Assembly: GCF_058153355.1 (NCBI RefSeq)
Contig: NZ_CM177019.1
Length of the DNA stretch: 64,000 bases
Reading direction: 5' to 3' (one strand)
Shown: piece after piece, positions 1 through 64,000 of the stretch
Numbering within the stretch: the stretch's first letter is position 1
Layout of the letters: each line of letters starts with the position of its first letter
Notes under the pieces: generated by a model
What the model saw: the letters and a program-made list of their open reading frames with translations, nothing else
Told to the model about the DNA's origin: nothing
The model's database searches: none
Position numbers and translations under genes: made by a program

Positions 1-890
1 AGGAACATCAGGTACATCACAAAGAGGAAAATCGGCAGACCGAGGAAACGGTTGAGCACGATTTTATCTACCGCAGTGGTGAAACGGCTGGGTTCTGCCG
101 TCAGGGTGTTGCTTACCACATCACAGATGGCAGCAATGCACTGGTAACGCGCATCGGCAATGTGCAGCGCCGGATCGTCCATCTCATTACGCAGACGGGC
201 GAGGGCGGCATCAAGATGCTGCGACGCTTCACCGGCGTAGGCGCGGCTGTAGATATCGCCTTCCAGCATTTGCAGGCCCAGCCAGCGACGTTGTTTCAGC
301 GGGATGTCGGAAGGCATCACTTTTGCCAGTGAATCTGCTTCGTTGAGCAGCGGCTGTGCGTAATGCACCAGTTCCACATTCTCGTTAGCTTTATAGCGAT
401 CAATCGCCAGCTTGAGCGCTTCAATACCGCGACCACGAGTTGAAACCAGCGGGATCACCGGGCAGCCAAGACGCGTCGACAGAGCATCAATTTCAATGCG
501 AATATTTTGCTTCTCGGCAATGTCGAGCATGTTCAGCGCCACGATGCAGGGAATGCCGAGTTCCAGCAGTTGTAGCGTCAGGTACAGGTTACGCTCAAGG
601 TTAGACGCATCCACCACGTTAATCAGCAGGTCAGCGTCGCCACTCAAAATGTAGTGACAGGCGATTTGCTCATCGAGCGAGGTCTGCGATGAGATGGTGG
701 TCAGAGAATAGGTGCCGGGGAGGTCCACCAGCGTGACCTGATGATCGGTGGTGGAGAATTGCCCTTCTTTACGTTCGACGGTAACGCCAGCCCAGTTACC
801 TACACGCTGACGTGCGCCAGTGAGCTGGTTAAATAAGGTTGTCTTGCCAGAATTTGGATTACCAATTAAGCCAATGGTTAATTTTTTCAT
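1..890 (-). CDS. feoB: Ferrous iron transporter FeoB, N-terminal GTPase portion (partial; gene continues beyond window start)
   Basis: Reverse-strand translation from ATG at complement(888..890) reads MKKLTIGLIGNPNSGKTTLFNQLTG... (G-protein P-loop), matching the remembered FeoB N-terminus. The ORF runs off the window edge so it is not in the ORF track. Confidence 0.9.
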   Translation of the reverse strand, partial: MKKLTIGLIGNPNSGKTTLFNQLTGARQRVGNWAGVTVERKEGQFSTTDHQVTLVDLPGTYSLTTISSQTSLDEQIACHYILSGDADLLINVVDASNLERNLYLTLQLLELGIPCIVALNMLDIAEKQNIRIEIDALSTRLGCPVIPLVSTRGRGIEALKLAIDRYKANENVELVHYAQPLLNEADSLAKVMPSDIPLKQRRWLGLQMLEGDIYSRAYAGEASQHLDAALARLRNEMDDPALHIADARYQCIAAICDVVSNTLTAEPSRFTTAVDKIVLNRFLGLPIFLFVMYLMF

Positions 891-906
891 TGTTGTTATC
901 ACCGTA

Positions 907-1134
907 TTAACAGGAAACCGCTTCCACTTCTAATAAGGCCAGATCTTTTTTGCGTAATACCAGGCTCACACGACGGGTTTCGATATGAATGGGGTCGCCA
1001 AGTGGAGCGACGCGCACCACATTAAAAGAGGAGCCAGGTAACATGCCAAGAGAAAGCAGTTTTTGGCGATATGCCGGGCTGATTTCACGGGAAAAGCCAG
1101 TGATTTTCCACGCAGTATCTGGAGTGTATTGCAT
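907..1134 (-). CDS. feoA: Ferrous iron transport protein A
   Basis: 75-aa [17 protein letters not shown]... directly upstream of feoB on the same strand; size and sequence fit FeoA. Confidence 0.9.
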
Positions 1135-1242
1135 AGGTGCCTACTTGTTTCTCATTAACTGGATAACTACCTCATGGGGCGTTTGACAGCGACATGAGAC
1201 CAGATGATTTGCCAATGAAGGAGAGATTAAATAATCAACAAC

Positions 1243-1263
1243 ACAATGATAATGAGAATGGTT
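1243..1263. promoter_or_regulatory. Candidate Fur box in the feoABC promoter region
   Basis: caatgataatgagaatggt contains GATAAT/ATCATT-like hexamers resembling the Fur consensus GATAATGATAATCATTATC. feo is known to be Fur-repressed. The exact site is not verified. Confidence 0.35.
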
Positions 1264-1323
1264 TCTATCAGCAATACTTAAAATGTGTGCGAATGTTGGT
1301 TTGAATAATAATCTGACTCAATG

Positions 1324-1337
1324 TTGATGTGGCTCAA
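1324..1337. promoter_or_regulatory. Candidate FNR site (TTGAT-N4-CTCAA) upstream of feoA
   Basis: TTGATgtggCTCAA matches 9 of 10 positions of the FNR consensus TTGAT-N4-ATCAA. feo is known to be FNR-activated. Confidence 0.4.
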
Positions 1338-1466
1338 GGTTATATCGCAGCGAAAATATAATTCGAATAGCGAATTACCAGGACTGGTTAATGTTTAATT
1401 AAGGTTTCATTTGTTAATGAAGTGATAAATATTAACGGGATATATTGTGAGTTTGGTTGTGGAATA

Positions 1467-1497
1467 AAAGTGCCGGAGATATTCTCCGGCACTTTTA
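1467..1497 (-). terminator. Intrinsic terminator downstream of tex
   Basis: Inverted repeat gtgccggagat/atctccggcac flanked by A and T runs (aaaagtgccggagatattctccggcactttt). Confidence 0.6.
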
Positions 1498-1500
1498 TGT

Positions 1501-1550
1501 CAGGCAAGGCGTTCGTTGCCAGATGCGGCGTGAACGCCTTATCTGGCAGG
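1501..1550. repeat. REP (repetitive extragenic palindromic) element
   Basis: gccagatgcggcgtgaacgccttatctggc matches the classic REP consensus core GATGCGGCGTGAACGCCTTATC. Confidence 0.7.
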
Positions 1551-1573
1551 TTTACGTTTGTCTATCAGGGCGT

Positions 1574-3895
1574 TTAACGTTTTTTGCCCATTGCTGCCGC
1601 CAGCGCATCCATCATTGCGCTATTACCGGCAGGCTGCGCTTCACGACCGCGTGGTTTGGCTGCCGGGCGGTTGTTTTGCGGACGTTCATTACCGCCGCCG
1701 CGACGGGCGTTGGTTTCGCCAGGCTGCTCGTCCAGACGCATAGTCAGGGCGATACGTTTACGCTGAAGATCCACTTCCAGCACTTTCACCTTCACAATGT
1801 CGCCCGCTTTCACCACGGTATGCGGATCTTCCACAAACTTGTTCGACAATGAAGAGATGTGAACCAGGCCGTCCTGATGCACGCCAATATCGACAAACGC
1901 GCCAAAGTTGGTGACGTTGGTCACCGCACCTTCGAGGATCATACCCGGTTGCAGGTCGTTCATTGTCTCGACGCCATCGGCAAACTGGGCGGTTTTAAAT
2001 TCCGGACGCGGATCGCGACCTGGTTTTTCCAACTCTTTGATGATGTCGGTTACCGTCGGCACACCGAATTTCTCATCAGTAAAGTCAGACGCTTTCAGGT
2101 TACGCAGTTCGCTGCTGTTACCCATCAGATCTTTCAGTGCCTGCTGTGTTGCTGCCAGAATGCGTTCCACCACCGGATAGGCTTCCGGGTGAACAGTAGA
2201 GGCGTCCAGCGGGTTGTCACCGTGGTTAATGCGCAAGAAGCCTGCGCACTGCTCGAAGGCTTTTGGCCCCAGGCGGCTGACTTTTAACAGTTGCTGACGG
2301 TTCTGGAACTGGCCGTTCTCATCGCGCCAGGCCACAATGTTTTGCGCCATCATGCGCGTCAGGCCAGCCACGCGAGTTAACAGCGGAACAGAAGCGGTAT
2401 TGAGATCGACGCCAACGGCGTTTACGCAGTCTTCTACTACTGCATCCAGTTTGCGGGCCAGTTGCGTCTGGCTGACGTCATGCTGATATTGACCTACGCC
2501 GATAGATTTCGGATCGATTTTCACCAGCTCCGCCAGCGGATCCTGCAAACGACGGGCGATAGACACCGCGCCACGCAGCGAAACATCGAGATCCGGGAAC
2601 TCCTGCGCCGCCAGTTCGGAAGCCGAGTAAACCGACGCGCCTGCTTCGCTGACGACCACTTTCTGTGCGGTCACTTTCGGAAACTGCTTCTGAACGTCGA
2701 GATAGAAACGCTCAGTTTCGCGGGAAGCCGTACCGTTACCGATTGCCACCAGTTCAACGTTATGTTTTTCACACAAGGCAGCAACGGTCATCGCTGCTTT
2801 TGCGGCTTGTCCGGTGTGCGGGTAAATGGTGTCGGTCGCCACCAGTTTACCCGTCGCATCGACTACCGCCACTTTTACCCCAGTACGCAGACCCGGATCG
2901 AGGCCCATCGTTGCACGCAGTCCGGCAGGGGCCGCCATCAGAAGATCGTGTAGGTTACGGGCAAAGACGTTGATTGCTTCATCTTCCGCGCGTTCACGCA
3001 CTGTGCCCATCAGTTCGGTTTCCAGATGCATCAGCACCTTGATGCGCCACGTCCAGCTCACCACGCCTTTGCGCCAGCTATCCGCCGGGGCATTGTTCAG
3101 GCGCAGGCCAAGGTGATCCATGATGATTTGCTCGCAATAGCTCTCTTTTGGCGGCTCATCGAACTGCGGATCGGCATTCAGCGAAAGTTGGAGTACGCCT
3201 TCGTTACGCCCACGGAACATCGCCAGCGCGCGGTGAGAAGGCACCGTTGACAGCGGTTCGTGATGATCGAAATAGTCGCGGAATTTCGCCCCTTCCTCTT
3301 CTTTACCGTTCACCACCGTAGAAACCAAATGCGCGTTCTTCCACAGATAATCACGCACTTTCGCCAGCAGCGCGGCATCTTCGGCAAACCGTTCCATCAG
3401 GATATAGCGCGCGCCGTCCAGCGCGGCTTTGGTATCTGCTACGCCTTTATCGGCATCAACATATTGTGCAGCGGCGACTTCTGGCGTGTGCGACGGATCG
3501 TTCCACAGTAGGTCGGCCAACGGCTCAAGCCCTGCTTCAATGGCGATTTGCCCGCGGGTGCGGCGTTTAGGTTTGTAGGGCAGGTAGAGGTCTTCGAGTT
3601 CGGTTTTGCTTAAGGTGGCGTTGATAGCATTCGCCAGCTCGTCGGTCAGTTTGCCTTGCTCGGAAATGGACTTGAGGATTGCCTGACGTCTCTCTTCCAG
3701 CTCGCGCAAATAGCTCAGACGCGTTTCCAGATTACGCAGCTGCGTGTCATCCAGACCGCCGGTGATTTCCTTACGATAACGTGCGATAAACGGCACGGTA
3801 TTCCCTTCGTCAAGCAGGCGAACGGCAGCGTCAACCTGTTCCGGGCGCGCCTGAATTTCACCCGCAATAATGCGGCAGAACGAATCATTCATCAT
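1574..3895 (-). CDS. tex: Transcription accessory protein Tex (S1 RNA-binding domain protein YhgF)
   Basis: 773-aa ORF starting [21 protein letters not shown] with a C-terminal S1-like region; length and sequence match E. coli YhgF/Tex. Confidence 0.95.
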
Positions 3896-3991
3896 GGTTT
3901 GAGTTCATCTTTTCGGATCAAAAATCAGGGGATAGTTATACGGACTGGCTGGCAAAAATGCCAGCCATCGGCAGGAGGTTAAGACTCTTCC

Positions 3992-4468
3992 TTACGGTTT
4001 CACGTACTCAATAGCATTAACATACCAGCTCGCTTCCCCGGCAGGGGTATTGACCACTGCCAGATCGCCCACTTCTTTTTTCAGCAATGCGCGGGCCATT
4101 GGGGAATCGATAGAGATGTAATCTTTACGGCCAAAAATTTCATCGTAGCCGACAATGCGAAAACGGTGAGTCACGCCATCGTCGTTTTCAATCTCCACCC
4201 ATGCGCCAAAAAAGACTTTGCCTTCCTGTTGCGGGGAGTAATCGACGATTTTGAGATTTTCCATGCATTTAGTGAGATAGCGCACGCGACGGTCGATTTC
4301 ACGCAGACGCTTTTTATTATACTGATAGTCAGCATTTTCGCTGCGGTCGCCCAGACTTGCAGCCCAGGTCACTTTTTTTGTGACCTCCGGGCGCTCTTCA
4401 CGCCAGAGATAATTTAGCTCTTGTTTGAGTTTTTCATACCCTTCCCGGGTAACCAGGGGCGTTTTCAT
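3992..4468 (-). CDS. greB: Transcription elongation factor GreB
   Basis: The ORF track gives 170 aa, but GreB starts at the internal MKTPLVTREGYEKLKQEL (158 aa); the start is placed accordingly. Confidence 0.9.
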   Translation of the reverse strand: MKTPLVTREGYEKLKQELNYLWREERPEVTKKVTWAASLGDRSENADYQYNKKRLREIDRRVRYLTKCMENLKIVDYSPQQEGKVFFGAWVEIENDDGVTHRFRIVGYDEIFGRKDYISIDSPMARALLKKEVGDLAVVNTPAGEASWYVNAIEYVKP

Positions 4469-4695
4469 CTCGTTGATTCCCTTTGTCTGTTTGATAATGC
4501 GCACATTGGGTATAACGTGATCATATCAACAGAATCAATAATGTTTCGCCGAATAAATTGTATACTTAAGCTGCTGTTTAATATGCTTTGTAACAATTTA
4601 GGCTGAAATTCATACCAGATTTAGCTGGTGACGAACGTAAGCTTTTTTAAGAATACACGCTTACAAATTGTTGCGAACCTTTGGGAGTACAAAGA

Positions 4696-6764
<2,069 letters not shown>

Positions 6765-6772
6765 ATAAAACA

Positions 6773-6801
6773 GGAGGCGAAGGTGCCTCCCGTTTTATTT
6801 T
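6773..6801 (+). terminator. Intrinsic terminator of ompR-envZ
   Basis: ggaggcgaaggtgcctcc hairpin followed by cgttttatttt, 9 nt after the envZ stop. Confidence 0.8.
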
Positions 6802-6927
6802 GTGCACTCAGTATCTACTGAATGAATACGGTTTCAGACATCGGCACCATACGAAGTAAAGTGTACTGTAAGCTGATTGCAGGCTAGCGTATCCTGATTA
6901 GTAAAAGCACACTAAAGGAATAGCTTG

Positions 6928-8211
6928 ATGCAACTTACCAACGAAGAACAAGTACAGATTGCTCGTATAAAAGAAAAAATCCCACGCATTGCCGCACTGG
7001 ATCCTGAATGTAAGTTATTCGGTTCTGAAGGTTGGAAATATCAATGGCCGAAGCCTGCCAGCGAGGCGGAAATAGCTTCCTGGGAGAAAAAACATAGCGT
7101 CACTTTGCCACGGGAATATCGAATTTTTCTTCGCTATATCGCTAATGGCGGTCCGGCACATGCCTACGGTCTTGAATCTTTAGGCGGTACAGATATTTAT
7201 GGCGATATAACAAAAGAAAGCCCTGTACCGCTTTATATGACGCAGCAGGATGTTGATGTGTTGAATGCAGGCCGTACAGAAGATGATGAAGAATATAGTT
7301 TTTTTGACGGCGCATTGACCATTCTCACCCTGGGATGTACTTATGATATTTGCCTGGTGGTGACGGGGCAGTATCGCGGAAGGTTAATGCTGACTGATGG
7401 TGATGAAGATTATCCGTTTGATTTTATATATGATAAAAATTTCCTCAACTGGTATGAACGCTGGCTGGACGATTTTATTGCTGGCATGAGTATGAAGGGT
7501 TTCGATAGAAGTTTGCCAGGAACGCAAATTCAACTGCGTGAGTGGTTTTTAACTGAGAAAATCCCGGATTTACGTAGATCCATTTTATTCTCGCTATGCC
7601 GTTTTCCACAGATAGAACCCGAAACATTTGCCCTTTGGGAACATGTTTGCCGCACAGAGAATGATAAAGAATTGTGTGAAGAGGCATTCATAAGATTACG
7701 CCAAAAAAAAGTTTCTTGTGCTGCAGATATTTTTCGACTCTATTTTACAATGCCAGATGAATTACGTGATATTGCTATTAAAGATCTCCGTTTTGCCTGT
7801 AGAGATAGTGTGGTGAATATTGAGGATTATATTCATTCACTGTTAATAATAATGCCTGAACTTGACGATGACACTCTATCCTCAGCTGTCTTTGCTGTAC
7901 GAGAAACAGAGTATAATAAATATGATACTTTTCTGCCGCTTCTCGAACGTATCACTGATGACCGTCAGCAAACATTATTGTGGGCGATGAGTAAGGCGCC
8001 TGATTTCAATGAAAGCCGAGGATTCGTTGAGTTGGTATTACCGCTTTTTGCATCATCAAAGATGGAGAATGTAAGGAAGGCTATTTTGTTGCTCATTGAA
8101 GTTAAAGATAATCGTATTCCACCATTGGTTGATGAAGCTGCAACTCGTTTCCCTGAACTGACCATTTTACGAGAAAACTACTATCTCAGGACGTGGGGAC
8201 ATAAGCCATAA
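6928..8211 (+). CDS. Hypothetical protein with N-terminal SUKH/SMI1-KNR4-like domain and C-terminal alpha-helical (HEAT-like) repeat region; first gene of the AT-rich island
   Basis: Long ORF (427 aa from the ATG; the track starts 3 nt upstream at TTG). RBS aaggaa lies 7 nt upstream of the ATG. Motif SEAEIASWEKKHSVTLPREYRIFLRYIANGG resembles the SMI1/KNR4 (SUKH-1) signature. The C-terminal part, e.g. ENVRKAILLLIEVKDNRIPPLVDEA, looks HEAT-like. Not a K-12 gene that I recognise. Confidence 0.8.
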   Translation: MQLTNEEQVQIARIKEKIPRIAALDPECKLFGSEGWKYQWPKPASEAEIASWEKKHSVTLPREYRIFLRYIANGGPAHAYGLESLGGTDIYGDITKESPVPLYMTQQDVDVLNAGRTEDDEEYSFFDGALTILTLGCTYDICLVVTGQYRGRLMLTDGDEDYPFDFIYDKNFLNWYERWLDDFIAGMSMKGFDRSLPGTQIQLREWFLTEKIPDLRRSILFSLCRFPQIEPETFALWEHVCRTENDKELCEEAFIRLRQKKVSCAADIFRLYFTMPDELRDIAIKDLRFACRDSVVNIEDYIHSLLIIMPELDDDTLSSAVFAVRETEYNKYDTFLPLLERITDDRQQTLLWAMSKAPDFNESRGFVELVLPLFASSKMENVRKAILLLIEVKDNRIPPLVDEAATRFPELTILRENYYLRTWGHKP

Positions 8212-8248
8212 ATTAATGGCTCAGAAATGATCTAACGCGGAGAGAAAT

Positions 8249-8779
8249 ATGATCAGGGAACATATTCAGCAAGCGATAAATAATAGGTTAGCATTTGATG
8301 GCCCATTCAATGTTGTTCCTGAACCTGCAAGCACTGCGTTTGATAGCCGGATCCCGACATTGAAAAACGGTGTCTGGCAGAAGGCCAGCCCTATGTTGCA
8401 GGCGCGTTTTGCACATTGTGGACGTTGGTTAAGCGCTACACATGGAAGCTGGCTAAGTATAAGTGACATGGAAACGCTTTGGCAGGAACACATAGAAGAT
8501 ACGTTTCTTGATGAAATCAAAATGAATGCTGTAGCTTCAAGTGATAATTGGGATAACCATGCCTTGGGACTATTTCGTTCTCATCGCCTGTCACTTTTTG
8601 CCGGTAGTGATTACATTTATGAAATGGTTTTTCTCCTTTGGCTAGATAGTACCGTTGAGCCAGAGGTCTGGGTTTATGACTGCAATGGGGAATCACGTTA
8701 TAAAGATCTTAATGATTACCTGAATGCATATATTAATGATGACGTAAGCGCCTGTGAGCGCTCCTGGCGAGTAGAATGA
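8249..8779 (+). CDS. Hypothetical small soluble Trp-rich protein (island gene 2)
   Basis: 176-aa ORF with GGAGAG RBS 5 nt upstream, 37 bp after gene 1. No TM segment. No family recognised with confidence; the C-terminal VWVYDCNGESRYKDLNDYLNAYIND weakly recalls SUKH-type immunity folds. Confidence 0.75.
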   Translation: MIREHIQQAINNRLAFDGPFNVVPEPASTAFDSRIPTLKNGVWQKASPMLQARFAHCGRWLSATHGSWLSISDMETLWQEHIEDTFLDEIKMNAVASSDNWDNHALGLFRSHRLSLFAGSDYIYEMVFLLWLDSTVEPEVWVYDCNGESRYKDLNDYLNAYINDDVSACERSWRVE

Positions 8780-9402
8780 ATAGCCCCCCTTGCCCCTTTG
8801 ATCCACAAACCGCACATTACCTCGGTACAGTGCAAATCCACTACACCTCAACCACCTTCAACGCTGCCGTTAAGCATTATACCTATCACATTAAAAAGCG
8901 TTTTAAAGGGTTTAAATGGGGAATTGGTACCGCTGGCTTATTGGCTATATTGCCCATGATCCCACAATGGTTGAAACCTTCTCATGACTTTAAACTCAAC
9001 GCAATCAGTACGTTAATTCTTCTATTAATGTTGCCACTCCTCTTATCAATGTTCCTGTTAATCAGCAGAAGAATTAACGATTTTAAGTCAAAAACAAAGC
9101 AAGTTACTTTTACGAAACCCGTGCGTTATGCGTTTTATTTCGAGGGGATTGTTTTTTATGAATCTCATCAGCAGGGCATACTTCGCTGGGAAGATTTTTA
9201 TAGCATTGACTATGAAGAAGATTATTTGTGGCTTTTTCTGCATTTACCGAAGAGTTTTCCCAGAGAAGCGACGAAAGCGTTTTGCGATATTTTCATTCCC
9301 GCCAGCGCGATAAAAGCGCAGCCTGAACTGGATACGTTTTTTCGTGAAACACGCCACTATCTGGATTATCTGTTTGTCCCGTTTAATTCTGACAGAAAAT
9401 AA
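8776..9402 (+). CDS. Hypothetical inner-membrane protein (2 predicted TM helices) with C-terminal soluble domain (island gene 3)
   Basis: 208-aa ORF whose ATG overlaps the gene 2 stop (ATGA). Hydrophobic stretches WGIGTAGLLAILPMIPQWL (aa 48-66) and AISTLILLLMLPLLLSMFLLI (aa 76-96). The C-terminal ~110 aa are possibly YcxB-like/bacterial PH-like (unverified). Confidence 0.75.
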   Translation: MNSPPCPFDPQTAHYLGTVQIHYTSTTFNAAVKHYTYHIKKRFKGFKWGIGTAGLLAILPMIPQWLKPSHDFKLNAISTLILLLMLPLLLSMFLLISRRINDFKSKTKQVTFTKPVRYAFYFEGIVFYESHQQGILRWEDFYSIDYEEDYLWLFLHLPKSFPREATKAFCDIFIPASAIKAQPELDTFFRETRHYLDYLFVPFNSDRK

Positions 9403-9403
9403 A

Positions 9404-9437
9404 AAATCCCCCGTATCTGGTGAAACGGGGGATTTCG
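9404..9437. terminator. Intrinsic terminator shared by island gene 3 (+) and pck (-)
   Basis: aaaaaatcccccgt...acgggggatttcg hairpin with an A-run on one side giving a T-run on the minus strand; sits between the gene 3 stop (9402) and the pck stop (9455). Confidence 0.75.
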
Positions 9438-9454
9438 TCGCTTAACTTATCGGA

Positions 9455-11077
9455 TTACAGTTTTGGACCAGCCGCTACCAGCGCGGCACCCGCAGGGGTG
9501 TCGGTGTATTTATCGAAGTTGTCGATAAACAGTTTCGCCAGAGTTTCGGCTTTTTCCTGCCACTGTTCCGGAGAAGCGTAGGTGTTACGCGGATCGAGGA
9601 TCTTAGTGTCTACGCCCGGCAGTTCAGTCGGGATCGCCAGGTTAAACATCGGCAGAGTGAAGGTTTCTGCGTTATCCAGCGAACCGTTGAGGATAGCGTC
9701 GATAATGGCGCGGGTATCTTTAATGGAGATACGTTTGCCAGTACCGTTCCAGCCGGTGTTAACCAGATATGCCTGCGCACCCGCCGCTTGCATACGTTTC
9801 ACCAGCACTTCTGCGTACTGAGTTGGGTGCAGCGACAGGAACGCCGCGCCGAAGCAAGCGGAGAAGGTTGGCGTCGGTTCGGTGATGCCACGTTCAGTAC
9901 CGGCCAGTTTGGCGGTGAAGCCAGAGAGGAAGTGGTACTGAGTTTGATCGGCAGTCAGGCGAGAAACCGGTGGCAGCACACCAAAGGCGTCTGCGGTCAG
10001 GAAGATAACTTTAGTTGCATGGCCCGCTTTGGAAACCGGTTTAACGATGTTATCGATGTGATAGATCGGATAAGAAACGCGGGTGTTCTCGGTTTTTGAA
10101 CCATCGTCAAAATCGATAGTGCCATCTTCACGTACGGTGACGTTTTCCAGCAGCGCATCGCGACGGATAGCGTTGTAGATTTCAGGTTCCGCTTCTTTCG
10201 ACAGCTTGATGGTTTTCGCGTAGCAGCCGCCTTCGAAGTTAAACACGCCGTCGTCATCCCAGCCGTGCTCGTCATCGCCAATCAGGCGACGTTTCGGGTC
10301 GGTGGAAAGGGTGGTTTTACCGGTGCCGGAAAGACCAAAGAACACCGCAACATCGCCTTTCTCGCCAACGTTGGCGGAGCAGTGCATAGAAGCGATGCCT
10401 TTCAGCGGCAGCAGGTAGTTCATCATTGAGAACATCCCTTTCTTCATTTCGCCGCCGTACCAGGTGCCGCCAATCAGCTGCATACGCTCGGTCAGGTTAA
10501 ACGCCACGAAGTTTTCAGAGTTCAGCCCCTGCTCTTTCCACTGGGGGTTAGTGCATTTTGCGCCGTTCATAACGATAAAGTCAGGTTTAAAACCAGCCAG
10601 CTCTTCATCGCTCGGGCGAATAAACATGTTTTTGACAAAATGCGCCTGCCAGGCCACTTCGGTGATGAAACGGACGGAAAGACGCGTGTCTGGGTTCGCA
10701 CCACAGAAAGCGTCGACAACGAACAGACGTTTACCGGAAAGCTGTTTGGTCACCAGGCCCTTCAGATGCTGCCAGGTTTCCGGAGAGAGAGGTTTGTTGT
10801 CGTTCTTACCTTTGCCTTTATCAGCCCACCAGAAGGTATCGCGAGTGGTATCGTCACGGACGATATATTTATCTTTTGGTGAGCGACCGGTGAATATACC
10901 GGTATCGACGGCAACGGCACCCAGATTAGTTAACACCCCGCGCTCATAACCTGTCAGGCTCGGATCGAGCTCTTCCTGATACAGCAGGTCGTAGCTTGGG
11001 TTGTAAACGATATCATGTACGTCACTGATACCATAAGCCTCGAGTTCTTGCGGGGTCAAACCATTGTTAACGCGCAT
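9455..11077 (-). CDS. pck: Phosphoenolpyruvate carboxykinase (ATP)
   Basis: The track ORF is 563 aa; PckA starts at the internal [30 protein letters not shown] (540 aa). Contains the kinase-1a motif GLSGTGKTT. Confidence 0.95.
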
Positions 11078-11455
11078 TTCACTGCTCCTTAGCCAATATG
11101 TATTGCCTGAATAGTAAAGTCTTTTTGGGGGTGTTAACCGCGACAAGGCTCATAGATTTACGTATCTGGAGAAATTCATATTTGACAAAAAACTCCGTGA
11201 TTCCTGTCACGAAACGGTTGCTATTATCGCAGAAATAGCATTTTAGGTGTGGAAAATGTTCTTAAAAGGTTAAATCTTGGTTTATATGGCGGGAATATTG
11301 TGAGTGGAATCGCATTCCTGAATGAAATTGATGCAAATTCAATCAGTAAAGTATCGATTCACCACGCTAACTTTTTTTGATTATTTTCTGAAAAAAGCAA
11401 AATACTACGGCCCGGATGCGATAATTAACCCACTTTTTGATTCTGGATAACTAAC

Positions 11456-13180
11456 ATGGATAACGTTGAACTTTCACCCGCAACACGCTGGGGGATGATT
11501 GCTACCGGATTACTTCAGGGTCTGGTTTGCTACCTACTGATCGCCTGGCTTGCCGGAAAAAATCTCAGTTGGATTGTTTATGGCGTGCCTGCGACCGTCG
11601 CGTTTTCATCCGTTTTACTCTTCTCCGTGATCTCCTTTAAACAGAAGCGCCTTTGGGGATGGCTGGCGCTGGTGTTTATTGCCACGCTGGGAATGAGCGG
11701 CTGGCTGAAGTGGCAAACTGATGGCATGAACCCCTGGAGAGCTGAAAAGGCGCTTTGGGATTTTGGTTGCTATCTGCTGCTGATGGCAATGTTGTTGCTA
11801 CCGTGGATACAACAAAGCCTTCGCATCCGCAATGACAGTAGCCGCTATCGCTATTTTTACCAGTCAGTATGGCATAACGTACTTATATTACTGGTGATTT
11901 TTCTCGCCAATGGCCTGACGTGGCTGGTGCTATTACTGTGGAGTGAGTTGTTTAAACTTGTTGGCATCACGTTTTTCAAAACGCTCTTTTTTGCAACCGA
12001 CTGGTTTATTTATCTCACGTTAGGTCTGGTTACCACACTGGCGGTGATCCTCGCGCGTACACAGTCACGTTTAATCGACTCTATTCAAAAGTTGTTCACG
12101 TTAATCGCCACTGGGTTGCTGCCGTTAGTATCATTGCTAACCCTGATGTTTATCATCACCCTGCCGTTTACGGGCCTGAGCGCGATTTCTCGCCACATCT
12201 CCGCCGCCGGGTTGCTGTTGACGCTGGCCTTTTTGCAATTGATTTTAATGGCTATTGTCCGCGATCCGCAAAAAGCGTCACTTCCCTGGACGGGGCCGTT
12301 GCGTTGCCTGATTAAAACCGCTCTGCTGGCTGCTCCGCTGTATGTGTTCGTCGCCGCCTGGGCGTTATGGCTGCGGGTCGCTCAGTACGGCTGGACTGTC
12401 GACCGCTTGCAGGGCACGCTGGCGGTGCTGGTGTTACTGGTATGGTCGCTGGGGTATTTTGTCAGTATCGTCTGGCGTAAAGGGCAAACCCCTCTTGTTC
12501 TTCAGGGCAAAGTGAACCTTGCGGTTTCGTTATTGGTGTTGGTAATACTGGTGCTTCTTAATTCGCCGGTGCTGGATAGTATGCGCATTAGTGTGAACAG
12601 TCATATGGCACGTTATCAGAGCGGCAAGAACACGCCAGATCAGGTAAGTCTCTACATGCTCGAACAGAACGGTCGCTATGGACGTGCGGCGCTTGAGTCG
12701 CTGAAAAGCGATGCCGAGTATATGAAAGACCCGAAACGCGCACGGGATCTGCTGATGACGTTAGATGGAGAGCAACATCTTCAGGAACAGGTATCGGAAA
12801 AAGTATTAGCCGAAAATGTGTTAATTGCCCCAGGCTCTGGCAAACCGGATACGGCATTCTGGTCGGCCTTAATCCAGGATCGCTATAACGTGATGACCTG
12901 TATTGAAAAAGACGCCTGCGTACTGGTCGAGCAAGATCTGAATAGTGATGGTCAGGCGGAGCGGATCCTGTTTGCTTTTAATGATGACAGAGTCATTGTC
13001 TATGGCTTTGACCCGGCCAGAAAAGAATGGGACGCGCTTGATATGAGTTTACTTCCGCGCCAAATAACGAAAGAAAAATTACTCGCTGCTGCGAAGGATG
13101 GAAAACTGGGGACGAAGCCTAAAGCATGGTGTGATCTGACGGTAGATGGTGAAACGCTGGAAATAAACCTAAGTAAGTGA
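11456..13180 (+). CDS. yhgE: Inner membrane protein YhgE (multi-pass, unknown function)
   Basis: 574-aa polytopic membrane ORF in the K-12 position between pck and hslO. Confidence 0.85.
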
Positions 13181-13250
13181 CAATGCGTATTTGATTTTTT
13201 ATCGGATACGACGCTTTATCTTACCAACAATAACTTGCGAATTATTGCAT

Positions 13251-13278
13251 AGGCCTGGTAAGCGCAGCGCATCAGGCC
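13251..13278. repeat. REP element
   Basis: The reverse complement ggcctgatgcgctgcgcttaccaggcct matches the REP consensus. Confidence 0.6.
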
Positions 13279-13286
13279 ATTACGTC

Positions 13287-13315
13287 GTAAAATCCGGCAG
13301 AGCACTCTCTGCCGG
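13287..13315 (-). terminator. Probable hslO terminator
   Basis: ccggcagagcactctctgccgg hairpin with a T-run on the minus strand immediately downstream of hslO. Confidence 0.5.
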
Positions 13316-13324
13316 ACATACTCA

Positions 13325-14203
13325 TTAATGAACTTGCGGATCTGCCGGAGACGCGTTGTTGCGGATTTCAGCAATATCCATCGCATTGAACAGATAGTGG
13401 TTACCGCAGTAATCACAATGCATGTCAATTTCGCCTTCTTCCGCCAGAATGCTATCCACTTCTTCATCCGGCAGCGTTTTTAGCGCGTCGGCGCAACGTT
13501 CACGCGAGCAGGTGCATTTGAACTCCACATCCTGCGGATCGTAAACCGTCACCTCTTCTTCGTGATACAAACGCCACAACACTTCGTTTGCCGGTAAGGT
13601 CAGCAGTTCTTCGGTTTTGATGGTTTCGGTTAGCGTTGCCAGGTGGTCAAAGTCGTCCTGCTGGGCATTTTGCGCAGGCATTACCTGCAACAACATACCG
13701 CCTGCAGCCGGTTTGCCGTCTACGTCGCCGGTGCGAATAAACAGGCGCGTCGGCAGCTGTTCAGAACGCATAAAGTAATCTTCCAGGCAGGCCGCCAGGG
13801 TATCACCTTCCAGACCAACCACGCCCTGATAGCGTTCGCCTTCGCTCGGAGTAATGGTGATCACTACGTAACCATTGCCGACCAGCGTTTTCAGGTCGGC
13901 ATTTTCTGGAATTTCGCCCTGCACGCGCGCCACACCGCGCATCTGCTGGTTGTTGTTACCATTAATAACCGCCAGATTCATCGGTCCGTCGCCTTGCAGT
14001 TGTACGGTGATATCACCATCAAACTTCAGCGTAGCGGTTAACAGGCTGGTCGCAACCAGCAGTTCTGCCAGCACGTTTTTAACGGGCTGCGGATAATCGT
14101 GATTCTCAAGGATCTGTTGCAGGGTTTCCGAAACGGTTACCAGTTCGCCGCGAACGGCAAAGTTTTCAAACAGATAGCGATGTAATTGGTCATGTTGCGG
14201 CAT
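13325..14203 (-). CDS. hslO: Redox-regulated chaperone Hsp33
   Basis: [22 protein letters not shown]..., with C-terminal zinc-centre cysteines CTCSRERC...CDYCG; 292 aa from the third ATG. Confidence 0.95.
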
Positions 14204-14227
14204 AATCATCTCTCTTGCAGGTGACAG

Positions 14228-14629
14228 TTATTCACTGTCGCCATGTTTAAATCGTAACAGGTCGCGGCGCTCTTTTTTGTCCGGGCGTCGGTCCGGGTGC
14301 GGCATGGTTAAGGCATTAAGTTTACGTGCCAGCGCCATTTTTTCGCGTTTCTCTACACTTTCTGCAGTCTCTTCATACAGCAAGACTGCCTCGCTGGCGG
14401 GGCGACGCTGTTCAGTAATCGCCTTTACAATCACCGTTCGTTCGTCATTTCCCTGGCGCAGAGTGAGCGTGGCATTCAGCTCGACGATTTTGCTTGGCTT
14501 GCTGCGCTGCCCGTTGTAGTGCACCTTACCGCCTTCGATCATTTCGCGGGCCAGCGCGCGGGTTTTATAAAAACGGGCGGCCCATAGCCATTTATCCAGT
14601 CGAACCTCAACAGCAGGTTTTTCTTTCAT
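14228..14629 (-). CDS. hslR: Ribosome-associated heat shock protein Hsp15
   Basis: 133 aa, MKEKPAVEVRLDKWLWAARFYKTRALAREMIEGGKVHYNGQ (S4-like RNA-binding). Confidence 0.95.
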   Translation of the reverse strand: MKEKPAVEVRLDKWLWAARFYKTRALAREMIEGGKVHYNGQRSKPSKIVELNATLTLRQGNDERTVIVKAITEQRRPASEAVLLYEETAESVEKREKMALARKLNALTMPHPDRRPDKKERRDLLRFKHGDSE

Positions 14630-14639
14630 GGCGTCTCCT

Positions 14640-15308
14640 TCACATTAGCGAGGGGATCAGGCGGCGGTAGTCATTCAGTGACGGATGGTGCTGATACTGT
14701 TTCTCGGCAATCCCGGAGTCAGGATTAGTCACACCGAGGCAGTAACGAATACCAAATTGTGCGGCAGCATCGAGAATCGCTTCGCTGTCATCAATAAACA
14801 GCGTTCTTTCAGCTTTCATACCCGTAGCTTCGGCCACCGCATGCCATAACCGCTGATCCTCTTTCGGATAACCAAATGTGTGGGTGGAAAGTAATAAATC
14901 AAGGTGTGCGTCCAGACCGGTATGCTCAAGTTTTACCGCCAGGTTATGCGGATGAGCATTGGTGAGCAAAATTCGTTGCTTACCACTGGCTTTCAGTGCC
15001 TCAAGAAACGGAATGGTATCTTCACGCAGCACGGCACGCGGTCCCATCTCAGTGGTCATCGCACAGATATCCAGACCCAGTTGCTCACTCCAGTAATCAA
15101 GACAGTACCAGTTTAGCGTATGCTGCACGTCGTGATATTGCTGGCGCATATATTCCATCGCTTCCTGTGGCGTGACCCCGTTTTTCGCCCCCCATGTTTC
15201 AGGCACCAGTTTTTGCCAGAAATAGTTATCGAAGGCGAGGTCGAGCAACGTGCCGTCCATATCCAGCAGAACGGTATCTACGTCCTGCCAGGCAATGTTG
15301 ATATGCAT
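14640..15308 (-). CDS. yrfG: HAD-family GMP/IMP nucleotidase YrfG
   Basis: Internal start MHINIAWQDVDTVLLDMDGTLLD (HAD motif DxDGT) gives 222 aa; the longer track ORF would overlap igaA. Confidence 0.9.
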   Translation of the reverse strand: MHINIAWQDVDTVLLDMDGTLLDLAFDNYFWQKLVPETWGAKNGVTPQEAMEYMRQQYHDVQHTLNWYCLDYWSEQLGLDICAMTTEMGPRAVLREDTIPFLEALKASGKQRILLTNAHPHNLAVKLEHTGLDAHLDLLLSTHTFGYPKEDQRLWHAVAEATGMKAERTLFIDDSEAILDAAAQFGIRYCLGVTNPDSGIAEKQYQHHPSLNDYRRLIPSLM

Positions 15309-15372
15309 GAGGGAAATCTCCAGAGTGAAGCAATTTGCGCGACAGGGTAGCATAACCTGCCGCGCAAACGTG

Positions 15373-17508
15373 TTATTCAATAAGGCTTTCTGAAGAGGTA
15401 ATCAGTTGCGGATTCAGGCAGCTTTCATAATAGGCCTGAATCTCCATCATCCTGGTGCGATGACGTTGATAACGACGCCACGCCTGCACGCCATTATAGA
15501 TGGCGCTACCCAGCATCGTCAGTAGCAAAAGTGTGGTGCTGAGATAGCGCCACAGGCCGGAACGATCCGGGATCGGATGAAGGCCTATATGCTGCGTACC
15601 ATTGGCGTCGGTGAAGATTTTTGTGACGATGCCTTCGGCGTTAAACGGCGTATGCATTAACATTTGCGCCAGTTTCTGGAAAGCGTTCCACTGTTCTTGC
15701 GGCGGGTAGTCGTAAAGTGATGTTGAAGGCCAGGGTTGATCAACAAAATCGCTGCCTTCGTCGCTGACAATCAGGAATCCGCCTGGGGCCGGACTGTTAA
15801 GTGACTGTGCCGCTCGCGCTGTTTCATGCGTGATGAACGGTGCGGTGGAGGTCGCCACCAGGTTATCCAGCGATTCCGCACTCACTGGGCGTAATAACAC
15901 ATTCACGCCATCGAGTTTCCCGGCGTTAGCGCGTTTGACCAGCGCGTCCCAGTCTTTACTGTTGCCGAGATTGACCAGCGCATTTTTCAGTCGCACACAG
16001 TCATCTTTGGCAGAACACAGATCCGCTGTCTTCAGTACTATGTCGCCAAAATCATCAAGCAATACCATGCCGGATTTTTGAATTGCTGAACGTAATGAGG
16101 CGCTGACGCGAGATTCATCTTCCGGTTTAGGGTGCAGCTGGCGATTAACTGCTTCGGTCAATGCCGTCGCTTTGTTGACCAGTTCAGATTCTGGTAATGG
16201 TAATGAACGGGCGTCATTCCAGATGATCTGCGAGCAGTCAAACGGTAAAAAAGGTGAATTGGTTTTCGCGCTCCAGGTACCGGAAGTGCGAATATTACAC
16301 ATTCCCGTACCGCTAATACGCAATGTATCGCCAACCCGCACGCCAGCGTCAGCCAGTTGTTTCACGCTGGTGGCTTCAATGGTCTGCGCGCCTTTCATCC
16401 ACGAGAGGGTGAATTTCAGCGGCATATCCAGCGGGATCCAGAATAACAGCATAAACAGCACCAGTAGCGAGCCCGCAGCGATAATCGTACTGCGCAGCCA
16501 GTGCTGTAACGGAAAGTTTTTTACTTCATCATGCAGCGAAAGATATCGCCCCTGACGCACTACGTGGCGGTCGAGATAGATATCGATATCGGTTTGTTGG
16601 CCGAGATCCTGAGCAATGTAGGGCTGCCAGTGTGCGGGATAGACCAGGTCGATAATACCGAGTGAAATATTGTTGATCTGTTCCTGATCGTTTTCGCCAA
16701 ACAATCCCCAACGACGGGGTGTACCGCGCAGACAATGAATTTCCCGCAGGGAGGATTTTGCCGGGGGCGCGAATAGCCCCCACAGTCCTGCGCCCAGCAG
16801 CAGTAACGCGCCGCCTGCCAGCCACGGAACAAATACATCCGGGGTAATCAGGCAGAAAAAGAACATCAGGAAGGAGGCGACAATCAGCAACGCTTCGCGC
16901 AGCCCGCGCGGACGACTTAGCGCATACTCTTCGTGCGTTTCTTTGCGAATATTGAGTAGCTCGATTTGCTCACTCTCTTCCCCGCGAATAGACGCCTGTG
17001 TTGACGGAACAGGTTGCAAGGCATAGCCGCGAGTTTCCTGCATGTACTCCTGCAGCGTATGACCGTTGAGTGAAATAACCAGCGGCAGCGAATCGGTATG
17101 AATCAGTTCAACGGTATTCTCATCGTTGATGTACTGCTCCCAGAAAGGGGGCAGGTGGACTTCTACCGAATCGAGGTAGTAACGCCATTTATTCGGATCG
17201 TCGGTAGAGATGCCGTAACGCGTGATAGCGTGTGTCAGCATCATGACGTTGTTGCTTTCGGCATTCAGCGCCAGAGAGATCGGTGCCGCGCTGGCTCCCG
17301 TTGGGCCCGGCACCTGTAATACCTGCGTCAGGCTCTCAAGATAATTTTCAACGGCGCTACGTTCTTCAGGTGTGAGTTTACGCGTTTGCGCATCCGCGAA
17401 GGCGTTGGTCCAGGGCAGCTGACGCCGTCTGGATCGCACTTTTATCAGCCATCCCGCAAGTAGTGAGCAGGCCAGCAAAGCAGCTAAAAAAATCACAATG
17501 GTGCTCAT
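15373..17508 (-). CDS. igaA: Intracellular growth attenuator IgaA (negative regulator of the Rcs phosphorelay)
   Basis: 711-aa membrane protein MSTIVIFLAALLACSLLAGWLIKVR...; size and position match yrfF/igaA. Confidence 0.9.
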   Translation of the reverse strand: MSTIVIFLAALLACSLLAGWLIKVRSRRRQLPWTNAFADAQTRKLTPEERSAVENYLESLTQVLQVPGPTGASAAPISLALNAESNNVMMLTHAITRYGISTDDPNKWRYYLDSVEVHLPPFWEQYINDENTVELIHTDSLPLVISLNGHTLQEYMQETRGYALQPVPSTQASIRGEESEQIELLNIRKETHEEYALSRPRGLREALLIVASFLMFFFCLITPDVFVPWLAGGALLLLGAGLWGLFAPPAKSSLREIHCLRGTPRRWGLFGENDQEQINNISLGIIDLVYPAHWQPYIAQDLGQQTDIDIYLDRHVVRQGRYLSLHDEVKNFPLQHWLRSTIIAAGSLLVLFMLLFWIPLDMPLKFTLSWMKGAQTIEATSVKQLADAGVRVGDTLRISGTGMCNIRTSGTWSAKTNSPFLPFDCSQIIWNDARSLPLPESELVNKATALTEAVNRQLHPKPEDESRVSASLRSAIQKSGMVLLDDFGDIVLKTADLCSAKDDCVRLKNALVNLGNSKDWDALVKRANAGKLDGVNVLLRPVSAESLDNLVATSTAPFITHETARAAQSLNSPAPGGFLIVSDEGSDFVDQPWPSTSLYDYPPQEQWNAFQKLAQMLMHTPFNAEGIVTKIFTDANGTQHIGLHPIPDRSGLWRYLSTTLLLLTMLGSAIYNGVQAWRRYQRHRTRMMEIQAYYESCLNPQLITSSESLIE

Positions 17509-17624
17509 GCTTTCCCCATCTTACTTAGTCTGTCAGGCGTGGTCAGTCGCACCGGACACAATACATGATTCTGCGGTTGGCTATCGGCAAGCGTGGAGTT
17601 TAACTTGAGCATCATTAAGCACAT

Positions 17625-17640
17625 CACAGTAACCGCTGAT
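17625..17640. repeat. Direct-repeat copy A (CACAGTAACCGCTGAT) in igaA-nudE divergent intergenic region
   Basis: 16-mer repeated with one mismatch at 17792..17807. Confidence 0.4.
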
Positions 17641-17791
17641 CATAGCAAACCCTCTGAAGGCGGAATATCAGCAAATTCCTGGAGTTATTTCAACCTATTG
17701 ACTTTTAATTTGATTTGAGGATGATTATTTAATAAGTTACATAAATGTAAATAACATGCAATTCACATTGCCGAAAGCGTGTCCGATATCG

Positions 17792-17807
17792 CACAATAAC
17801 CGCTGAT
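17792..17807. repeat. Direct-repeat copy B (CACAATAACCGCTGAT) just upstream of nudE
   Basis: Second copy of the 16-mer, 21 bp before the nudE ATG. Confidence 0.4.
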
Positions 17808-17827
17808 TTCACAGCATAGATCCCACG

Positions 17828-18388
17828 ATGAGCAAATCATTACAAAAACCCACCATTCTGAATGTTGAAACTGTAGCCCGTTCACGACTGTTTACCGTCG
17901 AAAGCGTGGATCTGGAGTTCAGCAATGGCGTGCGGCGTGTTTATGAACGAATGCGTCCAACCAACCGGGAAGCGGTGATGATTGTGCCGATTGTGGACGA
18001 TCACCTGATCCTGATCCGCGAATACGCAGTGGGAACGGAATCCTACGAATTAGGTTTTTCGAAAGGATTAATTGATCCGGGTGAAAGCGTCTACGAAGCC
18101 GCTAACCGCGAGCTAAAAGAAGAGGTTGGATTTGGTGCGAACGATCTGACTTTTTTGAAGAAGCTCAGCATGGCACCGTCTTACTTTTCCAGCAAAATGA
18201 ATATCGTAGTAGCGCAAGATCTCTACCCGGAATCGCTGGAAGGCGATGAGCCAGAGCCGCTACCACAGGTGCGCTGGCCGCTGGCGCATATGATGGATTT
18301 GCTGGAAGATCCTGACTTCAACGAAGCACGTAATGTCAGCGCACTGTTCCTCGTGCGCGAGTGGTTGAAGGAGCAGGGGCGAGTGTAA
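17828..18388 (+). CDS. nudE: ADP-sugar diphosphatase NudE (Nudix hydrolase)
   Basis: 186 aa, MSKSLQKPTILNVETVARSRLF..., with Nudix box GLIDPGESVYEAANRELKEEVG. Confidence 0.95.
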   Translation: MSKSLQKPTILNVETVARSRLFTVESVDLEFSNGVRRVYERMRPTNREAVMIVPIVDDHLILIREYAVGTESYELGFSKGLIDPGESVYEAANRELKEEVGFGANDLTFLKKLSMAPSYFSSKMNIVVAQDLYPESLEGDEPEPLPQVRWPLAHMMDLLEDPDFNEARNVSALFLVREWLKEQGRV

Positions 18389-18400
18389 ATGCGTGAAGTT

Positions 18401-18475
18401 TGCCTGATGCACAATGCTTATCAGGCCTGCGCGGCTCCTGCAATATATTGATTTTTATCGATATTTTCAGACGGA
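18401..18475. repeat. REP-like palindromic units
   Basis: gcctgatgcacaatgcttatcaggc and cggataacgtgttcacgccgtatccgg palindromes in the nudE-mrcA convergent spacer. Confidence 0.5.
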
Positions 18476-18530
18476 TAACGTGTTCACGCCGTATCCGGTA
18501 TAAATAAAGTGACACTTTGTCAGCAAACAG

Positions 18531-18555
18531 AAAAAGGCGCCGAAGCGCCTTTTTA
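18531..18555. terminator. Bidirectional intrinsic terminator (nudE / mrcA)
   Basis: aaaaaggcgccgaagcgccttttt: GC hairpin flanked by A- and T-runs, 2 bp from the mrcA stop. Confidence 0.75.
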
Positions 18556-18556
18556 A

Positions 18557-21109
18557 TCAGAACAATTCCTGTGCCTCGCCATTATCGATAATGGTCGTTC
18601 CCACCTCGTGCACCGCCTGTTGTGTCGGCTGTGTACCTTCGATGAAATACTCTTCGCGGCTGTTGCCACCATTAGCTAACTGCCCGGTGCTGCGATCGAT
18701 ATTCACCGTCACAATACCCGGCGGCGGCGTCAGCGGCTGTTCCGGCACGCCTTCAAGAACGGCTTTCATATAAGCGTCCCATGCAGGCTGGGCACTCTTG
18801 GCACCGCCTTCGTAACCTGAGATCTGATCTTTAATCGCTCCGGAAGCCGTTGTATGACCGAGATTACGGCGGTGATCATCAAAGCCAATCCAAACCGAGG
18901 TCACAACGCCCGGACCGTAACCCGAGAACCACGCATCTTTCGAACTGTTAGTGGTACCCGTTTTTCCGCCGATATCATGCCGTTGTAAATCACGACCTGC
19001 TCGCCAGCCGGTACCCTGCCAGCCTGGCTCACCAAAAATATTGGTGTTCAGGGCGCTCTTAATCAGGAATGCCAGCGGAGTGTTGATGACGTGCGGTGCG
19101 TACTCCTGCGCGCCAGTCTTCGCGACTAACGCCTGATTCGCCTGCTCCAGCTGCGGCATTGGTACAGAAACATTCTGCTGCTCGCGGGAGATAGCGACAT
19201 CTTCAACATCGTTATTTTCCAGCACGTTCGATTTCTGCGTATCACCGTAAATCACCGGAATATCGCATTCCGGGCAGGCTACTTTCGGTTTCGCTTCGAA
19301 AATCACGCCGCCCTGATCGTTTTCAATTTTGCTGATAAACCACGGGTCCACCAGGAAGCCGCCGTTCGCCATTACCGCGTAGCCGCGCGCCACCTGCATT
19401 GGGGTGAAGGACGCTGAACCCAGCGCCAGCGATTCGGTGTGGACAATGTTTTGCGCCGGGAAGCCGAAGCGTTGCAGATATTCTGCAGCGTAGTCGACGC
19501 CCATCGCCCGCATTGCGCGTACCATCACCACGTTTTTCGACTGGCCCAGTCCCTGACGTAAGCGAATTGGACCGGCATACTGTGGTGGTGAGTTCTTCGG
19601 CTGCCAGTCAGAACCGGCACCTGCATCCCAGCGGGAAATTGGCACATCGTTCAACATACTTGCCAGCGTCAGACCTTTATCCATCGCCGCGGTGTAGAGG
19701 AACGGTTTGATGTTGGAACCTACCTGACGCAGTGCCTGGGTGGCGCGGTTAAACTTGCTCTGATTGAAATCAAAGCCACCGACCAGCGCCATAACGGCAC
19801 CGTTTTGCGGATTGATCGACACCAGCGCCGAGTTCACTTCCGGCACTTGTGCCAGCCACCATGTATCGCCAACCTGACGAACCCAGATTTGCTGACCCGT
19901 TTGCAGAACATCGGTCACTTTACGCGGCGTCGGTCCCTGCTGAGTATCCGAACGGTAAGGACGCGCCCAGCGAACGCCTTCCATACTCAATGCGACGGTC
20001 GACCCGTCCGCCAGCATCGCCGTCGCTTCCTGAGGATTGGCGCTGGTGACTGCGGCAGGCAGCAGCGGACCATAGGTCGGCAGCGCCTTCAGCGTATCGG
20101 TAATCTTGTTGTTATCCCACGCCGATTCGCCCACTTTCCACAGCACATTTGCCGGGCCGCGATAGCCGTGGCGCATGTCGTAGTCCAGCACGTTATTACG
20201 TACTGCCTGCTGTGCGGCCTGCTGTACTTTGCGGGTGATGGTGGTGTAAATGCGATAACCGTCTTCATAGGCACTTTCGCCATAACGGTTATACATCTCC
20301 TGGCGCACCATTTCGCTCAGGTACGGCGCAGAGAAAGCAATCTCCGGCGCGTGATAGTTAGCGTTAATCGCCTCAGTGCGTGTCTGATCGAACTGTTGTT
20401 GGGTGATATACCCTTCATCCAGCATCCGCGACAGTACGACGTTACGCCGCGCGACGGCACGATCCATTGAGTAGAGCGGATTAAAGGTGGAAGGCGCTTT
20501 CGGCAGCCCGGCTATCACCGCCATTTCGTTCAGCGTCAGTTGGTCGACCGTTTTACCGAAATAGACTTGTGCCGCAGCACCGACACCATAGGCGCGGTAA
20601 CCGAGGTAAATCTTGTTCAGATAAAGCTCGAGGATCTCGTCTTTCGTCAGCAACTGTTCAATGCGAATCGCGAGGAAGACTTCCTTAATCTTACGCATCA
20701 GCGTGCGTTCTGGACTGAGGAAGAAGTTTCTCGCCAGCTGCTGGGTAATGGTACTCGCCCCTTGTGACGCGTGGCCGGAGAACAGCGCCACACTTGCCGC
20801 ACGGAAGATCCCCACCGGGTCAACGCCGTGATGCTCGTAGAAGCGGCTGTCTTCCGTCGCGATAAAGGCTTTCACCATCTCCGGCGGGATTTGATCCAAC
20901 GTAACCGGAATACGACGTTTCTCACCGTATTGAGCAATCAGCTCGCCATCGGCGCTGTAAATCTGCATCGGAATTTGCAGGCGAACATCTTTTAATGTCG
21001 CCACATCCGGCAGTTGTGGCTCGATGTAGCGGTATAGGCCATAAATCGAGCCTGCTCCCAGCAGAATGCAACAGACTGCAAGGATCAAAAAATACTTTAC
21101 GAACTTCAC
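18557..21109 (-). CDS. mrcA: Penicillin-binding protein 1A (bifunctional transglycosylase/transpeptidase)
   Basis: Track ORF is 858 aa (MKLNGKFPVKFVKYFLIL...). The K-12 product is remembered as about 850 aa starting at the GTG that gives MKFVKYFLIL, so the start is placed there; the alternative ATG start is at 21133. Confidence 0.9.
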   Translation of the reverse strand: MKFVKYFLILAVCCILLGAGSIYGLYRYIEPQLPDVATLKDVRLQIPMQIYSADGELIAQYGEKRRIPVTLDQIPPEMVKAFIATEDSRFYEHHGVDPVGIFRAASVALFSGHASQGASTITQQLARNFFLSPERTLMRKIKEVFLAIRIEQLLTKDEILELYLNKIYLGYRAYGVGAAAQVYFGKTVDQLTLNEMAVIAGLPKAPSTFNPLYSMDRAVARRNVVLSRMLDEGYITQQQFDQTRTEAINANYHAPEIAFSAPYLSEMVRQEMYNRYGESAYEDGYRIYTTITRKVQQAAQQAVRNNVLDYDMRHGYRGPANVLWKVGESAWDNNKITDTLKALPTYGPLLPAAVTSANPQEATAMLADGSTVALSMEGVRWARPYRSDTQQGPTPRKVTDVLQTGQQIWVRQVGDTWWLAQVPEVNSALVSINPQNGAVMALVGGFDFNQSKFNRATQALRQVGSNIKPFLYTAAMDKGLTLASMLNDVPISRWDAGAGSDWQPKNSPPQYAGPIRLRQGLGQSKNVVMVRAMRAMGVDYAAEYLQRFGFPAQNIVHTESLALGSASFTPMQVARGYAVMANGGFLVDPWFISKIENDQGGVIFEAKPKVACPECDIPVIYGDTQKSNVLENNDVEDVAISREQQNVSVPMPQLEQANQALVAKTGAQEYAPHVINTPLAFLIKSALNTNIFGEPGWQGTGWRAGRDLQRHDIGGKTGTTNSSKDAWFSGYGPGVVTSVWIGFDDHRRNLGHTTASGAIKDQISGYEGGAKSAQPAWDAYMKAVLEGVPEQPLTPPPGIVTVNIDRSTGQLANGGNSREEYFIEGTQPTQQAVHEVGTTIIDNGEAQELF

Positions 21110-21228
21110 TGGAAATTTCCCATTTAGTTTCATTTGGGCAGTTTATAAACAAACGCGCGGTAGTATAAAGGCAAGCCAGACGCATTGATATACCCGTCAG
21201 AGTGACGGGTGATAAGGAGATCATCACG

Positions 21229-22008
21229 ATGGCATTTAAGATCTGGCAAATTGGTTTGCATTTACAACAGCAAGAAGCGGTGGCGGTTGCGATCGTGCGG
21301 GGCGCAAAAGAATGCTTTTTGCAACGCTGGTGGCGGTTGCCGCTGGCGAACGACATAATCAAAGATGGGCGGATTGTCGATGCACAGCGGCTGGCTAAAA
21401 CGTTGTTACCGTGGAGTCGCGAACTGCCGCAGCGTCATCACATTATGTTGGCGTTTCCCGCCAGTCGCACATTACAGCGGTCATTTCCGCGCCCGTCGAT
21501 GTCCCTTGGTGAGCGGGAGCAAACGGCCTGGCTGTCCGGGACGATGGCCCGCGAGCTGGATATGGATCCGGACTCCCTGCGCTTCGATTACAGCGAAGAC
21601 TCACTCAGTCCCGCCTATAACGTGACTGCCGCGCAAAGCAAAGAGCTGGCAACGCTGCTTACTTTGGCAGAAAGGTTGCGTGTTCATGTTAGTGCGATCA
21701 CCCCGGATGCCAGTGCATTACAGCGATTCCTGCCTTTTTTACCTTCTCATCAGCAATGTCTGGCCTGGCGTGATAACGAACAGTGGCTGTGGGCGACGCG
21801 CTATAGCTGGGGGCGCAAACTGGCGGTGGGGATGACTAGCGCGAAGGAGCTGGCGGCAGCGTTATCCGTTGATCCCGAAAGCGTCGCGCTATGTGGCGAA
21901 GGCGGATTTGACCCGTGGGAGGCGGTTTCTGTTCGTCAGCCGCCGCTACCGCCGCCAGGTGGAGACTTTGCCATCGCGCTGGGGCTGGCGCTAGGGAAGG
22001 CGTACTGA
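21229..22008 (+). CDS. hofM: Type IV pilus/DNA-uptake assembly protein HofM (PilM-like)
   Basis: MAFKIWQIGLHLQQQE... preceded by an AAGGAG RBS; first gene of the hofMNOPQ cluster, divergent from mrcA. Confidence 0.85.
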   Translation: MAFKIWQIGLHLQQQEAVAVAIVRGAKECFLQRWWRLPLANDIIKDGRIVDAQRLAKTLLPWSRELPQRHHIMLAFPASRTLQRSFPRPSMSLGEREQTAWLSGTMARELDMDPDSLRFDYSEDSLSPAYNVTAAQSKELATLLTLAERLRVHVSAITPDASALQRFLPFLPSHQQCLAWRDNEQWLWATRYSWGRKLAVGMTSAKELAAALSVDPESVALCGEGGFDPWEAVSVRQPPLPPPGGDFAIALGLALGKAY

Positions 22009-22547
22009 TGAACCCGCCAATTAATTTTTTGCCCTGGCGACAGCAACGCCGGACCGCTTTTCTTCGTTTCTGGTTGCTGATGTTCGTTGCGCCTCTGCTG
22101 CTGACCGTCGGGATAACGCTAATATTGCGTCTGACAAGCAACGCCGAAGCTCGCGTAGATGCCGTTTTGCTTCAGGCGGAACAACAACTCGCCCACAGCT
22201 TACAAATAACGAAACCACGTTTGCTGGAGCGCCAACAAATTCGTGAGCAGCGTTTGCAAAGGCAGCGCCAGCGACAATTTACCCGTGACTGGCAATCTGC
22301 GCTGGAAGCACTGGCGGCGCTTTTACCCGAGCACGCCTGGCTGACAACGATAAGCTGGCAGCAGGGAACGCTGGAGATCAAGGGGCTAACAACAAGCATT
22401 ACCGCGTTAAACGCGCTGGAAACGTCACTCCGCCAGGATGCTTCTTTTCATCTCAATCAGCGGGGGGCCACGCAGCAGGATGCGCAGGGACGCTGGCAAT
22501 TTGAGTATCAGTTAACAAGGAAGGTTAGCGATGGACATGCTCTTTGA
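22008..22547 (+). CDS. hofN: HofN (PilN-like)
   Basis: Start MNPPINFLPWRQQRR at the TGATG overlap with hofM; 179 aa with a single TM. Confidence 0.85.
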   Translation: MNPPINFLPWRQQRRTAFLRFWLLMFVAPLLLTVGITLILRLTSNAEARVDAVLLQAEQQLAHSLQITKPRLLERQQIREQRLQRQRQRQFTRDWQSALEALAALLPEHAWLTTISWQQGTLEIKGLTTSITALNALETSLRQDASFHLNQRGATQQDAQGRWQFEYQLTRKVSDGHAL

Positions 22548-22971
22548 CTGGTGGTTCGCCACATCACCCCGCCTCCGCCAGCTTTGCTGGGCATTCTGGT
22601 TGATGATGTTAGTTACGCTCATTTTTCTGTCATCGACACACCAGGAAGAGAGCGACGCATTAATTCGACTACGGGCAAGTCATTACCAGCAGTGGGCCGC
22701 ACTGTATCGCCTGGTAAACACCACTCCCTTCAGCGAGGAAAAAACGCAGCCCTTTTCGCCACTGGATTTTCAGTTATCCGGCGCGCAACTGGTTTACTGG
22801 CATCCATCCGCGCAGGGAGGTGAGTTGGCGTTGAAAACGCTGTGGGAAGCAGTGCCGTCGGCATTTACACGGCTGGCAGAGCGCAACGTCAGCGTGAGCC
22901 GTTTTTCGTTAAGCGTGGAAGGTGATGACCTTTTGTTCACGCTACAACTGGAGACGCCGCATGAGGGTTAA
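22531..22971 (+). CDS. hofO: HofO (PilO-like)
   Basis: 146-aa ORF overlapping the hofN end; operon position. Confidence 0.8.
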   Translation: MDMLFDWWFATSPRLRQLCWAFWLMMLVTLIFLSSTHQEESDALIRLRASHYQQWAALYRLVNTTPFSEEKTQPFSPLDFQLSGAQLVYWHPSAQGGELALKTLWEAVPSAFTRLAERNVSVSRFSLSVEGDDLLFTLQLETPHEG

Positions 22972-23365
22972 ACGCTGGTTGTTGGCAGGTATTGCATTGT
23001 GCCTTTTAACCGGTATGCGTGACCCTTTTAAACCGCCGGAAGATCTATGCCGGATTAGCGACCTTAGCCAGTGGCGCTATCAGGGGATGGTAGGGCGAGG
23101 CGAGCGCATCATCGGTGTAATAAAAGATGGGCAAAAAAAATGGCGACGGGTGCAGCAAAACGATGTGCTGGAAAACGGCTGGACGATCTTACAGCTAACG
23201 CCAGACGTACTAACGCTGGGAACCGGGACAAACTGCGAACCGCCACACTGGTTGTGGCAACGGCAAGGAGATACAAATGAAGCAATGGATAGCCGCACTA
23301 CTGTTGATGCTGATACCCGGCGTACAGGCGGCAAAGCCGCAAAAAGTGACGCTGATGGTGGATGA
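22961..23365 (+). CDS. hofP: HofP (PilP-like lipoprotein)
   Basis: Internal start MRVKRWLLAGIALCLLTGM (lipoprotein-type signal); 134 aa. Confidence 0.8.
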   Translation: MRVKRWLLAGIALCLLTGMRDPFKPPEDLCRISDLSQWRYQGMVGRGERIIGVIKDGQKKWRRVQQNDVLENGWTILQLTPDVLTLGTGTNCEPPHWLWQRQGDTNEAMDSRTTVDADTRRTGGKAAKSDADGG

Positions 23366-24515
23366 CGTTCCGGTAGCTCAGGTGTTGCAGGCGCTGGCTG
23401 AACAGGAGAAGTTGAACCTGGTGGTGTCGCCAGACGTCAGCGGTACGGTGTCGTTACATCTAACAGATGTTCCCTGGAAGCAAGCACTACAAACTGTAGT
23501 GAAAAGCGCCGGACTGATAACGCGTCAGGAGGGCAACATTCTCTCGGTGCATTCCGTTGCCTGGCAGAATGACAATATCGCCCGTCAGGAGGCGGAGCAG
23601 GCGCGGGCGCAGGCAAATCTGCCGCTGGAAAATCGCAGTATAACCCTGCAATACGCCGACGCGGGAGAACTGGCGAAAGCGGGGGAGAAGCTACTGAGTG
23701 CCAAAGGGAGTATGACCGTCGATAAACGCACCAATCGCCTTTTGCTGCGAGATAACAAAGCGGCGTTAAGCGCGCTTGAACAGTGGGTAGCGCAAATGGA
23801 TCTGCCGGTCGGGCAGGTTGAGCTGTCGGCGCATATTGTCACCATTAATGAAAAAAGTTTGCGTGAGTTAGGCGTGAAATGGACGTTGGCTGATGCGCAA
23901 CAAGCTGGTGGCGTTGGGCAAGTCACCACGCTTGGCAGCGACCTCTCCGTAGCGACGGCGACAACGCATGTCGGTTTTAACATTGGACGCATTAACGGAC
24001 GTTTACTGGATCTTGAGCTTTCCGCGCTCGAACAAAAACAGCAGCTGGATATTATCGCCAGTCCGCGTCTGCTGGCCTCACATCTTCAGCCTGCCAGCAT
24101 TAAACAGGGGAGTGAAATTCCATATCAGGTTTCCAGCGGGGAAAGTGGCGCGACGTCGGTGGAATTTAAAGAGGCCGTCCTGGGGATGGAAGTTACGCCC
24201 ACGGTGTTACAAAAAGGTCGCATCCGGCTGAAATTACACATCAGCCAGAACGTTCCGGGGCAGGTGCTACAGCAGGCCGATGGCGAAGTGCTGGCGATTG
24301 ATAAGCAGGAGATCGAAACGCAGGTCGAGGTCAAAAGCGGAGAAACGTTGGCGCTGGGTGGCATTTTTACCCGTAAAAATAAATCGGGTCAGGATAGCGT
24401 ACCGTTGCTTGGCGACATTCCCTGGTTCGGGCAATTATTTCGTCATGACGGAAAAGAAGATGAACGACGCGAGTTAGTGGTGTTTATCACGCCACGACTG
24501 GTTTCCAGTGAGTAA
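23277..24515 (+). CDS. hofQ: Secretin HofQ (PilQ/GspD family outer-membrane channel)
   Basis: 412 aa with signal peptide MKQWIAALLLMLIPGVQA and a secretin C-domain (…LGGIFTRKNKSGQDSVPLLGDIPWFGQLFR). Confidence 0.9.
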   Translation: MKQWIAALLLMLIPGVQAAKPQKVTLMVDDVPVAQVLQALAEQEKLNLVVSPDVSGTVSLHLTDVPWKQALQTVVKSAGLITRQEGNILSVHSVAWQNDNIARQEAEQARAQANLPLENRSITLQYADAGELAKAGEKLLSAKGSMTVDKRTNRLLLRDNKAALSALEQWVAQMDLPVGQVELSAHIVTINEKSLRELGVKWTLADAQQAGGVGQVTTLGSDLSVATATTHVGFNIGRINGRLLDLELSALEQKQQLDIIASPRLLASHLQPASIKQGSEIPYQVSSGESGATSVEFKEAVLGMEVTPTVLQKGRIRLKLHISQNVPGQVLQQADGEVLAIDKQEIETQVEVKSGETLALGGIFTRKNKSGQDSVPLLGDIPWFGQLFRHDGKEDERRELVVFITPRLVSSE

Positions 24516-24915
24516 ACAGCCGTAAAAGCGGTAATGTTTTTACGCTGAACGTGTTTCATCTATTTGACGCGCGCAGGTATTTAGCATACAAGGAGTACCG
24601 ATTTGAGAGTTGGTGCTCTTCGCTGCCTGCGTTCCATGATGATGATTTATCATTCAGGCGGCATTTTGCTGTCTTTTTTACGCTAATCTTACCCGGTGAT
24701 TTATCGCCAGAGCGGTGGTAGCAAGGCAGCGCGCTTGCAGCGACCAGATATGCAGAGGGATGGGTGATTTATTCAGTTGCCAAACCCGCTGGAGTATTGA
24801 GATAATTTTCAGTCTGACTCTCGCAATATCTTATGAGGTTTCAGTTCATGTCCTGCGGCGCTCTCTGAGCGAAGCGGGTTTATCATTAACGAATAGTCTT
24901 AGTAGTACCGAAAAA

Positions 24916-25437
24916 ATGGCAGAGAAACGCAATATCTTTCTGGTTGGGCCTATGGGTGCCGGAAAAAGCACTATTGGGCGCCAGTTAGCTCAACAACTCA
25001 ATATGGAATTTTACGATTCCGATCAAGAGATTGAGAAACGAACCGGAGCTGATGTGGGCTGGGTTTTCGATTTAGAAGGCGAAGAAGGCTTCCGCGATCG
25101 CGAAGAAAAGGTCATCAATGAGTTGACCGAGAAACAGGGTATTGTGCTGGCTACTGGCGGCGGCTCTGTGAAATCCCGCGAAACGCGTAACCGTCTTTCC
25201 GCTCGTGGCGTTGTCGTTTATCTTGAAACGACCATCGAAAAGCAACTTGCACGCACGCAGCGTGATAAAAAACGCCCGTTGCTGCACGTTGAAACACCGC
25301 CGCGTGAAGTTCTGGAAGCGTTGGCCAATGAACGCAATCCGCTGTATGAAGAGATTGCCGACGTGACCATTCGTACTGATGATCAAAGCGCTAAAGTGGT
25401 CGCAAACCAGATTATTCACATGCTGGAAAGCAACTAA
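24916..25437 (+). CDS. aroK: Shikimate kinase I
   Basis: [28 protein letters not shown] (P-loop), 173 aa; the 67-codon upstream extension in the track ORF is rejected. Confidence 0.95.
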
Positions 25438-25493
25438 TTCTGGCTTTATATACACTCGTCTGCGGGTACAGTAATTAAGGTGGATGTCGCGTT

Positions 25494-26582
25494 ATGGAGA
25501 GGATTGTCGTTACTCTCGGGGAACGTAGTTACCCAATTACCATCGCATCTGGTTTGTTTAATGAACCAGCTTCATTCTTACCGCTGAAATCGGGCGAGCA
25601 GGTTATGTTGGTCACCAACGAAACCCTAGCTCCTCTGTATCTCGATAAGGTCCGCGGCGTACTTGAACAGGCGGGTGTTAACGTCGATAGCGTTATCCTC
25701 CCTGACGGCGAGCAGTATAAAAGCCTGGCTGTACTCGATACCGTTTTTACGGCGTTGTTACAAAAGCCGCATGGTCGCGATACTACGCTGGTGGCGCTTG
25801 GCGGCGGCGTAGTGGGCGATCTGACCGGCTTCGCGGCGGCGAGTTATCAGCGTGGTGTACGTTTCATTCAAGTCCCGACGACGTTACTGTCGCAGGTCGA
25901 TTCCTCCGTTGGCGGCAAAACTGCGGTCAACCATCCCCTCGGTAAAAACATGATTGGCGCGTTCTACCAGCCAGCTTCAGTGGTAGTGGATCTCGACTGT
26001 CTGAAAACGCTTCCCCCGCGTGAGTTAGCGTCGGGGCTGGCAGAAGTCATCAAATACGGCATTATTCTTGACGGTGCGTTTTTTAACTGGCTGGAAGAGA
26101 ATCTGGATGCGTTGTTGCGTCTGGACGGTCCGGCAATGGCGTACTGTATTCGCCGTTGTTGTGAACTGAAGGCAGAAGTTGTCGCCGCCGACGAGCGCGA
26201 AACCGGGTTACGTGCTTTACTGAATCTGGGACACACCTTTGGTCATGCCATTGAAGCTGAAATGGGGTATGGCAATTGGTTACACGGTGAAGCGGTTGCT
26301 GCGGGTATGGTGATGGCGGCGCGGACGTCGGAACGTCTCGGGCAGTTTAGTTCTGCCGAAACGCAGCGTATTATAACCCTGCTCACGCGGGCTGGGTTAC
26401 CGGTCAATGGGCCGCGCGAAATGTCCGCGCAGGCGTATTTACCGCATATGCTGCGTGACAAGAAAGTCCTTGCGGGAGAGATGCGCTTAATTCTTCCGTT
26501 GGCAATTGGTAAGAGTGAAGTTCGCAGCGGCGTTTCGCACGAGCTTGTTCTTAATGCCATTGCCGATTGTCAATTAGCGTAA
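25494..26582 (+). CDS. aroB: 3-dehydroquinate synthase
   Basis: 362 aa, [22 protein letters not shown]...; operon position after aroK. Confidence 0.95.
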
Positions 26583-26673
26583 CAACAAGAAAGGTCAGGC
26601 CGCTTATCAAGCGGTCTATTAGCTTCAGGTTAATTGCAACGTGGTAAGCATTAACCTTTTAGTGGGGTGTTAA

Positions 26674-27960
26674 ATGGATGAATTCAAACCAGAAGACGAG
26701 CTGAAACCCGATCCCAGCGATCGTCGTACTGGTCGTTCTCGTCAATCTTCTGAACGTTCTGAGCGTACTGAACGTGGCGAACCGCAGATCAATTTTGATG
26801 ATATTGAACTTGATGACACTGACGATCGCCGTCCGACTCGTGCGCAAAAAGAGCGCAATGAGGAACCGGAAATCGAAGAAGAAATTGACGAATCCGAAGA
26901 TGAAACCGTGGATGAAGAGCGCGTAGAGCGTCGTCCGCGTAAGCGCAAAAAAGCAGCCAGTAAACCCGCTTCTCGTCAGTATATGATGATGGGCGTCGGC
27001 ATTCTGGTTCTCCTGCTGTTGATCATCGGTATCGGTTCTGCGCTAAAAGCCCCCTCGACCTCTTCCAGCGATCAAACCGCGTCTGGCGAGAAGAGTATTG
27101 ATCTTGCTGGCAATGCGACCGATCAGGCGAATGGCGTGCAGCCAGCGCCGGGAACCACGTCTGCGGAAAATACTCAGCAGGATGTTTCTCTGCCGCCGAT
27201 CTCTTCTACGCCGACTCAAGGGCAAACCCCGGCGGCAACGGATGGTCAACAACGTGTTGAAGTGCAGGGTGACCTGAACAATGCGCTGACCCAGCCACAA
27301 AATCAGCAACAGTTGAATAATGTGGCGGTCAATTCCACGTTGCCGACTGAACCCGCGACGGTCGCGCCTGTTCGCAATGGCAATGCATCGCGTGACACGG
27401 CGAAAACGCAAACCGCTGAACGTCCGGCCACTACGCGTCCAGCTCGCCAGCAGGCGGTGATTGAACCGAAAAAACCGCAAGCAACCGTGAAAACGGAACC
27501 GAAGCCGGTAACACAGACGCCGAAGCGTACTGAACCAGCTGCTCCTGTGGCGAGCACGAAGGCACCGGCTGCGACCTCTACGCCAGCACCAAAAGAGACC
27601 GCAACTACGGCTCCAGTACAGACGGCATCCCCGGCGCAAACCACGGCAACAACAGCCGCTGGAGGGAAGACCGCAGGTAATGTTGGTTCGTTGAAATCGG
27701 CACCGTCCAGCCATTACACTCTGCAGCTGAGCAGTTCCTCTAACTACGACAACCTGAACGGTTGGGCGAAGAAAGAGAATCTGAAAAACTACGTTGTCTA
27801 TGAAACGACGCGTAATGGTCAGCCGTGGTATGTCCTGGTTTCTGGCGTGTACGCTTCGAAAGAAGAGGCGAAAAAAGCGGTATCTACATTGCCAGCAGAT
27901 GTCCAGGCCAAAAACCCGTGGGCGAAACCGCTGCGTCAGGTACAGGCCGATCTGAAGTAA
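26674..27960 (+). CDS. damX: Cell-division protein DamX (SPOR domain)
   Basis: 428 aa with an acidic N-terminus, a single TM, a long P/T/A/Q-rich low-complexity linker and a C-terminal SPOR-like domain. Confidence 0.9.
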
Positions 27961-28066
27961 TCAAGGTTATCTCCCGCAATGGTTTATCATCGCGGGAGTT
28001 GCCTGAAGCGCTGGATGCTGTCGGAGCTTTCTCCACAGCCGGAGAAGGTGTAATTAGTTAGTCAGC

Positions 28067-28903
28067 ATGAAGAAAAATCGCGCTTTTTTGAAGTGGGCAG
28101 GGGGCAAGTATCCCCTGCTTGATGATATTAAACGGCATTTGCCCAAGGGCGAATGTCTGGTTGAGCCTTTTGTAGGTGCCGGGTCGGTGTTTCTCAACAC
28201 CGACTTTTCTCGTTATATCCTTGCCGATATCAATAGCGACCTGATCAGTCTCTATAACATTGTGAAGATGCGTACTGATGAGTACGTACAGGCCGCACGC
28301 GAGCTGTTTGTTCCCGAAACAAATTGCGCCGAGGTTTACTATCAGTTCCGCGAAGAGTTCAACAAAAGCCAGGATCCGTTCCGTCGGGCGGTACTGTTTT
28401 TATATTTGAACCGCTACGGTTACAACGGCCTGTGTCGTTACAATCTGCGCGGTGAGTTTAACGTGCCGTTTGGCCGCTACAAAAAACCCTATTTCCCGGA
28501 AGCAGAGTTGTATCACTTCGCTGAAAAAGCGCAGAATGCCTTTTTCTATTGTGAGTCTTACGCCGATAGCATGGCGCGCGCAGATGATGCATCCGTCGTC
28601 TATTGCGATCCGCCTTATGCGCCGCTGTCTGCGACCGCCAACTTTACGGCGTATCACACAAACAGTTTTACGCTTGAACAACAAGCGCATCTGGCGGAGA
28701 TCGCCGAAGGTCTGGTTGAGCGCCATATTCCAGTGCTGATCTCCAATCACGATACGATGTTAACGCGTGAGTGGTATCAGCGCGCAAAATTGCATGTCGT
28801 CAAAGTTCGACGCAGTATAAGCAGCAACGGCGGCACACGTAAAAAGGTGGACGAACTGCTGGCTTTGTACAAACCAGGAGTCGTTTCACCCGCGAAAAAA
28901 TAA
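28067..28903 (+). CDS. dam: DNA adenine methyltransferase (GATC-specific)
   Basis: 278 aa, [18 protein letters not shown]..., with the DPPY catalytic motif ([10 protein letters not shown]). Confidence 0.95.
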
Positions 28904-28920
28904 TTCTCAAGGAGAAGCGG

Positions 28921-29598
28921 ATGAAACAGTATTTGATTGCCCCCTCAATTCTGTCGGCTGATTTTGCCCGCCTGGGTGAAGATACCGCAAAAGCCCTGGC
29001 AGCTGGCGCTGATGTCGTGCATTTTGACGTCATGGATAACCACTATGTTCCCAATCTGACGATTGGGCCGATGGTGCTGAAATCTCTGCGTAATTATGGC
29101 ATTACTGCCCCTATTGATGTGCATCTGATGGTGAAACCGGTCGATCGCATTGTGCCAGATTTCGCTGCCGCTGGTGCCAGCATCATAACCTTTCATCCAG
29201 AAGCCTCCGAGCATGTTGACCGCACGCTGCAACTGATTAAAGAAAATGGCTGTAAAGCGGGGCTGGTATTTAACCCGGCGACACCGCTGAGCTATCTGGA
29301 TTACGTGATGGATAAGCTGGATGTGATCCTGCTGATGTCCGTCAACCCTGGTTTCGGCGGTCAGTCTTTCATTCCTCAAACACTGGATAAACTGCGCGAA
29401 GTACGTCGTCGTATCGACGAGTCTGGCTTCGACATTCGACTGGAAGTGGACGGCGGCGTGAAGGTGAACAACATTGGCGAAATCGCTGCGGCAGGTGCCG
29501 ATATGTTCGTCGCTGGTTCGGCCATTTTCGATCAGCCAGACTACAAAAAGGTCATTGATGAAATGCGCAGTGAACTGGCAAAGGTAAGTCATGAATAA
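28921..29598 (+). CDS. rpe: Ribulose-phosphate 3-epimerase
   Basis: 225 aa, [21 protein letters not shown]... Confidence 0.95.
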
Positions 29599-30349
29599 GT
29601 TTGAAGATATTCGCGGCGTCGCTTTTGATCTCGATGGTACGCTGGTGGACAGTGCTCCTGGTCTGGCTGCTGCGGTAGATATGGCGCTGTATGCGCTGGA
29701 GTTGCCCGTCGCAGGTGAAGAGCGTGTTATTACCTGGATTGGTAATGGCGCAGATGTTCTGATGGAGCGTGCATTGACCTGGGCGCGTCAGGAACGTGCG
29801 ACTCTGCGTAAAACGATGGGCAAACCGCCTGTTGATGACGATATTCCGGCAGAAGAACAGGTACGTATTCTGCGTAAACTGTTTGATCGCTACTATGGAG
29901 AGGTTGCCGAAGAGGGGACGTTTTTGTTCCCACACGTTGCCGATACGCTGGGCGCATTGCAGGCTAAAGGCCTGCCGCTAGGCCTGGTTACCAACAAACC
30001 GACTCCGTTCGTCGCGCCGCTGCTCGAAGCCTTAGATATCGCCAAATACTTCAGCGTGGTGATTGGTGGTGATGATGTGCAAAACAAAAAACCGCATCCG
30101 GACCCACTGTTACTGGTGGCTGAGCGGATGGGCATTGCCCCACAACAGATGCTGTTTGTTGGCGACTCACGCAATGATATTCAGGCAGCAAAAGCGGCCG
30201 GTTGCCCTTCTGTTGGTTTAACCTATGGATATAACTACGGCGAGGCTATCGATCTTAGCCAGCCTGATGTAATTTATCAGTCTATCAATGACCTTCTGCC
30301 CGCACTAGGGCTTCCGCATAGCGAAAATCAGGAATCGAAAAATGACTAA
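29591..30349 (+). CDS. gph: Phosphoglycolate phosphatase (HAD family)
   Basis: 252 aa with the HAD motif [10 protein letters not shown]; overlaps the rpe end. Confidence 0.95.
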
Positions 30350-31346
30350 GCCCATCGTTTTTAGTGGCGCACAGCCCTCAGGTGAATTGACCATTGGTAA
30401 CTACATGGGTGCGCTGCGTCAGTGGGTAAACATGCAGGATGACTACCATTGCATTTACTGTATCGTTGACCAACACGCGATCACCGTGCGCCAGGATGCA
30501 CAGAAGCTGCGTAAAGCGACGCTGGATACGCTGGCCTTGTATCTGGCTTGTGGTATCGATCCTGAGAAAAGCACCATTTTTGTTCAGTCCCACGTGCCGG
30601 AACATGCGCAGTTAGGCTGGGCACTGAACTGCTATACCTACTTCGGCGAACTGAGCCGCATGACGCAGTTTAAAGATAAATCTGCGCGTTATGCTGAGAA
30701 TATCAACGCGGGTCTGTTTGACTATCCGGTGCTGATGGCGGCGGATATCCTACTGTATCAAACCAACCTGGTGCCGGTGGGTGAAGACCAGAAACAGCAC
30801 CTGGAACTGAGCCGCGATATCGCCCAGCGTTTCAACGCGCTGTATGGCGATATTTTTAAAGTACCGGAGCCGTTTATTCCGAAATCTGGCGCGCGCGTAA
30901 TGTCGCTGCTGGAGCCGACCAAGAAGATGTCCAAGTCTGACGATAACCGCAATAACGTTATCGGCCTGCTGGAAGACCCGAAATCGGTAGTGAAGAAAAT
31001 CAAACGCGCGGTCACTGACTCCGACGAGCCGCCGGTAGTTCGCTACGATGTGCAGAATAAAGCGGGCGTTTCCAACCTGCTGGATATTCTTTCTGCGGTA
31101 ACTGGCCAGAGTATCCCGGAACTGGAAAAACAGTTCGAAGGCAAGATGTATGGTCATCTGAAAGGCGAAGTGGCTGATGCCGTTTCTGGTATGCTGACTG
31201 AATTGCAGGAACGTTATCACCGTTTCCGCAACGACGAAGCCTTCCTGCAACAGGTCATGAAAGACGGCGCAGAAAAAGCCAGTGCACACGCTTCCCGGAC
31301 GCTGAAAGCGGTTTACGAAGCGATTGGTTTTGTGGCGAAGCCGTAA
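30342..31346 (+). CDS. trpS: Tryptophan--tRNA ligase
   Basis: 334 aa, class I aaRS with the KMSKS motif (KKMSKSDDN). Confidence 0.95.
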
Positions 31347-31361
31347 TTTAACATTAATGCC

Positions 31362-31387
31362 AAAAACCGGGGAAACCCGGTTTTTTA
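31362..31387 (+). terminator. Intrinsic terminator after trpS
   Basis: aaaaaccggggaaacccggtttttt. Confidence 0.8.
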
Positions 31388-31505
31388 TCCTCTTTTCGCA
31401 ACAACCCGAAAAAATGTGAAGTGCCTCGCCGTTTCCACATCTCATAGTTGCCACTTATCTTCAATTTAATGAAGATATAAATATTCACTTTATTGAAAAT
31501 TTACT

Positions 31506-32411
31506 ATGCGTCGAACGTTTATCAAAAAAGAAGGCGTCGTCATCACGACTCTGGCTCGTTATCTGTTAGGTGAAAAGTGCGGTAATCGACTGAAAACCAT
31601 AGATGAACTGGCAACTGAATGCCATTCATCGGTTGGTCTGACACAGGCCGCATTGAAAACACTGGAATCTGGCGGCGCGATACGGATAGAACGCCGTGGG
31701 CGCAATGGCAGTTATCTGGTGGAAATGGATAACAAAGCGCTGCTGAGTCATGTGGATATCAATAACGTTGTGTGTGCCATGCCTTTGCCCTATACCCGCT
31801 TGTACGAAGGTTTAGCAAGCGGGCTGAAAGCCCAGTTTGATGGCATTCCTTTTTACTATGCGCATATGCGCGGCGCGGATATTCGTGTGGAGTGTTTACT
31901 TAACGGCGTGTATGACATGGCGGTGGTTTCCCGACTGGCGGCGGAAAGTTATCTCACGCAAAAAGGGTTATGCCTCGCGCTGGAGTTGGGGCCGCATACC
32001 TACGTTGGCGAGCACCAGTTGATTTGCCGTAAAGGCGAGTCCGCAAACGTGAAGCGCGTGGGGCTGGATAACCGTTCGGCGGATCAGAAAATCATGACCG
32101 ATGTCTTTTTTGGCGATAGTGATGTGGAACGAGTCGATCTCTCTTATCACGAGAGTTTACAACGCATTGTTAAAGGCGATGTTGATGCTGTTATCTGGAA
32201 CGTGGTGGCAGAAAACGAACTGACCATGCTGGGATTAGAAGCGACGCCGCTCACAGACGATCCGCGATTTTTACAGGCCACCGAAGCCGTGGTTTTGACG
32301 CGTGCCGATGATTACCCAATGCAACAACTGCTGCGTGCAGTGGTTGATAAACAGGCCCTGCTTGCCCATCAACAACGAGTGGTGAGTGGGGAACAGGAAC
32401 CCAGTTATTAA
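31506..32411 (+). CDS. yhfZ: Putative transcriptional regulator YhfZ
   Basis: 301-aa ORF; the N-terminus is HTH-like; occupies the K-12 yhfZ position next to trpS. Confidence 0.8.
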   Translation: MRRTFIKKEGVVITTLARYLLGEKCGNRLKTIDELATECHSSVGLTQAALKTLESGGAIRIERRGRNGSYLVEMDNKALLSHVDINNVVCAMPLPYTRLYEGLASGLKAQFDGIPFYYAHMRGADIRVECLLNGVYDMAVVSRLAAESYLTQKGLCLALELGPHTYVGEHQLICRKGESANVKRVGLDNRSADQKIMTDVFFGDSDVERVDLSYHESLQRIVKGDVDAVIWNVVAENELTMLGLEATPLTDDPRFLQATEAVVLTRADDYPMQQLLRAVVDKQALLAHQQRVVSGEQEPSY

Positions 32412-32427
32412 ATGAAAGGCATCTGAA

Positions 32428-32790
32428 ATGGAAACCAGACTCAACCTGCTTTGCGAGGCAGGCGTTATTGATAAGGACATCTGCAAAGGCATGATGCAGG
32501 TCGTTAAGGTACTGGAAAGCGAATGCCATTTGCCAGTGCGCAGTGAGCAAGGAACCATGGCGATGACGCATATGGCGAGTGCACTGATGCGCAGTCGCCG
32601 TGGTGAAGAAATAGAGCCGCTGGATAACGAATTGCTGGCAGAGCTGGCGCAATCCAGCCACTGGCCAGCCATTTTGCAATTGCATCAGGTGTTGTTGAAG
32701 GAATTCGCGCTGGAAGTTAACCCGTGTGAAGAAGGCTATTTGCTGGCCAACCTTTATGGATTATGGATGGCTGCTAACGAAGAGGTTTGA
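32428..32790 (+). CDS. yhfY: PRD-domain-like protein YhfY
   Basis: 120-aa ORF, second gene of the yhf cluster. Confidence 0.8.
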   Translation: METRLNLLCEAGVIDKDICKGMMQVVKVLESECHLPVRSEQGTMAMTHMASALMRSRRGEEIEPLDNELLAELAQSSHWPAILQLHQVLLKEFALEVNPCEEGYLLANLYGLWMAANEEV

Positions 32791-32873
32791 GGCTCCCGAC
32801 AAATCCACGTCGCACAACCTAAATATTCAAAAAAATGAATGTTTAATTCAAGGAACAGAAACGAGGCAACAAG

Positions 32874-34037
32874 ATGTTTGTAGAAGCATTGAAACGCCAG
32901 AACCCGGCACTGATTTCCGCCGCACTAAGATTGTGGCAACAGGGCAAGATCGCCCCGGACAGTTGGGTAATCGACGTGGATCAGATACTGGAAAACGGTA
33001 AGCGGCTGATTGAGACGGCGCGGCTTTACGGTATTGAACTGTATCTGATGACCAAACAGTTCGGTCGTAATCCGTGGTTGGCAGAAAAACTGCTGGCGCT
33101 GGGCTACAGCGGCATTGTGGCGGTGGATTACAAAGAGGCACGAATCATGCGCCGCGCAGGTTTACCGGTGGCGCATCAGGGGCATCTGGTACAAATCCCT
33201 TGTCATCAGGTTTCTGACGCCGTTGAACAGGGCACCGACGTCATCACCGTGTTTACACTCGACAAAGCGCGGGAAGTTTCTGCGGCAGCGGTGACGGCCG
33301 GGCGGGTCCAGCCTGTGCTGCTCAAAGTTTATAGCGACGATGATTTTCTTTATCCGGGGCAGGAGAGCGGTTTTGCACAGCATTCGCTGCATGAGGTGGT
33401 TGCTGAAATCCAGAAACTACCGGGGTTACATTTAGCCGGATTAACCCATTTCCCTTGCCTGCTATGGGATGAGGCTGCCGGGAAAGTTTTGCCAACACCG
33501 AACCTCCAGACGCTGGTCAATGCTCGTAACCAACTTCTGAAGTCTGGAGTTGTACTTGAGCAATTAAACGCGCCTTCAGCGACCAGCTGCACTTCGCTGC
33601 CATTACTGGCGGAATACGGTGTGACTCATGCCGAACCCGGCCATGCGCTGACGGGGACGATTCCGGCAAACCAGCAGGGCGACCAACCTGAACGTATCGC
33701 CATGCTTTGGCTGAGCGAAATTTCCCATCACTTCCGTGGCGACAGCTACTGCTACGGCGGCGGTTATTACCGTCGTGGTCACGCGCAACATGCGCTGGTA
33801 TTTACACCAGAAAATCAAAGCATTACTGAAACATATCTCAAAGTCGTAGATGACAGCAGTATCGACTACACCCTGCCGCTGGCAGGCGAGTATCCGGTGA
33901 GCAGTGCAGTGGTGCTCTGTTTTCGCACGCAGATTTTTGTCACCCGTAGCGATGTGGTGCTGGTGTCCGGTATTCACCGTGGCGAACCGGAAATCGTTGG
34001 TCGTTATGACAGTCTTGGAAGCTCTCTGGAGGCGTAA
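32874..34037 (+). CDS. yhfX: Putative PLP-dependent enzyme YhfX (alanine racemase-like fold)
   Basis: 387-aa ORF in conserved order. Confidence 0.8.
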
Positions 34038-35263
34038 TGGCGCGATTTGTGGTGTTAGTGATTGATAGCTTTGGCGTAGGGGCAATGAAAGATGTCACGT
34101 TGGTGCGTCCGCAGGATGCCGGGGCGAATACCTGTGGTCACATCCTGAGCCAGTTGCCGCATTTGCAGCTACCAACGCTGGAGAAAATGGGGCTAATCAA
34201 CGCATTAGGTTATGCGCCTGGCGATATGCAGCCGTCAGACTCCGCAACCTGGGGTGTGGCAGAGCTGCAACATGAAGGTGGCGATACCTTTATGGGGCAT
34301 CAGGAAATTTTAGGCACGCGCCCGTTACCGCCGCTGCGGATGCCCTTTCGCGATGTGATTGACCGTGTTGAACAGGCATTAGTCACCGCTGGCTGGCGGG
34401 TTGAGCGCCGTGGCGAAGAGTTGCAATTTCTGTGGGTCAATCAGGCGGTTGCGATTGGCGATAATCTCGAGGCGGATTTAGGCCAGGTCTATAACATCAC
34501 CGCCAATCTCTCTGTGATCTCTTTTGACGACGCAATCAAAATTGGTCGTATCGTGCGTGAGCAGGTACAGGCCGGTCGGGTCATTGCATTTGGCGGCCTG
34601 TTAACTGACAGTCAGCGCATTCTCGATGCCGCAGAAAGCAAAGAAGGGCGCTTTATTGGCATCAATGCGCCGCGTTCTGGCGCTTATGACAACGGTTTCC
34701 AGGTCGTACATATGGGCTATGGCGTCGATGAAAAAGTGCAGGTGCCGCACCAACTGCATCAAGTGGGCGTGCCCACGGTGCTGGTGGGTAAGGTGGCAGA
34801 TATCGTCAGCAATCCTTATGGCGTGAGCTGGCAAAACCTGGTGGATAGCCAGCGGATTATGGATATCACCCTCGACGAATTTAACACGCATCCGACGGCG
34901 TTTATTTGCACCAATATCCAGGAAACCGACCTCGCTGGTCACGCAGAAGACGTCGCACGTTATGCCGAACGTTTGCAGGTCGTTGACCGTAACCTTGTCC
35001 GGCTTGTTGAGGCGATGCAGCCAGATGATTGCCTGGTCGTGATGGCGGATCACGGTAACGATCCGACCATTGGTCACAGCCACCATACCCGTGAAGTAGT
35101 GCCAGTGCTGGTTTATCAGCAAGGGCTGGTCCACACGCAACTCGGTGTGCGCACCACGCTTTCTGATGTGGGGGCTACCGTGTGTGAATTTTTCCGTGCG
35201 CCACCGCCACAAAATGGTCGCTCTTTTCTTTCCTCCCTCCGGTTTGCAGGAGACACCCTATGA
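34037..35263 (+). CDS. yhfW: Putative phosphopentomutase-family mutase YhfW
   Basis: 408 aa; the start overlaps the yhfX stop (TAATG). Confidence 0.8.
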
Positions 35264-36138
35264 GTTTTGATCCGACGGGCTTCACCCTCGCCCATGAGCA
35301 TCTGCATATTGATCTCTCCGGCTTTAAAAACAACGTGGACTGCCGCCTTGATCAGTATGCGTTCATTTGCCAGGAGATGAACGACCTGATGGCACTGGGT
35401 GTGCGTAATGTGATTGAGATGACCAACCGTTACATGGGGCGCAATGCACAATTTATGCTCGATGTAATGCACGAGACGGGGATCAACGTGGTGGCCTGCA
35501 CCGGTTATTACCAGGACGCGTTTTTCCCGCAACATGTGGCGACCCGCAGCGTGCAGGAACTGGCGCAGGAGATGGTCGATGAAATTGAACAGGGTATCGA
35601 TGGCACGGAGCTGAAAGCCGGGATCATCGCGGAGATCGGCTCCAGCGAAGGAAAGATTACGCCGCTGGAAGAGAAAGTTTTTATTGCCGCCGCGCTGGCA
35701 CATAACCAGACCGGACGCCCGATCTCCACGCATACGTCGTTCAGCACGATGGGGCTGGAGCAATTGGCTCTGTTGCAAGCCCACGGAGTTGATCTTTCGC
35801 GCGTCACCGTTGGTCACTGCGATCTGAAAGACAACCTCGACAACATTTTGAAGATGATCGATCTCGGCGCGTATGTGCAGTTCGACACCATCGGCAAGAA
35901 CAGTTACTACCCGGACGAAAAGCGCATTGCGATGCTCCACGCGCTACGTGACCGTGGTTTGCTGAACCGCGTCATGCTGTCGATGGATATTACGCGCCGC
36001 TCCCATTTAAAAGCCAACGGTGGTTATGGCTATGACTATTTATTGACCACCTTTATTCCGCAATTGCGCCAGTCAGGATTCAGTCAGGCCGATGTGGATG
36101 TGATGTTACGTGAAACTCCCTCTCAATTTTTCCAATAA
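35260..36138 (+). CDS. php: Phosphotriesterase homology protein
   Basis: 292 aa starting [20 protein letters not shown] (metal-binding HxH); overlaps the yhfW end. Confidence 0.9.
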
Positions 36139-36148
36139 GGACAGACTC

Positions 36149-36502
36149 ATGAAAAAGATTGGTGTTGCAGGCTTACAGCGTGAGCAGATTAAAAAAACCA
36201 TTGAAGCGACGGCTCCTGGCTGTTTTGAAGTTTTCATTCATAACGACATGGAAGCGGCGATGAAGGTGAAATCCGGGCAACTGGATTACTACATCGGCGC
36301 GTGTAATACCGGTGCGGGCGCGGCATTGTCGATTGCCATCGCGGTGATTGGCTATAACAAAAGTTGCACCATTGCCAAGCCGGGCATTAAAGCGAAAGAC
36401 GAGCATATCGCCAAAATGATCGCCGAAGGGAAAGTGGCGTTTGGGCTATCCGTTGAGCATGTCGAACACGCGATTCCGATGCTGATTAACCATCTGAAAT
36501 AA
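36149..36502 (+). CDS. yhfU: Uncharacterised protein YhfU
   Basis: Start taken at the internal MKKIGVAGLQREQIKK (117 aa), which avoids a long overlap with php. Confidence 0.75.
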   Translation: MKKIGVAGLQREQIKKTIEATAPGCFEVFIHNDMEAAMKVKSGQLDYYIGACNTGAGAALSIAIAVIGYNKSCTIAKPGIKAKDEHIAKMIAEGKVAFGLSVEHVEHAIPMLINHLK

Positions 36503-36513
36503 AAGGCACGACT

Positions 36514-37818
36514 ATGGATCTGTATATTCAGATTATCGTGGTGGCGTGCCTGACGGGTATGACATCGCTTCTGGCGCATCGCTCGGCAGCCGTTTTTCAT
36601 GACGGTATCCGCCCGATCCTGCCGCAACTGATTGAAGGCTATATGAACCGTCGTGAGGCGGGGAGTATCGCTTTTGGTCTGAGCATTGGTTTTGTGGCCT
36701 CGGTGGGGATCTCTTTTACCCTGAAAACCGGGCTGCTCAACGCATGGTTACTCTTTCTTCCTACCGATATCCTCGGCGTACTGGCGATAAACAGCCTGAT
36801 GGCGTTTGGCCTTGGTGCACTCTGGGGCGTACTGATCCTCACCTGCCTGCTGCCGGTAAACCAGCTGCTGACCGCGCTACCGGTGGATGTATTAGGTAGT
36901 CTGGGGGAATTAAGCTCGCCAGTGGTTTCAGCTTTTGCACTGTTCCCGTTGGTGGCGATTTTCTACCAGTTTGGCTGGAAGCAAAGTCTGATCGCCGCCG
37001 TGGTAGTGTTGATGACCCGTGTGGTGGTAGTGCGCTATTTCCCGCATCTCAATCCGGAATCCATCGAAATCTTTATTGGCATGGTGATGCTGCTGGGGAT
37101 CGCGATTACTCACGACCTGCGTCATCGTGATGAAAATGATATCGATGCCAGCGGTATGTCGGTGTTTGAAGAACGCACGTCCAGGATTATTAAAAACTTA
37201 CCCTATATCGCCATCGTAGGGGCGCTGATTGCCGCCGTTGCCAGCATGAAGATTTTTGCTGGTAGTGAAGTGTCGATCTTCACCCTGGAGAAAGCATATT
37301 CCGCAGGCGTAACGCCGGAACAATCACAAACGCTGATCAACCAGGCGGCGCTGGCGGAATTTATGCGCGGGCTTGGCTTTGTGCCTTTGATTGCCACCAC
37401 GGCCTTAGCCACCGGCGTATATGCAGTTGCGGGCTTTACCTTTGTTTATGCGGTGGGCTATCTCTCGCCGAATCCGATGGTTGCGGCGGTATTAGGCGCA
37501 GTGGTTATTTCGGCAGAAGTCCTGTTACTTCGTTCGATCGGCAAATGGCTGGGACGCTACCCATCGGTACGTAATGCGTCGGATAACATCCGTAACGCCA
37601 TGAATATGCTGATGGAAGTGGCTCTGTTGGTCGGTTCGATTTTCGCAGCAATTAAGATGGCGGGCTATACCGGATTCTCTATCGCGGTTGCCATTTACTT
37701 CCTCAACGAATCTCTGGGCCGTCCGGTACAGAAAATGGCGGCACCGGTCGTAGCAGTAATGATCACCGGCATCCTGCTGAATGTTCTTTACTGGCTTGGT
37801 CTGTTCGTTCCGGCTTAA
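36514..37818 (+). CDS. yhfT: Putative inner-membrane transporter YhfT
   Basis: 434-aa polytopic membrane ORF. Confidence 0.8.
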   Translation: MDLYIQIIVVACLTGMTSLLAHRSAAVFHDGIRPILPQLIEGYMNRREAGSIAFGLSIGFVASVGISFTLKTGLLNAWLLFLPTDILGVLAINSLMAFGLGALWGVLILTCLLPVNQLLTALPVDVLGSLGELSSPVVSAFALFPLVAIFYQFGWKQSLIAAVVVLMTRVVVVRYFPHLNPESIEIFIGMVMLLGIAITHDLRHRDENDIDASGMSVFEERTSRIIKNLPYIAIVGALIAAVASMKIFAGSEVSIFTLEKAYSAGVTPEQSQTLINQAALAEFMRGLGFVPLIATTALATGVYAVAGFTFVYAVGYLSPNPMVAAVLGAVVISAEVLLLRSIGKWLGRYPSVRNASDNIRNAMNMLMEVALLVGSIFAAIKMAGYTGFSIAVAIYFLNESLGRPVQKMAAPVVAVMITGILLNVLYWLGLFVPA

Positions 37819-37829
37819 GGAAGGCACCT

Positions 37830-38915
37830 ATGAAGACGTTTCCTTTGCAAAGCCTGACGCTTATTGAAGCGCAGCAAAAGCAGTTTGCGTTGGTGGATAC
37901 GATTTGCCGCCATTTTCCCGGCGCGGAGTTTCTTACCCGCGGTGATTTGGGCTTAACGCCGGGACTGAATCAACCGCGTATTACTCAGCGTGTGGAGCAG
38001 GTGCTGGCTGACGCGTTTCATGCGCCAGCGGCGGCGCTGGTACAGGGCGCGGGTACTGGAGCGATTCGTGCGGCGTTGGCGGCTTTGCTCAAACCGGGGC
38101 AGCGTCTTCTGGTGCATGACGCGCCTGTTTACCCGACGACTCAGGTCATTATTGAGCAGATGGGGCTGACACTTATCACTGCTGATTTCAACAACCTGTC
38201 GGCGCTTAAACAGGCCATTGAAGAGCAACAACCAGATGCCGCGCTGGTGCAGCATACGCGCCAGCAGCCGCAGGACAGCTATGTACTGGCAGATGTGCTG
38301 GCAACGCTGCGCGCAGCAGGTGTTCCAGCCTTAACCGATGACAACTATGCGGTGATGAAGGTGGCGCGCATTGGCTGTGAATGCGGGGCGAATGTCTCGA
38401 CATTTTCCTGCTTCAAGCTATTTGGGCCAGAAGGTGTTGGCGCGGTGGTAGGCGATGCTGATGTTATTAACCGTATTCGCGCCACGCTCTACTCCGGCGG
38501 CAGCCAGATTCAGGGCGCGCAGGCGTTGGAAGTCTTGCGTGGGCTGGTATTCGCGCCAGTGATGCACGCGGTACAGGCGGGGGTATCTGAGCGGTTGCTG
38601 GCTTTACTTAACGGTGGCGCGGTGGCGGAAGTTAAAAGCGCCGTTATTGCCAATGCACAGTCGAAGGTGTTGATTGTGGAGTTTCATCAACCGATTGCCG
38701 CCAGAGTGCTTGAAGAGGCGCAAAAGCGCGGCGCGTTGCCTTATCCGGTCGGCGCAGAGTCAAAATATGAAATCCCGCCGCTCTTTTATCGACTTTCCGG
38801 AACGTTTCGTCAGGCGAATCCGCAATTAGAACATTGTGCAATTCGCATTAACCCGAATCGCAGCGGTGATGAGACGGTATTGCGGATTTTGCGCGAGAGT
38901 ATTGCCAGCGTTTAA
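37830..38915 (+). CDS. yhfS: Putative PLP-dependent aminotransferase-like protein YhfS
   Basis: 361-aa ORF, last gene of the yhf cluster. Confidence 0.8.
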   Translation: MKTFPLQSLTLIEAQQKQFALVDTICRHFPGAEFLTRGDLGLTPGLNQPRITQRVEQVLADAFHAPAAALVQGAGTGAIRAALAALLKPGQRLLVHDAPVYPTTQVIIEQMGLTLITADFNNLSALKQAIEEQQPDAALVQHTRQQPQDSYVLADVLATLRAAGVPALTDDNYAVMKVARIGCECGANVSTFSCFKLFGPEGVGAVVGDADVINRIRATLYSGGSQIQGAQALEVLRGLVFAPVMHAVQAGVSERLLALLNGGAVAEVKSAVIANAQSKVLIVEFHQPIAARVLEEAQKRGALPYPVGAESKYEIPPLFYRLSGTFRQANPQLEHCAIRINPNRSGDETVLRILRESIASV

Positions 38916-39019
38916 TTCTGGGAACGATGTTTTCGCAGAGGATGGAGAAAAATACGCCCTCGGAAAATTCAGAGGGCGTTAGCTCATTAAATCGGTGTTA
39001 GCCGATTTCTGTCAGAGAC

Positions 39020-39187
39020 TTACTGTGCAGTAGGACCGCAACCGCCAATGATTTTAGAAATAGAAATTGCCGGGTGCAGCAGGTAGTCGTAAGAGCAGTT
39101 CTTATCACGGTTTTCAATATGACCAGTACATGCAGTTAACGTAGCCAGTACTGCACCTACCAGTGCAACTTTAATAAATTTGTTCAT
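39020..39187 (-). CDS. yhfL: Small lipoprotein YhfL
   Basis: Not in the ORF track (<60 aa). Manual minus-strand translation gives MNKFIKVALVGAVLATLTACTGHIENRDKNCSYDYLLHPAISISKIIGGCGPTAQ (55 aa) with a lipobox LTAC. Confidence 0.8.
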   Translation of the reverse strand: MNKFIKVALVGAVLATLTACTGHIENRDKNCSYDYLLHPAISISKIIGGCGPTAQ

Positions 39188-39433
39188 TTACATTCCCTAT
39201 GTATTATATATTAATTAATATTCATTGATTATATGAATATAAGCGGACTGCTCATAAAAAACGATACAGGAATATTTAATTGGCGTCAGTGAGTGAATGA
39301 CTTAATTTTGTAAGTCGCTGTAACGGTGAATATAATCCATTAGCAAATGATATTTATTAAGAGGGTATGCTTTATTTGCTGAATATATAAAAAGAGTGAT
39401 AAAGAGGGCCAGAATTATCTGGCCCGGGTAAAA

Positions 39434-40807
39434 TTAATGGTTAGAGAACCAGTTCAATTTATCGCGCAGGCCAACGACCCGACCAATAATAATTAATGAG
39501 GGACTGTTCATTTGCTGCGCCAGCTCGCCCAGCTGCGAGAGTGTACCGTCAATCACGCGTTGCGTTACCGCCGTACCGTTTTCGACAATCGCCACCGGCA
39601 TTTCGCCAGGCATTCCGTGTTCAATCAGTTTTTGCTGAATGGTCGCGGCCTGATTAAGCCCCATATAGAACACCAGCGTCTGTTTTTCGGCTGCCAGGTT
39701 TTCCCAGTCCAGCTCGCCACCGGTTTTTAAGTGTCCGGTAATTAAGCGTACGCTCTGAGCATAATCGCGATGCGTGAGCGGAATGCCCGAATAGGCAGAG
39801 CAACCAGAAGCTGCGGTAATACCTGGAACCACCGAGAACGGAATGCCTGCATTGCACAGTGTTTCCAGCTCTTCGCCACCACGGCCAAAAATAAACGGAT
39901 CGCCGCCTTTCAGCCGCACCACGCGTTTGCCTTTTTGCGCTTCCCGCAGCAGGATCTGGTTAATCTCTTCCTGCGGTACGCAGTGGTATCCCGCGCGTTT
40001 GCCGACGAAGACACGATCCGCATCGCGGCGTACCAGATTCATAATATCGTCAGAAACCAGACGGTCGTAGACCACCACATCTGCCTGCTGAATTTGTTGC
40101 AGTCCTTTTAGTGTCAGCAGACCGGCATCGCCCGGACCTGCGCCAACCAGCACCACTTCACCGCGATGATCGAGCGGTTCATTGATTAACTGTTCGGTCG
40201 TTTCGGTAATGGCTTTCTGATCGTTGTTCGCCAGCGACTGCGCCAGGCGATCATTAACGAACAGTTTTTCCCAGAAACGGCGACGTTCACCCATCGTGGC
40301 GAACTGTCTTTTGACCCGACCGCGTAACTGCCCCGCATATTTTGCTACCTGGCCGAGATGCAGCGGCAGCAGTGATTCAAGTTTTTCGCGCAACAGTCGC
40401 GCCAGAACCGGAGAGGTGCCGCCAGAGGAGACCGCTACCATGAGCGGGGAGCGGTCAATAATCGACGGCATAATAAAGCTGGCGGCTTTCGGCGCATCGA
40501 CCACGTTACAGAAGATACGACGAGATTCGGCGGCTTCGCTGACACGCTGGTTAAGCGCGTCATCATCCGTCGCCGCAATTGCCAGCCAGCAGGTGTCGAG
40601 AAGGCTTTCATCAAATGGCCCTTCGACGAGGGTTAACATGCCTGCATCTGCCCATGCGGTGAACTGTGGAATAAACGCTAATGCATTCACCGTTAAGCGA
40701 GCACCTGCGTCTAACAGCAACCTTGCTTTGCGTTCCGCGACATCACCACCGCCGACAATCAAACAGTCGCGGTCGCGTAATTGGCAAAATATAGGCAAAT
40801 GATCCAC
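39434..40807 (-). CDS. cysG: Siroheme synthase (multifunctional)
   Basis: 457 aa, [31 protein letters not shown]..., with a C-terminal SAM-dependent methyltransferase region. Confidence 0.95.
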
Positions 40808-40825
40808 GTAAAAACCCCTTAATAA

Positions 40826-41632
40826 TTAACCGGCAGCCGTTTCAGTTTGATTAAATTTGTCCGCAACCGGACGATTAGCTTTCGGCGTAGCATACCAATA
40901 ACCCAATCCCATGAATACGGCGCCCGATAAAGTATTACCCAGCGTCACCCACAGCAGGTTATGACCAATACCCGCCAGCGTGTAGGCTTCGTTGTGGTTG
41001 CCGAACCATGAGAGCGCGAACAGCGTCATGTTAGCGATGGAGTGCTCGTAACCGGACGCAATAAACGCCAGCAGACACCACCAGATTGCGATAAATTTCG
41101 CCGCGCCTTCAGTACGCAGTGCCATCCAGATTGCCAGACAAACCAGCCAGTTACACAATGCGCCTTTGAAGAACAGTACCATTGCCGGTGCGGTGGTTTT
41201 AGCCAATGCGACGGAGTGAACAATACTGGTATCTACCGGCAGCAGGCTACCACCGCCCCAGCTATAGAGCATGGCAACGAAGACGGAACCGACCAGGTTA
41301 CCCAGCCAGGTTTGCGGCAGGATTGCCCACATTTGCCCGTGGCTGATGGTGCCTGCTTTTACCCCAAAGGTGAGGAACATGGTGTGTCCGGTGAACAGTT
41401 CAGAACCGGCGATAATCACCAGCGTTAAAGCGATACCAAAGGTCGCGCCCATCACCAGCGGACGTACGGATGGATCGAGCAAATTACCGAGCGTGAAAAT
41501 CAGGATGATCCCAAGACCTACATACGCGCCCGCCATGGCGGAGCTGACCCAAAAGCCGAGCGGGTTATTTGCCGACAGGCGTGCAATGCGCGCAGCGTTA
41601 GCCGCACACTTATTAATAGTGTCTGTAAACAT
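40826..41632 (-). CDS. nirC: Nitrite transporter NirC (FNT family)
   Basis: 268-aa polytopic membrane ORF between cysG and nirD. Confidence 0.9.
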   Translation of the reverse strand: MFTDTINKCAANAARIARLSANNPLGFWVSSAMAGAYVGLGIILIFTLGNLLDPSVRPLVMGATFGIALTLVIIAGSELFTGHTMFLTFGVKAGTISHGQMWAILPQTWLGNLVGSVFVAMLYSWGGGSLLPVDTSIVHSVALAKTTAPAMVLFFKGALCNWLVCLAIWMALRTEGAAKFIAIWWCLLAFIASGYEHSIANMTLFALSWFGNHNEAYTLAGIGHNLLWVTLGNTLSGAVFMGLGYWYATPKANRPVADKFNQTETAAG

Positions 41633-41757
41633 TTGATTATCCTTTAAAAAATAAAAACAAAAAATAAAACAAAAAGTTTAAAAAATGTCCTGCAATATAC
41701 CGAAGGTCATTGCAGGACCATGCAAAAAGGGGAGGCATTGCGCCTCCCGTTAAAACA

Positions 41758-42084
41758 TTAACCGCGTAGCTGTACCACGCCGTCTTTCACTCGCGCTTCG
41801 TAATGCTTGACGGAAAACTGTTCGTCTTCCATGCACAAGCCGTCACTTAAGCGAAAACGCTGTTTTTTCAGCGGACTGGCGACCCACAGCTCGCCCTGGT
41901 GTTCCGCAATCAGCCCGCGTGATAGCACGCTGGATTCGAAGAACGGATCGATGTTGCTGATCGCAAACACCTGGTCGCTGTGATACGGGCGGAAAATCGC
42001 TACCTGCTCGTCACCTAACAGCGCGCAGACGCCGGTTTCAGGCAGGATGTCATCAATTTTGCAGATGTCTTTCCACTGGCTCAT
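41758..42084 (-). CDS. nirD: Nitrite reductase small subunit
   Basis: 108 aa, MSQWKDICKIDDILPETG... (Rieske-like). Confidence 0.95.
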   Translation of the reverse strand: MSQWKDICKIDDILPETGVCALLGDEQVAIFRPYHSDQVFAISNIDPFFESSVLSRGLIAEHQGELWVASPLKKQRFRLSDGLCMEDEQFSVKHYEARVKDGVVQLRG

Positions 42085-44624
42085 GCGTTGTCCTCCACCA
42101 GAGTTACCGGGATACGTTCATACGGCGTTGCCGGACGGTGCTGTTCGCGCTCTGGCACCATCTGCACGTTCGGGTCACGCTTATCGCTGTTGATGAAGTG
42201 TTTGAAGCGAGTCTGCGCAGACGGCGTATTGACCGTTTCAGTCCACTCACACACTACCGCTTCACGCAGGCGCGCCATCTCTTCTTCCAGATGTGCGTTC
42301 AGCCCCAGCTTGTCGTCAATGATCACCGCTTTCAGGTAATCAATGCCGCCTTCGAGGTTTTCTAACCACGGTGCGGTACGCGTCAGTTTGTCGGCAGTAC
42401 GGATGTAGAACATCATGAAGCGGTCAAGATATTTGATCAGCGTTTCGCGATCGATATCCGCTGCCAGCAGATCCGCATGACGCGGTTTCATGCCGCCGTT
42501 ACCGCAAACGTACAGGTTCCAGCCTTTTTCGGTGGCGATAATACCTACGTCTTTACCCTGAGCTTCTGAACATTCACGGGTACAGCCGGAGACACCGAAC
42601 TTCATTTTGTGCGGCGTACGGATGCCTTTGTAGCGGTTTTCCAGTTCCACGCCGAGGCCGACGCTGTCGCCAACGCCGTAGCGGCACCAGGTGCTACCCA
42701 CGCAGGTTTTCGCCATACGCAGTGCTTTCGCATACGCATGACCGGTTTCGAAACCTGCTTCAATCAGCTGACGCCAGATCTCCGGCAGATCGTCTTTCTG
42801 TGCGCCAAACATCGCCAGACGCTGGGAGCCGGTGATTTTGGTGTAGAGATTAAATTCACGCGCGATACGACCCACTGCCATCAGCCCTTCTGGGGTGATT
42901 TCACCACCCGGAGAACGCGGGATCACCGAGTAGGTGCCGTCTTTCTGGATGTTAGCGAGGAAGTTGTCGTTAGAATCCTGCAGCGGAGTATGTTCCGGCT
43001 TCAGAATGTATTCGTTCCAGCAGGAGGCCAGCAGCGAACCGACGGTCGGTTTACAAACCTCACAACCGTAGCCTTTACCGTGTTTCGCCAGCAGTTCTTC
43101 GAAGGTTTTAATGCCTTCAACGCGGATCAAATGGAACAGTTCCTGACGCGAATAAGCAAAGTGTTCGCACAGGTTATTGTTAACTTCGATACCCTGTTTT
43201 GCCAGTTCCGCGTTCAGTACCTGAGTGACCAGCGGGATACAGCCACCGCAGCCAGTACCCGCTTTGGTTTCGGCTTTCAGCGCCGCAACGGTGTGGCAGC
43301 CTTTGTTGATGGCAGCAATCAGATCGCCTTTGGTGACGTCAAAGCAGGAGCAGATTTGCGCGCTGTCCGGCAGTTTATCAACACCAATAGACGGCTTGCC
43401 GCTACCTGAGTGCGCCGGCAGGATCAGGGAATCCGGGTTTTCCGGCAGTTCGATTGCGTTCAGCACCAGTTGCAGCAGGTTACCGTAGTCGCTGGTATCA
43501 CCCACCAGTACTGCACCGAGCAGGGTTTTGTTGTCTTCGCTGACAATCAGGCGTTTGTAGATCTCTTTGCTTTCGTCGAGGTAAACGTAGCTACGTGTGC
43601 CAGGCGTGCGACCGTGCGCATCACCAATACCCCCTACGTCTACGCCCAGCAGTTTCAGCTTGGCGCTAAGGTCAGCACCTTCAAAGGCGTTTTCGCTGCC
43701 AAGAATATGGTCAACGGCGACCTGCGCCATTTTGTAGCCTGGTGCTACCAGACCAAATACACGGTTGTTCCAGCTTGCGCATTCACCGATGGCGTAGATA
43801 TCCGGATCGGAAGTCTGGCAGGAATCATTTATGACGATACCCCCACGCGGAGCAACGTCCAGACCACACTGGGTTGCCAGCTTATCGCGCGGACGGATAC
43901 CAGTAGAGAAGACGATAAAGTCAACTTCCAGTTCGCTGCCGTCGGCAAAACGCATGGTTTTACGCGCTTCGACACCTTCCTGCACAATCTCAAGGGTGTT
44001 TTTGCTGGTGTGAACGCGCACGCCCATACTTTCGATTTTGCGACGCAGCTGCTCGCCACCCATCTGATCAAGCTGTTCCGCCATCAGCATAGGGGCAAAT
44101 TCGATAACGTGGGTTTCAATACCTAAGTTTTTCAGCGCGCCAGCGGCTTCCAGACCTAACAGGCCGCCGCCAACAACGGCACCGCGTTTGCTGCGACGGG
44201 CGCAGGATTCAATGGCGTTGAGGTCTTCAATGGTGCGATAGACAAAGCAGTCCTGAGTATCAGAACCTTTGATTGGCGGGATCCACGGATAGGAACCGGT
44301 CGCCATGATCAGCTTGTCATAAAAAACGGTACGTCCGGCGCTGGAGTGAATCACCTTCTCCTGACGGTTGATGGTGATAGCGCGTTCGCCGACCAGAACT
44401 TTAATACCGTGTTTTTCGTAAAAGCCTTCGCGCACCAGCGACAGCTCTTCGGCGGTGTGGTGAGAGAAGTAAGACGAGAGGTGTACGCGGTCATAAGCGA
44501 TGCGCGGTTCTTCACAGAAAACGGTAATATCAAAGTTGGCCGCATCAGATTTATCAAGAAGATCTTCGATAAAGCGATGGCCGACCATACCGTTACCGAT
44601 AATTGCGAGTCTGACTTTGCTCAT
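42081..44624 (-). CDS. nirB: NADH-dependent nitrite reductase large subunit
   Basis: 847 aa, MSKVRLAIIGNGMVGHRFIEDL..., FAD/NAD-binding with siroheme/Fe-S cysteines. Confidence 0.95.
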   Translation of the reverse strand: MSKVRLAIIGNGMVGHRFIEDLLDKSDAANFDITVFCEEPRIAYDRVHLSSYFSHHTAEELSLVREGFYEKHGIKVLVGERAITINRQEKVIHSSAGRTVFYDKLIMATGSYPWIPPIKGSDTQDCFVYRTIEDLNAIESCARRSKRGAVVGGGLLGLEAAGALKNLGIETHVIEFAPMLMAEQLDQMGGEQLRRKIESMGVRVHTSKNTLEIVQEGVEARKTMRFADGSELEVDFIVFSTGIRPRDKLATQCGLDVAPRGGIVINDSCQTSDPDIYAIGECASWNNRVFGLVAPGYKMAQVAVDHILGSENAFEGADLSAKLKLLGVDVGGIGDAHGRTPGTRSYVYLDESKEIYKRLIVSEDNKTLLGAVLVGDTSDYGNLLQLVLNAIELPENPDSLILPAHSGSGKPSIGVDKLPDSAQICSCFDVTKGDLIAAINKGCHTVAALKAETKAGTGCGGCIPLVTQVLNAELAKQGIEVNNNLCEHFAYSRQELFHLIRVEGIKTFEELLAKHGKGYGCEVCKPTVGSLLASCWNEYILKPEHTPLQDSNDNFLANIQKDGTYSVIPRSPGGEITPEGLMAVGRIAREFNLYTKITGSQRLAMFGAQKDDLPEIWRQLIEAGFETGHAYAKALRMAKTCVGSTWCRYGVGDSVGLGVELENRYKGIRTPHKMKFGVSGCTRECSEAQGKDVGIIATEKGWNLYVCGNGGMKPRHADLLAADIDRETLIKYLDRFMMFYIRTADKLTRTAPWLENLEGGIDYLKAVIIDDKLGLNAHLEEEMARLREAVVCEWTETVNTPSAQTRFKHFINSDKRDPNVQMVPEREQHRPATPYERIPVTLVEDNA

Positions 44625-44682
44625 TTTTGCCTCGATTTCTTTTCTATTACCGCCTACCTTAACGATTCAGCAACCCCGCTTA

Positions 44683-44696
44683 TTGATGTAAATCAA
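44683..44696. promoter_or_regulatory. FNR binding site of the nirB promoter (TTGATgtaaATCAA)
   Basis: Perfect FNR consensus half-sites, centred about 65 bp upstream of the nirB ATG, consistent with a -41.5 class II site. Confidence 0.8.
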
Positions 44697-44885
44697 ATTC
44701 ACCTTTATATACTCCTTAAGAGGTATATTGCTGATTTGTATAAATTTTCTTAAGTCACGGAATTGTCTGATATTTCATGTTTGTGCAAAAAACAGACAAA
44801 ATGAACGGGTTTATAGAAATAGATGTACGTAGCAGGGTAAGAGAGGAAAAGGCCGGACGACGATAGTGCCGCCCGGCATGAGCAA

Positions 44886-46067
44886 TTAATGAGAGGTCAG
44901 GGTGTTATGCTGACGGTGACGGCTGACGAAACCTAACAGGAAGCACATCACAAAGACGACAGCGTACAGACCGTTTGCTGTAAGCAGTGCCGCCTGCGGA
45001 CCGCTATGTTCAACAATCGGGCCGGTAACCACAAAGGTCAACATAGTACCGATGGTCCCGCAGGTCAGGACAAAGTTAACCAGTTTTGGTGACGGTACTT
45101 TGGTCTGCTGTGAACCCAGGGTGATGATGGTGGTATAGATCGCGCTGGAGAAGAAGCCCAGGGCGAGAATTGACCACGCCATATGTGCCGGTGTTCCGGT
45201 GTTAAAGACGTACATCAGAATCGCAGCCAGACCAGCCAGTACGGTCAGGATACGTTGCAAATCAAAGAAGCGAAGAATAAAGCTGAACGCCCACATGCCG
45301 ACCATATATGACATCCAGAAGTTACTCACCAGCGTGCCAGCGTCGTTCAGGCTCATGCCCAGGCCTTTGGCATACTCCGGCACCCAGGAGATAAAACCTA
45401 ACTGACCGAGGATGTAGCACAGCGCTGCAATTGAGAGAAACAGTACGCCGATGCCCCATTTTTCTTTCGCTACTGGAGCATCCGTTTTTGGTGCATGTTT
45501 GCCCAGTGCCGGAAACTCACAGCCGAAGGTCAGAATAAAAATAGCGACGTAAACCAGCCCGATGCAGGCATAAACCCAGTACCACTCAATGCTGCGCGCC
45601 AGCAGAAACGCGGCGATCATTGGGAAAATCATCCCTGCCATACTGAAGAAGGAGTCGGTAAATAACAGGCGAGAACCGCGCTGACGCCCTTCATACATTT
45701 GTGTTACCAGGAATGTACCAATCGACATGGTGATGCCACTGACCACCCCGAGAATGAACATCGCCGCCGAGAACAGCGCCAGGCTGTGGCTGAACATCAA
45801 ACCGGCAACCGCCAGCACCATCAGGAGAAAGCCAAAACGTAACTGCGTTTTCAACGGGACGATTTCCATCAGCCAGGCGTTGAGGAAGATAGAGATTAAA
45901 ATGCCGGCGTTGAGGAAGGTGAAGGTATTACTCATACTGGAAACAGGCAGATTGAAATAATCGGCGATGTTTCCCATCACCATCCCGGTGACAATAACCA
46001 ACGCACCCGTCAGTGCGTAGGAGAGAAAGCTAATCCATGTGAGCTTGATGCGATTGCTGTTAGTCAT
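44886..46067 (-). CDS. tsgA: MFS-type transporter TsgA
   Basis: 393-aa polytopic ORF starting [21 protein letters not shown]. Confidence 0.9.
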
Positions 46068-46328
46068 GATTGGCCTGCGTTCAAAAATAAAATGGCATAG
46101 CGGGCTATGCCGCGAGCGGGCGATTTTAGGTGATTTTGTGATCTGTTTAAATATTTTATTGCAATCGGTTGCTAAATTGCATTTTAAGAGGTGATTTTGA
46201 TCACGGAATAAAAAGTGATCGTCAGGTTACATATATTTCAGATACGTAAAATTAGGTAAAGGGATGGCCTTGTTCTTGAAGGCTATTTAGAATCTCTTCA
46301 CTTGCTTTTTTTCTGCTCTGTTTGTTAA

Positions 46329-46910
<582 letters not shown>

Positions 46911-47014
46911 TGATTTCTCGCGCGGGCAATCTTGCCCGCGCTTCTGCTCTCCCGGCGTAACCCGGATTTGCCGCTTATACTTGTGGCAAATGGACACGTT
47001 CAGGGAGGCATCAA

Positions 47015-47182
47015 GTGAAGAAACTCACCGATAAGCAAAAGTCCCGTCTCTGGGAGCTTCAGCGTAATCGTAATTTCCAGGCCAGTCGCCGTCTTGAAGG
47101 CGTCGAGATGCCTTTAGTTACTCTTACTGCCGCAGAGGCTTTAGCGCGCCTTGAAGAGCTGAGGAGGCACTATGAGCGATAA
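47015..47182 (+). CDS. yhfG: Small protein YhfG (putative Fic-associated antitoxin-like partner)
   Basis: Not in the track. GTG-initiated 55 codons translating to [55 protein letters not shown]; the stop overlaps the fic start. Confidence 0.75.
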
Positions 47183-47774
47183 ATTCGGCGAAGGGCGCGA
47201 TCCGTATCTTTATCCTGGCCTTGATATCATGCGTAACCGGCTGAACATCCGCCAGCAACAGCGGCTGGAACAGGCCGCTTACGAAATGACGGCGCTGCGT
47301 GCTGCGACCATTGAGCTTGGTCCGCTGGTGCGCGGTTTACCGCATTTGCGCACTCTCCATCGCCAGCTGTATCAGGATATTTTCGACTGGGCGGGGCAAC
47401 TGCGTGAAGTTGATATTTATCAGGGCGATACACCGTTCTGCCACTTTGCTTATATCGAAAAAGAGGGCAATGCCCTGATGCAGGATCTGGAGGAAGAAGG
47501 GTATCTGGTTGGCCTGGAGAAAACGAAGTTCGTCGAGCGGCTGGCACACTACTATTGTGAAATCAACGTCCTGCATCCCTTCCGAGCGGGAAGTGGTCTG
47601 GCACAGCGGATCTTCTTCGAGCAACTGGCGATTCATGCCGGTTATCAACTGAGCTGGCAGGGTATCGAAAAAGAGGCCTGGAATCAGGCAAATCAGAGTG
47701 GGGCAATGGGTGATCTCACTGCGCTGCAGACGATATTTAGCAAAGTGGTAAGCGAAGCCGGGGAATCTGAGTAA
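47172..47774 (+). CDS. fic: Fic-domain protein (adenylyltransferase family)
   Basis: 200 aa, [24 protein letters not shown]..., containing the Fic-motif variant [12 protein letters not shown]. Confidence 0.95.
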
Positions 47775-47805
47775 AATAGCGCGGTTCTTTCGTACCGGAG
47801 CCGCC

Positions 47806-48369
47806 ATGATCCTGCTTATTGATAACTACGATTCTTTTACCTGGAACCTCTACCAGTACTTTTGTGAACTGGGGGCGGATGTGCTGGTTAAGCGCAACGA
47901 TGCGTTGACGCTGGCGGATATCGACGCCCTGAAACCGCAAAAAATTGTCATCTCACCCGGCCCCTGTACGCCAGATGAAGCCGGGATCTCCCTTGACGTT
48001 ATTCGTCACTATGCCGGACGCTTGCCGATTCTTGGTGTCTGCCTCGGTCATCAGGCAATGGCGCAGGCATTTGGCGGCAAAGTTGTGCGCGCAGCAAAGG
48101 TCATGCACGGCAAAACCTCGCCGATCACACATTACGGTGAGGGCGTATTTAAGGGGCTGGCAAATCCACTCACCGTGACACGCTACCATTCGCTGGTGGT
48201 GGAGCCTGACTCATTACCGGAGTGCTTTGAAGTGACGGCCTGGAGCGAAACCCGCGAGATTATGGGGATTCGCCATCGCCAGTGGGATCTGGAAGGTGTG
48301 CAGTTCCATCCAGAAAGTATACTCAGCGAACAAGGACATCAACTGCTGGCTAATTTCCTGGAACGCTGA
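47806..48369 (+). CDS. pabA: Aminodeoxychorismate synthase glutamine amidotransferase subunit
   Basis: 187 aa, [19 protein letters not shown]..., with the catalytic GVCLGHQ. Confidence 0.95.
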
Positions 48370-48439
48370 TTTCTGATTGCCATTTAGTGATTTTTTATGC
48401 ATATTTTGTGATTATAATTTCACATTGGTTTATGCGTAA

Positions 48440-49675
<1,236 letters not shown>

Positions 49676-49682
49676 ATAAGAC

Positions 49683-49740
49683 GCGTCAGCGTCGCATCAG
49701 GCAAAAGATATCGGATGCGGCGTGAACGCCTTATCCGATG
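49683..49740. repeat. REP element
   Basis: gatgcggcgtgaacgccttatccgatg is the classic REP core; lies between the convergent argD and yhfK. Confidence 0.7.
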
Positions 49741-49752
49741 GTTTAGCCTGTA

Positions 49753-51843
49753 TTACGCCTTCGAATCCCGTAACTTCCGACTCAACCAAATCCCATGATG
49801 CGGTCGCTGCCGCCATGCCATCGACGAAATGGTGTGCATGGTGTTCAGATGACCAATAACCCGCTGTAAATGCTGCTCCAGCGTGCCTGCTGCACCTTCG
49901 TGCGGCTGCATCTCCGGCGCATCCATAATATTGGCATCGCCAGAACTACCTGGTTCGTCATACTCCAGTCGCTGCTGACAACGCTGAATGGCGATTTCAC
50001 AAGACTGTAAATACTCTTGTGCCAGTTCAGGTGGCAATGCCCGGTGTTCCCGCGCCAGCGTGGTCATGGCATTAATATGCTCAACAATAAACTGGCTGTG
50101 CGTCACCCACAGTTTCATATCTGCCAGATAATGGCTGTTGAATGCCGGTTCCTGCATCGCCTGATTCAATGAGTTATACAGAGTGTTATGCGCCTGATTC
50201 ACCCGCATTCGCTGCCAGGCCAGTGGCGTTGGTTGCGGATCCTCGCTCAGAATCAAACGAATCGCTTCCTGATAGGCTTCTAAAGCATCATGGGCGTTTT
50301 TACGCAATAACCCGCTCTGCCACTGCGGCCACAGCCAGACAGTTCCGCCGAAAGCAATCAAACAACCAATAATGGTGTCGATAAGACGCGGAAGAATGTA
50401 CTGCTCACCGTTCAGCCACAACAGTTGCAGGGTATATACTGCGGTAATGGTAAAACCGACCGTCGCCCAGCCGTAGTTTTTGCGCAATATCAGGTAGCTG
50501 GCGAGGGTGGTAATCAGCATCAACGTCAGGGTATAACCTTCGGGAATTTTAAAGTGCAGGGCAACGCCCGCAATGATTAACCCGACCACGGTTCCCACAG
50601 AACGATTCACAATTCGCAGGCGAGTCGCGCCGTAACCATTTTGCGTCACCAGCAATACCGTCATCAGGATCCAGTACGACTTCGGCAGATGCAGCGCGGT
50701 GCCCATCAGGCTGGCAACGCTTAACATCACACTGAGTCGTCCGGCATTGCGTAGCGCCGGAGACTTTAGTGACAGATAACTTTTCAGCGCCGGAAGTAAC
50801 GGCATTCGCCGCTGTTTATCGGCCAGTAAGTCACGGGCATAGAGCGGTTTTTGGGTGCGCAGCACGCGGGCGATGCGGCTGAAGTGCCAATAGCAGAATT
50901 GCCCAACAGGATTATCCGGATGCTGGCGGGCGATTTTTTCCAGTGCGCCAATTTGTTTTTCCATCGTAAAGCGCGTCGGCAGGCGATGGTAAAGAATGTC
51001 ATCAGCCAGCACGCGCAGGCGAGTGGCGACAGTTTGCGCATTCCAGCGGATAACTTCTTCCGCATGGCTACGCTCGACCAGCTTTTGCACCTCTTCCGGC
51101 TGATGCAAGCTGACCGAAATATGTTCCTGTAAATCCAGCGCCTCCTGGAAAATACGCAGCATCCGCTTGTAGTCAGTATTATTTTGCGCGGAAAGCATAT
51201 GCATTTGCTGATAGCACTGAGTAATTAAATCGACCGCTTTTTGCTGGCGCACCAGCAGCGGTGGCAATGCTTTTTCAGGATCGGTGTGCTGGGTAAGCAG
51301 GCTGTATTTGGCTTCACAATAATCTGCCAGTTCACGGTACAGCAGACTTAGTGACTCGCGTAGCGGTTGTTCGCGCCAGATCCAGAACCAAAACCAGTTA
51401 AACAGTCCGTACCACAACGTGCCCAGCGCATAGATCAGCAACGGTTCCCAGACTGGCATGTATCCCGCCAGACTGAGGGTAAAAATGGCGGCGAGCAGCG
51501 ATGCGGGAAGCAATTTTGCGTGCAATGGCCCCAGCTCAGCAGTGACGCCAAGTACCAGCGTTAGTCCAGTCAGCAAAAAGGGCAAGGGAACATCTTTTGC
51601 CAGTAGTAGCTGTGTCAGCAAGCTACAGGTGGCAAACAGCGACGCACCAATGATTAAGCGTTTGAAAAAACGTTTATGAGGCGTATCAAGGCCCGCAATA
51701 TTGCAACAAGCAGGAACGAGGGAGAAGAGCAGACCGAATCGTAATTCGCCAAGCATTAACCCAACGGCCACGGGCAAACATAGCACCAGCGTTTGTCGAA
51801 GTGCATAGTTGATATCGGGGTGATAAATCAGTCTGCGCCACAT
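49753..51843 (-). CDS. yhfK: Putative FUSC-family inner-membrane transporter YhfK
   Basis: About 696 aa from MWRRLIYHPDINYALRQTLVL; the track ORF has 4 extra N-terminal codons. Confidence 0.85.
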   Translation of the reverse strand: MWRRLIYHPDINYALRQTLVLCLPVAVGLMLGELRFGLLFSLVPACCNIAGLDTPHKRFFKRLIIGASLFATCSLLTQLLLAKDVPLPFLLTGLTLVLGVTAELGPLHAKLLPASLLAAIFTLSLAGYMPVWEPLLIYALGTLWYGLFNWFWFWIWREQPLRESLSLLYRELADYCEAKYSLLTQHTDPEKALPPLLVRQQKAVDLITQCYQQMHMLSAQNNTDYKRMLRIFQEALDLQEHISVSLHQPEEVQKLVERSHAEEVIRWNAQTVATRLRVLADDILYHRLPTRFTMEKQIGALEKIARQHPDNPVGQFCYWHFSRIARVLRTQKPLYARDLLADKQRRMPLLPALKSYLSLKSPALRNAGRLSVMLSVASLMGTALHLPKSYWILMTVLLVTQNGYGATRLRIVNRSVGTVVGLIIAGVALHFKIPEGYTLTLMLITTLASYLILRKNYGWATVGFTITAVYTLQLLWLNGEQYILPRLIDTIIGCLIAFGGTVWLWPQWQSGLLRKNAHDALEAYQEAIRLILSEDPQPTPLAWQRMRVNQAHNTLYNSLNQAMQEPAFNSHYLADMKLWVTHSQFIVEHINAMTTLAREHRALPPELAQEYLQSCEIAIQRCQQRLEYDEPGSSGDANIMDAPEMQPHEGAAGTLEQHLQRVIGHLNTMHTISSMAWRQRPHHGIWLSRKLRDSKA

Positions 51844-51893
51844 CGGGGGAAACAAAATGACGCGCTACTCAGTAACGCGCCACTCCGACGGGA

Positions 51894-52526
51894 TTAACGA
51901 GTGCCGTAAACGACGATGGTTTTACCGTGTGCGGAGATCAGGTTCTGATCTTCCAGCATCTTCAGAATGCGCCCCACGGTTTCACGAGAACAGCCGACAA
52001 TCTGACCGATTTCCTGACGGGTAATTTTGATTTGCATACCGTCCGGGTGAGTCATGGCATCCGGTTGTTTTGCCAGGTTCAGCAGAGTCTGTGCAATGCG
52101 GCCCGTCACGTCGAGGAACGCCAGGTTGCCCACTTTCTCTGAAGTGACTTGCAAACGACGCGCCATCTGTGCAGAAAGACGCATCAGAATGTCCGGGTTT
52201 ACCTGAATCAATTGGCGAAATTTTTTGTATGAAATTTCAGCCACTTCACAGGCGGTTTTCGCACGTACCCATGCGCTACGTTCCTGGCCTTCTTCAAACA
52301 GGCCCAGTTCGCCAATAAAATCACCCTGATTCAGATAGGAGAGGATCATTTCTTTACCCTCTTCATCTTTGATCAGCACTGCCACAGAGCCTTTAACGAT
52401 GTAGTACAGCGTTTCCGCTTTTTCACCCTGGTGAATAAGCGTGCTCTTGGATGGGTACTTATGAATGTGGCAATGAGACAAGAACCATTCGAGAGTCGGG
52501 TCTGTTTGCGGTTTGCCAAGCACCAT
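51894..52526 (-). CDS. crp: cAMP receptor protein
   Basis: 210 aa, [50 protein letters not shown]... Confidence 0.98.
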
Positions 52527-52642
52527 GCGCGGTTATCCTCTGTTATAAGCTTTCTCCAGAGCCAGAAAACGCCGCTGTCTCTGGATTGCCGAAATTGTGC
52601 TTCCCGCTACCTGGGAAGGGGCTATCAACTGTACTGCACGGT

Positions 52643-52663
52643 AATGTGACGTCCTTTGCATAC
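52643..52663. promoter_or_regulatory. Candidate CRP autoregulatory site in the crp leader/promoter region
   Basis: aaTGTGAcgtcctTTGCAtac approximates TGTGA-N6-TCACA; the location fits the known downstream CRP site of crp. Not verified. Confidence 0.4.
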
Positions 52664-52828
52664 ATGCAGTACATCAATGTATTACTGTAGCATCCTGACT
52701 GTTTTAGCATAGCTTTCGCTTTGTGTCTCCTGGTGTCTCGCTTCAGCATGACCCAGGTCGCCTTCCGTTGCGCGATTTGGTTAGTACGCGTACTCTGTCA
52801 GGAAAATTGACGCAGTGGAGTAGCAAAA

Positions 52829-53233
52829 ATGCAAGCGCGAGTGAAGTGGGTCGAAGGGTTAACTTTTCTGGGCGAATCCGCCTCTGGTCACCAGATTTTA
52901 ATGGACGGCAACTCAGGCGATAAAGCACCAAGTCCGATGGAAATGGTGTTGATGGCGGCGGGAGGCTGTAGCGCCATCGATGTGGTTTCTATCCTGCAAA
53001 AGGGGCGTCAGGATGTGGTCGATTGTGAAGTAAAACTGACCTCTGAACGCCGCGAAGAGGCACCACGCCTGTTTACGCACATTAATTTGCATTTTATCGT
53101 CACCGGTCGCGACCTGAAAGACGCAGCAGTTGCGCGTGCGGTTGATCTCTCTGCCGAGAAATATTGCTCAGTAGCGTTAATGCTGGAAAAAGCGGTAAAT
53201 ATTACTCACTCGTATGAAGTGGTGGCCGTGTGA
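52829..53233 (+). CDS. yhfA: OsmC-family protein YhfA
   Basis: 134-aa ORF divergent from crp. Confidence 0.85.
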   Translation: MQARVKWVEGLTFLGESASGHQILMDGNSGDKAPSPMEMVLMAAGGCSAIDVVSILQKGRQDVVDCEVKLTSERREEAPRLFTHINLHFIVTGRDLKDAAVARAVDLSAEKYCSVALMLEKAVNITHSYEVVAV

Positions 53234-53287
53234 TTTAATGTCAGGAGTACGATGCCGGATAATTGTTTATCCGGCATATTAGCAGAG

Positions 53288-54157
53288 TTACTCGATTTTC
53301 TTTCCTTCCATCAATCGTTGCACCAGCGGCAGCATAATTAATTCCATTGCCAGACCCATTTTACCGCCCGGTACCACTAACGTATTGATGTGGGAAATGA
53401 ATGAGCCTTGCAACATCGCCAGCAGCCAGGGGAAATCGATCCCTTCCAGATTACGAAAATGGATCACCACAAAGCTTTCATCCAGCGACGGGATAGCTTT
53501 TGCCGCGAACGGGTTTGAGGTGTCAACGGTGGGGACGCGCTGGAAGTTAAGATGGGTGCGGGAAAACTGCGGTGTGATGTAGTTGATATAGTCTTCCATT
53601 GAGCGCACTACTGAGTCCATCACTGCTTCTCGTGAGTGCCCGCGCTCGCTGGTGTCGCGGATCAGTTTTTGAATCCACTCAAGGTTAACGATAGGCACCA
53701 CGCCAACCAGTAAATCCACATGTTGCGCAACGTTATGATGTGGCGTGACCACGCCGCCGTGTAGCCCTTCATAAAACAGTACATCAGTGGGTTCCGGTAA
53801 AGGTTGCCATGGGGTGAATGTTCCCGGCACCTGATTCCACGGTACGGCTTCGTCGTACGTATGCAGATATTTGCGTGATTTTCCTTTGCCGCTCTGACCG
53901 TATTCAATGAAGGTTTGTTCCAGCAGGCCGAAGTCGTTCGCTTCGGGGCCAAAGTAGCTGATATGCCGCCCGGCATCACGCGCCTTGCGGATCGCCATGT
54001 CCATTTCCGGGCGCGTGTAACGGTGAAAACTGTCGCCTTCCACCTCAGCTGCATGCAGATTTAACTGCGCGAATATTTTACGAAACGCGAGACTGGTGGT
54101 GGTGGTCCCCGCGCCGCTGGATCCTGTTACCGCAATGACCGGATGTTTGGCAGACAT
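53288..54157 (-). CDS. prkB: Putative phosphoribulokinase
   Basis: 289 aa, MSAKHPVIAVTGSSGAGTTTTSLAF (P-loop). Confidence 0.9.
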   Translation of the reverse strand: MSAKHPVIAVTGSSGAGTTTTSLAFRKIFAQLNLHAAEVEGDSFHRYTRPEMDMAIRKARDAGRHISYFGPEANDFGLLEQTFIEYGQSGKGKSRKYLHTYDEAVPWNQVPGTFTPWQPLPEPTDVLFYEGLHGGVVTPHHNVAQHVDLLVGVVPIVNLEWIQKLIRDTSERGHSREAVMDSVVRSMEDYINYITPQFSRTHLNFQRVPTVDTSNPFAAKAIPSLDESFVVIHFRNLEGIDFPWLLAMLQGSFISHINTLVVPGGKMGLAMELIMLPLVQRLMEGKKIE

Positions 54158-54210
54158 AGTAACTCCATGACTTAGCTATCATTATTATCTCGTCCGCCGA
54201 CGGCTGCAGG

Positions 54211-54429
54211 TTATTCGCGAAACTGACTGCGCGGCATGATATTGACCGTTTCGTGCAGCTCCGACCATACCAGCACCGCTTCTCCGCACTGTAGCTGGCG
54301 TTTGACGTCGGCGACTTTCTGTTCAAGTGTACGCTCATGTTCACCATAATCGGTGCCTTCGCGTAACACAAAACTTTCAATTAAATTTTCCAGCGTTTCG
54401 GGGGAGAGTTCTTGCCACGGAATCAACAT
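54211..54429 (-). CDS. yheU: UPF0270 protein YheU
   Basis: 72 aa, [30 protein letters not shown]... Confidence 0.85.
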
Positions 54430-55445
54430 GATTTCGCCTCCAGATACGTTGTTAACCAGTCAGGAATGCGTGACTCCAGCCACATTTGCGGATGAAATAA
54501 TGTACCGCCAAGAAAGCCAACATGACCACCATGTTCAGTCAGTTGATACTCCACCTGCGGGGGGAGATTTTCCGGTTTCGGGATCACCTGATGATCCATA
54601 AACGGATCGTCTTTGGCGTGAATAATCAGTGTCGGTTTGGCGATCTGGTTCAGCATCGGCATGGCGCTACACTGACGATAATAGTCGATAGCGTCAGCGT
54701 AGCCGTGAATTCTGGCGGTGATCAGATCGTCAAATTCACGGATGCGACGTACCGATTTTAACTGTGCGAGATTAATCGGCAGCGTACCGGGATAGGCTGC
54801 CAGTTTGCGCGCAGCATTGGCTTTTAACAGGTTCAGCAAGTAACGCTGATAAACGCGGGAAAAGCCCTTTTCCATATGATAACTACAGGCTTCCAGCATA
54901 AATGGCGCGGAGACAATTACCGCTGCATCAATCGGGAGGTTATTACCTTCTTTTGCCAGCAAACAGGCGAGCATATTACCGCCGAGCGAATAGCCGACGG
55001 CAGCCGTTGGCGCATGTCCAAATTCGCGCTGCAGCCAGCGTAAAAACCAGCTGGCGTCTTCGGTTTCGCCCGAATGGTAAATGCGGTGCATACGGTTTGG
55101 TTCACCGCTGCATCCGCGAAAATGCATCACCACGCCCAGCCAGCCGCGTTTTTGCGCCGCCTCGACCAGACCGTGGGCGTAAGGGCTATTGAGGCTGCCC
55201 TCCAGCCCGTGAAACACCACTAAACGCGGTTTATGGTTCGCCTGGGCAGGGTCTTCACTCCATGCGAGATCGACAAAATCGCCGTCGGGCAACTCCAGTC
55301 GCTGCCAGTGCGGGGTGAATTTCACCTTGCGACGAAACAGACGCGGCAGCATGGTTTGCAGATGACAATTGCTAAAGCCGCGCATAGGGGTGAATTCAGC
55401 ACTGCTGCTGAATTCATTGGCATCGGTCGTCGTTATCTGCGCCAT
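54423..55445 (-). CDS. yheT: Putative alpha/beta hydrolase YheT
   Basis: 340 aa with a GYSLGG nucleophile-elbow motif. Confidence 0.85.
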
Positions 55446-57358
55446 CAGTTGCTTTGGCCTTCCAGCAGCATCTGCTCAAGCTGCTCCTGGGCTTCCAGCC
55501 ACGCCATTTCGCACTCTTCCAGCCCGGATTTGGCGCTGGCTTGCTGTTGCAGGCAGGCGGTCAACTCCGCTTTACGGCTTTGATCGTACAGTTCGCTGTC
55601 GCCGAGTTTCTCTTCCGCCTGCGCCAGTTGCGCGTTCAGCTTCTCCATCTCTTTTTCCAGACGGGCGATTTCTTTACGCAGTGGCTGGGTTTGCGCACGC
55701 AGCTCCGCTTCCCGACGCTTCTGGTCTTTACGTGCCTGGGCGCTGTTCGCGTTCTCTTTTGGCGCGTCGTCGGTCTGGTTTTCCTGCTTTTGAACGTCGC
55801 TCAACCACTGTTGATAATCTTCCAGATCGCCGTCGAACGGTTCGACTTTACGATCGTGAACCAGATAGAGATCGTCAGTGGTGGAACGCAACAAATGGCG
55901 GTCGTGCGAAACGACAACCAATGCGCCTTCAAACTCGATCAACGCTTCAGTCAGTGCCTGGCGCATGTCGAGGTCAAGGTGGTTAGTCGGTTCGTCGAGC
56001 AGCAGTAGATTCGGACGCTGCCAGACGATTAATGCCAGCACCAGGCGGGCTTTTTCCCCACCGGAGAAACGGCGCGTTTCTTCCGTCACTTTATCGCCCT
56101 GGAAACCAAAGCCACCGAGGTAATCACGCAGTTTTTGTTCTAGTTCCTGCGGTGCTAAACGTGCCAGATGTTGAATAGGCGATTCGTCGGCGCGTAGATA
56201 TTCCAGTTGATGCTGGGCGAAGTAACCGAGTTTGATCCCTTTCGCCAGGCCAATTTCACCGCTGACTGGCGCAAGTTCGCCGGCTAACAGTTTGATCAAT
56301 GTCGATTTACCCGCGCCGTTGCGGCCTAACAGACCAATGCGCGAACCCGGCACCAGATTCAGTTTAATCGAGTCGAGAATAATGCGATCGCCATAACCCG
56401 CGCTGACCTTTTCCATTTTCAACAACGGATTTGGCAGGCTTTCCGGCGCGCGGAAGCTAAAGCGGAACGGGTTGTCGACGTGCGCGGGGGCAATCAACTC
56501 CATACGCTCGAGCATCTTAATACGGCTCTGGGCCTGCTTCGCTTTGGTGGCTTTGGCACGGAAACGGTCGATATAACTTTGCAGATGTGCCACGCGCTCT
56601 TGCTGGCTTTCATACATCGCCTGTTGCTGTGCCAGACGGGTAGCACGCTGCACTTCAAACGAGCTGTAGTTGCCGGTGTACTCGAACATGTTTTGCTGTT
56701 CGATATGAATAATTTTATCAACAATCGGATCGAGGAAGTCGCGGTCGTGGGAGATCAGGATCAGCGTGCCCTGATAGCTCTTCAGCCATTTTTCCAGCCA
56801 GATAACAGCATCGAGATCGAGGTGGTTAGTTGGTTCGTCGAGCAGCAGCAAGTCTGAACGGCAAATCAGCGCCTGGGCGAGGTTGAGACGCATACGCCAG
56901 CCACCGGAGAAATCACTTACCGGGCGCTCCAGTTGTTCATTGCTGAAACCGAGGCCGTGCAGCAGGCTGGCGGCGCGGGAGCGAATACTCCATGCGTCAA
57001 TAGCATCCAGCTTGCCATGAATGGTCGCAATGGCGTGCCCGTCGTTACGTTCGTTGGCGTCGTGTAGCTGCGCTTCCAGTTGACGATATTCACGGTCGCC
57101 GTCAATGACATATTCCAGCGCCGCTTGCGGTAGCGCTGGTGTTTCCTGATTCACCCACGCCAGTTGCCAGCTTCCTGGAAAGGTGTAGCTGCCGCCGTCG
57201 GCGCTGATTTCATTTTTCAGCAATGCCAGCAGGGTAGATTTACCACAGCCGTTTTTACCCACCAGGCCGACTTTCTGCCCGGGGTTGATGGTGGCGGTGG
57301 CATTATCCAGCAGGACGCGCACGCCGCGACGAATTTGTAACGAGGAGAAAACAATCAT
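55445..57358 (-). CDS. yheS: ABC-F family ATPase YheS
   Basis: 637 aa with two ABC cassettes (GKNGCGKST and GRNGAGKST) and a C-terminal coiled coil. Confidence 0.9.
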   Translation of the reverse strand: MIVFSSLQIRRGVRVLLDNATATINPGQKVGLVGKNGCGKSTLLALLKNEISADGGSYTFPGSWQLAWVNQETPALPQAALEYVIDGDREYRQLEAQLHDANERNDGHAIATIHGKLDAIDAWSIRSRAASLLHGLGFSNEQLERPVSDFSGGWRMRLNLAQALICRSDLLLLDEPTNHLDLDAVIWLEKWLKSYQGTLILISHDRDFLDPIVDKIIHIEQQNMFEYTGNYSSFEVQRATRLAQQQAMYESQQERVAHLQSYIDRFRAKATKAKQAQSRIKMLERMELIAPAHVDNPFRFSFRAPESLPNPLLKMEKVSAGYGDRIILDSIKLNLVPGSRIGLLGRNGAGKSTLIKLLAGELAPVSGEIGLAKGIKLGYFAQHQLEYLRADESPIQHLARLAPQELEQKLRDYLGGFGFQGDKVTEETRRFSGGEKARLVLALIVWQRPNLLLLDEPTNHLDLDMRQALTEALIEFEGALVVVSHDRHLLRSTTDDLYLVHDRKVEPFDGDLEDYQQWLSDVQKQENQTDDAPKENANSAQARKDQKRREAELRAQTQPLRKEIARLEKEMEKLNAQLAQAEEKLGDSELYDQSRKAELTACLQQQASAKSGLEECEMAWLEAQEQLEQMLLEGQSN

Positions 57359-57485
57359 AAGGCGCCGTATGTTCAGACTATGTTAACTTATCATTATGAT
57401 AATGTAATGTATGGGCGAGCTGCCGCACCGGGCGCAATGGTAGCCCAAAACAGCGACTATACACAAAAACCATACCGGGAGGGGG

Positions 57486-58040
57486 ATGATGTCTCAGCCA
57501 GCGAAAGTTTTGCTGCTGTATGCCCATCCGGAATCTCAGGACTCGGTGGCAAACCGGGTACTGCTTAAACCGGCCACGCAGCTCAGCAATGTTACCGTGC
57601 ACGACCTTTATGCGCACTATCCCGATTTTTTTATTGATATCCCCCGTGAGCAGGCATTACTGCGCGAGCACGAGGTGATTGTCTTTCAGCACCCTCTTTA
57701 TACCTATAGCTGCCCGGCGCTACTGAAAGAGTGGCTGGACCGGGTATTAAGCCGTGGTTTTGCCAGCGGGCCGGGAGGAAACCAACTGGCGGGAAAGTAC
57801 TGGCGTAGCGTGATTACCACCGGCGAGCCGGAAAGTGCTTACCGTTATGACGCATTGAATCGCTACCCGATGAGCGATGTTCTGCGCCCCTTTGAGCTGG
57901 CGGCGGGCATGTGCCGGATGCATTGGTTAAGCCCTATCATTATTTACTGGGCGAGACGGCAAAGCGCACAGGAGCTGGCGAGTCACGCCAGAGCCTACGG
58001 TGACTGGCTGGCAAATCCGCTGTCTCCAGGAGGCTGCTGA
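57486..58040 (+). CDS. kefG: Glutathione-regulated K+ efflux system ancillary protein KefG
   Basis: 184 aa, [20 protein letters not shown]... (flavodoxin-like quinone oxidoreductase fold). Confidence 0.9.
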
Positions 58041-59845
58041 TGGAAGGTTCCGATTTTTTACTCGCAGGAGTGCTGTTTCTCTTCGCGGCGGTGGCTGCGG
58101 TGCCGTTGGCATCGCGGCTGGGTATTGGCGCTGTGTTGGGATATTTGCTGGCAGGGATTGCAATTGGCCCGTGGGGGCTAGGGTTTATTCGCGACGTCGA
58201 TGAGATCCTCCACTTTTCGGAACTCGGCGTGGTGTTCCTGATGTTTATCATCGGCCTTGAGTTGAATCCCTCCAAGCTTTGGCAACTGCGGCGTTCGATT
58301 TTTGGCGTAGGCGCGGCACAGGTGCTGTTAAGCGCGGCGTTGCTGGCGGGATTATTGATGCTGACGGATTTCGCCTGGCAGGCGGCGGTGGTCGGTGGCA
58401 TTGGCCTTGCGATGTCTTCAACTGCAATGGCGTTGCAATTGATGCGTGAGAAAGGGATGAATCGCAGCGAATCCGGCCAGTTAGGTTTCTCGGTACTGCT
58501 GTTTCAGGATCTGGCGGTGATCCCGGCACTGGCGTTAGTACCGCTGCTGGCGGGATCGGCAGATGAACATTTTGACTGGATGAAGATCGGCATGAAGGTG
58601 CTGGCGTTTGTCGGCATGCTGATTGGGGGGCGCTATTTACTGCGTCCGGTATTCCGTTTTATTGCTGCTTCTGGCGTGCGGGAAGTGTTCACTGCCGCGA
58701 CGCTGTTGCTGGTGTTGGGTTCTGCATTGTTTATGGATGCGCTGGGGTTGTCGATGGCGCTCGGTACGTTTATTGCGGGCGTGCTGCTGGCGGAAAGTGA
58801 ATATCGCCATGAACTGGAAACGGCTATCGATCCCTTCAAAGGCTTGCTGCTCGGACTGTTTTTTATCTCTGTCGGCATGTCGCTCAACCTCGGGGTGCTT
58901 TATACCCATCTGTTGTGGGTAGTGATAAGCGTGGTTGTGCTGGTGGCGGTGAAAATTCTCGTGCTGTATTTGCTGGCGCGGCTGTATGGCGTGCGTAGCT
59001 CAGAGCGGATGCAGTTTGCTGGCGTGTTGAGTCAGGGCGGTGAGTTTGCCTTTGTCCTCTTTTCTACTGCTTCTTCACAACGCTTATTCCAGGGCGACCA
59101 GATGGCGCTATTGCTGGTGACGGTGACGCTTTCCATGATGACCACGCCGCTGCTGATGAAGCTGGTGGATAAATGGCTATCCCGCCAGTTTAACGGACCG
59201 GAAGAAGAAGACGAAAAACCGTGGGTCAACGATGATAAACCCCAGGTCATAGTCGTGGGCTTCGGACGTTTTGGGCAGGTGATTGGTCGTTTGTTGATGG
59301 CCAATAAAATGCGCATTACCGTGCTGGAGCGGGATATCAGCGCCGTTAACCTGATGCGCAAATATGGCTACAAAGTTTATTACGGCGACGCCACGCAGGT
59401 AGATCTTTTACGTTCTGCGGGTGCAGAGGCCGCTGAGTCTATCGTCATTACCTGTAACGAACCGGAAGACACCATGAAGCTGGTGGAGATTTGCCAGCAA
59501 CACTTCCCGCATTTGCATATTCTTGCGCGAGCGCGCGGACGTGTGGAAGCGCATGAGTTATTACAGGCAGGGGTGACGCAGTTTTCTCGTGAGACATTCT
59601 CCAGTGCGTTAGAGCTGGGGCGCAAGACGCTGGTCACGCTTGGCATGCATCCACATCAGGCGCAGCGGGCGCAACTGCATTTTCGCCGCCTGGATATGCG
59701 GATGTTGCGGGAGCTCATCCCAATGCATGCCGATACCGTACAAATTTCTCGCGCCAGGGAAGCCCGACGCGAACTGGAAGAGATTTTCCAGCGTGAAATG
59801 CAACAAGAACGACGCCAGCTGGACGGCTGGGATGAATTTGAGTAG
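58040..59845 (+). CDS. kefB: Glutathione-regulated potassium-efflux system protein KefB
   Basis: 601 aa with a membrane domain plus a C-terminal KTN/RCK domain ([17 protein letters not shown]); ATG overlaps the kefG stop. Confidence 0.95.
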
Positions 59846-59854
59846 AGGGTAAAG

Positions 59855-60055
59855 ATGGCAATCCGAAAACGTTTTATTGCGGGCGCAAAATGCCCGGCCT
59901 GTCAGGCGCAGGATTCAATGGCGATGTGGCGCGAAAATAATATTGATATTGTTGAATGTGTTAAGTGCGGACATCAGATGCGAGAAGCAGACAAAGAAGC
60001 CCGCGATCACGTTCGCAAAGATGAGCAAGTGATCGGGATTTTTCATCCGGACTAG
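59855..60055 (+). CDS. yheV: Zinc-ribbon protein YheV
   Basis: 66 aa with CPAC...CVKCGH. Confidence 0.85.
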   Translation: MAIRKRFIAGAKCPACQAQDSMAMWRENNIDIVECVKCGHQMREADKEARDHVRKDEQVIGIFHPD

Positions 60056-60149
60056 CGATATGCGCCGAGATTTTTTAAGCTAGTGAGTACACGGCTGCAG
60101 AATTCCGCTACAATCTGCGCCACTATTCTTCCCATGCTCAGGAGATATC

Positions 60150-60734
60150 ATGAAAGTAGCAAAAGACCTGGTGGTCAGCCTGGCCTATCAGGTACGTACA
60201 GAAGACGGTGTGTTGGTTGATGAGTCTCCGGTGAGTGCGCCGCTGGACTACCTGCATGGTCACGGTTCCCTGATCTCTGGCCTGGAAACGGCGCTGGAAG
60301 GTCACGAAGTTGGCGACAAATTTGATGTCGCTGTTGGCGCGAACGACGCTTACGGTCAGTACGACGAAAACCTGGTGCAACGCGTTCCTAAAGACGTATT
60401 TATGGGCGTTGATGAACTGCAGGTTGGTATGCGTTTCCTGGCTGAAACCGACCAGGGTCCGGTACCGGTTGAAATCACTGCGGTTGAAGACGATCACGTC
60501 GTGGTTGATGGTAACCACATGCTGGCCGGTCAGAACCTGAAATTCAACGTTGAAGTTGTGGCGATTCGCGAAGCGACTGAAGAAGAGCTGGCTCATGGCC
60601 ACGTTCACGGTGCGCACGATCATCACCACGATCACGACGGTTGCTGCGGTGGTCATGGCCACGATCACGGTCATGAACACGGTGGCGAAGGCTGCTGCGG
60701 CGGTAAAGGTAACGGCGGTTGCGGTTGCCACTAA
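60150..60734 (+). CDS. slyD: FKBP-type peptidyl-prolyl isomerase SlyD with His/Cys-rich metal-binding tail
   Basis: MKVAKDLVVSLAYQVRTEDGVLVDESPVSAPLDYLHGHGSLISGLE..., ending in a HGHVHGAHDHHHDHDGCCGG... tail. Confidence 0.95.
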   Translation: MKVAKDLVVSLAYQVRTEDGVLVDESPVSAPLDYLHGHGSLISGLETALEGHEVGDKFDVAVGANDAYGQYDENLVQRVPKDVFMGVDELQVGMRFLAETDQGPVPVEITAVEDDHVVVDGNHMLAGQNLKFNVEVVAIREATEEELAHGHVHGAHDHHHDHDGCCGGHGHDHGHEHGGEGCCGGKGNGGCGCH

Positions 60735-60751
60735 TACCGAAAAAGTGACAA

Positions 60752-60778
60752 AAAAGCGGGGAATCCCCGCTTTTTTTA
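60752..60778. terminator. Bidirectional intrinsic terminator (slyD / slyX)
   Basis: aaaaagcggggaatccccgcttttttt. Confidence 0.8.
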
Positions 60779-60782
60779 CGCC

Positions 60783-61001
60783 TCAATAATGTGGCGGTGG
60801 CGTTTCTTCAGCCTGCGACGCGATGTTCGACGGCTGGCTGGCTTTTAGCTTCTCGGTCAGCAGACGCAGATGATCGCGCAGTTTCGCCATCTCCATTTCA
60901 TGAGCGGTCACCGTGACGTTCAGTTCTTCAATGGTGATTTCCTGAAAAGCCAGTCGGCTCTCCAGCTCTGCCAGGCGTGCTTCCAATGATAAATCCTGCA
61001 T
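60783..61001 (-). CDS. slyX: Protein SlyX
   Basis: 72 aa, [28 protein letters not shown]... (coiled coil). Confidence 0.9.
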
Positions 61002-61221
61002 GATTCACCTCTTTTGTCGAATGGTCGCCGCGGATTCTACTTAACTTTGCTGCCCGAGACAGCACTCATTTCGCGGTCATCGAAACTAATTTAAACAAAA
61101 AGAGTCTGAAAATAGATGATAATAGGGCGTGTCTGTATGTAGATTTGTTCGACAACGCTTTATAGTACCCTTCTGATAATAGTTAACCCTGGGGTGAGAT
61201 GCCCCGATCCTGGAGATATGG

Positions 61222-62034
61222 ATGAAATCACTGTTTAAAGTAACGCTGCTGGCGACCACAATGGCCGTTGCCCTGCATGCACCGATCACTTTTGCTGCTG
61301 AAGCTGCAAAACCTGCTACAACTGCTGACAGCAAAGCAGCGTTCAAAAATGACGATCAGAAATCAGCTTATGCACTGGGTGCTTCGCTGGGTCGTTACAT
61401 GGAAAACTCTCTTAAAGAACAAGAAAAACTGGGCATCAAACTGGATAAAGATCAGCTGATTGCGGGTGTTCAGGATGCATTTGCTGATAAGAGCAAACTC
61501 TCCGACCAAGAGATCGAACAGACACTGCAAGCATTCGAAGCTCGCGTGAAGTCTTCTGCTCAGGCGAAGATGGAAAAAGACGCGGCAGATAACGAAGCGA
61601 AAGGTAAAGAGTACCGCGAGAAATTTGCCAAAGAGAAAGGTGTGAAAACCTCTTCAACTGGTCTGGTTTATCAGGTAGTAGAAGCCGGTAAAGGCGAAGC
61701 ACCGAAAGACAGCGATACTGTTGTCGTGAACTACAAGGGTACGCTGATCGACGGTAAAGAGTTCGACAACTCTTACACCCGTGGTGAACCGCTCTCTTTC
61801 CGTCTGGACGGTGTTATTCCGGGTTGGACAGAAGGTCTGAAGAACATCAAGAAAGGCGGTAAGATCAAACTGGTTATTCCACCAGAACTGGCTTACGGCA
61901 AAGCGGGTGTTCCGGGGATCCCACCGAATTCTACCCTGGTGTTTGACGTAGAGCTGCTGGATGTGAAACCAGCGCCGAAGGCTGATGCAAAGCCGGAAGC
62001 TGATGCGAAAGCCGCAGATTCTGCTAAAAAATAA
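61222..62034 (+). CDS. fkpA: Periplasmic FKBP-type peptidyl-prolyl isomerase FkpA
   Basis: 270 aa with a signal peptide, dimerisation helices and an FKBP domain (…VVNYKGTLIDGKEFDNSY…). Confidence 0.95.
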   Translation: MKSLFKVTLLATTMAVALHAPITFAAEAAKPATTADSKAAFKNDDQKSAYALGASLGRYMENSLKEQEKLGIKLDKDQLIAGVQDAFADKSKLSDQEIEQTLQAFEARVKSSAQAKMEKDAADNEAKGKEYREKFAKEKGVKTSSTGLVYQVVEAGKGEAPKDSDTVVVNYKGTLIDGKEFDNSYTRGEPLSFRLDGVIPGWTEGLKNIKKGGKIKLVIPPELAYGKAGVPGIPPNSTLVFDVELLDVKPAPKADAKPEADAKAADSAKK

Positions 62035-62043
62035 GCATTAAGA

Positions 62044-62074
62044 ACCGCCGCCTGACCAGGCGGCGGTTTTTTTA
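62044..62074 (+). terminator. Intrinsic terminator after fkpA
   Basis: accgccgcctgaccaggcggcggtttttttatt. Confidence 0.8.
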
Positions 62075-62200
62075 TTACAGGCCGGATATAATTAGTGCTG
62101 GAAAGCGGAACCTCCGCTGTATTAATTTAGTTACCCGCATCATTAATGAGCCTGCCCTGAAAAGTTAACGACAGGCTCCTGAAAAGGAGTGTTTTTTTTC

Positions 62201-63308
<1,108 letters not shown>

Positions 63309-63309
<1 letters not shown>

Positions 63310-63668
63310 TGAAACGAATTGCGTTTGTTTTTTCTACTGCGCCTCATGGTACCGCTGCAGGCCGGGAAGGTTTAGATGCTTTACTGGCAACTTCCGCATT
63401 AACTGACGATCTGGCTGTCTTCTTTATTGCTGATGGCGTTTTTCAGCTGTTGCCAGGACAAAAGCCCGATGCAGTGCTGGCGCGTGATTACATTGCCACT
63501 TTTAAATTGTTGGGTCTGTACGACATTGAACAGTGCTGGGTTTGTGCGGCTTCACTGCGCGAACGCGGGTTAGATCCGCAGACCCCCTTTGTTGTCGAAG
63601 CCACGCCGCTCGAAGCAGATGCCTTACGCCGCGAACTCGCCAACTACGATGTTATTTTGAGGTTTTGA
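63309..63668 (+). CDS. tusC: Sulfur relay protein TusC
   Basis: 119 aa, [26 protein letters not shown]... Confidence 0.9.
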
Positions 63669-63675
63669 GGCGTTT

Positions 63676-63963
63676 ATGCTGCACACATTACATCGTTCAC
63701 CCTGGCTGACGGATTTTGCTGCGCTGTTGCGTCTACTCAGTGAAGGCGACGAACTGCTATTATTGCAAGATGGTGTAACTGCCGCAGTTGACGGTAACCG
63801 CTACCTTGAAAGTCTGCGTAATGCCCCCATTAAGGTCTATGCCCTGAACGAAGACCTTATTGCCCGCGGTTTGACTGGTCAAATTTCGAACGACATCATT
63901 CCCATTGACTATACTGATTTCGTCAGACTTACGGTTAAGCACTCCAGCCAGATGGCCTGGTGA
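63676..63963 (+). CDS. tusB: Sulfur relay protein TusB
   Basis: 95 aa, [21 protein letters not shown]... Confidence 0.9.
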
Positions 63964-63985
63964 TGGCGGGATCGTTGTATATTTC

Positions 63986-63991
63986 TTGACA
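63986..63991 (+). promoter_or_regulatory. Probable -35 hexamer (TTGACA) of the rpsL (str operon) promoter
   Basis: A consensus TTGACA lies immediately downstream of tusB, where rpsL follows in K-12. The -10 is beyond the window. Confidence 0.35.
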
Positions 63992-64000
63992 CCTTTTCGG

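Follow-up and report, generated by a model that had tools for sequence, protein, structure and literature searches.

The DNA between the feoA start codon and the yhgF/tex terminator (positions 1135-1462, minus strand, of the window, as we call the whole 64,000-nt stretch that was analysed) is, with high confidence, an Escherichia coli feoABC promoter region and functionally the same as that of K-12. The feoABC control region is already characterised, and there is nothing new in its motifs. The additions made here are descriptive: the region is read on the minus strand, its FNR site lies distally at about -91 with a fixed spacing to the promoter, a second Fur box adjoins that site, and further upstream there is an ArcA/OmpR site with a one-base change.

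Locus and identity to the K-12 feoABC promoter

The window opens within feoB (890 to 1) and continues with feoA (1134 to 907), both on the minus strand (Table 1). Because feoB starts at 890 and runs past the start of the window, feoC lies outside it. The FeoA protein is 100% identical to Escherichia FeoA. Upstream of feoA and on the same strand lies yhgF/tex (3895 to 1574), followed by greB and ompR-envZ. Since feoA is on the minus strand, its control region corresponds to window positions 1135-1573 and reads from right to left, and position -n relative to the feoA ATG is window position 1134+n.

A 721-nt query over this region matched feoA, feoB and yhgF in 5,425 of 5,426 complete E. coli genomes, and 3,930 of the 5,425 E. 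coli records match its 111-nt core (window 1235-1345) with at least 99% identity. For comparison with K-12, the MG1655 sequence NC_000913.3 3539300-3540500 was aligned to the window; at the feo locus, U00096.2 and NC_000913.3 are offset by 1,978 nt. The window and K-12 differ by only 2 nt between about -250 and the ATG, both of them in the leader (-68/-67). About ten further substitutions fall between -330 and -250, besides one base in the ArcA/OmpR site, and in the REP region beside the yhgF terminator the window is 17 nt shorter than K-12 (gaps of 3 and 14 nt). The K-12 promoter feoAp, with its FNR, Fur, ArcA and OmpR inputs, has in common with the window the FNR 14-mer, the 34-bp Fur ChIP-exo sequence and the -10 and -35 hexamers, as well as the gene order yhgF-feoA-feoB.

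Conservation beyond E. coli was assessed by a FeoA-based scan that yielded 80 loci from about 80 Enterobacteriaceae species. Their upstream sequences were aligned with those of the window and K-12 using MAFFT (82 sequences), and conservation is expressed as the fraction identical to the window (Table 1). The FNR half-sites and the Fur/-10 block (0.94-0.97) are the best-conserved islands, with flanks at 0.4-0.5.

Table 1. Coordinates of the feo genes and control elements in the window, with conservation in the Enterobacteriaceae alignment
Feature	Window	Strand	Promoter position	Remarks	Conservation
feoB, 5' part	1..890	-		ATG at 890-888; RefSeq annotation of matching E. coli records	
feoA CDS, 75 aa	907..1134	-		ORF list; annotated feoA in matching genomes	
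feoA 5' leader, ~105 nt	1135..1240	-		K-12 TSS to ATG	0.51
Proximal Fur operator	1239..1272	-	-32..+2	equals K-12 Fur ChIP-exo footprint	0.84
Fur 19-mer of the preliminary description	1244..1262				0.94
-10 hexamer TATCAT	1246..1251	-	-11..-6	5/6 to consensus	0.97
-35 hexamer TTGCTG	1269..1274	-	-34..-29	3/6 to consensus; 17-bp spacer to -10	0.83
RstA/OmpR-like motif CCAACATTCGCACACA	1284..1299	-	-59..-44	just upstream of -35	~0.7
Second (upstream) Fur box	1304..1322	-	-82..-64	centre 1313 (-73); adjoins FNR site	0.54
FNR site TTGAGCCACATCAA, palindromic type	1324..1337		centre -90.5/-91.5	centre -196.5 from ATG	left half-site 0.92; right half-site 0.93; N4 spacer 0.59 (18 variants in 80 paired sequences)
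Region -276..-204					0.41
ArcA direct-repeat site TTGTTAATGAAgTGATAAATA	1411..1431	+	-191..-171		0.72
yhgF/tex intrinsic terminator GTGCCGGAGAATATCTCCGGCAC + TTTTATT	1463..1492	-		hairpin 1470-1492 + T-run; read from sequence	

Core promoter, leader and upstream boundary

A single feoA transcription start site (TSS) has been mapped in K-12 (Park et al. 2013, PMC3798270). Since the ArcA site is placed at -191 to -171 from this TSS, +1 corresponds to U00096.2 3538079, which is -106 from the ATG and window position 1240. Derived indirectly in this way from a supplementary table, the K-12 TSS falls on a T and thus may be 1-2 nt off; transcription in the present strain would start at the equivalent position. 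Both hexamers, -10 and -35, are highly conserved and suitably spaced from the published TSS. A generic sigma-70 scan (at least 9/12 in total and at least 4/6 per hexamer) returned no promoter in the feo region, because the -35 hexamer scores only 3/6 and TTGCTG-17-TATCAT only 8/12. Such a weak -35 hexamer is what one would expect of a promoter that depends on an activator. There were no sigma-70 ChIP peak coordinates near feoA among the matches listed, and no feoA entry in the supplement text of Kim et al. 2012.

A structured leader or riboswitch was considered and rejected, as the fold of the 116-nt leader is no better than that of its shuffles (z = -0.28). An Rfam search of the region gave no hit above gathering, only sub-threshold matches to the REP-derived naRNA4 at 1471-1548. 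Upstream, the feo control region is bounded by the yhgF terminator, which the generic terminator scan did not list, though it is plain in the sequence. Beyond this terminator lies one REP-like element (1511-1548; naRNA4 at 36.6 bits against a gathering cut-off of 59.5), just upstream of which K-12 carries the 17 extra nt together with several substitutions.

A distal FNR site at a fixed distance from the promoter

The preliminary description had placed an FNR motif upstream of feoA, and its coordinates are exact: TTGATGTGGCTCAA lies precisely at window 1324-1337 and is the reverse complement of the K-12 site. It agrees with TTGAT-N4-ATCAA at nine of ten half-site positions. In a symmetric position weight matrix (PWM) built from the 62 ChIP-bound sites in Table S6 of Myers et al. 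2013, with feoA excluded, the site scores 15.57 bits, compared with a training median of 15.54. By this matrix it ranks second in the 64-kb window, where 0.24 matches of its score are expected by chance (Markov-1 random sequence), and the probability of such a score is 0.006 per random 439-nt stretch of intergenic composition. The K-12 site, at U00096.2 3537982 (to 3537995), has a published PatSer score of 14.6 and an ln p of -13.13, which passes the threshold of -10.75 (Myers et al. 2013, PMC3688515, Table S6), and it is flagged as falling at an FNR ChIP-seq peak whose centre is 3537996 (PMC3688515, Table S5). Reading the palindrome as a CRP site was set aside, because TTGA/TCAA half-sites with a 4-bp spacer are of FNR type and ChIP-seq assigns the site to FNR.

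Two further FNR sites known from K-12 are present in the window. The best PWM match in the 64 kb, TTGATGTAAATCAA at 44683-44696 (20.9 bits), is the reverse complement of the K-12 nirB site, and the third best, GTGATTTTGATCAC at 46191-46204 (13.5 bits), is the reverse complement of the K-12 ppiA/tsgA site (both in Myers Table S6). They are 1,508 nt apart, which is also their spacing in K-12. Between the feoA and nirB sites there are 43,359 nt here but 46,021 nt in K-12, so about 2.7 kb must be missing from the window at some point between the two.

Relative to the promoter, the centre of the FNR site is at -90.5, or at -91.5 if the adjacent G is +1, figures that could shift by 1-2 nt with the TSS taken from Park et al. 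Table S6. In almost all loci of the Enterobacteriaceae alignment, the best FNR-PWM match upstream of feoA is the orthologous site, and across the paired sequences its TTG and TCAA hardly vary. Of the 82 sequences, 79 have the ATTCTCATTA core 70.5-71.5 nt from the FNR centre; this count includes nine apparent spacings of 76.5-77.5, an artefact of the repeated hexamer, which shifts the register by 6 nt. The exceptions are one locus with a distance of 61.5 and two Cedecea loci without such a pair. In the same 82 sequences, between about 52 and 138 nt separate the promoter core from the ATG. Thus, with a fixed spacing to the core and a variable leader, the FNR site is tied to the Fur-overlapped promoter and not to the start codon.

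Two groups depart from the E. coli layout. In Enterobacter, Leclercia, Lelliottia, Silvania and their relatives (loci L039-L041, L047, L055, L059, L062, L068, L071, L072, L075-L078 and L080), the core lies at about -54 instead of about -120 from the ATG, which shortens the feoA leader by about 70 nt; the spacing between the FNR site and the promoter is unchanged, and the FNR site is TTGAGCAAGGTCAA. The two Cedecea loci (L069 and L079) have no FNR site at the conserved spacing. What they carry instead is a near-perfect FNR palindrome of 21 bits (TTGATCTAAATCAA / TTGATTTAAATCAA), about 370-380 nt upstream of feoA, which may belong to another promoter.

An FNR site at about -91 is uncommon, as most FNR-activated promoters are of class II with FNR at -41.5, a spacing that does not hold here relative to a TSS at window 1240. 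One may argue that FNR instead works by class II activation on another, FNR-dependent promoter further upstream, whose start would be found some 41.5 bp downstream of the FNR site (about 1289), and that the Fur-overlapped promoter is a second and independent one. Besides conforming to the usual FNR arrangement, this would parallel the proposal for the feo locus of Yersinia pestis, in which an upstream promoter over an Fnr-like site accompanies a downstream Fur-regulated one, and Fur bound downstream of that start site could serve as a roadblock. However, the sequence at the required -10 position (1296-1301) is AACCAA, whose conservation is just 0.1-0.6, and on this ground a class II FNR promoter was rejected. 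The nearest good hexamer, TATTAT at 1305-1310, would put FNR at about -33, a non-activating position. The constant distance to the TATCAT core (79 of 82 sequences agree to 1 bp) and the single mapped TSS of Park et al. also argue against an upstream promoter, and the Y. pestis authors themselves report no significant similarity of the promoter region to that of E. coli. We therefore regard a class II promoter as quite improbable and retain a distal FNR site serving the Fur-overlapped promoter.

The Fur operator overlapping the promoter

A Fur-box-like motif had also been described at 1243-1263. A Fur site is indeed present there and coincides with published K-12 sites, but the string in question, CAATGATAATGAGAATGGT, is located at 1244-1262, one base shorter at each end, and does not keep the register of the 19-bp Fur consensus GATAATGATAATCATTATC, matching it as it stands at only 5 of 19 positions. 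This frame was accordingly rejected; moving it by 2 or 4 nt gives the proper ones. The in-register 19-mers lie at 1242-1260 (13/19), 1248-1266 (13/19) and 1254-1272 (12/19), 6 nt apart, which is the typical pattern of overlapping dimers, and a 7-1-7 core at 1247-1261 matches at 10 of 14 positions. Consensus models and published scores were both used for Fur. By consensus count, a match of at least 13/19 does not exceed chance: its probability in AT-rich random DNA is about 0.20, and 23 19-mers of the 64-kb window reach that level.

The proximal Fur site is accepted not on this count, but on the basis of published matrix scores, ChIP-exo data for the identical K-12 sequence, its position over the core promoter and its conservation. 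In K-12, Fur ChIP-exo peak P104 (3538047-3538080) is assigned to feoA and is found in iron-replete cells only (Gao et al. 2023, PMC10164565, Dataset 2); according to the same paper, it was also present in the earlier study of Seo et al. The peak converts to window 1239-1272, or -138 to -105 from the ATG, and the sequence is identical. In addition, an information-theory model gave two overlapping K-12 Fur sites, of 13.4 bits at 3538065 and 10.9 bits at 3538059 (Chen et al. 2007, PMC2189734), and these convert to window centres 1254 and 1260. The footprint overlaps the core promoter and takes in the -10 hexamer TATCAT, and coverage from -32 to +2 fits promoter occlusion.

That this block is conserved merely as a core promoter (-35 to +1), with its resemblance to Fur boxes arising by chance in AT-rich DNA and iron control being indirect, might be argued from a consensus match of just 13/19 (P about 0.2) and from its coincidence with a -10 hexamer and spacer that would be conserved for promoter function anyway, yet it is extremely improbable given the 34-bp ChIP-exo footprint exactly there in iron-replete K-12 cells only, the 13.4- and 10.9-bit sites in 6-bp phase under a calibrated information-theory model, the published Fur-dependent repression of feoA-lacZ, and the about 95% conservation of the 17-bp spacer, which promoter function alone would not constrain. 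The block is thus best read as a Fur operator laid over the promoter. Both motifs of the preliminary description, FNR and Fur, clear the matrix thresholds and coincide with mapped K-12 feoA sites, and its view that feo is under anaerobic (FNR) and iron (Fur) control holds, as the sites are identical to K-12 sequences bound in vivo.

Another K-12 Fur ChIP-exo peak, P103 (3534739-3534772; found in both iron-replete and iron-starved cells), converts to window positions of about 4547-4580 in the greB-ompR intergenic region, where a scan with the 19-bp Fur consensus found no match of at least 13.

A second Fur box, ArcA/OmpR and other upstream elements

Two elements absent from the preliminary description lie further upstream. 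The first is a second Fur box, which corresponds to a K-12 Fur site of 10.5 bits at 3538006 (Chen et al. 2007, PMC2189734); Kammler et al. had annotated two Fur boxes, and each is covered by one of the clusters of Chen et al. (PMC2189734). It matches the consensus at 11 of 19 positions, and the K-12 Fur ChIP-exo data have no separate peak for it (PMC10164565).

The second is the ArcA site, equivalent to K-12 TTGTTAATGAAATGATAAATA at 3537888-3537908 (Park et al. 2013, PMC3798270, Tables S3, S4 and S6). It overlaps an OmpR-binding motif, TTATCAcTTCATTAACA, on the other strand, and a fragment with the motif overlapping the ArcA site was shifted by OmpR in an electrophoretic mobility shift assay (EMSA) (Gerken et al. 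2020). One base of the ArcA/OmpR site differs between the strains, at window 1422, where K-12 has AAATGATAA ('a') and the window AAGTGATAA. A Fur-like 7-1-7 match (11/14) at 1423-1437 also overlaps this site and has a chance probability of about 0.08.

Closer to the promoter, CCAACATTCGCACACA has been proposed as an RstA/OmpR-like box, and the small fragment carrying it gave no OmpR shift in EMSA (Gerken et al. 2020); the Salmonella RstA site may be its counterpart. Between the ArcA and FNR sites, a block at 1385-1404 (minus strand CCTTAATTAAACATTAAC) is about 0.7 identical across Enterobacteriaceae. Judged by eye, its GTTAA/TGTTT repeats are reminiscent of further putative ArcA half-sites. 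At a larger scale, two anaerobic H-NS ChIP-chip regions of K-12, 3538104-3538618 and 3537506-3537770 (Myers et al. 2013, PMC3688515, Table S3), convert to window positions of about 701-1215 and 1549-1813, one on each side of the FNR/Fur promoter core.

A model of feoABC regulation

Published genetics have established that FNR and ArcA activate feoABC and that Fe2+-Fur represses it. Fur-dependent repression of feoA-lacZ is visible only anaerobically, when the promoter is active, and in iron-replete medium Fur masks the effect of FNR on feoABC. Consistent with this, feo showed no FNR-dependent expression change under iron-replete conditions, which was ascribed to Fur (Myers et al. 2013, PMC3688515).

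In the arrangement proposed here, a sigma-70 promoter (TTGCTG, 17 bp, TATCAT; +1 at about 1240) would drive feoA transcription, giving a leader of about 105 nt. When iron is sufficient, Fe2+-Fur on the overlapping, 6-bp-phased sites (-32 to +2) would occlude RNA polymerase. Holding the [4Fe-4S] cluster that it assembles only in the absence of O2, FNR would bind TTGAG-N4-ATCAA about 91 bp upstream of +1 and activate from this distal, class I-type position, presumably via the C-terminal domain of the RNA polymerase alpha subunit (alpha-CTD). It would act together with ArcA-P, and possibly OmpR, bound at -191 to -171, and a weaker second Fur box lies between the FNR site and the -35 hexamer. ArcA and FNR reportedly antagonise Fur repression at feoABC in part, a result credited to Beauchene et al. 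in 2017.

The nearly constant spacing of the FNR site and the position of the second Fur box between it and the -35 hexamer invite a more speculative reading, in which Fur and FNR would compete sterically (direct anti-activation or anti-repression) instead of being two independent inputs. As a separate matter, the base change at 1422 might shift the anaerobic or osmotic set-point of ferrous uptake. We consider these ideas unlikely, and the work of Beauchene et al. may already include part of them.

Comparison with other known systems

Class I promoters of the CRP/FNR family have their activator at about -61.5, -71.5, -82.5 or -92.5. The feoA FNR site at -90.5/-91.5 would lie on the same helical face as the position at about -92.5, and its spacing to the core promoter is likewise fixed across species. 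Contact with the alpha-CTD is only presumed for feo, and most natural FNR activation is of class II. Unlike a simple class I promoter, feo has a weak Fur box in between and ArcA/OmpR sites further upstream, which suggest co-dependence.

With classical Fur-repressed promoters such as fhuA, fepA-fes and iucA, feo shares overlapping, 6-bp-phased sites over the -35 and -10 hexamers and occupancy under iron-replete conditions (from K-12 data). In contrast to these promoters, it is a poorer match to the 19-bp consensus (13/19), and repression of its lacZ fusion by Fur is seen only anaerobically.

The feoABC locus of Y. pestis, with two putative promoters, resembles that of E. coli in having a Fur site on the downstream promoter P2 and Fnr-like and ArcA-like motifs upstream. 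However, feo in Y. pestis is not controlled by Fnr, ArcA or RstAB, and iron repression is absent there aerobically, whereas the E. coli promoter is iron-repressed; the two regions are reported to lack significant DNA similarity.

Conclusions

For annotation, the value of this analysis is that the strand, coordinates and register of the feoABC control elements are now fixed and that elements missed in the preliminary description have been added. Control of feoABC by FNR, ArcA and Fur is the established switch by which anaerobic cells turn from ferric to ferrous iron uptake.

Follow-up and report, generated by a model that had tools for sequence, protein, structure and literature searches.

We propose, as the probable explanation of the sequences described here, that the interval flanked by the core genes envZ and pckA has long been a cargo slot, free of mobile-element genes, that its contents are alternative alleles swapped whole between strains and related species through recombination in the flanks, and that the allele studied is a cassette of orphan immunity-type genes. 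The exchange would proceed by homologous recombination in envZ and pckA, sometimes with homology on one side only. In the window (the whole 64,000-nucleotide stretch analysed, from contig NZ_CM177019.1 of RefSeq assembly GCF_058153355.1) the slot would hold three such genes: a protein with SUKH-1 and HEAT parts (ORF1), a diverged copy of an Rhs immunity protein (ORF2), and a membrane protein adjacent to pckA (ORF3). Their likely benefit would be protection from toxins injected by competing bacteria. The ancestral hairpin behind envZ would have been kept at the left, and a hairpin brought in by the cassette would now terminate pckA at the right. We draw on direct observation of the anatomy of the interval, its alternative alleles, a flank haplotype linked to the cassette, core-gene fragments at old joins, and the linkage of ORF2 homologues to toxins. 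With its alternative alleles, linked flanks and gene fragments, the locus offers a clean example of the spread of small accessory cassettes among E. coli strains in the absence of a mobile element; the cassette itself is a candidate defensive trait that may matter for strain competition in the gut.

Anatomy of the envZ-pckA interval

The slot lies downstream of the core genes ompR (4681-5415) and envZ (5412-6764), both on the + strand, and the 3′ part of envZ (5800-6764) forms the left homology arm, which belongs to a haplotype linked to the cassette. A strong hairpin follows envZ (6763-6800), with arms of 16 nt each (6763-6778 and 6785-6800) that are 94% complementary. It folds with −19.2 kcal/mol on the + strand and −23.7 kcal/mol on the − strand, has U-runs on both sides, and its + strand tail is UUUUAUUUU. 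Terminator scanning, arm pairing, folding and an alignment of nine alleles agree on this feature, which has the properties of an intrinsic (rho-independent) terminator on both strands and is ancestral to the slot. The envZ terminator is thus intact, as had been claimed from the sequence in the original prediction.

Between this hairpin and a second one next to pckA is an AT-rich segment, which brings the distance from envZ to pckA to 2.6 kb and in which the list of open reading frames contains three co-oriented + strand ORFs. A cargo-borne leader of 126 nt (6802-6927, + strand), present with the same junction in the E. albertii type strain, contains a ribosome-binding site, AAGGA (6915-6919), 8 nt 5′ of the ATG of ORF1. 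ORF1 (6928-8211) encodes 427 aa with a SUKH-1 (SMI1/KNR4) N-terminus and a HEAT-like C-terminal region; ORF2 (8249-8779) encodes 176 aa, an orphan protein homologous to the cognate immunity protein of an uncharacterised Rhs C-terminal toxin family; and ORF3 (8776-9402) encodes a 208-aa membrane protein with two helices and a beta-rich C-terminal domain. ORF2 starts 37 nt 3′ of ORF1, and the start of ORF3 overlaps ORF2 by 4 nt (ATGA). This tight spacing suggests a single transcription unit, and the three genes are probably co-transcribed; the sole + strand terminator-like match inside the segment is a weak 5-pair stem at 7522-7539. The GC content of the cassette is 38-45%, against 53-59% in the flanks, and looks foreign.

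The second hairpin (9404-9435), identified by arm pairing and folding, has 14-nt arms that are 93% complementary and folds on the two strands with −20.3 and −21.3 kcal/mol (z = −4.2 and −4.9). A strong U-run is present on the pckA (−) strand only, where the sequence is AUUUUUUAUUUU, whereas the operon (+) strand reads AUUUCGUC with just 3 U, and the properties of an intrinsic terminator are found on the − strand. It looks like an efficient terminator that now serves pckA and would be a weak one for the operon. The hairpin is kept together with ORF3 in six alleles, with a compensatory change of a G-C to an A-T stem pair in Salmonella and in the Enterobacteriaceae genome G50. It is followed by pckA (9455-11077, − strand), the right homology arm of the cassette-linked haplotype, whose stop codon is at 9455.

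Alignment with K-12 and other strains defines both junctions. In K-12 the envZ-pckA interval is 76 bp long and consists of one bidirectional hairpin and then a 44-bp spacer, GCTTTCTATAAGATACTGGATAGATATTCTCCAGCTTCAAATCA, that runs to the pckA stop codon. In the nine-allele alignment, K-12 homology ends at the T-run of the hairpin on the left and restarts at the pckA stop codon on the right. Five different cargo alleles have their left junction at the end of that T-run and their right one at the pckA stop codon, and none of the five retains any of the K-12 spacer. Because the K-12 spacer is wholly absent from the window and homology restarts only at the pckA stop codon, the second hairpin (9404-9435) is cargo. 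Two claims of the original prediction therefore fail: the right-hand structure is not an intact pckA terminator, since in K-12 both genes share one bidirectional hairpin, and the operon was not placed exactly between two intact terminators, since the whole spacer was replaced and the right-hand terminator arrived with the cargo. For annotation this means that terminators beside core genes may be cargo-borne replacements rather than intact ancestral ones.

Alternative contents and flank haplotypes

Among 5,426 complete E. coli genomes, at least 4,073 have a K-12-like slot. The slot is occupied in 1,325 genomes (24%) by a RelE/ParE toxin and NadS pair (RelE/NadS toxin-antitoxin), an allele that carries its own, different pckA-side hairpin, and in 18 genomes by the three-gene cassette of the window (99.0-99.4% identical). 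One genome (strain A30) has a gene in which a HEAT domain is fused to ORF3, and one genome among the matches listed (strain ETEC1738) has an IS200 at the 5′ foot of the hairpin. There are at least five alternative contents in E. coli, and more are found in Salmonella, in E. albertii, in another Escherichia lineage and in G50. In Salmonella enterica the order is envZ, hairpin, a HEAT fragment, two units each consisting of a short ORF and a PF19929 gene, ORF3, hairpin, and pckA. The PF19929 genes were returned as CdiI_5 in one search and as DUF6392 in another; the short ORF fragments that precede them gave no profile or structure match, and by their place in this architecture they may be toxin remnants. 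The G50 slot contains a decayed ORF2 together with ORF3, and in the more distant Escherichia lineage three genes, one of HEAT type and the others similar to ORF2 and ORF3, lie between flanks that are ~91-94% identical to those of K-12.

In E. albertii the same three-gene cassette either follows envZ immediately or comes after a chaperone-usher fimbrial operon, with or without a toxin-antitoxin pair. In the type strain (L031) the left junction, the leader, the three genes and the hairpin are those of the window, with identities of 92.9% for ORF1, 90.8% for ORF2, 84.9% for ORF3, 90% for envZ and 92.8% for pckA. Between E. coli and E. albertii, nucleotide identity is 85-94% in the cassette and 90-93% in the flanks. 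The cassette is thus about as diverged as its flanks, so that part of the pattern could be due to long vertical inheritance combined with repeated loss rather than to recent import, and judged by this divergence the allele is old. E. albertii was considered and rejected as a recent donor; the pckA of the window is 93.5% identical to that of E. albertii versus 95.5% to that of K-12, and the cassette reaches just 85-94%.

The genes that flank the cassette are themselves distinctive in the carriers. The pckA genes of the 18 carriers are 98.2-99.5% identical to that of the window, and every other E. coli genome is at or below 96.6%; for the last ~1 kb of envZ the carriers are at 97.6-99.4% and every other E. 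coli genome at or below 96.1%. In a control segment 4-6 kb distant the gap nearly closes: among the best 45 matches, 15 carriers are at 98.9-99.4% and the best non-carriers at 98.1%. Carrier 2013C-4282 is at 98.1% there, level with the non-carriers, and EC42405 and WL297 lie outside the best 45, although these same three genomes are the closest to the window at the 3′ end of envZ (99.4%). Sliding-window comparison with K-12 gives 5-6% divergence in pckA up to ~10800 and ~0-1% beyond it, and divergence in envZ increases to 5.7% toward the junction. Ranked by identity, pckA and the 3′ end of envZ therefore have carrier-specific alleles that are incongruent with the distal control.

Further traces of exchange are preserved in E. 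albertii. In L031 and in two further loci, L014 and L029, ORF3 and its hairpin are followed by two pieces of pckA (57 nt from its 3′ end and 73 nt of internal sequence), the 3′-terminal 245 nt of envZ along with the envZ hairpin, a toxin-antitoxin pair, and then an intact pckA. This arrangement amounts to two slot alleles in tandem, brought together by an illegitimate pckA-envZ join, which is the outcome expected when homology is available on one side only. A further E. albertii locus (L028) has envZ, hairpins, a K-12-like spacer, a decayed 3′ fragment of pckA, the fimbrial operon, the cassette, and an intact pckA. Such fragments of core genes, preserved at old allele joins, are a useful record in their own right. 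Together with the alternative contents and the linked divergent flanks, they bear out the view that cargo is exchanged here by recombination at a hotspot and that the island is not self-mobile.

Might the cassette instead be a relic, an ancestral locus of Escherichia that most lineages have deleted and a few have retained by vertical descent, with the flank divergence marking an old balanced haplotype? Consistent with this, the E. albertii type strain shares junction, leader, genes and hairpin at species-level divergence, and ORF3 is in the same place in Salmonella and G50. We nevertheless consider it unlikely. The K-12-like spacer with its pckA fragment occurs in E. albertii too, so that the empty state is also old; the carriers 2013C-4282, EC42405 and WL297 are not uniformly close 4-6 kb away in spite of being the closest at the 3′ end of envZ; the base composition of the cassette is foreign-looking; and the tandem joins of E. 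albertii require transfer of a whole envZ-pckA segment. Old polymorphism and recombinational spread would both be involved, and the incongruence among carriers argues that vertical retention is not everything.

Evidence of a vehicle was sought at several levels. Profile searches of the ORFs with Pfam, PADLOC and NCBIfam returned no integrase or transposase domain, no tRNA is present in positions 1-20000 of the window, no Rfam family matches at E < 0.3, and the RefSeq annotation of four carrier genomes lists core genes only for 7 kb to each side. The earlier statement that integrase, transposase and tRNA are missing is thus upheld, and a regulatory RNA or tRNA as the target of insertion was discarded, none having been found. 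No match to the cassette was found among 72,556 plasmids or 50,697 phages, down to ~65-70% identity. At the slot we found no att site, target-site duplication or terminal inverted repeats, and the marks of a self-mobile element (IS, transposon or integrative island) are absent. It had also been stated that there are no flanking direct repeats. This is correct as regards a target-site duplication, but one imperfect 15-nt repeat does exist (6788-6802 and 9377-9391, matching at 13/15 positions, where 0.22 would be expected by chance per 64 kb). Its right copy lies 64 nt within the cargo, where it falls on conserved codons of ORF3 (VPFNSD), and the pair is missing from the other alleles; position and absence rule it out as a target-site duplication, and it is probably due to chance.

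A recombinase or transposase acting in trans and recognising hairpins, for example of the IS200/IS605 type or REP-associated, could be imagined to insert cargo site-specifically at the foot of the envZ hairpin. Five unrelated cargo alleles are indeed joined on the left at exactly the same point of the hairpin T-run, every type of cargo has a hairpin at its end, the IS200 of ETEC1738 lies at the 5′ foot of this very hairpin, and the 15-nt near-repeat places a near-copy of the junction sequence close to the right end. A shared left junction is to be expected anyway, however, because there are just 44 bp of non-hairpin ancestral sequence and selection keeps the envZ terminator. Moreover, the right junctions have no conserved motif, the hairpins with their U-runs are terminator-like, the near-repeat falls in conserved ORF3 codons and is missing from other alleles, and neither linked flank haplotypes nor core-gene fragments would be anticipated from such a mechanism, which we regard as highly improbable.

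Exchange through the flanks remains our preferred reading, and the locus resembles the mobile-element-free hotspots that diversify by double recombination at flanking core genes (PMC5635113). As in those, a single core-gene interval holds many unrelated contents, integrase, transposase and att site are lacking, and flank alleles linked to the cargo are incongruent. It differs in that the slot is tiny (76 bp when empty) and conserved as a slot across genera, in that cargo brings its own pckA-side terminator, and in that fragments of envZ and pckA record one-sided, illegitimate joins. We did not find the envZ-pckA interval in the set of 41 E. coli defence hotspots published in PMC10121019, and we found no paper that names it as a hotspot.

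The cassette genes and their relatives

The function of the cassette is best approached through ORF2. In a scan of its homologues at 20 loci, taking one genome per species, seven lie directly 3′ of an Rhs toxin tail, as does the homologue in Pectobacterium parmentieri, giving 8 loci. These homologues start a few bases after an ORF that ends in a conserved tail of ~125 aa, which comes after the Rhs DPxGL motif and carries GHTPDVGWGG…NSYIGGATQA. The loci are in Serratia, Lonsdalea, Pectobacterium, Azovibrio, Sphingomonas and Burkholderia, that is, in Alpha-, Beta- and Gammaproteobacteria, and the homologues hold what by gene order is the position of a cognate immunity gene behind the Rhs tail. 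In E. coli itself, 70 genomes have an Rhs protein with the conserved tail, and the immunity gene behind it, of 176 aa, is 54% identical to ORF2 (E = 3e-69; M18). The cassette is absent from all 60 toxin-carrying genomes listed, out of the 70, and tblastn finds no trace of the Rhs toxin tail in the 64-kb window. With a family that is Rhs-linked elsewhere, no toxin in the window, and no cassette in those 60 genomes, ORF2 is an orphan, diverged immunity homologue.

Neither member of this toxin-immunity pair is recognised by standard profiles. The Rhs tail has no Pfam or PDB match, whether searched as single sequences or as a profile, and ORF2 has no Pfam match. There is no significant fold match for ORF2 in the PDB by Foldseek; its AlphaFold model is mediocre, with a pLDDT of 66.5, and the best match, at E 0.05 and a TM-score of 0.35, is an uncharacterised Salmonella protein. 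An unannotated Rhs toxin family is thereby paired with the unannotated immunity family of ORF2. About 1.3% of complete E. coli genomes have an Rhs toxin whose immunity family includes ORF2, and 0.3% have the toxin-less cassette copy. From this relationship we infer that ORF2 may protect against an Rhs toxin. Orphan immunity proteins only ~30% identical to the cognate one have been shown to be protective in Bacteroidales (PMC12247911). Against our explanation counts the identity of just 54% between ORF2 and the E. coli cognate immunity protein, so that its specificity is putative.

ORF1 carries the domain of another superfamily of immunity proteins. Residues 43-152 match Pfam PF09346 (SMI1_KNR4) with 29.7 bits against a cut-off of 25.4, its RefSeq name is 'SMI1/KNR4 family protein', and its homologues match PF13646 HEAT_2. 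The N-terminus thus lies above the Pfam threshold for the SUKH superfamily (Zhang, Iyer & Aravind 2011, PMC3113570), from which ORF1 departs in being fused to a HEAT-like C-terminal region of ~230 aa and in having no cognate toxin that we could find. BLASTP gave no similarity between the C-terminus of ORF1 and the HEAT part at the N-terminus of the A30 fusion protein. Members of the ORF1 family are rare (24 clusters among 5.8 billion proteins), and the others are single genes between core genes without mobility genes: in Klebsiella aerogenes and Superficieibacter they follow dkgA, and in E. coli the place is between yoaA and yoaB.

ORF3 is the most constant of the three. It adjoins pckA in every locus examined, in E. 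coli, Salmonella, E. albertii, G50 and the other Escherichia lineage, and together with the hairpin it forms the constant pckA-proximal module of the slot; some alleles encode it as a fusion with a HEAT domain. Its two helices and beta-rich C-terminal domain are modelled with a pLDDT of 72.7, and one homologue is weakly YcxB-like at E = 0.004, which is below threshold. Constant position and HEAT fusion suggest that ORF3 may be an immunity protein against a membrane-targeting toxin, or else a shared partner of the variable upstream genes.

This membrane protein also brings in a different view of the cassette, as an uncharacterised phage-defence or stress module and not a form of interbacterial immunity, in which the SUKH/HEAT protein would be the sensor and the membrane protein the effector. 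A RelE/NadS toxin-antitoxin pair occupies the same slot in 24% of genomes, ORF3 was not linked to a toxin at any of the loci examined, and PADLOC matches it to the PycTM membrane effector model at E = 0.0057. This is the sole hit among the three proteins, neither ORF1 nor ORF2 giving one, and NCBIfam gave nothing useful. As an identification of a defence system we rejected the PycTM match, which most likely reflects similarity between membrane helices. The homologues of ORF2 stand in the cognate-immunity position of one Rhs family at 8 loci and in immunity arrays, SUKH is an established immunity superfamily (PMC12247911), and the Salmonella allele carries PF19929/CdiI_5 genes. On balance we hold a phage-defence or stress role to be quite unlikely, and retain an immunity function for the cassette.

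An orphan immunity cluster is characterised by homology to toxin-linked immunity genes, seen here between ORF2 and an Rhs-linked family and between ORF1 and SUKH-1 and not found for ORF3, and by the lack of an adjacent cognate toxin, as in the window. The closest parallels are the orphan immunity and acquired interbacterial defence clusters (Ross et al. 2019, bioRxiv 10.1101/471110; PMC12247911), which likewise consist of co-oriented short immunity homologues without a toxin, a SUKH protein included. In Bacteroides, Parabacteroides and one metagenome contig, homologues of ORF2 are themselves found in such arrays with Imm19, Imm21, Imm32 and SUKH genes, behind a tyrosine recombinase in the Bacteroidales manner. 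In contrast, the envZ-pckA cassette has three genes only, its hosts are Enterobacteriaceae, and it spreads via core-gene flanks and not by a mobile element; there is no tyrosine or other recombinase within 7 kb in the four carriers, and no repeated intergenic motif in the cassette. Because recombinase and intergenic motifs are lacking, it works like a rAID cluster without being a member of that group. A second parallel is with the orphan toxin-tail/immunity modules at rhs and cdi loci (Poole et al. 2011, PMC3150448), to which the two short-ORF and PF19929/CdiI_5 units of the Salmonella allele and the Rhs-linked family of ORF2 correspond; the differences are that no rhs or cdiA gene is nearby and that the window's allele contains no toxin fragment. 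The envZ-pckA locus works like a mobile-element-free recombination hotspot combined with an orphan immunity cluster, and is a clean example of a known phenomenon.

A more far-reaching idea is that the interval, anchored by ORF3 and the hairpin, is a dedicated immunity locus across the genera of the Enterobacteriaceae. The hairpin would then be a fixed docking point for incoming immunity cassettes, ORF3 (a HEAT fusion in some alleles) the required membrane partner of the variable upstream immunity proteins, and read-through from ompR-envZ would tie expression to envelope stress. We mention this as a speculation to which we attach very little weight.

Transcription of the cassette

It had been argued that expression must come from an internal promoter in 6802-6927, with TTGCAG as a weak candidate. 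The described sequence and spacing are present, TTGCAG at 6877-6882 being separated by 17 bp from AGTAAA at 6900-6905. As a promoter this site does poorly. We used a simple sigma-70 matrix, with consensus frequencies as in published compilations, on which it scores −2.76; the best site of a random 171-nt window scores 6.0 on average. Its −10 hexamer is GGTAGA in the E. albertii type strain, and in the E. albertii L014 leader the spacing to a conserved CCTGAT block is different by 11 nt. No + strand promoter in 6802-6927 reaches 9/12 matches. The best site in the leader is TTCAGA (6833-6838) with an 18-bp spacer and TAAAGT (6857-6862); its score of 8.99 is unexceptional, being matched by 9% of random windows, and with the same matrix the highest scores are 10.0 upstream of ompR and 8.1 upstream of pckA.

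The sister alleles of the HEAT type bear on the same question. Their first ATG is 36-37 nt after the hairpin, which leaves no room for a promoter 3′ of it and makes read-through from envZ a live alternative; the spacing points to such read-through or to a promoter that overlaps the hairpin. With the proposed site at −2.76 and the best site unexceptional, the claim that expression must come from 6802-6927 is not supported. A cassette without a promoter of its own, transcribed by read-through of the envZ terminator as the tail of the ompR-envZ operon, is a possibility of some substance, if not the one that we favour. The failure of any + strand site in the leader to reach 9/12 matches, the frequency with which random windows equal the best candidate, and the position of the first ATG in HEAT-type alleles are all in keeping with it. 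Set against these are the strength of the envZ hairpin (−19.2 kcal/mol, with its UUUUAUUUU tail) and the homologues of ORF1 elsewhere, which are in divergent or stand-alone positions that need promoters of their own. Transcription may start at a weak promoter near 6833-6862, may come from RNA polymerase passing the envZ terminator, or may have both sources. The 126-nt leader moves together with the cargo, which also speaks against read-through, and the TTCAGA and TAAAGT hexamers, which the L014 leader lacks, are unchanged in the E. albertii type strain, where 14 other leader positions are different.

Occupants of the envZ-pckA slot and sequences at its left junction

The slot between envZ and pckA is occupied in 1,325 of 5,426 E. 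coli genomes by a RelE/ParE toxin and NadS-family antitoxin pair (for example at 590-1384 of the E. coli locus L002), and the pair also occurs in E. albertii (L014 6070-6888). It brings its own hairpin, AAAAAAACCCCTTATCCGTTTGGATAAGGGGT, and its left junction is exactly the one seen for the cassette. At a second E. albertii locus, L028, envZ is followed by a hairpin, a REP-like insert, a second hairpin, a spacer of the K-12-like type and a decayed fragment of the pckA 3′ end (2582-3023); next in the slot, upstream of the three-gene cassette, is a chaperone-usher fimbrial operon region (3599-8066) encoding FimA, PapD, an usher and an adhesin-like protein of 416 aa.

E. coli ETEC1738 carries an IS200 element (L003 566-1290) between the terminator hairpin and the envZ stop codon, flanked on both sides by AATAAA. 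The end of this element nearest the hairpin, TTTTCTGTGCAC, is similar to TTTTGTGCAC in the window (6798-6808, just 3' of the hairpin), a likeness that is possibly coincidental. The window also contains an imperfect 15-nt direct repeat, with one copy at the left junction (TCCCGTTTTATTTTG, 6788-6802) and the other at the 3′ end of ORF3 (TCCCGTTTAATTCTG, 9377-9391). These are the only matches in the 64 kb at two or fewer mismatches, against 0.22 expected; as a target-site duplication, the repeat is ruled out by its position.

A possible recombination seam at the ORF3 N-terminus

The sequence FDPQTAH|YLGTVQIHY may be a recurrent recombination seam. In the fusion gene of E. coli strain A30 it marks the join between the HEAT domain and the body of ORF3, its position in the window is the N-terminus of ORF3, and in Salmonella (L015 3348-5040) the two PF19929 modules have been inserted exactly at this point.

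Relatives of ORF1 and ORF2 at other loci

Paralogues of ORF1 with 40–62% identity occur singly between core genes elsewhere (yoaA-yoaB and 3' of dkgA), unaccompanied by mobility genes. Examples are present in E. coli (L010 8001-9275), Klebsiella aerogenes (L007 8001-9287) and Superficieibacter (L006 8001-9850). In the last of these the paralogue is followed by an ORF of 170 aa, which has no match in Pfam and only 17% identity to ORF2.

One Rhs C-terminal toxin domain of ∼125 aa, located downstream of the DPxGL motif, has a gene of the ORF2 family after it in every case. Two motifs in this domain are invariant, GHTPDVGWGG and N(S/A)Y(I/V)GGATQA, and searches of Pfam and PDB gave no match. Among 5,426 complete genomes of E. 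coli, 70 have the domain, including strain M18 (L051 2950-3366), and it extends across the Alpha-, Beta- and Gammaproteobacteria; further loci are L022 (5600-5981), L033 (5600-5987), L037, L046, L047, L048 and L049.

The yhgE-hslO spacer

At 12900-13500 of the window, the end of yhgE (3′) and the spacer between it and hslO differ strongly from K-12; mismatches reach 112 per 300 nt. The stretch has the look of a further small variable site, 4 kb away from the cassette. Within the spacer, at approximately 13253-13278, lies an additional REP-like element, GCCTGGTAAGCGCAGCGCATCAGGC.

What the first reader, a model, noticed from the sequence alone, without database searches (positions are those of the whole stretch)
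6802..9403. AT-rich three-gene island inserted between convergent envZ and pck
In the K-12 order as I remember it (b3403 pck, b3404 envZ) the two genes are adjacent and convergent. Here about 2.6 kb separate the envZ terminator from the pck terminator, and it holds three same-strand ORFs that are tightly packed: a 37-bp gap, then a 4-bp ATGA overlap. Hand counts of 60-nt samples give about 30% GC (7801-7860) and 40% GC (8521-8580), against about 67% in an envZ sample (6481-6540). This points to horizontal acquisition. None of the three proteins is a K-12 protein I recognise. Small, compositionally foreign, co-transcribed modules in conserved intergenic spots are the typical context for anti-phage defence or toxin/immunity cargo. 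This is the main candidate for an undescribed system in the window.
Basis: partly seen in the sequence, partly recalled or inferred. Interest (0 to 1): 0.85.

Follow-up and report, generated by a model that had tools for sequence, protein, structure and literature searches.

The report
Orphan toxin-immunity gene island in E. coli
A rare, horizontally acquired three-gene insert between envZ and pck most likely carries spare "antidote" genes against toxins injected by rival bacteria, with no toxin of its own; this kind of locus is already known, although these particular genes have never been studied.

Summary
Three tightly packed same-strand ORFs (6928-8211, 8249-8779, 8776-9402) lie between convergent envZ and pck. 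Their GC is 41.5%, the lowest of any 2.6-kb stretch in the window. Only 18 of 5,426 complete E. coli genomes carry the island. About a quarter carry a RelE/NadS toxin-antitoxin pair at the same site, and most of the rest have about 76 bp.

- **ORF1** is a SUKH-1 (SMI1/KNR4) domain fused to HEAT-like repeats.
- **ORF2** matches no sequence family, but its model (pLDDT 90) has the SUKH fold. Its homologues sit directly after Rhs toxins carrying one conserved, uncharacterised ~125-aa C-terminal domain. This holds in seven genera, including 70 E. coli genomes, none of which was seen to carry the island. Other homologues lie in Bacteroidales immunity-gene arrays.
- **ORF3** is a divergent YcxB-family membrane protein. 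It is always the pck-proximal gene at this site in Escherichia and Salmonella, while its upstream partners vary (SUKH, HEAT, CdiI_5).

No known anti-phage defence model matches convincingly. Best reading: a small orphan polyimmunity locus against T6SS/Rhs-type toxins. It is a new member of a known kind. ORF3's role and ORF1's target are unknown. Interest is moderate (0.38).

The parts
6763..6800 (.). envZ terminator hairpin (16-nt arms). It is the last sequence shared with empty-site genomes before the left junction of the insert.
   Evidence: Inverted repeat I1. Terminator scan finds it on both strands. The alignment with empty and alternative sites is conserved through the hairpin.
6802..6927 (+). 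Non-coding leader of the island, with an AAGGA ribosome-binding site 8 nt before the ATG at 6928. No convincing sigma-70 promoter was found.
   Evidence: Sequence read. The promoter scan reports no site in this stretch.
6928..8211 (+). ORF1, 427 aa. It has an N-terminal SUKH-1 (SMI1/KNR4) domain (about aa 44-170, nt ~7054-7434) followed by C-terminal HEAT-like alpha-helical repeats (strongest support aa ~300-412, nt ~7825-8163). It is a predicted toxin-binding immunity-type protein. RefSeq names it WP_032185310.1, 'SMI1/KNR4 family protein'.
   Evidence: Pfam SMI1_KNR4 2.7e-6 and SUKH_6 3.4e-5. The family profile matches HEAT-derived alphaRep proteins at 3e-16, and HEAT_2 is recorded in homologues. 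RefSeq annotation. dN/dS 0.15 against E. albertii.
8249..8779 (+). ORF2, 176 aa. It has the SUKH fold but belongs to no sequence-defined family. It is an orphan homologue (about 45-57% identity) of the cognate immunity protein of one Rhs C-terminal toxin family. RefSeq: WP_000617564.1, hypothetical.
8776..9402 (+). ORF3, 208 aa, a divergent YcxB-family inner-membrane protein. It has a conserved cytoplasmic N-terminal segment, two hydrophobic helices (aa ~48-67 and 76-97; nt ~8917-8976 and 9001-9066) and a C-terminal beta-rich domain (aa ~112-200). It is the conserved pck-proximal 'anchor' gene of this site across Enterobacteriaceae. RefSeq: WP_001087953.1, hypothetical.
   Evidence: AF2 model pLDDT 74. 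All top-50 Foldseek AFDB50 hits are YcxB-like, including the 98%-identical A0A1Q6B7U4 'YcxB family protein'. Pfam YcxB scores only E 1.9 here and 0.022 in a Salmonella relative. Only 15 representatives were found in 1.84 billion proteins. Contexts. Hydropathy.
9404..9435 (.). Hairpin terminator (14-nt arms) between ORF3 and the pck stop codon. It travels with ORF3: strain A30 has the same right junction.
   Evidence: Inverted repeat I3. Alignment of right junctions.

Best explanation
The insert is a small, horizontally exchanged orphan immunity island: a short 'polyimmunity' locus with no toxin gene. ORF1 (SUKH-1 + HEAT repeats) and ORF2 (SUKH fold) are cytoplasmic binding proteins.

Shown:
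- ORF2 belongs to the family of proteins encoded directly after Rhs effectors that carry one particular ~125-aa C-terminal toxin domain. About 1.3% of E. coli strains carry that toxin next to VgrG/DcrB genes.
- Genomes with the island were not seen to carry the toxin.

Inferred:
- When a neighbouring cell injects that Rhs toxin, or a related one, through a type VI secretion system, ORF2 binds it and blocks it. The carrier strain therefore survives contact with armed competitors.
- ORF1 does the same for a different, unidentified toxin.

Speculative:
- ORF3, a YcxB-family inner-membrane hairpin protein with cytoplasmic domains, is the conserved resident of the site. It may be a membrane-located immunity or resistance factor that works with a HEAT-repeat partner. 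In relatives it is fused to a HEAT domain in both possible orders.

The three genes are probably co-transcribed. They act as parallel, independent protectors rather than as subunits of one machine.
For: **1. ORF1 domains.** Pfam SMI1_KNR4/SUKH-1 scores 2.7e-6 and SUKH_6 3.4e-5. The C-terminus is HEAT-like. Zhang et al. 2012 list SUKH and HEAT repeats as immunity-protein classes and describe SUKH fused to other immunity domains as 'polyimmunity proteins' (PMC3482391).

**3. ORF2 gene context.**
- A homologue lies 10-20 bp downstream of a full-length Rhs in Pectobacterium parmentieri, P. zantedeschiae, Azovibrio and E. coli M18.
- A homologue lies equally close to orphan or contig-cut Rhs C-termini in Serratia, Lonsdalea, Aggregatibacter and Burkholderia.
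- All of these toxins share one C-terminal family, 53-93% identical after the DPxGL motif.
- In P. parmentieri the locus also has Hcp, VgrG and DcrB upstream.

**4. Polyimmunity arrays elsewhere.** In Bacteroides and Parabacteroides the homologue sits in long same-strand arrays. Members of those arrays hit SMI1_KNR4, SUKH_5/6, Imm11, Imm68, ankyrin, LRR and a tyrosine recombinase.

**5. Orphan status.** The E. coli toxin-immunity pair is in 70 of 5,426 genomes. None of the 67 carriers listed has the island (against 13). No toxin is present in the 64-kb window.

**6. The site is an immunity-cassette site.** Partners of the ORF3 homologue elsewhere are a HEAT protein plus an ORF2-like protein, CdiI_5/DUF6392 cassettes, or a HEAT fusion.

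**7. The genes are maintained.** dN/dS is 0.15-0.43, and all three are intact in all 18 E. coli carriers.

**8. Precedent.** SUKH orphan immunity genes at 30-46% identity to the cognate protein protect against T6SS effectors in Bacteroidales (PMC12247911). Supernumerary SUKH genes were proposed to neutralise non-self toxins (PMC3113570).
Against: - No protection assay exists for any of the three proteins.
- ORF2 is only 54% identical to the E. coli cognate immunity protein. Cross-protection is therefore unproven.
- ORF1 homologues were never found next to a toxin. All four contexts examined are solo genes among housekeeping genes. Not all SUKH proteins are immunity proteins; Syd and Smi1/Knr4 are examples.
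- ORF3 has no link to toxins apart from its neighbours. A Morganella relative is a solo gene, and the YcxB family has no functional literature.
- No recombinase or other mobility gene accompanies the island, unlike many polyimmunity or rAID loci.
- No promoter was identified.
- The 22 of 82 Rhs-matching genomes hidden in each listing were not all seen: 3 of the 70 full-length carriers remain unchecked.
- The carriers could hold a divergent copy of the toxin that megablast would miss.
Confidence: 0.66

Rival explanations
1. The functional unit is a HEAT-repeat + YcxB membrane module. It may or may not be related to toxins, and could instead serve envelope or stress functions. Here the HEAT part would be supplied by the C-terminus of ORF1 and the membrane part by ORF3. 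The SUKH elements (ORF1 N-terminus, ORF2) would be passengers that recombined into this module.
For: - ORF3 is the only gene conserved in every variant of the site.
- A 142-aa HEAT-like protein is its commonest partner.
- It is fused to that protein in both orders: HEAT-YcxB in E. coli A30 and Escherichia sp. E4742, and YcxB-HEAT in Salmonella P0077.
- ORF2 has decayed (an 87-aa remnant) beside an intact ORF3 in one lineage.
- In Salmonella the CdiI_5 cassettes sit exactly at the HEAT|YcxB junction.
Against: - The ORF1 C-terminus is not detectably homologous to the 142-aa HEAT protein (hhalign probability 2%).
- HEAT repeats are themselves a listed immunity class, so this reading may collapse into the main one.
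- Distant YcxB relatives are solo genes with no HEAT partner.
- There is no functional information on YcxB.
Confidence: 0.15
2. A new three-gene anti-phage defence system. SUKH/HEAT proteins would sense a phage component and the membrane protein ORF3 would act as an abortive-infection effector.
For: - It is a small, AT-rich, rare operon in a variable intergenic hot spot that also hosts a toxin-antitoxin pair.
- ORF3 gives a weak hit to the PADLOC PycTM effector model (E 0.0057, 15 bits).
- SUKH domains are versatile binding modules.
Against: - There are no PADLOC hits for ORF1 or ORF2, and no PHROG hits.
- The three genes are not co-conserved as a set.
- ORF2's family is tied to Rhs toxins and immunity arrays, not to defence islands.
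- The PycTM hit covers only the generic hydrophobic region.
- ORF3 has no cyclase or nuclease partner.
Confidence: 0.07
3. A selfish addiction or toxin-antitoxin-like module. ORF3 (membrane protein) or ORF2 would be toxic, and its overlapping neighbour would be the antidote. This would explain persistence at a site that also hosts RelE/NadS.
For: - The ORF2/ORF3 overlap (ATGA) is typical of translationally coupled pairs.
- The pair co-occurs in several diverged variants of the site.
- Small membrane proteins are common toxins.
Against: - ORF3 persists intact without a functional ORF2, and without ORF2 at all. That is incompatible with ORF2 being its antidote.
- ORF2 homologues are immunity proteins for a trans-acting Rhs toxin.
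- There is no similarity to any TA family.
Confidence: 0.05
4. A functionless relic. The island would be the remains of an ancestral polymorphic-toxin locus that is being lost from Enterobacteriaceae, kept only by chance in a few lineages.
For: - The island is very rare (18 of 5,426).
- There are decayed versions: ORF1 is split in some E. albertii, ORF2 is internally deleted in G50, and the HEAT gene is truncated in Salmonella.
- No promoter was detected.
Against: - All three ORFs are intact in all 18 E. coli carriers from varied hosts.
- dN/dS is 0.15-0.43.
- Low dS relative to flanking envZ shows recent transfer between species rather than slow vertical decay.
- No toxin fragments lie in or beside the island.
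Confidence: 0.07

Closest known systems
Polyimmunity loci / supernumerary SUKH immunity genes (Zhang, Iyer & Aravind 2011, PMC3113570; Zhang et al. 2012, PMC3482391)
   Same: - Tandem, same-strand, tightly spaced genes for immunity-type proteins (two SUKH-fold proteins, one of them fused to HEAT repeats).
- No toxin gene lies between them.
- Content differs between strains of one species.
- The proposed role is pre-emptive protection from non-self toxins.
   Different: - There are only three genes; 'extended' loci have four or more.
- No adjacent recombinase.
- The third gene (YcxB-family membrane protein) belongs to no listed immunity family.
- The locus sits at a fixed chromosomal site shared by several genera.
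[quoted passage not shown]
   Same: - Orphan, diverged SUKH-type immunity genes in genomes that lack the cognate effector.
- Identity to the cognate protein is in the same range (54% here against about 30-62% there).
- ORF2 homologues themselves occur in Bacteroides and Parabacteroides arrays with a tyrosine recombinase.
   Different: - No recombinase or mobile element here.
- Far fewer genes.
- The host is E. coli.
- Protection has not been tested.
Cognate Rhs effector-immunity pairs of T6SS vgrG/rhs loci, e.g. E. coli M18 WP_049589778.1 / WP_023155453.1 and Pectobacterium parmentieri CP003415
   Same: ORF2 is a full-length homologue (54-56% identity, same length) of the immunity gene of these pairs.
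   Different: - In the window there is no Rhs, VgrG, DcrB/EagR or toxin domain upstream, so the gene is detached from its effector.
- The toxin domain itself is uncharacterised: no Pfam, NCBIfam or PDB-sequence match.
YcxB family (Pfam PF14317) membrane proteins
   Same: - ORF3 has the family's layout: two hydrophobic helices followed by a beta-rich C-terminal domain.
- Its model matches only YcxB-annotated AlphaFold models.
   Different: - It is too divergent for the Pfam model (E 1.9).
- It has an extra conserved N-terminal segment.
- It forms a tiny enterobacterial subfamily (15 representatives at E up to 0.001) tied to one chromosomal site.
- Relatives are fused to a HEAT domain.

Membership tests
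SUKH superfamily (SMI1/KNR4, Pfam clan of PF09346/PF14568) | Significant match of ORF1 to a SUKH sequence profile | tested here: met
   SMI1_KNR4 i-E 2.7e-6 (aa 44-153) and SUKH_6 3.4e-5. RefSeq names it an SMI1/KNR4 family protein.
SUKH superfamily (SMI1/KNR4, Pfam clan of PF09346/PF14568) | Significant match of ORF2 to a SUKH sequence profile | tested here: not met
   No Pfam hit below E 0.2. None in NCBIfam. Precomputed Pfam is '-' for all 34 homologue clusters.
SUKH superfamily (SMI1/KNR4, Pfam clan of PF09346/PF14568) | ORF2 adopts the SUKH alpha+beta fold | tested here: met
Polymorphic-toxin immunity protein (cognate type) | Gene lies immediately downstream of, and on the same strand as, the toxin-encoding C-terminus of an Rhs/CdiA-type effector | tested here: not met
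   In the window no toxin precedes any of the three genes. The feature is met by ORF2's homologues in seven genera.
Polymorphic-toxin immunity protein (cognate type) | Protein binds and neutralises the toxin | not testable with these tools
   Requires co-expression rescue and binding assays.
Polyimmunity locus (Zhang et al. 2012) | Two or more immunity-type genes in tandem, same orientation, with short intergenic distances | tested here: met
   ORF1 (SUKH+HEAT) and ORF2 (SUKH fold) are separated by a 37-bp gap. ORF3 overlaps ORF2 by 4 bp.
Polyimmunity locus (Zhang et al. 2012) | No toxin genes or toxin cassettes interspersed | tested here: met
   There are no other ORFs of note in 6802-9403. 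tblastn with the Rhs C-terminal domains gives no match in the window.
Polyimmunity locus (Zhang et al. 2012) | Gene content varies between strains of one species | tested here: met
   In E. coli the site is empty, holds RelE/NadS (1,331 genomes), holds the three-gene island (18), holds the HEAT-YcxB fusion (1), or holds HEAT + ORF2-like + YcxB in draft genomes.
Polyimmunity locus (Zhang et al. 2012) | Adjacent recombinase (frequent, not obligatory) and four or more genes for the 'extended' class | tested here: not met
   The neighbours are envZ and pck. There is no integrase or transposase, and only three genes.
YcxB family (PF14317) | Match to the Pfam model above threshold | tested here: not met
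   ORF3 scores E 1.9. The Salmonella relative P0077 scores E 0.022.
YcxB family (PF14317) | Family architecture and fold (two transmembrane helices plus a C-terminal beta-rich domain) | tested here: met
Known anti-phage defence systems (PADLOC-DB 2.0) | Proteins match the models of a catalogued system | tested here: not met
   ORF1 and ORF2 match 0 families. ORF3 gives only PycTM at E 0.0057, 15 bits.
rAID/AID acquired interbacterial defence systems | Orphan immunity array associated with a tyrosine recombinase or mobile element | tested here: not met
   No recombinase lies at the window locus. One is present in the Bacteroidales arrays that hold ORF2 homologues.

The most novel reading that the evidence does not exclude
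The HEAT-repeat protein and the YcxB-family membrane protein may together form a previously unrecognised, site-specific 'immunity dock' of Enterobacteriaceae.

- It would be a membrane-anchored two-part module, found fused in both orders.
- Its internal junction (around the conserved FDPQTAH|YLGTVQ sequence) would serve as the place where SUKH and CdiI-type immunity cassettes are captured and exchanged between species.
- The module may itself protect against membrane- or envelope-acting toxins.

Alongside this, ORF2 and its partner would define a new Rhs toxin-immunity family that circulates in E. coli.
Probability: 0.15. Interest if true: 0.6.

Novelty: new member of a known kind. Interest (0 to 1): 0.38.

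Why it matters
If ORF2 protects against the Rhs toxin carried by about 1.3% of E. coli strains, the island is a clear example in a model organism of 'disarmed' strains acquiring resistance to a neighbour's type VI weapon. Until now this has been documented mainly in gut Bacteroidales.

The work also identifies:
- an uncharacterised Rhs toxin domain and its SUKH-fold immunity family, both missing from the domain libraries searched here (Pfam and NCBIfam for both);
- envZ-pck as a recombination hot spot with interchangeable conflict cargo (a toxin-antitoxin pair or immunity genes);
- a first contextual clue for the function-unknown YcxB family.

None of this overturns current understanding. It extends a known concept to new genes.

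Tried and rejected
- **Family libraries.** PADLOC, NCBIfam and PHROGs scans of the three proteins gave nothing usable.
- **Non-coding RNA.** Rfam on 6600-9600 gave only sub-threshold chance hits.
- **Mobility signatures.** A search for flanking direct or inverted repeats found only the two terminator hairpins and short chance repeats. There is no target-site duplication.
- **Promoter.** The scan found no promoter upstream of ORF1, and site counts were at shuffle level.
- **HEAT-142 against ORF1's C-terminus.** Profile-profile comparison showed no significant relation (probability 2%).
- **ORF1 and ORF2 as paralogues.** BLASTP found no similarity between them.
- **Naming the Rhs C-terminal toxin domain.** Pfam, NCBIfam, PDB sequence profiles and a plasmid tblastn gave no match. 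An HNH/EndoVII-type nuclease is only a guess, based on a 'GH..D' motif and the usual partners of SUKH proteins.
- **Toxin neighbours of ORF1 homologues.** All four contexts were solo genes.
- **Literature.** Searches for YcxB function, for the RefSeq accessions and for an envZ-pck hot spot found nothing relevant.
- **First translation of the Pectobacterium Rhs C-terminus.** It was in the wrong frame and was redone.
Full report

Yes. envZ (5412-6764, +) and pck (stop at 9455, -) are convergent. Between them lie three + strand ORFs:
- ORF1, 6925/6928-8211;
- ORF2, 8249-8779;
- ORF3, 8776-9402.

ORF1 and ORF2 are separated by 37 bp, and ORF2 and ORF3 overlap by ATGA. The whole insert has GC 0.415. 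That is the minimum of all 2.6-kb windows in the 64 kb (mean 0.519, sd 0.023). Hairpin terminators lie at 6763-6800 and 9404-9435.

**2. Occupancy of the site**

Megablast of 6700-9500 against 5,426 complete E. coli genomes finds the flanks in 5,341 genomes but the insert in only 18. It is always chromosomal and always at this site, at 99.0-99.5% identity. Hosts include humans, cattle, pig, goat and dog.

| State of the envZ-pck site in complete E. coli genomes | Genomes |
|---|---|
| Three-gene island | 18 |
| RelE/ParE + NadS toxin-antitoxin pair | 1,331 |
| Single 346-aa gene (strain A30) | 1 |
| About 76 bp between the two stop codons | most of the rest |

RefSeq annotates the three genes as WP_032185310.1 (SMI1/KNR4 family), WP_000617564.1 and WP_001087953.1 (both hypothetical).

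No repeats, integrase or transposase flank the insert. About 35 nt after the envZ hairpin are still alignable with the empty site.

**3. The three proteins**

*ORF1.* It matches Pfam SMI1_KNR4 (SUKH-1, 2.7e-6) and SUKH_6 (3.4e-5) at residues 44-170. A profile of its 18 homologues matches HEAT-derived alphaRep proteins at 3e-16 over positions ~307-418. Several homologues carry a recorded HEAT_2 hit. ORF1 is therefore SUKH-1 plus HEAT-like repeats.

*ORF3.* It has a conserved N-terminal segment, two hydrophobic helices and a beta-rich C-terminal domain. All top-50 Foldseek matches in AFDB50 are YcxB-annotated. The Pfam YcxB model, however, reaches only E 1.9. An exhaustive profile search of 1.84 billion representatives finds only 15 relatives at E up to 0.001.

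**4. What fixes ORF2's role**

A scan of 100,044 species genomes with the ORF2 profile returned 21 loci. ORF calling and motif search place the homologue 10-20 bp downstream of:
- a full-length Rhs protein in Pectobacterium zantedeschiae (1,423 aa) and Azovibrio (1,534 aa), as already seen in P. parmentieri, where Hcp, VgrG and DcrB lie upstream;
- orphan or contig-truncated Rhs C-termini in Serratia rubidaea, Lonsdalea, Aggregatibacter and Burkholderia turbans.

After the DPxGL cleavage motif, all of these toxins carry the same ~125-aa domain. They are 53-93% identical, with motifs IKNKF, HVADWN, GGSMTRQ, PGHTPDVGWGG and VNSYIGGATQA (alignment A8). This domain has no match in Pfam, NCBIfam or PDB sequences.

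The same pair exists in E. coli. In strain M18 the order is VgrG (pseudogene), IS2, DcrB, Rhs (1,503 aa), then a 176-aa 'hypothetical protein' that is 54% identical to window ORF2. The toxin-end/immunity segment is found in full, at 99.9-100% identity in every copy listed, in 70 of 5,426 genomes. None of the 67 carriers I could list has the envZ-pck island (against 13). One island carrier (R32_14_1F) matches only the Rhs core, which means it has a different toxin tip.

In Bacteroides and Parabacteroides the ORF2 homologue lies inside long same-strand arrays. Members of those arrays hit SMI1_KNR4, SUKH_5/6, Imm11, Imm68, ankyrin, LRR and a tyrosine recombinase. That is the signature of polyimmunity/rAID loci.

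ORF2 is therefore an orphan, diverged member of an Rhs-immunity family.

**5. The site is modular and ORF3 is its anchor**

ORF3 homologues (60-94% identical) are always the pck-proximal gene at envZ-pck, but with different partners.

| Source | Genes at the site, envZ side to pck side |
|---|---|
| Window, E. albertii | ORF1, ORF2, ORF3 (in E. albertii followed by the TA pair) |
| Shigella/E. coli drafts, Escherichia sp., metagenomes | 142-aa HEAT-like protein, ORF2-like (66% identity), ORF3-like (60-65%) |
| Salmonella | Truncated HEAT gene, DUF6392/CdiI_5 (170 aa), 91-aa ORF, CdiI_5 fragment, ORF3 |
| 'Enterobacteriaceae G50' | 87-aa internally deleted ORF2 remnant, intact ORF3 |
| E. coli A30, Escherichia sp. 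E4742 | One HEAT-YcxB fusion protein (346 aa) |
| Other Salmonella (P0077) | The reverse fusion, YcxB-HEAT (365 aa) |

In the Salmonella cassette variant the HEAT gene stops seven residues into the YcxB part (FDPQTAH). The YcxB gene there starts with residues borrowed from CdiI_5 (MPFGLKPVMTQ). The cassettes therefore sit exactly at the fusion junction.

ORF1 homologues elsewhere (Klebsiella aerogenes, Superficieibacter, E. coli yoaA-yoaB) are solo genes among housekeeping genes. A distant ORF3 relative in Morganella is also solo.

**6. Selection and transfer**

Nei-Gojobori estimates give dN/dS of 0.15 for ORF1, 0.39 for ORF2 and 0.29-0.43 for ORF3. This is purifying selection, but looser than on envZ (0.01-0.03).

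Synonymous divergence of the island genes is well below that of the adjoining envZ:

| Comparison | dS, island genes | dS, envZ |
|---|---|---|
| Window vs E. albertii | 0.19 (ORF1, ORF2); 0.38 (ORF3) | 0.46 |
| Window vs Salmonella | 0.24 (ORF3) | 0.79 |

This points to recent exchange between species by recombination in the conserved flanks, not to vertical descent.

**7. Interpretation**

The best-supported reading is a short orphan polyimmunity locus. It matches the published description: tandem same-strand immunity genes with tiny gaps, no interspersed toxins, strain-to-strain variability, SUKH as the commonest component, HEAT repeats as a listed immunity class, and SUKH fused to other immunity domains (PMC3482391; PMC3113570). 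It also matches the experimental demonstration that diverged SUKH orphan immunity genes protect against T6SS effectors (PMC12247911).

- **Shown:** domain and fold assignments, the toxin-immunity linkage of ORF2's family, absence of the toxin from carriers, modularity, selection and transfer.
- **Inferred:** that ORF2 still binds the E. coli or other Rhs toxin, that ORF1 neutralises another toxin, and that the genes are co-transcribed.
- **Speculative:** that ORF3 is a membrane-located immunity factor or works with a HEAT partner.

**8. Rivals**

- A HEAT + YcxB functional module with SUKH passengers (0.15) is suggested by the two fusion orders and by ORF3's constancy. ORF1's HEAT region, however, is not detectably related to the 142-aa protein.
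- A new anti-phage system (0.07) rests only on context and a 15-bit PycTM hit.
- A TA-like pair (0.05) is contradicted by ORF3 persisting without ORF2.
- A dead relic (0.07) is contradicted by intactness, dN/dS and recent transfer.

**9. Novelty and verdict**

It is not an undescribed kind of system. It is a new member of the orphan/polyimmunity class.

Three points are genuinely unexplored:
- the SUKH-fold family of ORF2 and its unnamed Rhs toxin domain circulating in E. coli;
- the envZ-pck hot spot with alternative conflict cargo;
- the HEAT/YcxB pairing.

Interest is 0.38.

Noticed in passing
L045 (E. coli M18, NZ_CP010219.1 3813729-3818783); also L013, L025, L026, L029, L038, L039, L040: An Rhs C-terminal toxin domain of about 125 aa (motifs IKNKF, HVADWN, GGSMTRQ, PGHTPDVGWGG, VNSYIGGATQA) is conserved at 53-93% identity across Gamma- and Betaproteobacteria. 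In E. coli the toxin-end/immunity segment was found in full in 70 complete genomes, at 99.9-100% identity in every copy listed. It has no match in Pfam, NCBIfam or PDB sequences, so its activity is unknown.
   Followed up: partly
P0077 (Salmonella, 365 aa) versus L002:4566-5606 (E. coli A30, 346 aa) and P0002: The same two modules, a ~140-aa HEAT-like domain and the YcxB-like membrane protein, are fused in opposite orders in Salmonella (YcxB first) and Escherichia (HEAT first). This suggests they work together.
   Followed up: partly
L008:4348-6618 and L009:4348-6618 (Salmonella enterica): The HEAT gene is cut seven residues into the YcxB part. It is followed by a DUF6392/CdiI_5 gene, a 91-aa ORF with no family match (possibly an orphan toxin tip), and a CdiI_5 fragment whose frame runs into the YcxB gene. 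The cassettes were inserted exactly at the fusion junction.
   Followed up: partly
L010:5734-5997 ('Enterobacteriaceae bacterium G50'): An 87-aa remnant of ORF2 with an internal deletion of about 90 residues lies next to an intact ORF3 homologue. No gene had been called in this 570-bp gap.
   Followed up: yes
L003:1596-2268; 1,331 of 5,426 complete E. coli genomes: The same envZ-pck intergenic site holds a RelE/ParE-NadS type II toxin-antitoxin pair in about a quarter of E. coli. In E. albertii (L007, L023) this pair and the three-gene island sit side by side.
   Followed up: partly
L007:705-3650 and L006 (E. albertii): In some E. albertii strains, fimbrial genes lie upstream of the island where envZ is expected: a PapC usher C-terminus, a 416-aa adhesin-like protein and a 79-aa fragment of it. 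In L006 and L023, ORF1 is split into two ORFs.
   Followed up: no
L020/L021:8001-9275 (E. coli, between the yoaA-like helicase and a RidA-family gene); L018/L019 (Klebsiella aerogenes): Diverged ORF1-type SUKH+HEAT genes (40-57% identity) occur as single inserted genes at other housekeeping intergenic sites. This suggests the architecture spreads as a solo cassette.
   Followed up: no
window 9455-11146 (-): The mechanical ORF for pck runs 563 aa from an upstream TTG. RefSeq annotates 540 aa (1,623 nt) in identical loci, so the true start is probably the internal ATG near 11077.
   Followed up: no
window 11050-11500: A second, short low-GC stretch (0.37-0.39) covers the pck-yhgE divergent intergenic region. 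It appears to be ordinary promoter DNA, not an insert.
   Followed up: no

Follow-up and report, generated by a model that had tools for sequence, protein, structure and literature searches.

A SUKH-1 protein with a HEAT-like solenoid in a toxin-less islet between envZ and pckA of Escherichia: a candidate orphan immunity protein

Introduction

SUKH is described as the most widely used immunity superfamily in those parts of the survey by Zhang et al. (2012, PMC3482391) on which we draw. The same parts describe polyimmunity loci and proteins, that is, small toxin-less loci of two to three genes and multi-domain immunity proteins, list HEAT repeats as an immunity type (Imm-HEAT), and report an excess of immunity genes in Paenibacillus polymyxa, together with other soil bacilli, and in Capnocytophaga gingivalis. 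SUKH-1 (PF09346) immunity proteins such as YobK (PDB 2prv) and RhsPI of RhsP (PDB 8bd1) are single-domain proteins of ~130-200 aa that are encoded directly after the toxin. In rAID systems, divergent SUKH orphan immunity genes have been shown experimentally to protect (PMC12247911). Beyond immunity, the SUKH fold occurs in yeast Knr4/Smi1 (PDB 5j1b, 6qbr) and human FBXO3, which serve as protein-interaction hubs or adaptors. K-12 YibA (PDB 1oyz), a HEAT-repeat protein with a HEAT-like alpha-solenoid, has a toxin-immunity context, being encoded 20 bp downstream of rhsA.

Here we describe a protein that combines these elements. Gene 1, the first gene of a three-gene insertion in Escherichia, belongs to the same HMM family as YobK and RhsPI, shares their fold, and is likewise cytoplasmic with immunity-type neighbours; it differs from them in its length of 427 aa, an extra N-terminal helix, a 240-aa HEAT solenoid and the lack of an adjoining toxin. 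The insertion resembles polyimmunity loci, as quoted from PMC3482391, and the Bacteroidales AID/rAID arrays (PMC12247911) in being co-oriented, toxin-free and strain-variable with SUKH as the common denominator, and it resembles the former also in holding a multi-domain protein in a locus of two to three genes. Unlike AID/rAID arrays (PMC12247911), it comprises three genes only and has neither a recombinase nor repeated intergenic motifs. The SUKH plus HEAT combination is absent from the polyimmunity combinations quoted from PMC3482391, and its architecture is fixed rather than shuffled. No description of, or experimental data on, a SUKH plus HEAT protein was found in the literature searched.

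The envZ-pckA island

In the window, the 64,000-nucleotide stretch of DNA analysed here, the insertion (Table 1) replaces ~44 bp of the 75-bp envZ-pckA intergenic region of K-12. Its low GC content of 0.39-0.44, compared with ~0.55 in the flanks, bears out its initial annotation as an 'island'. The three genes all lie on the plus strand, with a 37-bp gap followed by a 4-bp overlap in which the start of gene 3 overlaps the stop of gene 2 (ATGA), and together read like one operon with gene 1 in first position. The GC-rich hairpin downstream of gene 3 probably serves as a terminator in both directions, for the island operon and for pckA. A search of 6600-9600 for an integrase, a tRNA or direct repeats at the flanks found none, and the island itself contains no recombinase, no repeated intergenic motifs and no Rfam family above noise; a promoter scan remained at the level of shuffled sequence (8 found vs 6.6 expected).

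Table 1. Positions of the island, its genes and the domains of gene 1 in the window
Feature	Position	Strand	Basis
envZ terminator hairpin, conserved in K-12; island starts directly after	6763..6800	.	Sequence comparison, inverted repeat
Three-gene low-GC insertion between convergent envZ and pckA	6796..9454	.	GC, comparison with K-12 and other Escherichia
Gene 1 (SUKH-1 + HEAT-like, 427 aa, cytoplasmic)	6928..8211	+	ORF, HMM, AF2 model, RefSeq
Gene 1, N-terminal helix (residues 5-24) and linker, residues 1-42, family-specific	6928..7053	+	Alignment, AF2 model
Gene 1, SUKH-1 (SMI1/KNR4) alpha/beta domain, residues 43-185	7054..7482	+	PF09346, PF14568, fold matches Knr4/YobK
Gene 1, HEAT/ARM-like alpha-solenoid, 13 helices, residues 186-427	7483..8208	+	AF2, Foldseek, alphaRep profile match
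Gene 2 (176 aa, cryptic SUKH-fold protein; homologue of genes behind T6SS PAAR-Rhs toxins)	8249..8779	+	
Gene 3 (208 aa, membrane protein)	8776..9402	+	ORF, hydropathy
GC-rich hairpin between gene 3 stop and pckA stop	9404..9435	.	Inverted repeat, sequence

Of 5,426 complete E. coli genomes, 18 (~0.3%) carry the island, which also occurs in E. albertii. Four states of the envZ-pckA site were recognised: empty, as in K-12; gene 1-gene 2-gene 3; an alternative allele (HEAT142-g2'-g3') whose first gene is a separate HEAT-like gene of 142 aa; and a HEAT142::g3 fusion. Kinship of the 142-aa gene with the HEAT region of gene 1 was considered and rejected, BLAST and hhalign both being negative. The E. 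albertii type strain carries a premature stop in gene 1, and in E. albertii a NadS-type TA-like pair adjoins the island. In its presence and absence, its alternative alleles, its premature stop and the fast divergence of its HEAT part, gene 1 behaves as an accessory gene.

Architecture of gene 1

Three parts make up the product of gene 1: a helix at the N-terminus, the conserved SUKH-1 domain, and a HEAT-like solenoid of 13 helices that diverges rapidly. The protein corresponds to WP_032185310.1, named 'SMI1/KNR4 family protein' in RefSeq, and its open reading frame is intact (6925/6928-8211, plus strand). The start used here, and by PGAP, is the ATG at 6928 (427 aa), with an RBS-like AAAGGAA 9 nt upstream; an alternative TTG start at 6925 would give 428 aa. 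The segment SEAEIASWEKKHSVTLPREYRIFLRYIANGG, placed by the initial annotation at residues 46-76, is present, with a numbering that is off by one and fits the 428-aa TTG start; it spans residues 45-75 of the 427-aa protein. The segment ENVRKAILLLIEVKDNRIPPLVDEA, cited earlier for the C-terminal helical region, is also present in the product. Hydropathy shows neither a signal peptide nor a transmembrane (TM) segment. In the family alignment, R13, I14, K17 and Y38 are invariant within the N-terminal part (residues 1-42).

The SUKH-1 signature claimed for the N-terminal region was confirmed by Pfam SMI1_KNR4 (PF09346; residues 43-152, i-E 2.7e-6) and SUKH_6 (residues 46-169, 3.4e-5), by PF09346 matches in 19 of 20 homologues at E<=0.001 (best 1.1e-11), and by the agreeing RefSeq name. 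This domain holds most of the invariant columns of the family alignment and is closed by an invariant helix, FLxWYERWLD. Structure prediction, which had been proposed together with a Foldseek search, was carried out with AF2 and yielded a model of the whole product with pLDDT 88.3 and pTM 0.78. Its matches to full-length SMI1/KNR4 proteins in AFDB50 are strong (E to 1e-17, TM 0.6-0.76), and in the PDB, where every fold match has E>1e-3, the model weakly resembles the Knr4 core and B. subtilis YobK.

For the C-terminal region, the suggested helix-rich, HEAT-like character was likewise upheld. The AF2 model places 13 helices at residues 189-423 with pLDDT mostly >90, Foldseek matches of the model include designed ARM proteins, COPI/AP beta subunits, importin-alpha, CpcE/F and E. 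coli YibA, and positions 305-428 of the family profile align with alphaRep (HEAT-like) proteins at E 5.8e-18. Pfam HEAT_2 is matched by 2 of 20 homologues at E<=0.001 and by 7 of 20 at E<=0.1, with no match in the window protein itself. The likeness to YibA (Foldseek TM 0.55 normalised to YibA; a weak sequence-profile E of 0.037) is at the generic repeat level only, and YibA differs in having no SUKH domain and in adjoining its own Rhs.

Mean pairwise identity within the family is 0.30 in the HEAT part vs 0.47 in the SUKH domain, and the six most distant homologues show identities to the window protein of 0.15 and 0.35, respectively; on these alignments, the solenoid is the fast-evolving part of the protein. 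In UniProt, the C-terminal fragment of the orthologue from E. albertii TW07627 bears the name Imm30 (PF15565). Membership of gene 1 in Imm30 was rejected, as neither the full protein nor residues 275-427 (153 residues) gave a Pfam match even at E<=10, and none of the 20 homologues matched Imm30 at E<=0.1. No Pfam Imm family was matched by the HEAT part.

Distribution and surroundings of the family

Among 1.84 billion representatives, the SUKH plus HEAT family gave 6,544 profile matches, 496 of them at E<1e-30; as the representatives are clusters at 50% identity, this amounts to ~500 clusters with the full-length architecture at that threshold. The architecture was also found in 322 of 100,044 species genomes, and the initial description of the fusion as unusual does not hold against these counts. 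The family is uniform in length (median ~447 aa), its two parts always occur together at a constant length across phyla, and the HEAT part was never seen apart from this SUKH subtype. Gene 1 is an uncharacterised and rather ordinary representative of this widespread family. SUKH-only relatives of its N-terminal module occur in Listeria; these were the only relatives in phage records, and PHROGs gave nothing meaningful.

In the species genome scan, the family shows enrichment in Paenibacillus and also occurs in Capnocytophaga, in line with the excess of immunity genes noted above for P. polymyxa and C. gingivalis. Most Paenibacillus copies lie outside obvious immunity arrays. The Capnocytophaga homologue lies within an array of 21 co-oriented genes that includes LRR, DUF7638/7639 and, by a weak match, Imm-NTF2, the Saccharibacillus homologue in a long array of small genes, and the Superficieibacter homologue beside DUF4253, pentapeptide and DUF7716 genes. 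On Serratia plasmid pAM01, a truncated copy is found amid CdiA fragments and toxin/Imm31 cassettes; this SUKH-only copy looks like a truncation and adjoins IS/intron debris. Homologues sit at unrelated chromosomal sites (dkgA, yoaA).

Clustering of the +/-3 neighbours at 78 loci revealed no conserved neighbour beyond lineage-specific synteny, the largest cluster (EndoV-like) covering 9 of the 78 loci. At 80 family loci from the genome scan, blastp and tblastn searches that used VgrG, a CdiA fragment and two Rhs proteins as queries revealed no Rhs-, CdiA- or VgrG-like sequence within ~8 kb; toxins that are small or of Gram-positive type (LXG, WXG-linked) were judged by eye only, and such adjacency was possibly missed. 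Large upstream open reading frames at these loci encode LPXTG-type surface proteins, SecA, a NACHT-like NTPase, TPR proteins and similar products, and ten mid-size upstream neighbours look like housekeeping enzymes by eye. A toxin encoded beside gene 1 as its cognate partner was sought and dismissed, there being none in the island and none recognisable at the 80 family loci.

Gene 2, gene 3 and Rhs toxins

The gene 2 family has no Pfam, NCBIfam or PADLOC annotation, and hhalign between the SUKH domain of gene 1 and gene 2 was negative, so that their likeness is at the fold level only. In Pectobacterium parmentieri, a 56%-identical homologue of gene 2 starts 20 bp after an Hcp-VgrG-DcrB-PAAR-Rhs gene. 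A homologue with 54% identity to gene 2 comes after VgrG-DcrB-Rhs in E. coli 05-3629 and in ~70 further E. coli genomes, and the C-terminal toxin of this Rhs is of the same type as in P. parmentieri, with the C-terminal motif GHTPDVGWGG; this toxin gave no NCBIfam or PDB sequence match. None of the 60 Rhs carriers listed is shared with the 18 island carriers. A further homologue, from a metagenomic locus, belongs to a co-oriented array that is headed by an integrase and includes Imm19, SMI1_KNR4, Imm21, Imm32 and Imm17, which fits the rAID description, whereas the window island does not. The 170-aa gene that follows the Superficieibacter homologue of gene 1 was examined as a counterpart of gene 2 and proved unrelated. 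The link that had been drawn from the SUKH-1 domain to polymorphic-toxin immunity is supported. Since gene 2 has a SUKH fold and its homologues occupy that position, the island looks like a toxin-less immunity cluster, not a sensor-effector system.

Gene 3 contains a strong TM segment (76-98) and a weaker one (~47-66), followed by a soluble C-terminal domain. Its matches are all weak: MASE8 (E 0.016), YcxB (E 1.9) and, in PADLOC-DB v2, PycTM (E 0.0057), the last covering the TM segments and lying near noise. Homologues of gene 3 are restricted to Escherichia, Salmonella and their near relatives, and at the Escherichia envZ-pckA site the gene is present in 19 of 5,426 genomes. Homologues of gene 1 outside Escherichia are never accompanied by gene 2 or gene 3. 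An operon with a membrane protein had been taken as a sign that gene 1 is a sensor or adaptor; the confinement of gene 3 to the envZ-pckA site, with no gene 1 homologue elsewhere in its company, speaks against that argument.

Orphan immunity and its alternatives

Superfamily membership and genomic context suggest an immunity role for gene 1, which we regard as probably an orphan, cytoplasmic toxin-neutralising protein of the immunity type in a small toxin-less 'polyimmunity' islet. In line with polyimmunity loci, the island carries tandem co-oriented immunity-type genes (gene 1 with SUKH-1, gene 2 with a SUKH fold) free of toxins, and its structure varies among closely related strains, as the four site states show. 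In contrast to a cognate pair, gene 1 has no adjoining polymorphic toxin gene in the island or at the 80 related loci. Polyimmunity proteins are typically shuffled freely, whereas the full-length architecture of this family stays the same across phyla, which counts against the immunity reading.

As orphan immunity proteins, the island products would wait in the cytoplasm until a competing strain injects a polymorphic toxin domain by T6SS/Rhs, CDI or a similar route; an island protein would then bind the toxin stoichiometrically and block it, and the carrier would survive toxins that its own genome does not encode. The conserved SUKH core of gene 1 could provide a generic toxin-binding cleft, and the HEAT solenoid, held in a fixed orientation to SUKH (pTM 0.78), could add a further, variable surface by which specificity is set or broadened. 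Gene 1 presumably works by binding, by analogy with Knr4 and FBXO3, although these have other partners and biology, are not immunity proteins or accessory genes, and lack a HEAT fusion.

Gene 1 might instead be a bivalent 'polyimmunity protein' whose SUKH and HEAT parts are independent modules, each neutralising a different toxin. In the parts of Zhang et al. (2012, PMC3482391) drawn on here, SUKH is fused to at least eight unrelated immunity domains in such proteins and Imm-HEAT is listed; the 142-aa HEAT-like gene in the alternative allele, YibA behind rhsA in K-12 and the SUKH-only relatives in Listeria also point this way. The SUKH domain of gene 1 is clear, and Imm-HEAT and YibA show its HEAT part to be of a type compatible with immunity. 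However, the two parts are always joined and modelled as one packed unit, the HEAT part shows no detectable kinship with the 142-aa gene and matches no Imm family, Imm30 included, and the Serratia SUKH-only copy appears truncated, which makes bivalence rather unlikely.

On the other hand, the SUKH-HEAT family might comprise stand-alone, toxin-unlinked 'innate' neutralisers or sensors of injected effectors or phage proteins that need no partner gene. The conserved N-helix, the SUKH core and the fast-evolving HEAT clamp would together recognise a class of effectors, and in Escherichia gene 1 might signal to, or act with, the gene 2-gene 3 pair. Such a role would explain why no member was found beside a toxin in 80 loci across five phyla; we nevertheless consider it unlikely.

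It is quite improbable that the island forms one system, for example for anti-phage defence or abortive infection, with gene 1 as sensor, gene 2 as adaptor and gene 3 as effector. The operon-like layout with its start-stop overlap, the order of HEAT-type gene, g2 and g3 kept in two divergent alleles, the fusion of the HEAT gene to g3 in one allele, the rarity and low GC of the island at a variable site, the TA-like pair in E. albertii and the weak PycTM match of gene 3 would agree with it. Against this stand the position of that match over TM segments near noise, the lack of any PADLOC-DB v2 HMM match for gene 1 or gene 2 and of an enzymatic effector domain in the island, the absence of genes 2 and 3 beside gene 1 homologues outside Escherichia, and gene 2 homologues that, with neither gene 1 nor gene 3 beside them, take the immunity position behind Rhs toxins or belong to Imm arrays.

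A conflict-unrelated scaffold or regulator like Knr4/Smi1 or the SUKH protein FBXO3, with an endogenous client in, for example, envelope or stress signalling next to envZ/ompR, accords with the 80 toxin-free loci, the conserved and integrated architecture, and the adaptor nature of eukaryotic SUKH proteins, Knr4 and FBXO3 being among the fold matches, but is likewise quite improbable given the low GC of gene 1 and its presence in 0.3% of E. coli genomes, the nonsense mutation that interrupts it in the type strain of E. albertii, the insertion of homologues at unrelated sites, its immunity-type company, and a place beside envZ that is an insertion site between two terminators with no operon link. 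A non-immunity adaptor role of gene 1 may nonetheless hold, because no member of its family was found beside a toxin.

Significance

Current ideas on interbacterial conflict stand, and nothing in them is overturned by the gene 1 island. The gene 2 family emerges as a putative SUKH-fold immunity family, and with it a tractable case of orphan immunity in E. coli: ~70 genomes carry the Rhs toxin (GHTPDVGWGG) together with a gene 2-type gene, and 18 others carry only the orphan 54%-identical copy. The comparison of Rhs carriers with islet-only carriers predicts strain-level protection. Beyond Escherichia, gene 1 draws attention to a large SUKH plus HEAT family that bears generic annotation and is consistently toxin-unlinked, and whose target would reveal how SUKH domains extend their specificity.

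Domain architecture of the gene 1 product

The open reading frame of gene 1 (RefSeq WP_032185310.1) and both peptides quoted in the initial annotation, which had proposed a SUKH-type N-terminus joined to a HEAT-like C-terminus, were confirmed in the window sequence; the residue numbers used there fit a TTG start at 6925, so that numbering from the RefSeq ATG start at 6928 differs by one. In a Pfam search, residues 43-152 matched SMI1_KNR4 (i-E 2.7e-6) and residues 46-169 SUKH_6 (3.4e-5); SMI1_KNR4 was also matched by 19 of 20 homologs at E<=0.001. The AF2 model, computed from an alignment of 20 sequences, was confident (pLDDT 88.3, pTM 0.78). When compared with the PDB, its N-terminal part resembled the Knr4 core and B. 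subtilis YobK, and its helical part designed ARM proteins, COPI/AP beta subunits, importin-alpha, CpcE/F and E. coli YibA, all of these matches having E>1e-3. The gene 1 family profile matched alphaRep HEAT-like proteins at E 5.8e-18, and HEAT_2 was found in some homologs. Pfam, model, fold and profile evidence therefore establish both halves of the fusion as real.

Distribution and conservation of the SUKH-HEAT family

With a word-indexed search, close clusters numbered only 24 and came from Enterobacteriaceae, Saccharibacillus, Capnocytophaga and Flavobacterium. When a profile was run against 1.84 billion representatives, 6,544 matches were obtained; 496 had E<1e-30, most of these being full-length (420-480 aa). 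AFDB50 contained full-length structural matches (TM 0.6-0.76) from Firmicutes, Actinobacteria, Bacteroidetes, Proteobacteria, Planctomycetes, Deinococcus and spirochaetes. With one genome taken per species, relatives were present in 322 of 100,044 genomes, with Paenibacillus the predominant genus, and ORF lengths at these loci clustered tightly at ~440-465 aa. On the basis of these cluster counts, structural matches, species scan and lengths, the architecture is widespread and fixed and not peculiar to this island, and the initial argument from an unusual fusion is not supported. Database labels for such proteins are generic ("SMI1/KNR4 family" or "HEAT repeat domain-containing"), and a literature search found no paper describing the architecture.

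Nearly all invariant positions lie within the N-terminal helix and the SUKH domain, including R13, I14, K17, Y38, an NGG motif, GxxRGR and the helix FLxWYERWLD. In these regions pairwise identity averages 0.46-0.47, against 0.30 in the HEAT region; between the window protein and its six most distant homologs, the values are 0.35 (SUKH) and 0.15 (HEAT). Judged from these alignments, the HEAT solenoid is the fast-evolving part of the protein. No toxin-domain fusion was seen among the family members examined; in one distant member (P0027, 689 aa) the SUKH-HEAT module is followed by a multi-pass membrane region, and other long members have extra HEAT repeats only.

Genomic context of gene 1 homologs

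Homologs of gene 1 occur as single-gene insertions at unrelated chromosomal sites. They adjoin dkgA/yqhD in Klebsiella aerogenes and Superficieibacter, and lie between yoaA and yoaB, beside DUF4253, pentapeptide and DUF7716 genes, in another E. coli lineage and Superficieibacter. In Saccharibacillus the homolog sits within a long run of small co-oriented genes, and in Capnocytophaga cynodegmi it belongs to a co-oriented array of 21 genes that includes an LRR protein and DUF7638/7639, with a weak Imm-NTF2 match directly after the homolog; the latter array fits the extended heterogeneous polyimmunity loci that Zhang et al. (2012, PMC3482391) describe. A DUF7638/DUF7639 protein of ~310-340 aa is encoded just upstream of the homolog in both Capnocytophaga (Bacteroidota) and Saccharibacillus (Firmicutes), a recurrence across phyla that may point to a further family of immunity type.

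A truncated, SUKH-only copy of 208 aa (L100 7001-7627; 54% identity to gene 1 residues 1-185) is present on Serratia marcescens plasmid pAM01. It ends just past the WYERWLD helix and is surrounded by CdiA fragments, a polymorphic-toxin-17/Imm31 cassette and a deaminase cassette. It also adjoins an IstB-like fragment and a group II intron.

Across 78 loci there was no conserved neighbor family, and no Rhs, CdiA or VgrG homolog was detected within ~8 kb of any of 80 gene 1-type loci. The largest neighbor family at the 78 loci was an EndoV-like gene at 9 Paenibacillus loci (169-193 aa, 14-19 bp upstream of the SUKH-HEAT gene), whose match to NCBIfam deoxyribonuclease V (E 1e-5) falls below the cut-off; the pairing could reflect lineage synteny or a functional pair. 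At one Paenibacillus tyrfis locus, a 1,260-aa P-loop protein (GAPGQGKST; L046 4072-7854), which by eye appears NACHT/STAND-like, ends 134 bp upstream of the SUKH-HEAT gene.

Structure and alleles of the envZ-pckA site

The window, part of an Escherichia chromosome, reads feoA, yhgF(tex), greB, ompR, envZ, three plus-strand ORFs, pckA, yhgE, hslO, hslR, yrfG and igaA. The three ORFs form a GC trough (0.39-0.44 versus ~0.55 in the flanks), and the insertion begins directly after the conserved envZ terminator hairpin, the envZ-pck spacing in K-12 being 75 bp. Neither an integrase nor a tRNA was found in the island, and searches for flanking direct repeats and for Rfam families were also negative.

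Locations of the features discussed (L numbers denote loci of relatives retrieved for comparison)
Feature	Position	Strand	Remark
envZ	5412-6764	+	
Gene 1	6928-8211	+	427 aa
Gene 2	8249-8779	+	176 aa
Gene 3	8776-9402	+	208 aa
pckA	9455-11146	-	
Island insertion	6796-9454		2.66 kb, in place of ~44 bp of K-12 spacer
Island-end hairpin	9404-9435		Just ahead of pckA stop; belongs to insertion
Gene 1 N-terminal helix	residues 5-24		AF2 model
Gene 1 alpha/beta domain	residues 46-184		AF2 model
Gene 1 13 helices	residues 189-423		AF2 model
Rhs C-terminal toxin domains	L011 7607-7981; L106 5980-6358		Paired with gene 2-type immunity
DUF7638/DUF7639 upstream genes	L099 7492-8511; L010 7026-7961		
EndoV-like loci	L036, L053, L058, L059, L071, L074-L076, L078		Gene -1

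Four states of the site were distinguished. State A, with genes 1 to 3, was found in 18 of the 5,426 complete E. coli genomes; it also occurs in E. albertii, where the gene 1 ortholog of type strain NBRC 107761 (91% identity; L015 8001-9287) has an in-frame stop at codon 212. That strain also holds an extra convergent gene pair between gene 3 and pckA (L015 10950-11622), a NadS-family HTH protein (E 4e-21) and a 104-aa partner, resembling a toxin-antitoxin pair. State B comprises a 142-aa HEAT-like gene followed by divergent versions of gene 2 (66% identity) and gene 3 (60% identity; L096 7483-9197), state C a 346-aa in-frame fusion of the 142-aa HEAT gene with gene 3, gene 2 being deleted (L013 8001-9041), and state D the empty site, as in K-12. 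Both divergent alleles have a HEAT-type protein in first position; the 142-aa gene has no detectable homology to gene 1.

Gene 3, its start codon overlapping the stop codon of gene 2 (ATGA), encodes a small membrane protein in which a soluble C-terminal domain follows two hydrophobic segments, one strong and the other weaker; it has only noise-level family matches (MASE8, YcxB, PycTM). It occurs in 19 of 5,426 genomes, at the envZ-pckA site only, and is confined to that site in Escherichia and close relatives.

Association of gene 2 homologs with an Rhs toxin

A homolog of the cryptic SUKH-fold protein encoded by gene 2 starts 20 bp after an Hcp-VgrG-DcrB-PAAR-Rhs gene in Pectobacterium parmentieri (56% identity), and another follows a VgrG-DcrB-Rhs gene in E. 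coli 05-3629 (54%). The two Rhs C-terminal domains (~125 aa) are of the same type (GHTPDVGWGG), with no match in NCBIfam or PDB sequences. Since gene 2 homologs lie behind Rhs genes, the island is tied to a real toxin. The toxin-immunity pair occurs in 70-72 of 5,426 complete E. coli genomes, and none of the 60 carriers listed is among the 18 island carriers. A further gene 2 homolog is part of an array headed by an integrase and containing Imm19, SMI1_KNR4, Imm21, Imm32 and Imm17, a layout that fits the description of recombinase-associated orphan-immunity arrays (rAID), where divergent SUKH orphan immunity genes were shown to protect (PMC12247911).

Interpretation of the island

Of the readings considered, a small orphan polyimmunity locus of heterogeneous make-up has the best support, because immunity-type genes are co-oriented, no toxin is present and structure varies from strain to strain. 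One island product is multi-domain, as noted for two- to three-gene loci by Zhang et al. (2012, PMC3482391), and the immunity-type assignment of gene 1 is reasonable. Precedents for a HEAT protein in an immunity position are Imm-HEAT (PMC3482391) and YibA, encoded 20 bp after rhsA in K-12. Domains, fold, family size, genomic contexts and polymorphism are demonstrated by the data, whereas toxin binding by gene 1, together with the toxin's identity, is inferred: the protein would meet an incoming toxin domain in the cytoplasm and bind it, with the conserved SUKH core as a putative module for generic binding and the variable solenoid of HEAT repeats as a possible extra surface for specificity.

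The main weakness of the polyimmunity reading is that no gene 1 family member was seen beside a toxin and that the architecture is fixed, not shuffled; three alternatives therefore stay alive. That gene 1 is a bivalent polyimmunity protein is unlikely. Genes 2 and 3 were never observed with gene 1 outside Escherichia, and the initial argument for a sensor, drawn from an operon shared with a membrane protein, is not supported. A three-gene functional system with gene 3 as effector is decidedly improbable. An adaptor role unrelated to conflict appears just as remote.

The two most useful by-products of the analysis are a large SUKH-HEAT family without a known ligand, and the finding that gene 2 represents a cryptic family of SUKH immunity proteins, linked to one particular Rhs toxin that circulates in E. 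coli.

Follow-up and report, generated by a model that had tools for sequence, protein, structure and literature searches.

The island between envZ and pckA

The window analysed here, which is the whole stretch of 64,000 nucleotides, is a part of an Escherichia chromosome: greB, ompR and envZ lie on one flank of the locus under study, and pckA, yhgE and hslO lie on the other. Three genes on the plus strand, here called genes 1, 2 and 3, form a block between the convergent envZ and pckA genes (Table 1). The GC content of this island is 0.39-0.44, compared with 0.52-0.58 in the flanks. In E. coli K-12, the stop codons of envZ and pck are 75 bp apart and the island is absent; homology of K-12 to the window stops just past the terminator hairpin of envZ and restarts at the stop codon of pckA. 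The island was found in 18 of 5426 complete E. coli genomes, with 99% identity and at the same site each time.

Table 1. Coordinates of the island and its features in the window
Feature	Position	Strand	Description
Island, extent relative to E. coli K-12	6797-9453		2.6 kb; from a blastn alignment of K-12 envZ-pck to the window
Gene 1, 428 aa	6925-8211	+	SUKH domain N-terminal (residues ~44-170), then helical C-terminal region
Shine-Dalgarno sequence GGAGAG	8239-8244	+	4 nt 5' of the gene-2 ATG; read from the sequence
Gene 2, 176 aa	8249-8779	+	ATG at 8249, TGA at 8777-8779
ATGA, overlap of gene-2 stop and gene-3 start	8776-8779	+	Read from the sequence
Gene 3, 208 aa	8776-9402	+	Predicted membrane protein: hydrophobic core at residues ~71-100, soluble C-terminal domain
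Hairpin atcccccgt...acgggggat	9406-9433		GC-rich, between gene 3 and convergent pckA; read from the sequence

Gene 1 matches the Pfam families SMI1_KNR4 (E = 2.7e-6) and SUKH_6 (E = 3.4e-5), and its RefSeq name in the 18 island-bearing E. coli genomes is 'SMI1/KNR4 family protein'. It is the second immunity-type protein of the island. In E. albertii, gene 1 is split or frameshifted; dN/dS values against that copy are unreliable for this reason and were left out.

A scan for promoters and terminators found the island no richer in sites than shuffled sequence, and no clear island promoter emerged from it. The GC-rich hairpin that follows gene 3 is a probable terminator that came with the island, judging from its sequence; the simple terminator scan did not call it. 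Among the ORFs and in the sequence between envZ and pckA, we found no recombinase, integron-like repeat or mobile-element gene. What lies between envZ and pckA varies among enterobacteria: Salmonella has CdiI_5 genes there, and Shigella/E. coli have a HEAT-like ORF and a gene-2 allele of 66% identity.

Gene 2 and its family

The 176-aa reading frame of gene 2 and its ATGA overlap with gene 3 are both present as the original prediction had described them. The E. albertii allele has the same GGAGAG in front of gene 2. The protein had been called rich in tryptophan, acidic and soluble. It has 8 Trp in 176 residues (4.5%), and with a background of 1.5% Trp the probability of eight or more is about 0.005. 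Seven of these eight residues are kept in at least 90% of 30 homologues, which makes the high Trp content a trait of the family and not a product of chance. The other two properties are borne out by a pI of 4.8, by 26 Asp and Glu residues against 14 Lys and Arg residues, and by the lack of any hydrophobic segment.

A search of 5.8 billion proteins gave 34 clusters of gene-2 homologues, all about 175 aa long and with identities of 48-98%, from E. albertii, Shigella/E. coli, Pectobacterium, Dickeya, Brenneria, Lonsdalea, Corticimicrobacter, Caulobacter and many metagenomes. The dN/dS ratio of gene 2 between Escherichia alleles is 0.07-0.43. These clusters and dN/dS values indicate that gene 2 is a real gene under purifying selection. 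The highest ratio, 0.43, is that of the closest alleles and is relaxed when compared with 0.007 for envZ, and the ratio against a more distant allele is 0.07-0.10. In the comparison with the Shigella-type allele, dS of gene 2 is 3.3, which is saturated, whereas dS of the flanking envZ gene is 0.38. This difference implies that alleles at the envZ-pckA site were swapped horizontally and did not diverge in place.

An exhaustive profile search gave 234 representatives of the gene-2 family at 50% identity; when 100,044 species genomes were scanned, 20 species proved to carry the family. Its hosts are Enterobacterales, Pasteurellaceae, Burkholderiales, Azovibrio and Caulobacter as well as Bosea, a Rhodospirillales MAG, Bacteroidales and Deferribacteraceae. 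Genes passed on horizontally typically show a distribution as patchy as this. Spread by plasmids was unsupported, since a plasmid search for the family gave a single partial match, on a Sphingomonas plasmid. The invariant motifs of the family are IPTL, SPML..RF, W..ATHG.WL and LWLD...EPE.WVYD.NGESRY. Gene 2 of the window keeps 35 of the 35 family-invariant residues in an intact ORF with a good Shine-Dalgarno sequence.

The original prediction could not place gene 2 in a family, and this is true for Pfam, NCBIfam and PADLOC, in which gene 2 has no usable match. The models SMI1_KNR4 (PF09346), SUKH_5 (PF14567) and SUKH_6 (PF14568) and those of NCBIfam gave zero matches to gene 2 even at E <= 10. 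When 99 relatives of gene 2 were scanned one by one against Pfam, none matched at E <= 0.001, and one touched SUKH_5 with E = 0.053. Sequence-profile searches of solved structures gave matches at the level of chance only (E > 0.1).

The predicted structure of gene 2 is informative. The AlphaFold2 model, made with 30 homologues, has a mean pLDDT of 73.7 and is weaker in the last 40 residues. It has the alpha+beta SUKH fold and matches the SUKH structures PDB 3d5p, 5j1b, 2prv and 2icg. When the model was compared with AFDB50 by Foldseek, family members came first (46-51% identity), followed by more distant proteins, nearly all of which are named SMI1/KNR4 or Knr4/Smi1-like (E values of 1e-16 to 1e-4). 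A faint resemblance to SUKH-type immunity folds had been suspected for the C-terminus of gene 2. The suspicion was right, and the resemblance covers the whole protein. Because the modelled fold is that of SUKH and no curated sequence model detects it, the gene-2 family is a divergent, unnamed branch of SUKH, with membership by fold and not by sequence models.

Imm-SUKH proteins such as B. subtilis YobK (PDB 2prv) have been described (PMC3113570, PMC3482391), and gene 2 is likewise small, acidic, cytoplasmic and alpha+beta. The likeness extends to gene order, for gene-2 homologues lie directly after a putative HNH/EndoVII-type nuclease tip on Rhs proteins and also in toxin-free arrays. The difference is that the gene-2 family, with ~234 clusters at 50% identity, is missed by the SUKH and NCBIfam models and has invariant motifs of its own. 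Gene 2 is best classed as a new family-level member of Imm-SUKH; the concepts of orphan immunity and polyimmunity are established.

The linked toxin tip and the orphan status of gene 2

In Pectobacterium parmentieri, a gene-2 homologue (56% identity) begins 20 nt past the gene of a 1423-aa PAAR-RHS protein, and the pair sits in an Hcp-VgrG-DcrB-Rhs cluster. The 126 residues past the DPxGL cleavage motif of Rhs were taken as the toxin tip and searched for in all fetched loci. This tip was found directly upstream of a gene-2 homologue in seven species of four orders (loci L002, L020, L021, L024, L033, L034 and L035), namely P. parmentieri, P. zantedeschiae, Lonsdalea iberica, Serratia rubidaea, Burkholderia (Caballeronia) turbans, Azovibrio restrictus and Aggregatibacter kilianii. 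In three further loci (L010-L012), decayed toxin remnants lie upstream of the gene-2 homologue. The carriers of the tip are PAAR-Rhs proteins in Hcp-VgrG-chaperone-Rhs clusters or PT-HINT proteins. The occurrence of the same tip on both Rhs and PT-HINT carriers indicates that it behaves as a polymorphic-toxin cassette.

The pair is also present in E. coli. When the toxin-immunity pair of Pectobacterium was used as query in a distant DNA search, 118 of 5426 E. coli genomes matched, 70 of them at full coverage. In E. coli M18 and KCJ3K291, the gene order is VgrG, a DcrB-related chaperone, a 1503-aa Rhs protein and a 176-aa 'hypothetical protein', and this Rhs-adjacent protein is 54% identical to gene 2. 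The Rhs protein of M18 is WP_049589778.1, and its 176-aa neighbour is WP_023155453.1. The spacing between the toxin tip and the gene-2 homologue is 9-23 nt throughout the seven species and the 70 E. coli genomes. Among eight toxin-immunity pairs, the identity of the toxins (52-94%) and that of the immunity proteins (44-82%) rise and fall together. With homologues placed directly behind a polymorphic-toxin tip, the earlier reading of gene 2 as immunity-like gains support. The companion suggestion that the island encodes two immunity-like proteins holds as well, for gene 1 by its Pfam matches and for gene 2 by its toxin-linked homologues and SUKH fold.

The model of the toxin tip has a pLDDT of 92.3, and its best structural match is the His-Me-finger DNase NucB. 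The conserved residues of the tip are G81-H82, D85, W88-G-G and N104. G81-H82 is invariant and lies at the end of a beta-strand, and N104 is near-invariant and lies in the following helix. This placement of H82 and N104 gives the tip model the canonical beta-beta-alpha-metal arrangement, which has been described for NucB/Smendo (PMC5758888). Zhang et al. (2012) described Tox-NucA as having the HNH/EndoVII fold and the motif 'GH, N, N, E'; it occurs on RHS repeats, with the T6SS among its export routes and Imm-SUKH as its partner (PMC3482391). The toxin tip resembles NucB and Tox-NucA in its beta-beta-alpha core, GH motif and helix Asn, and it is also Rhs/T6SS-borne and SUKH-paired. It differs from them in that it keeps the canonical His, whereas NucB itself has Glu94 (PMC5758888), and in that it is unrecognised by Pfam. 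Searches with the tip in Pfam (including 25 members singly) and NCBIfam matched upstream PT-HINT or RHS parts of the carrier only and no toxin family. From its fold and motif, the tip is predicted to be a NucB/NucA-like DNase; like gene 2 within its class, it would be an unnamed relative, here of the NucA/NucB-type His-Me nucleases. The toxin-immunity pair was not found by a term search of the main text of a survey of Pectobacterium Rhs proteins (bioRxiv 10.1101/2025.05.08.652813). These results define an unnamed pair, a NucB-like Rhs tip and a divergent SUKH protein, both of which are missed by Pfam, NCBIfam and PADLOC.

RhsI proteins are encoded with the PAAR-Rhs effectors of the T6SS, such as Dickeya dadantii RhsA/RhsB and Serratia Rhs2. 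In Pectobacterium, Azovibrio and E. coli, gene-2 homologues hold the same position as RhsI, directly downstream of the Rhs tip and in the same orientation. PDB 9t38, listed with Serratia Rhs2, is among the weak structural matches of the toxin tip. Gene 2 of the window differs from RhsI in having no adjacent Rhs gene or toxin tip and in lying at another chromosomal site, envZ-pckA. Its identity to every toxin-linked immunity protein is only 45-56%.

Neither the toxin tip nor an Rhs gene was found within the 64-kb window. When gene 2 and the E. coli toxin tip were combined in one query, 18 of the 18 island genomes matched at the place of gene 2 only; as this was a megablast search with a single allele, a diverged toxin may sit elsewhere in these genomes. 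The 70 toxin-bearing E. coli genomes are disjoint from the 18 island genomes. Because the window and, within the reach of that search, the 18 island genomes are without the toxin tip, gene 2 is an orphan immunity gene and not a cognate copy.

Homologues of gene 2 also occur away from toxins. In Bacteroidales, they are members of long co-directional arrays with Imm17, Imm19, Imm21, Imm32, SMI1_KNR4/SUKH_6, DUF4304 and DUF4284, and in Corticimicrobacter a homologue adjoins a SUKH_6 gene. In Caulobacter sp. 1776 and Brenneria, the homologues have housekeeping neighbours and no toxin nearby. The latter could be taken to mean that gene 2 is a SUKH-fold regulator or an anti-phage component whose likeness to immunity proteins is structural only, and SUKH domains are indeed known in non-immunity settings such as Smi1/Knr4 and FBXO3 (PMC3113570). 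However, one particular toxin domain is linked to the family again and again across orders, other homologues are inside arrays of recognised Imm families, and gene 2 has no match in PADLOC. We find such a different job for gene 2 hardly credible.

The island contains two tandem co-directional genes of immunity families, has no adjacent toxin and varies in content between strains. It is a small toxin-free polyimmunity locus. Toxin-free polyimmunity loci were described by Zhang et al. (2012) (PMC3482391), and rAID-1 clusters are orphan-immunity clusters that lie beside recombinases (bioRxiv 10.1101/471110). The Bacteroidales arrays with gene-2 homologues share the layout of rAID-1 clusters and of polyimmunity loci and adjoin a tyrosine recombinase (Phage_integrase) gene. 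The island of the window resembles polyimmunity and AID loci in its tandem co-directional immunity genes, lack of a toxin, low GC and strain-variable content. It differs from AID and rAID-1 clusters in its very small size, since it comprises two recognisable immunity genes and a membrane gene, and, unlike the Bacteroidales homologues, it has no recombinase ORF between envZ and pckA.

Taken together, it is probable that gene 2 encodes the SUKH immunity protein of a family that antidotes one NucB-like nuclease borne on Rhs and PT-HINT proteins, and that it is an orphan here; we hold this explanation with good confidence. Type VI secretion would deliver the toxin domain of about 126 aa as part of PAAR-Rhs proteins; the domain would also travel on PT-HINT carriers. 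By analogy with polymorphic toxin systems (PMC3113570, PMC3482391), each molecule of the immunity protein would bind one incoming toxin domain in the cytoplasm and thereby block the nuclease. Gene 2 would then protect the cell from neighbours with such a toxin, some E. coli among them, and the diverged allele of the window may continue to give this protection. Together with the SUKH protein of gene 1, it would constitute a small, horizontally acquired polyimmunity island. As about 1-2% of complete E. coli genomes carry the toxin, T6SS competition between strains in the gut could be swayed by the island.

It is also conceivable that gene 2 is a decaying relic, left by a lost Rhs toxin cassette and without a protective role in this strain. 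No toxin was found in the window or the island-bearing genomes, the island is rare, gene 2 is deleted or truncated in other lineages as gene 1 is split in E. albertii, and dN/dS of the closest alleles is relaxed in comparison with that of envZ; all of these would fit a relic. On the other side, the ORF of gene 2 is intact behind a good Shine-Dalgarno sequence, all the family-invariant residues are kept, and its dN/dS against the more distant allele is low. Moreover, gene 2 has no flanking Rhs remnant, its neighbour is an immunity-type gene and not a toxin scar, and orphan immunity genes are protective in other systems (10.1101/471110). We therefore consider decay rather unlikely, and protection by an orphan immunity protein is preferred. 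The rarity of the island (18/5426) and its decay in some lineages are compatible with weak or intermittent selection.

A function can now be offered for a 'hypothetical' protein of E. coli, E. albertii, Shigella, Pectobacterium and many gut Bacteroidales. The biology is of an expected kind; what is gained is a useful annotation, together with a minor new observation on the envZ-pckA site, and no new question is raised by it.

Gene 3 and its junction with gene 2

The envZ-pckA island always ends with gene 3. Its weak matches are PycTM in PADLOC (E = 0.006) and MASE8 (0.016) and YcxB (1.9) in Pfam. Each of them coincides with or adjoins the hydrophobic segment, and they were treated as uninformative about the identity of gene 3. 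Homologues of gene 3 were found only in Escherichia, Salmonella and Enterobacteriaceae G50, each at envZ-pckA. The gene-2 family, which occurs in Proteobacteria, Bacteroidales and Deferribacteraceae, has no gene 3 beside it in at least 13 other genera.

The original prediction took the ATGA overlap as a sign of fixed stoichiometry, as in toxin-antitoxin or effector-regulator pairs. According to this explanation, genes 2 and 3 are a translationally coupled unit in which the soluble gene-2 product neutralises or regulates the membrane protein of gene 3. The overlap is present in both the window and E. albertii, and the spacing of the two genes is 4 nt or less in all Escherichia alleles, which makes co-transcription and coupled translation likely. 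Also in favour, gene 3 is a membrane protein with no assigned function. On the other hand, the coupling, whose absence from homologous loci the original prediction had named as a refutation, is lost in the 66%-identical Shigella/Escherichia allele (L014, L015 and L019), where the junction reads TAG-tag-ATG. Furthermore, deletion, truncation or replacement of gene 2 leaves gene 3 in place. Strain A30 and the 346-aa alleles P0215, P0217 and P0218 have lost gene 2, and their gene 3 forms an in-frame fusion with a HEAT-like ORF. In Salmonella (L038), two CdiI_5 immunity genes replace gene 2 and precede an intact gene 3, and in Enterobacteriaceae G50 (L039) an internally deleted remnant of gene 2 stands before an intact gene 3. 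The distribution of gene 3, its survival without gene 2 and the lost overlap argue against an antidote-toxin or fixed-stoichiometry pair. A coupled unit of this kind is very improbable, and a type II toxin-antitoxin or effector-regulator pair was rejected because neither co-occurrence nor coupling is conserved across homologous loci. Genes 2 and 3 are probably co-transcribed, and nothing more.

Gene 3 abuts or is fused to any gene that lies upstream of it, and its first ~10-20 codons vary between alleles. This suggests that cassette exchange breaks at the 5' end of gene 3. With gene 2 as an orphan immunity gene, the ATGA overlap would be a matter of operon packing at a recombination-prone junction and would not mark a functional antidote-toxin pair. 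The envZ-pckA spacer of Escherichia and Salmonella is a small, variable orphan-immunity site.

The same junctions could be read in another way. Gene 3 overlaps gene 2 by ATGA, follows a diverged gene 2 or CdiI_5 after a gap of 3-4 nt, and is fused in frame to the HEAT-like ORF. On this reading, interchangeable immunity modules would have gene 3 as their fixed membrane partner or docking module, with envZ-pckA as a 'landing pad' for cassette exchange; we regard this as quite improbable. If it were true, the landing pad would serve a membrane-tethered immunity or sensing device of Enterobacteriaceae, with its recombination breakpoints in the first ~10-20 codons of gene 3.

Variable content of the envZ-pckA spacer

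The spacer between envZ and pckA is 75 bp in K-12, and its insertion content varies across Escherichia and Salmonella. In the window and five comparison loci, namely L014 (Shigella/Escherichia allele), L016 (E. albertii), L001, L038 (Salmonella) and L039 (Enterobacteriaceae G50), the spacer carries one of five arrangements: the SUKH gene 1 with gene 2 and gene 3; a 142-aa HEAT-like ORF with a 66%-identical gene 2 and gene 3; a fusion of the HEAT-like ORF to gene 3; in Salmonella, a 152-aa ORF with two CdiI_5 genes and gene 3; or a gene-2 remnant with gene 3. Gene 3, which encodes a predicted membrane protein, is the sole invariant component of these insertions.

The initial ~10-20 codons of gene 3 are divergent among the alleles in the same loci, and homology begins at FDPQT, ETAHYLG or QYLGTVQIHYT. 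Whatever the identity of the preceding gene, gene 3 overlaps it, follows it after a gap of 3-4 nt or is fused to it in frame. This pattern resembles that of a recombination breakpoint located at the gene's 5' end.

Gene 1 in E. albertii and the hairpin before pckA

Gene 1 is intact in E. coli at 428 aa, unlike its E. albertii homologue, which is called as two ORFs of 295 and 132/133 aa overlapping by 4-7 nt. The two overlapping ORFs suggest a frameshift relative to E. coli, that is, pseudogenisation or a programmed split.

A GC-rich hairpin lies between gene 3 and pckA, where a simple terminator scan made no call. It is likely the pckA terminator, in place of the single hairpin shared by envZ and pck in K-12.

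Gene-2 homologues in other settings

E. coli M18 and KCJ3K291 have a toxin-immunity cluster near yafC/dkgB, in which a full-length 1503-aa T6SS-linked Rhs bearing the NucB-like toxin tip is accompanied by the 176-aa immunity gene. The cluster is flanked by ISEc1 and a truncated dkgB. In M18 vgrG is disrupted by IS2. The KCJ3K291 cluster contains an additional Rhs copy that is truncated at its N-terminus; this copy bears the same tip and is immediately followed by an identical immunity gene.

In a JGI metagenome contig (L010) and in L011/L012, a decayed toxin-tip remnant lies upstream of the gene-2 homologue, which sits within a long series of small co-directional ORFs with Transposase_mut genes interspersed. 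These small ORFs have no Pfam match; the series is possibly a large graveyard of orphan toxin and immunity genes whose families are not recognised.

In Caulobacter sp. UNC279MFTsu5.1, a 1430-aa Rhs is followed downstream by small ORFs, the third of which is the gene-2 homologue. The tip of this Rhs lacks the GHxPDVxWG motif, and therefore the homologue is apparently an orphan immunity gene that has been stacked after the toxin and immunity genes of a different Rhs pair.

Coordinates of the features described
Feature	Locus	Position
envZ-pckA insertion	Window	6797-9453
Divergent 5' end of gene 3	Window	8776-8830
Hairpin	Window	9406-9433
Two-ORF gene 1, E. albertii	L016	6681-7963
Two-ORF gene 1, E. 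albertii	L017	5406-6688
Rhs cluster, M18	L040	4913-9967
Rhs cluster, KCJ3K291	L041	1826-9967
Small-ORF series	L010	1-16528
Small-ORF series	L011/L012	
Rhs and small ORFs, Caulobacter	L028	467-6444
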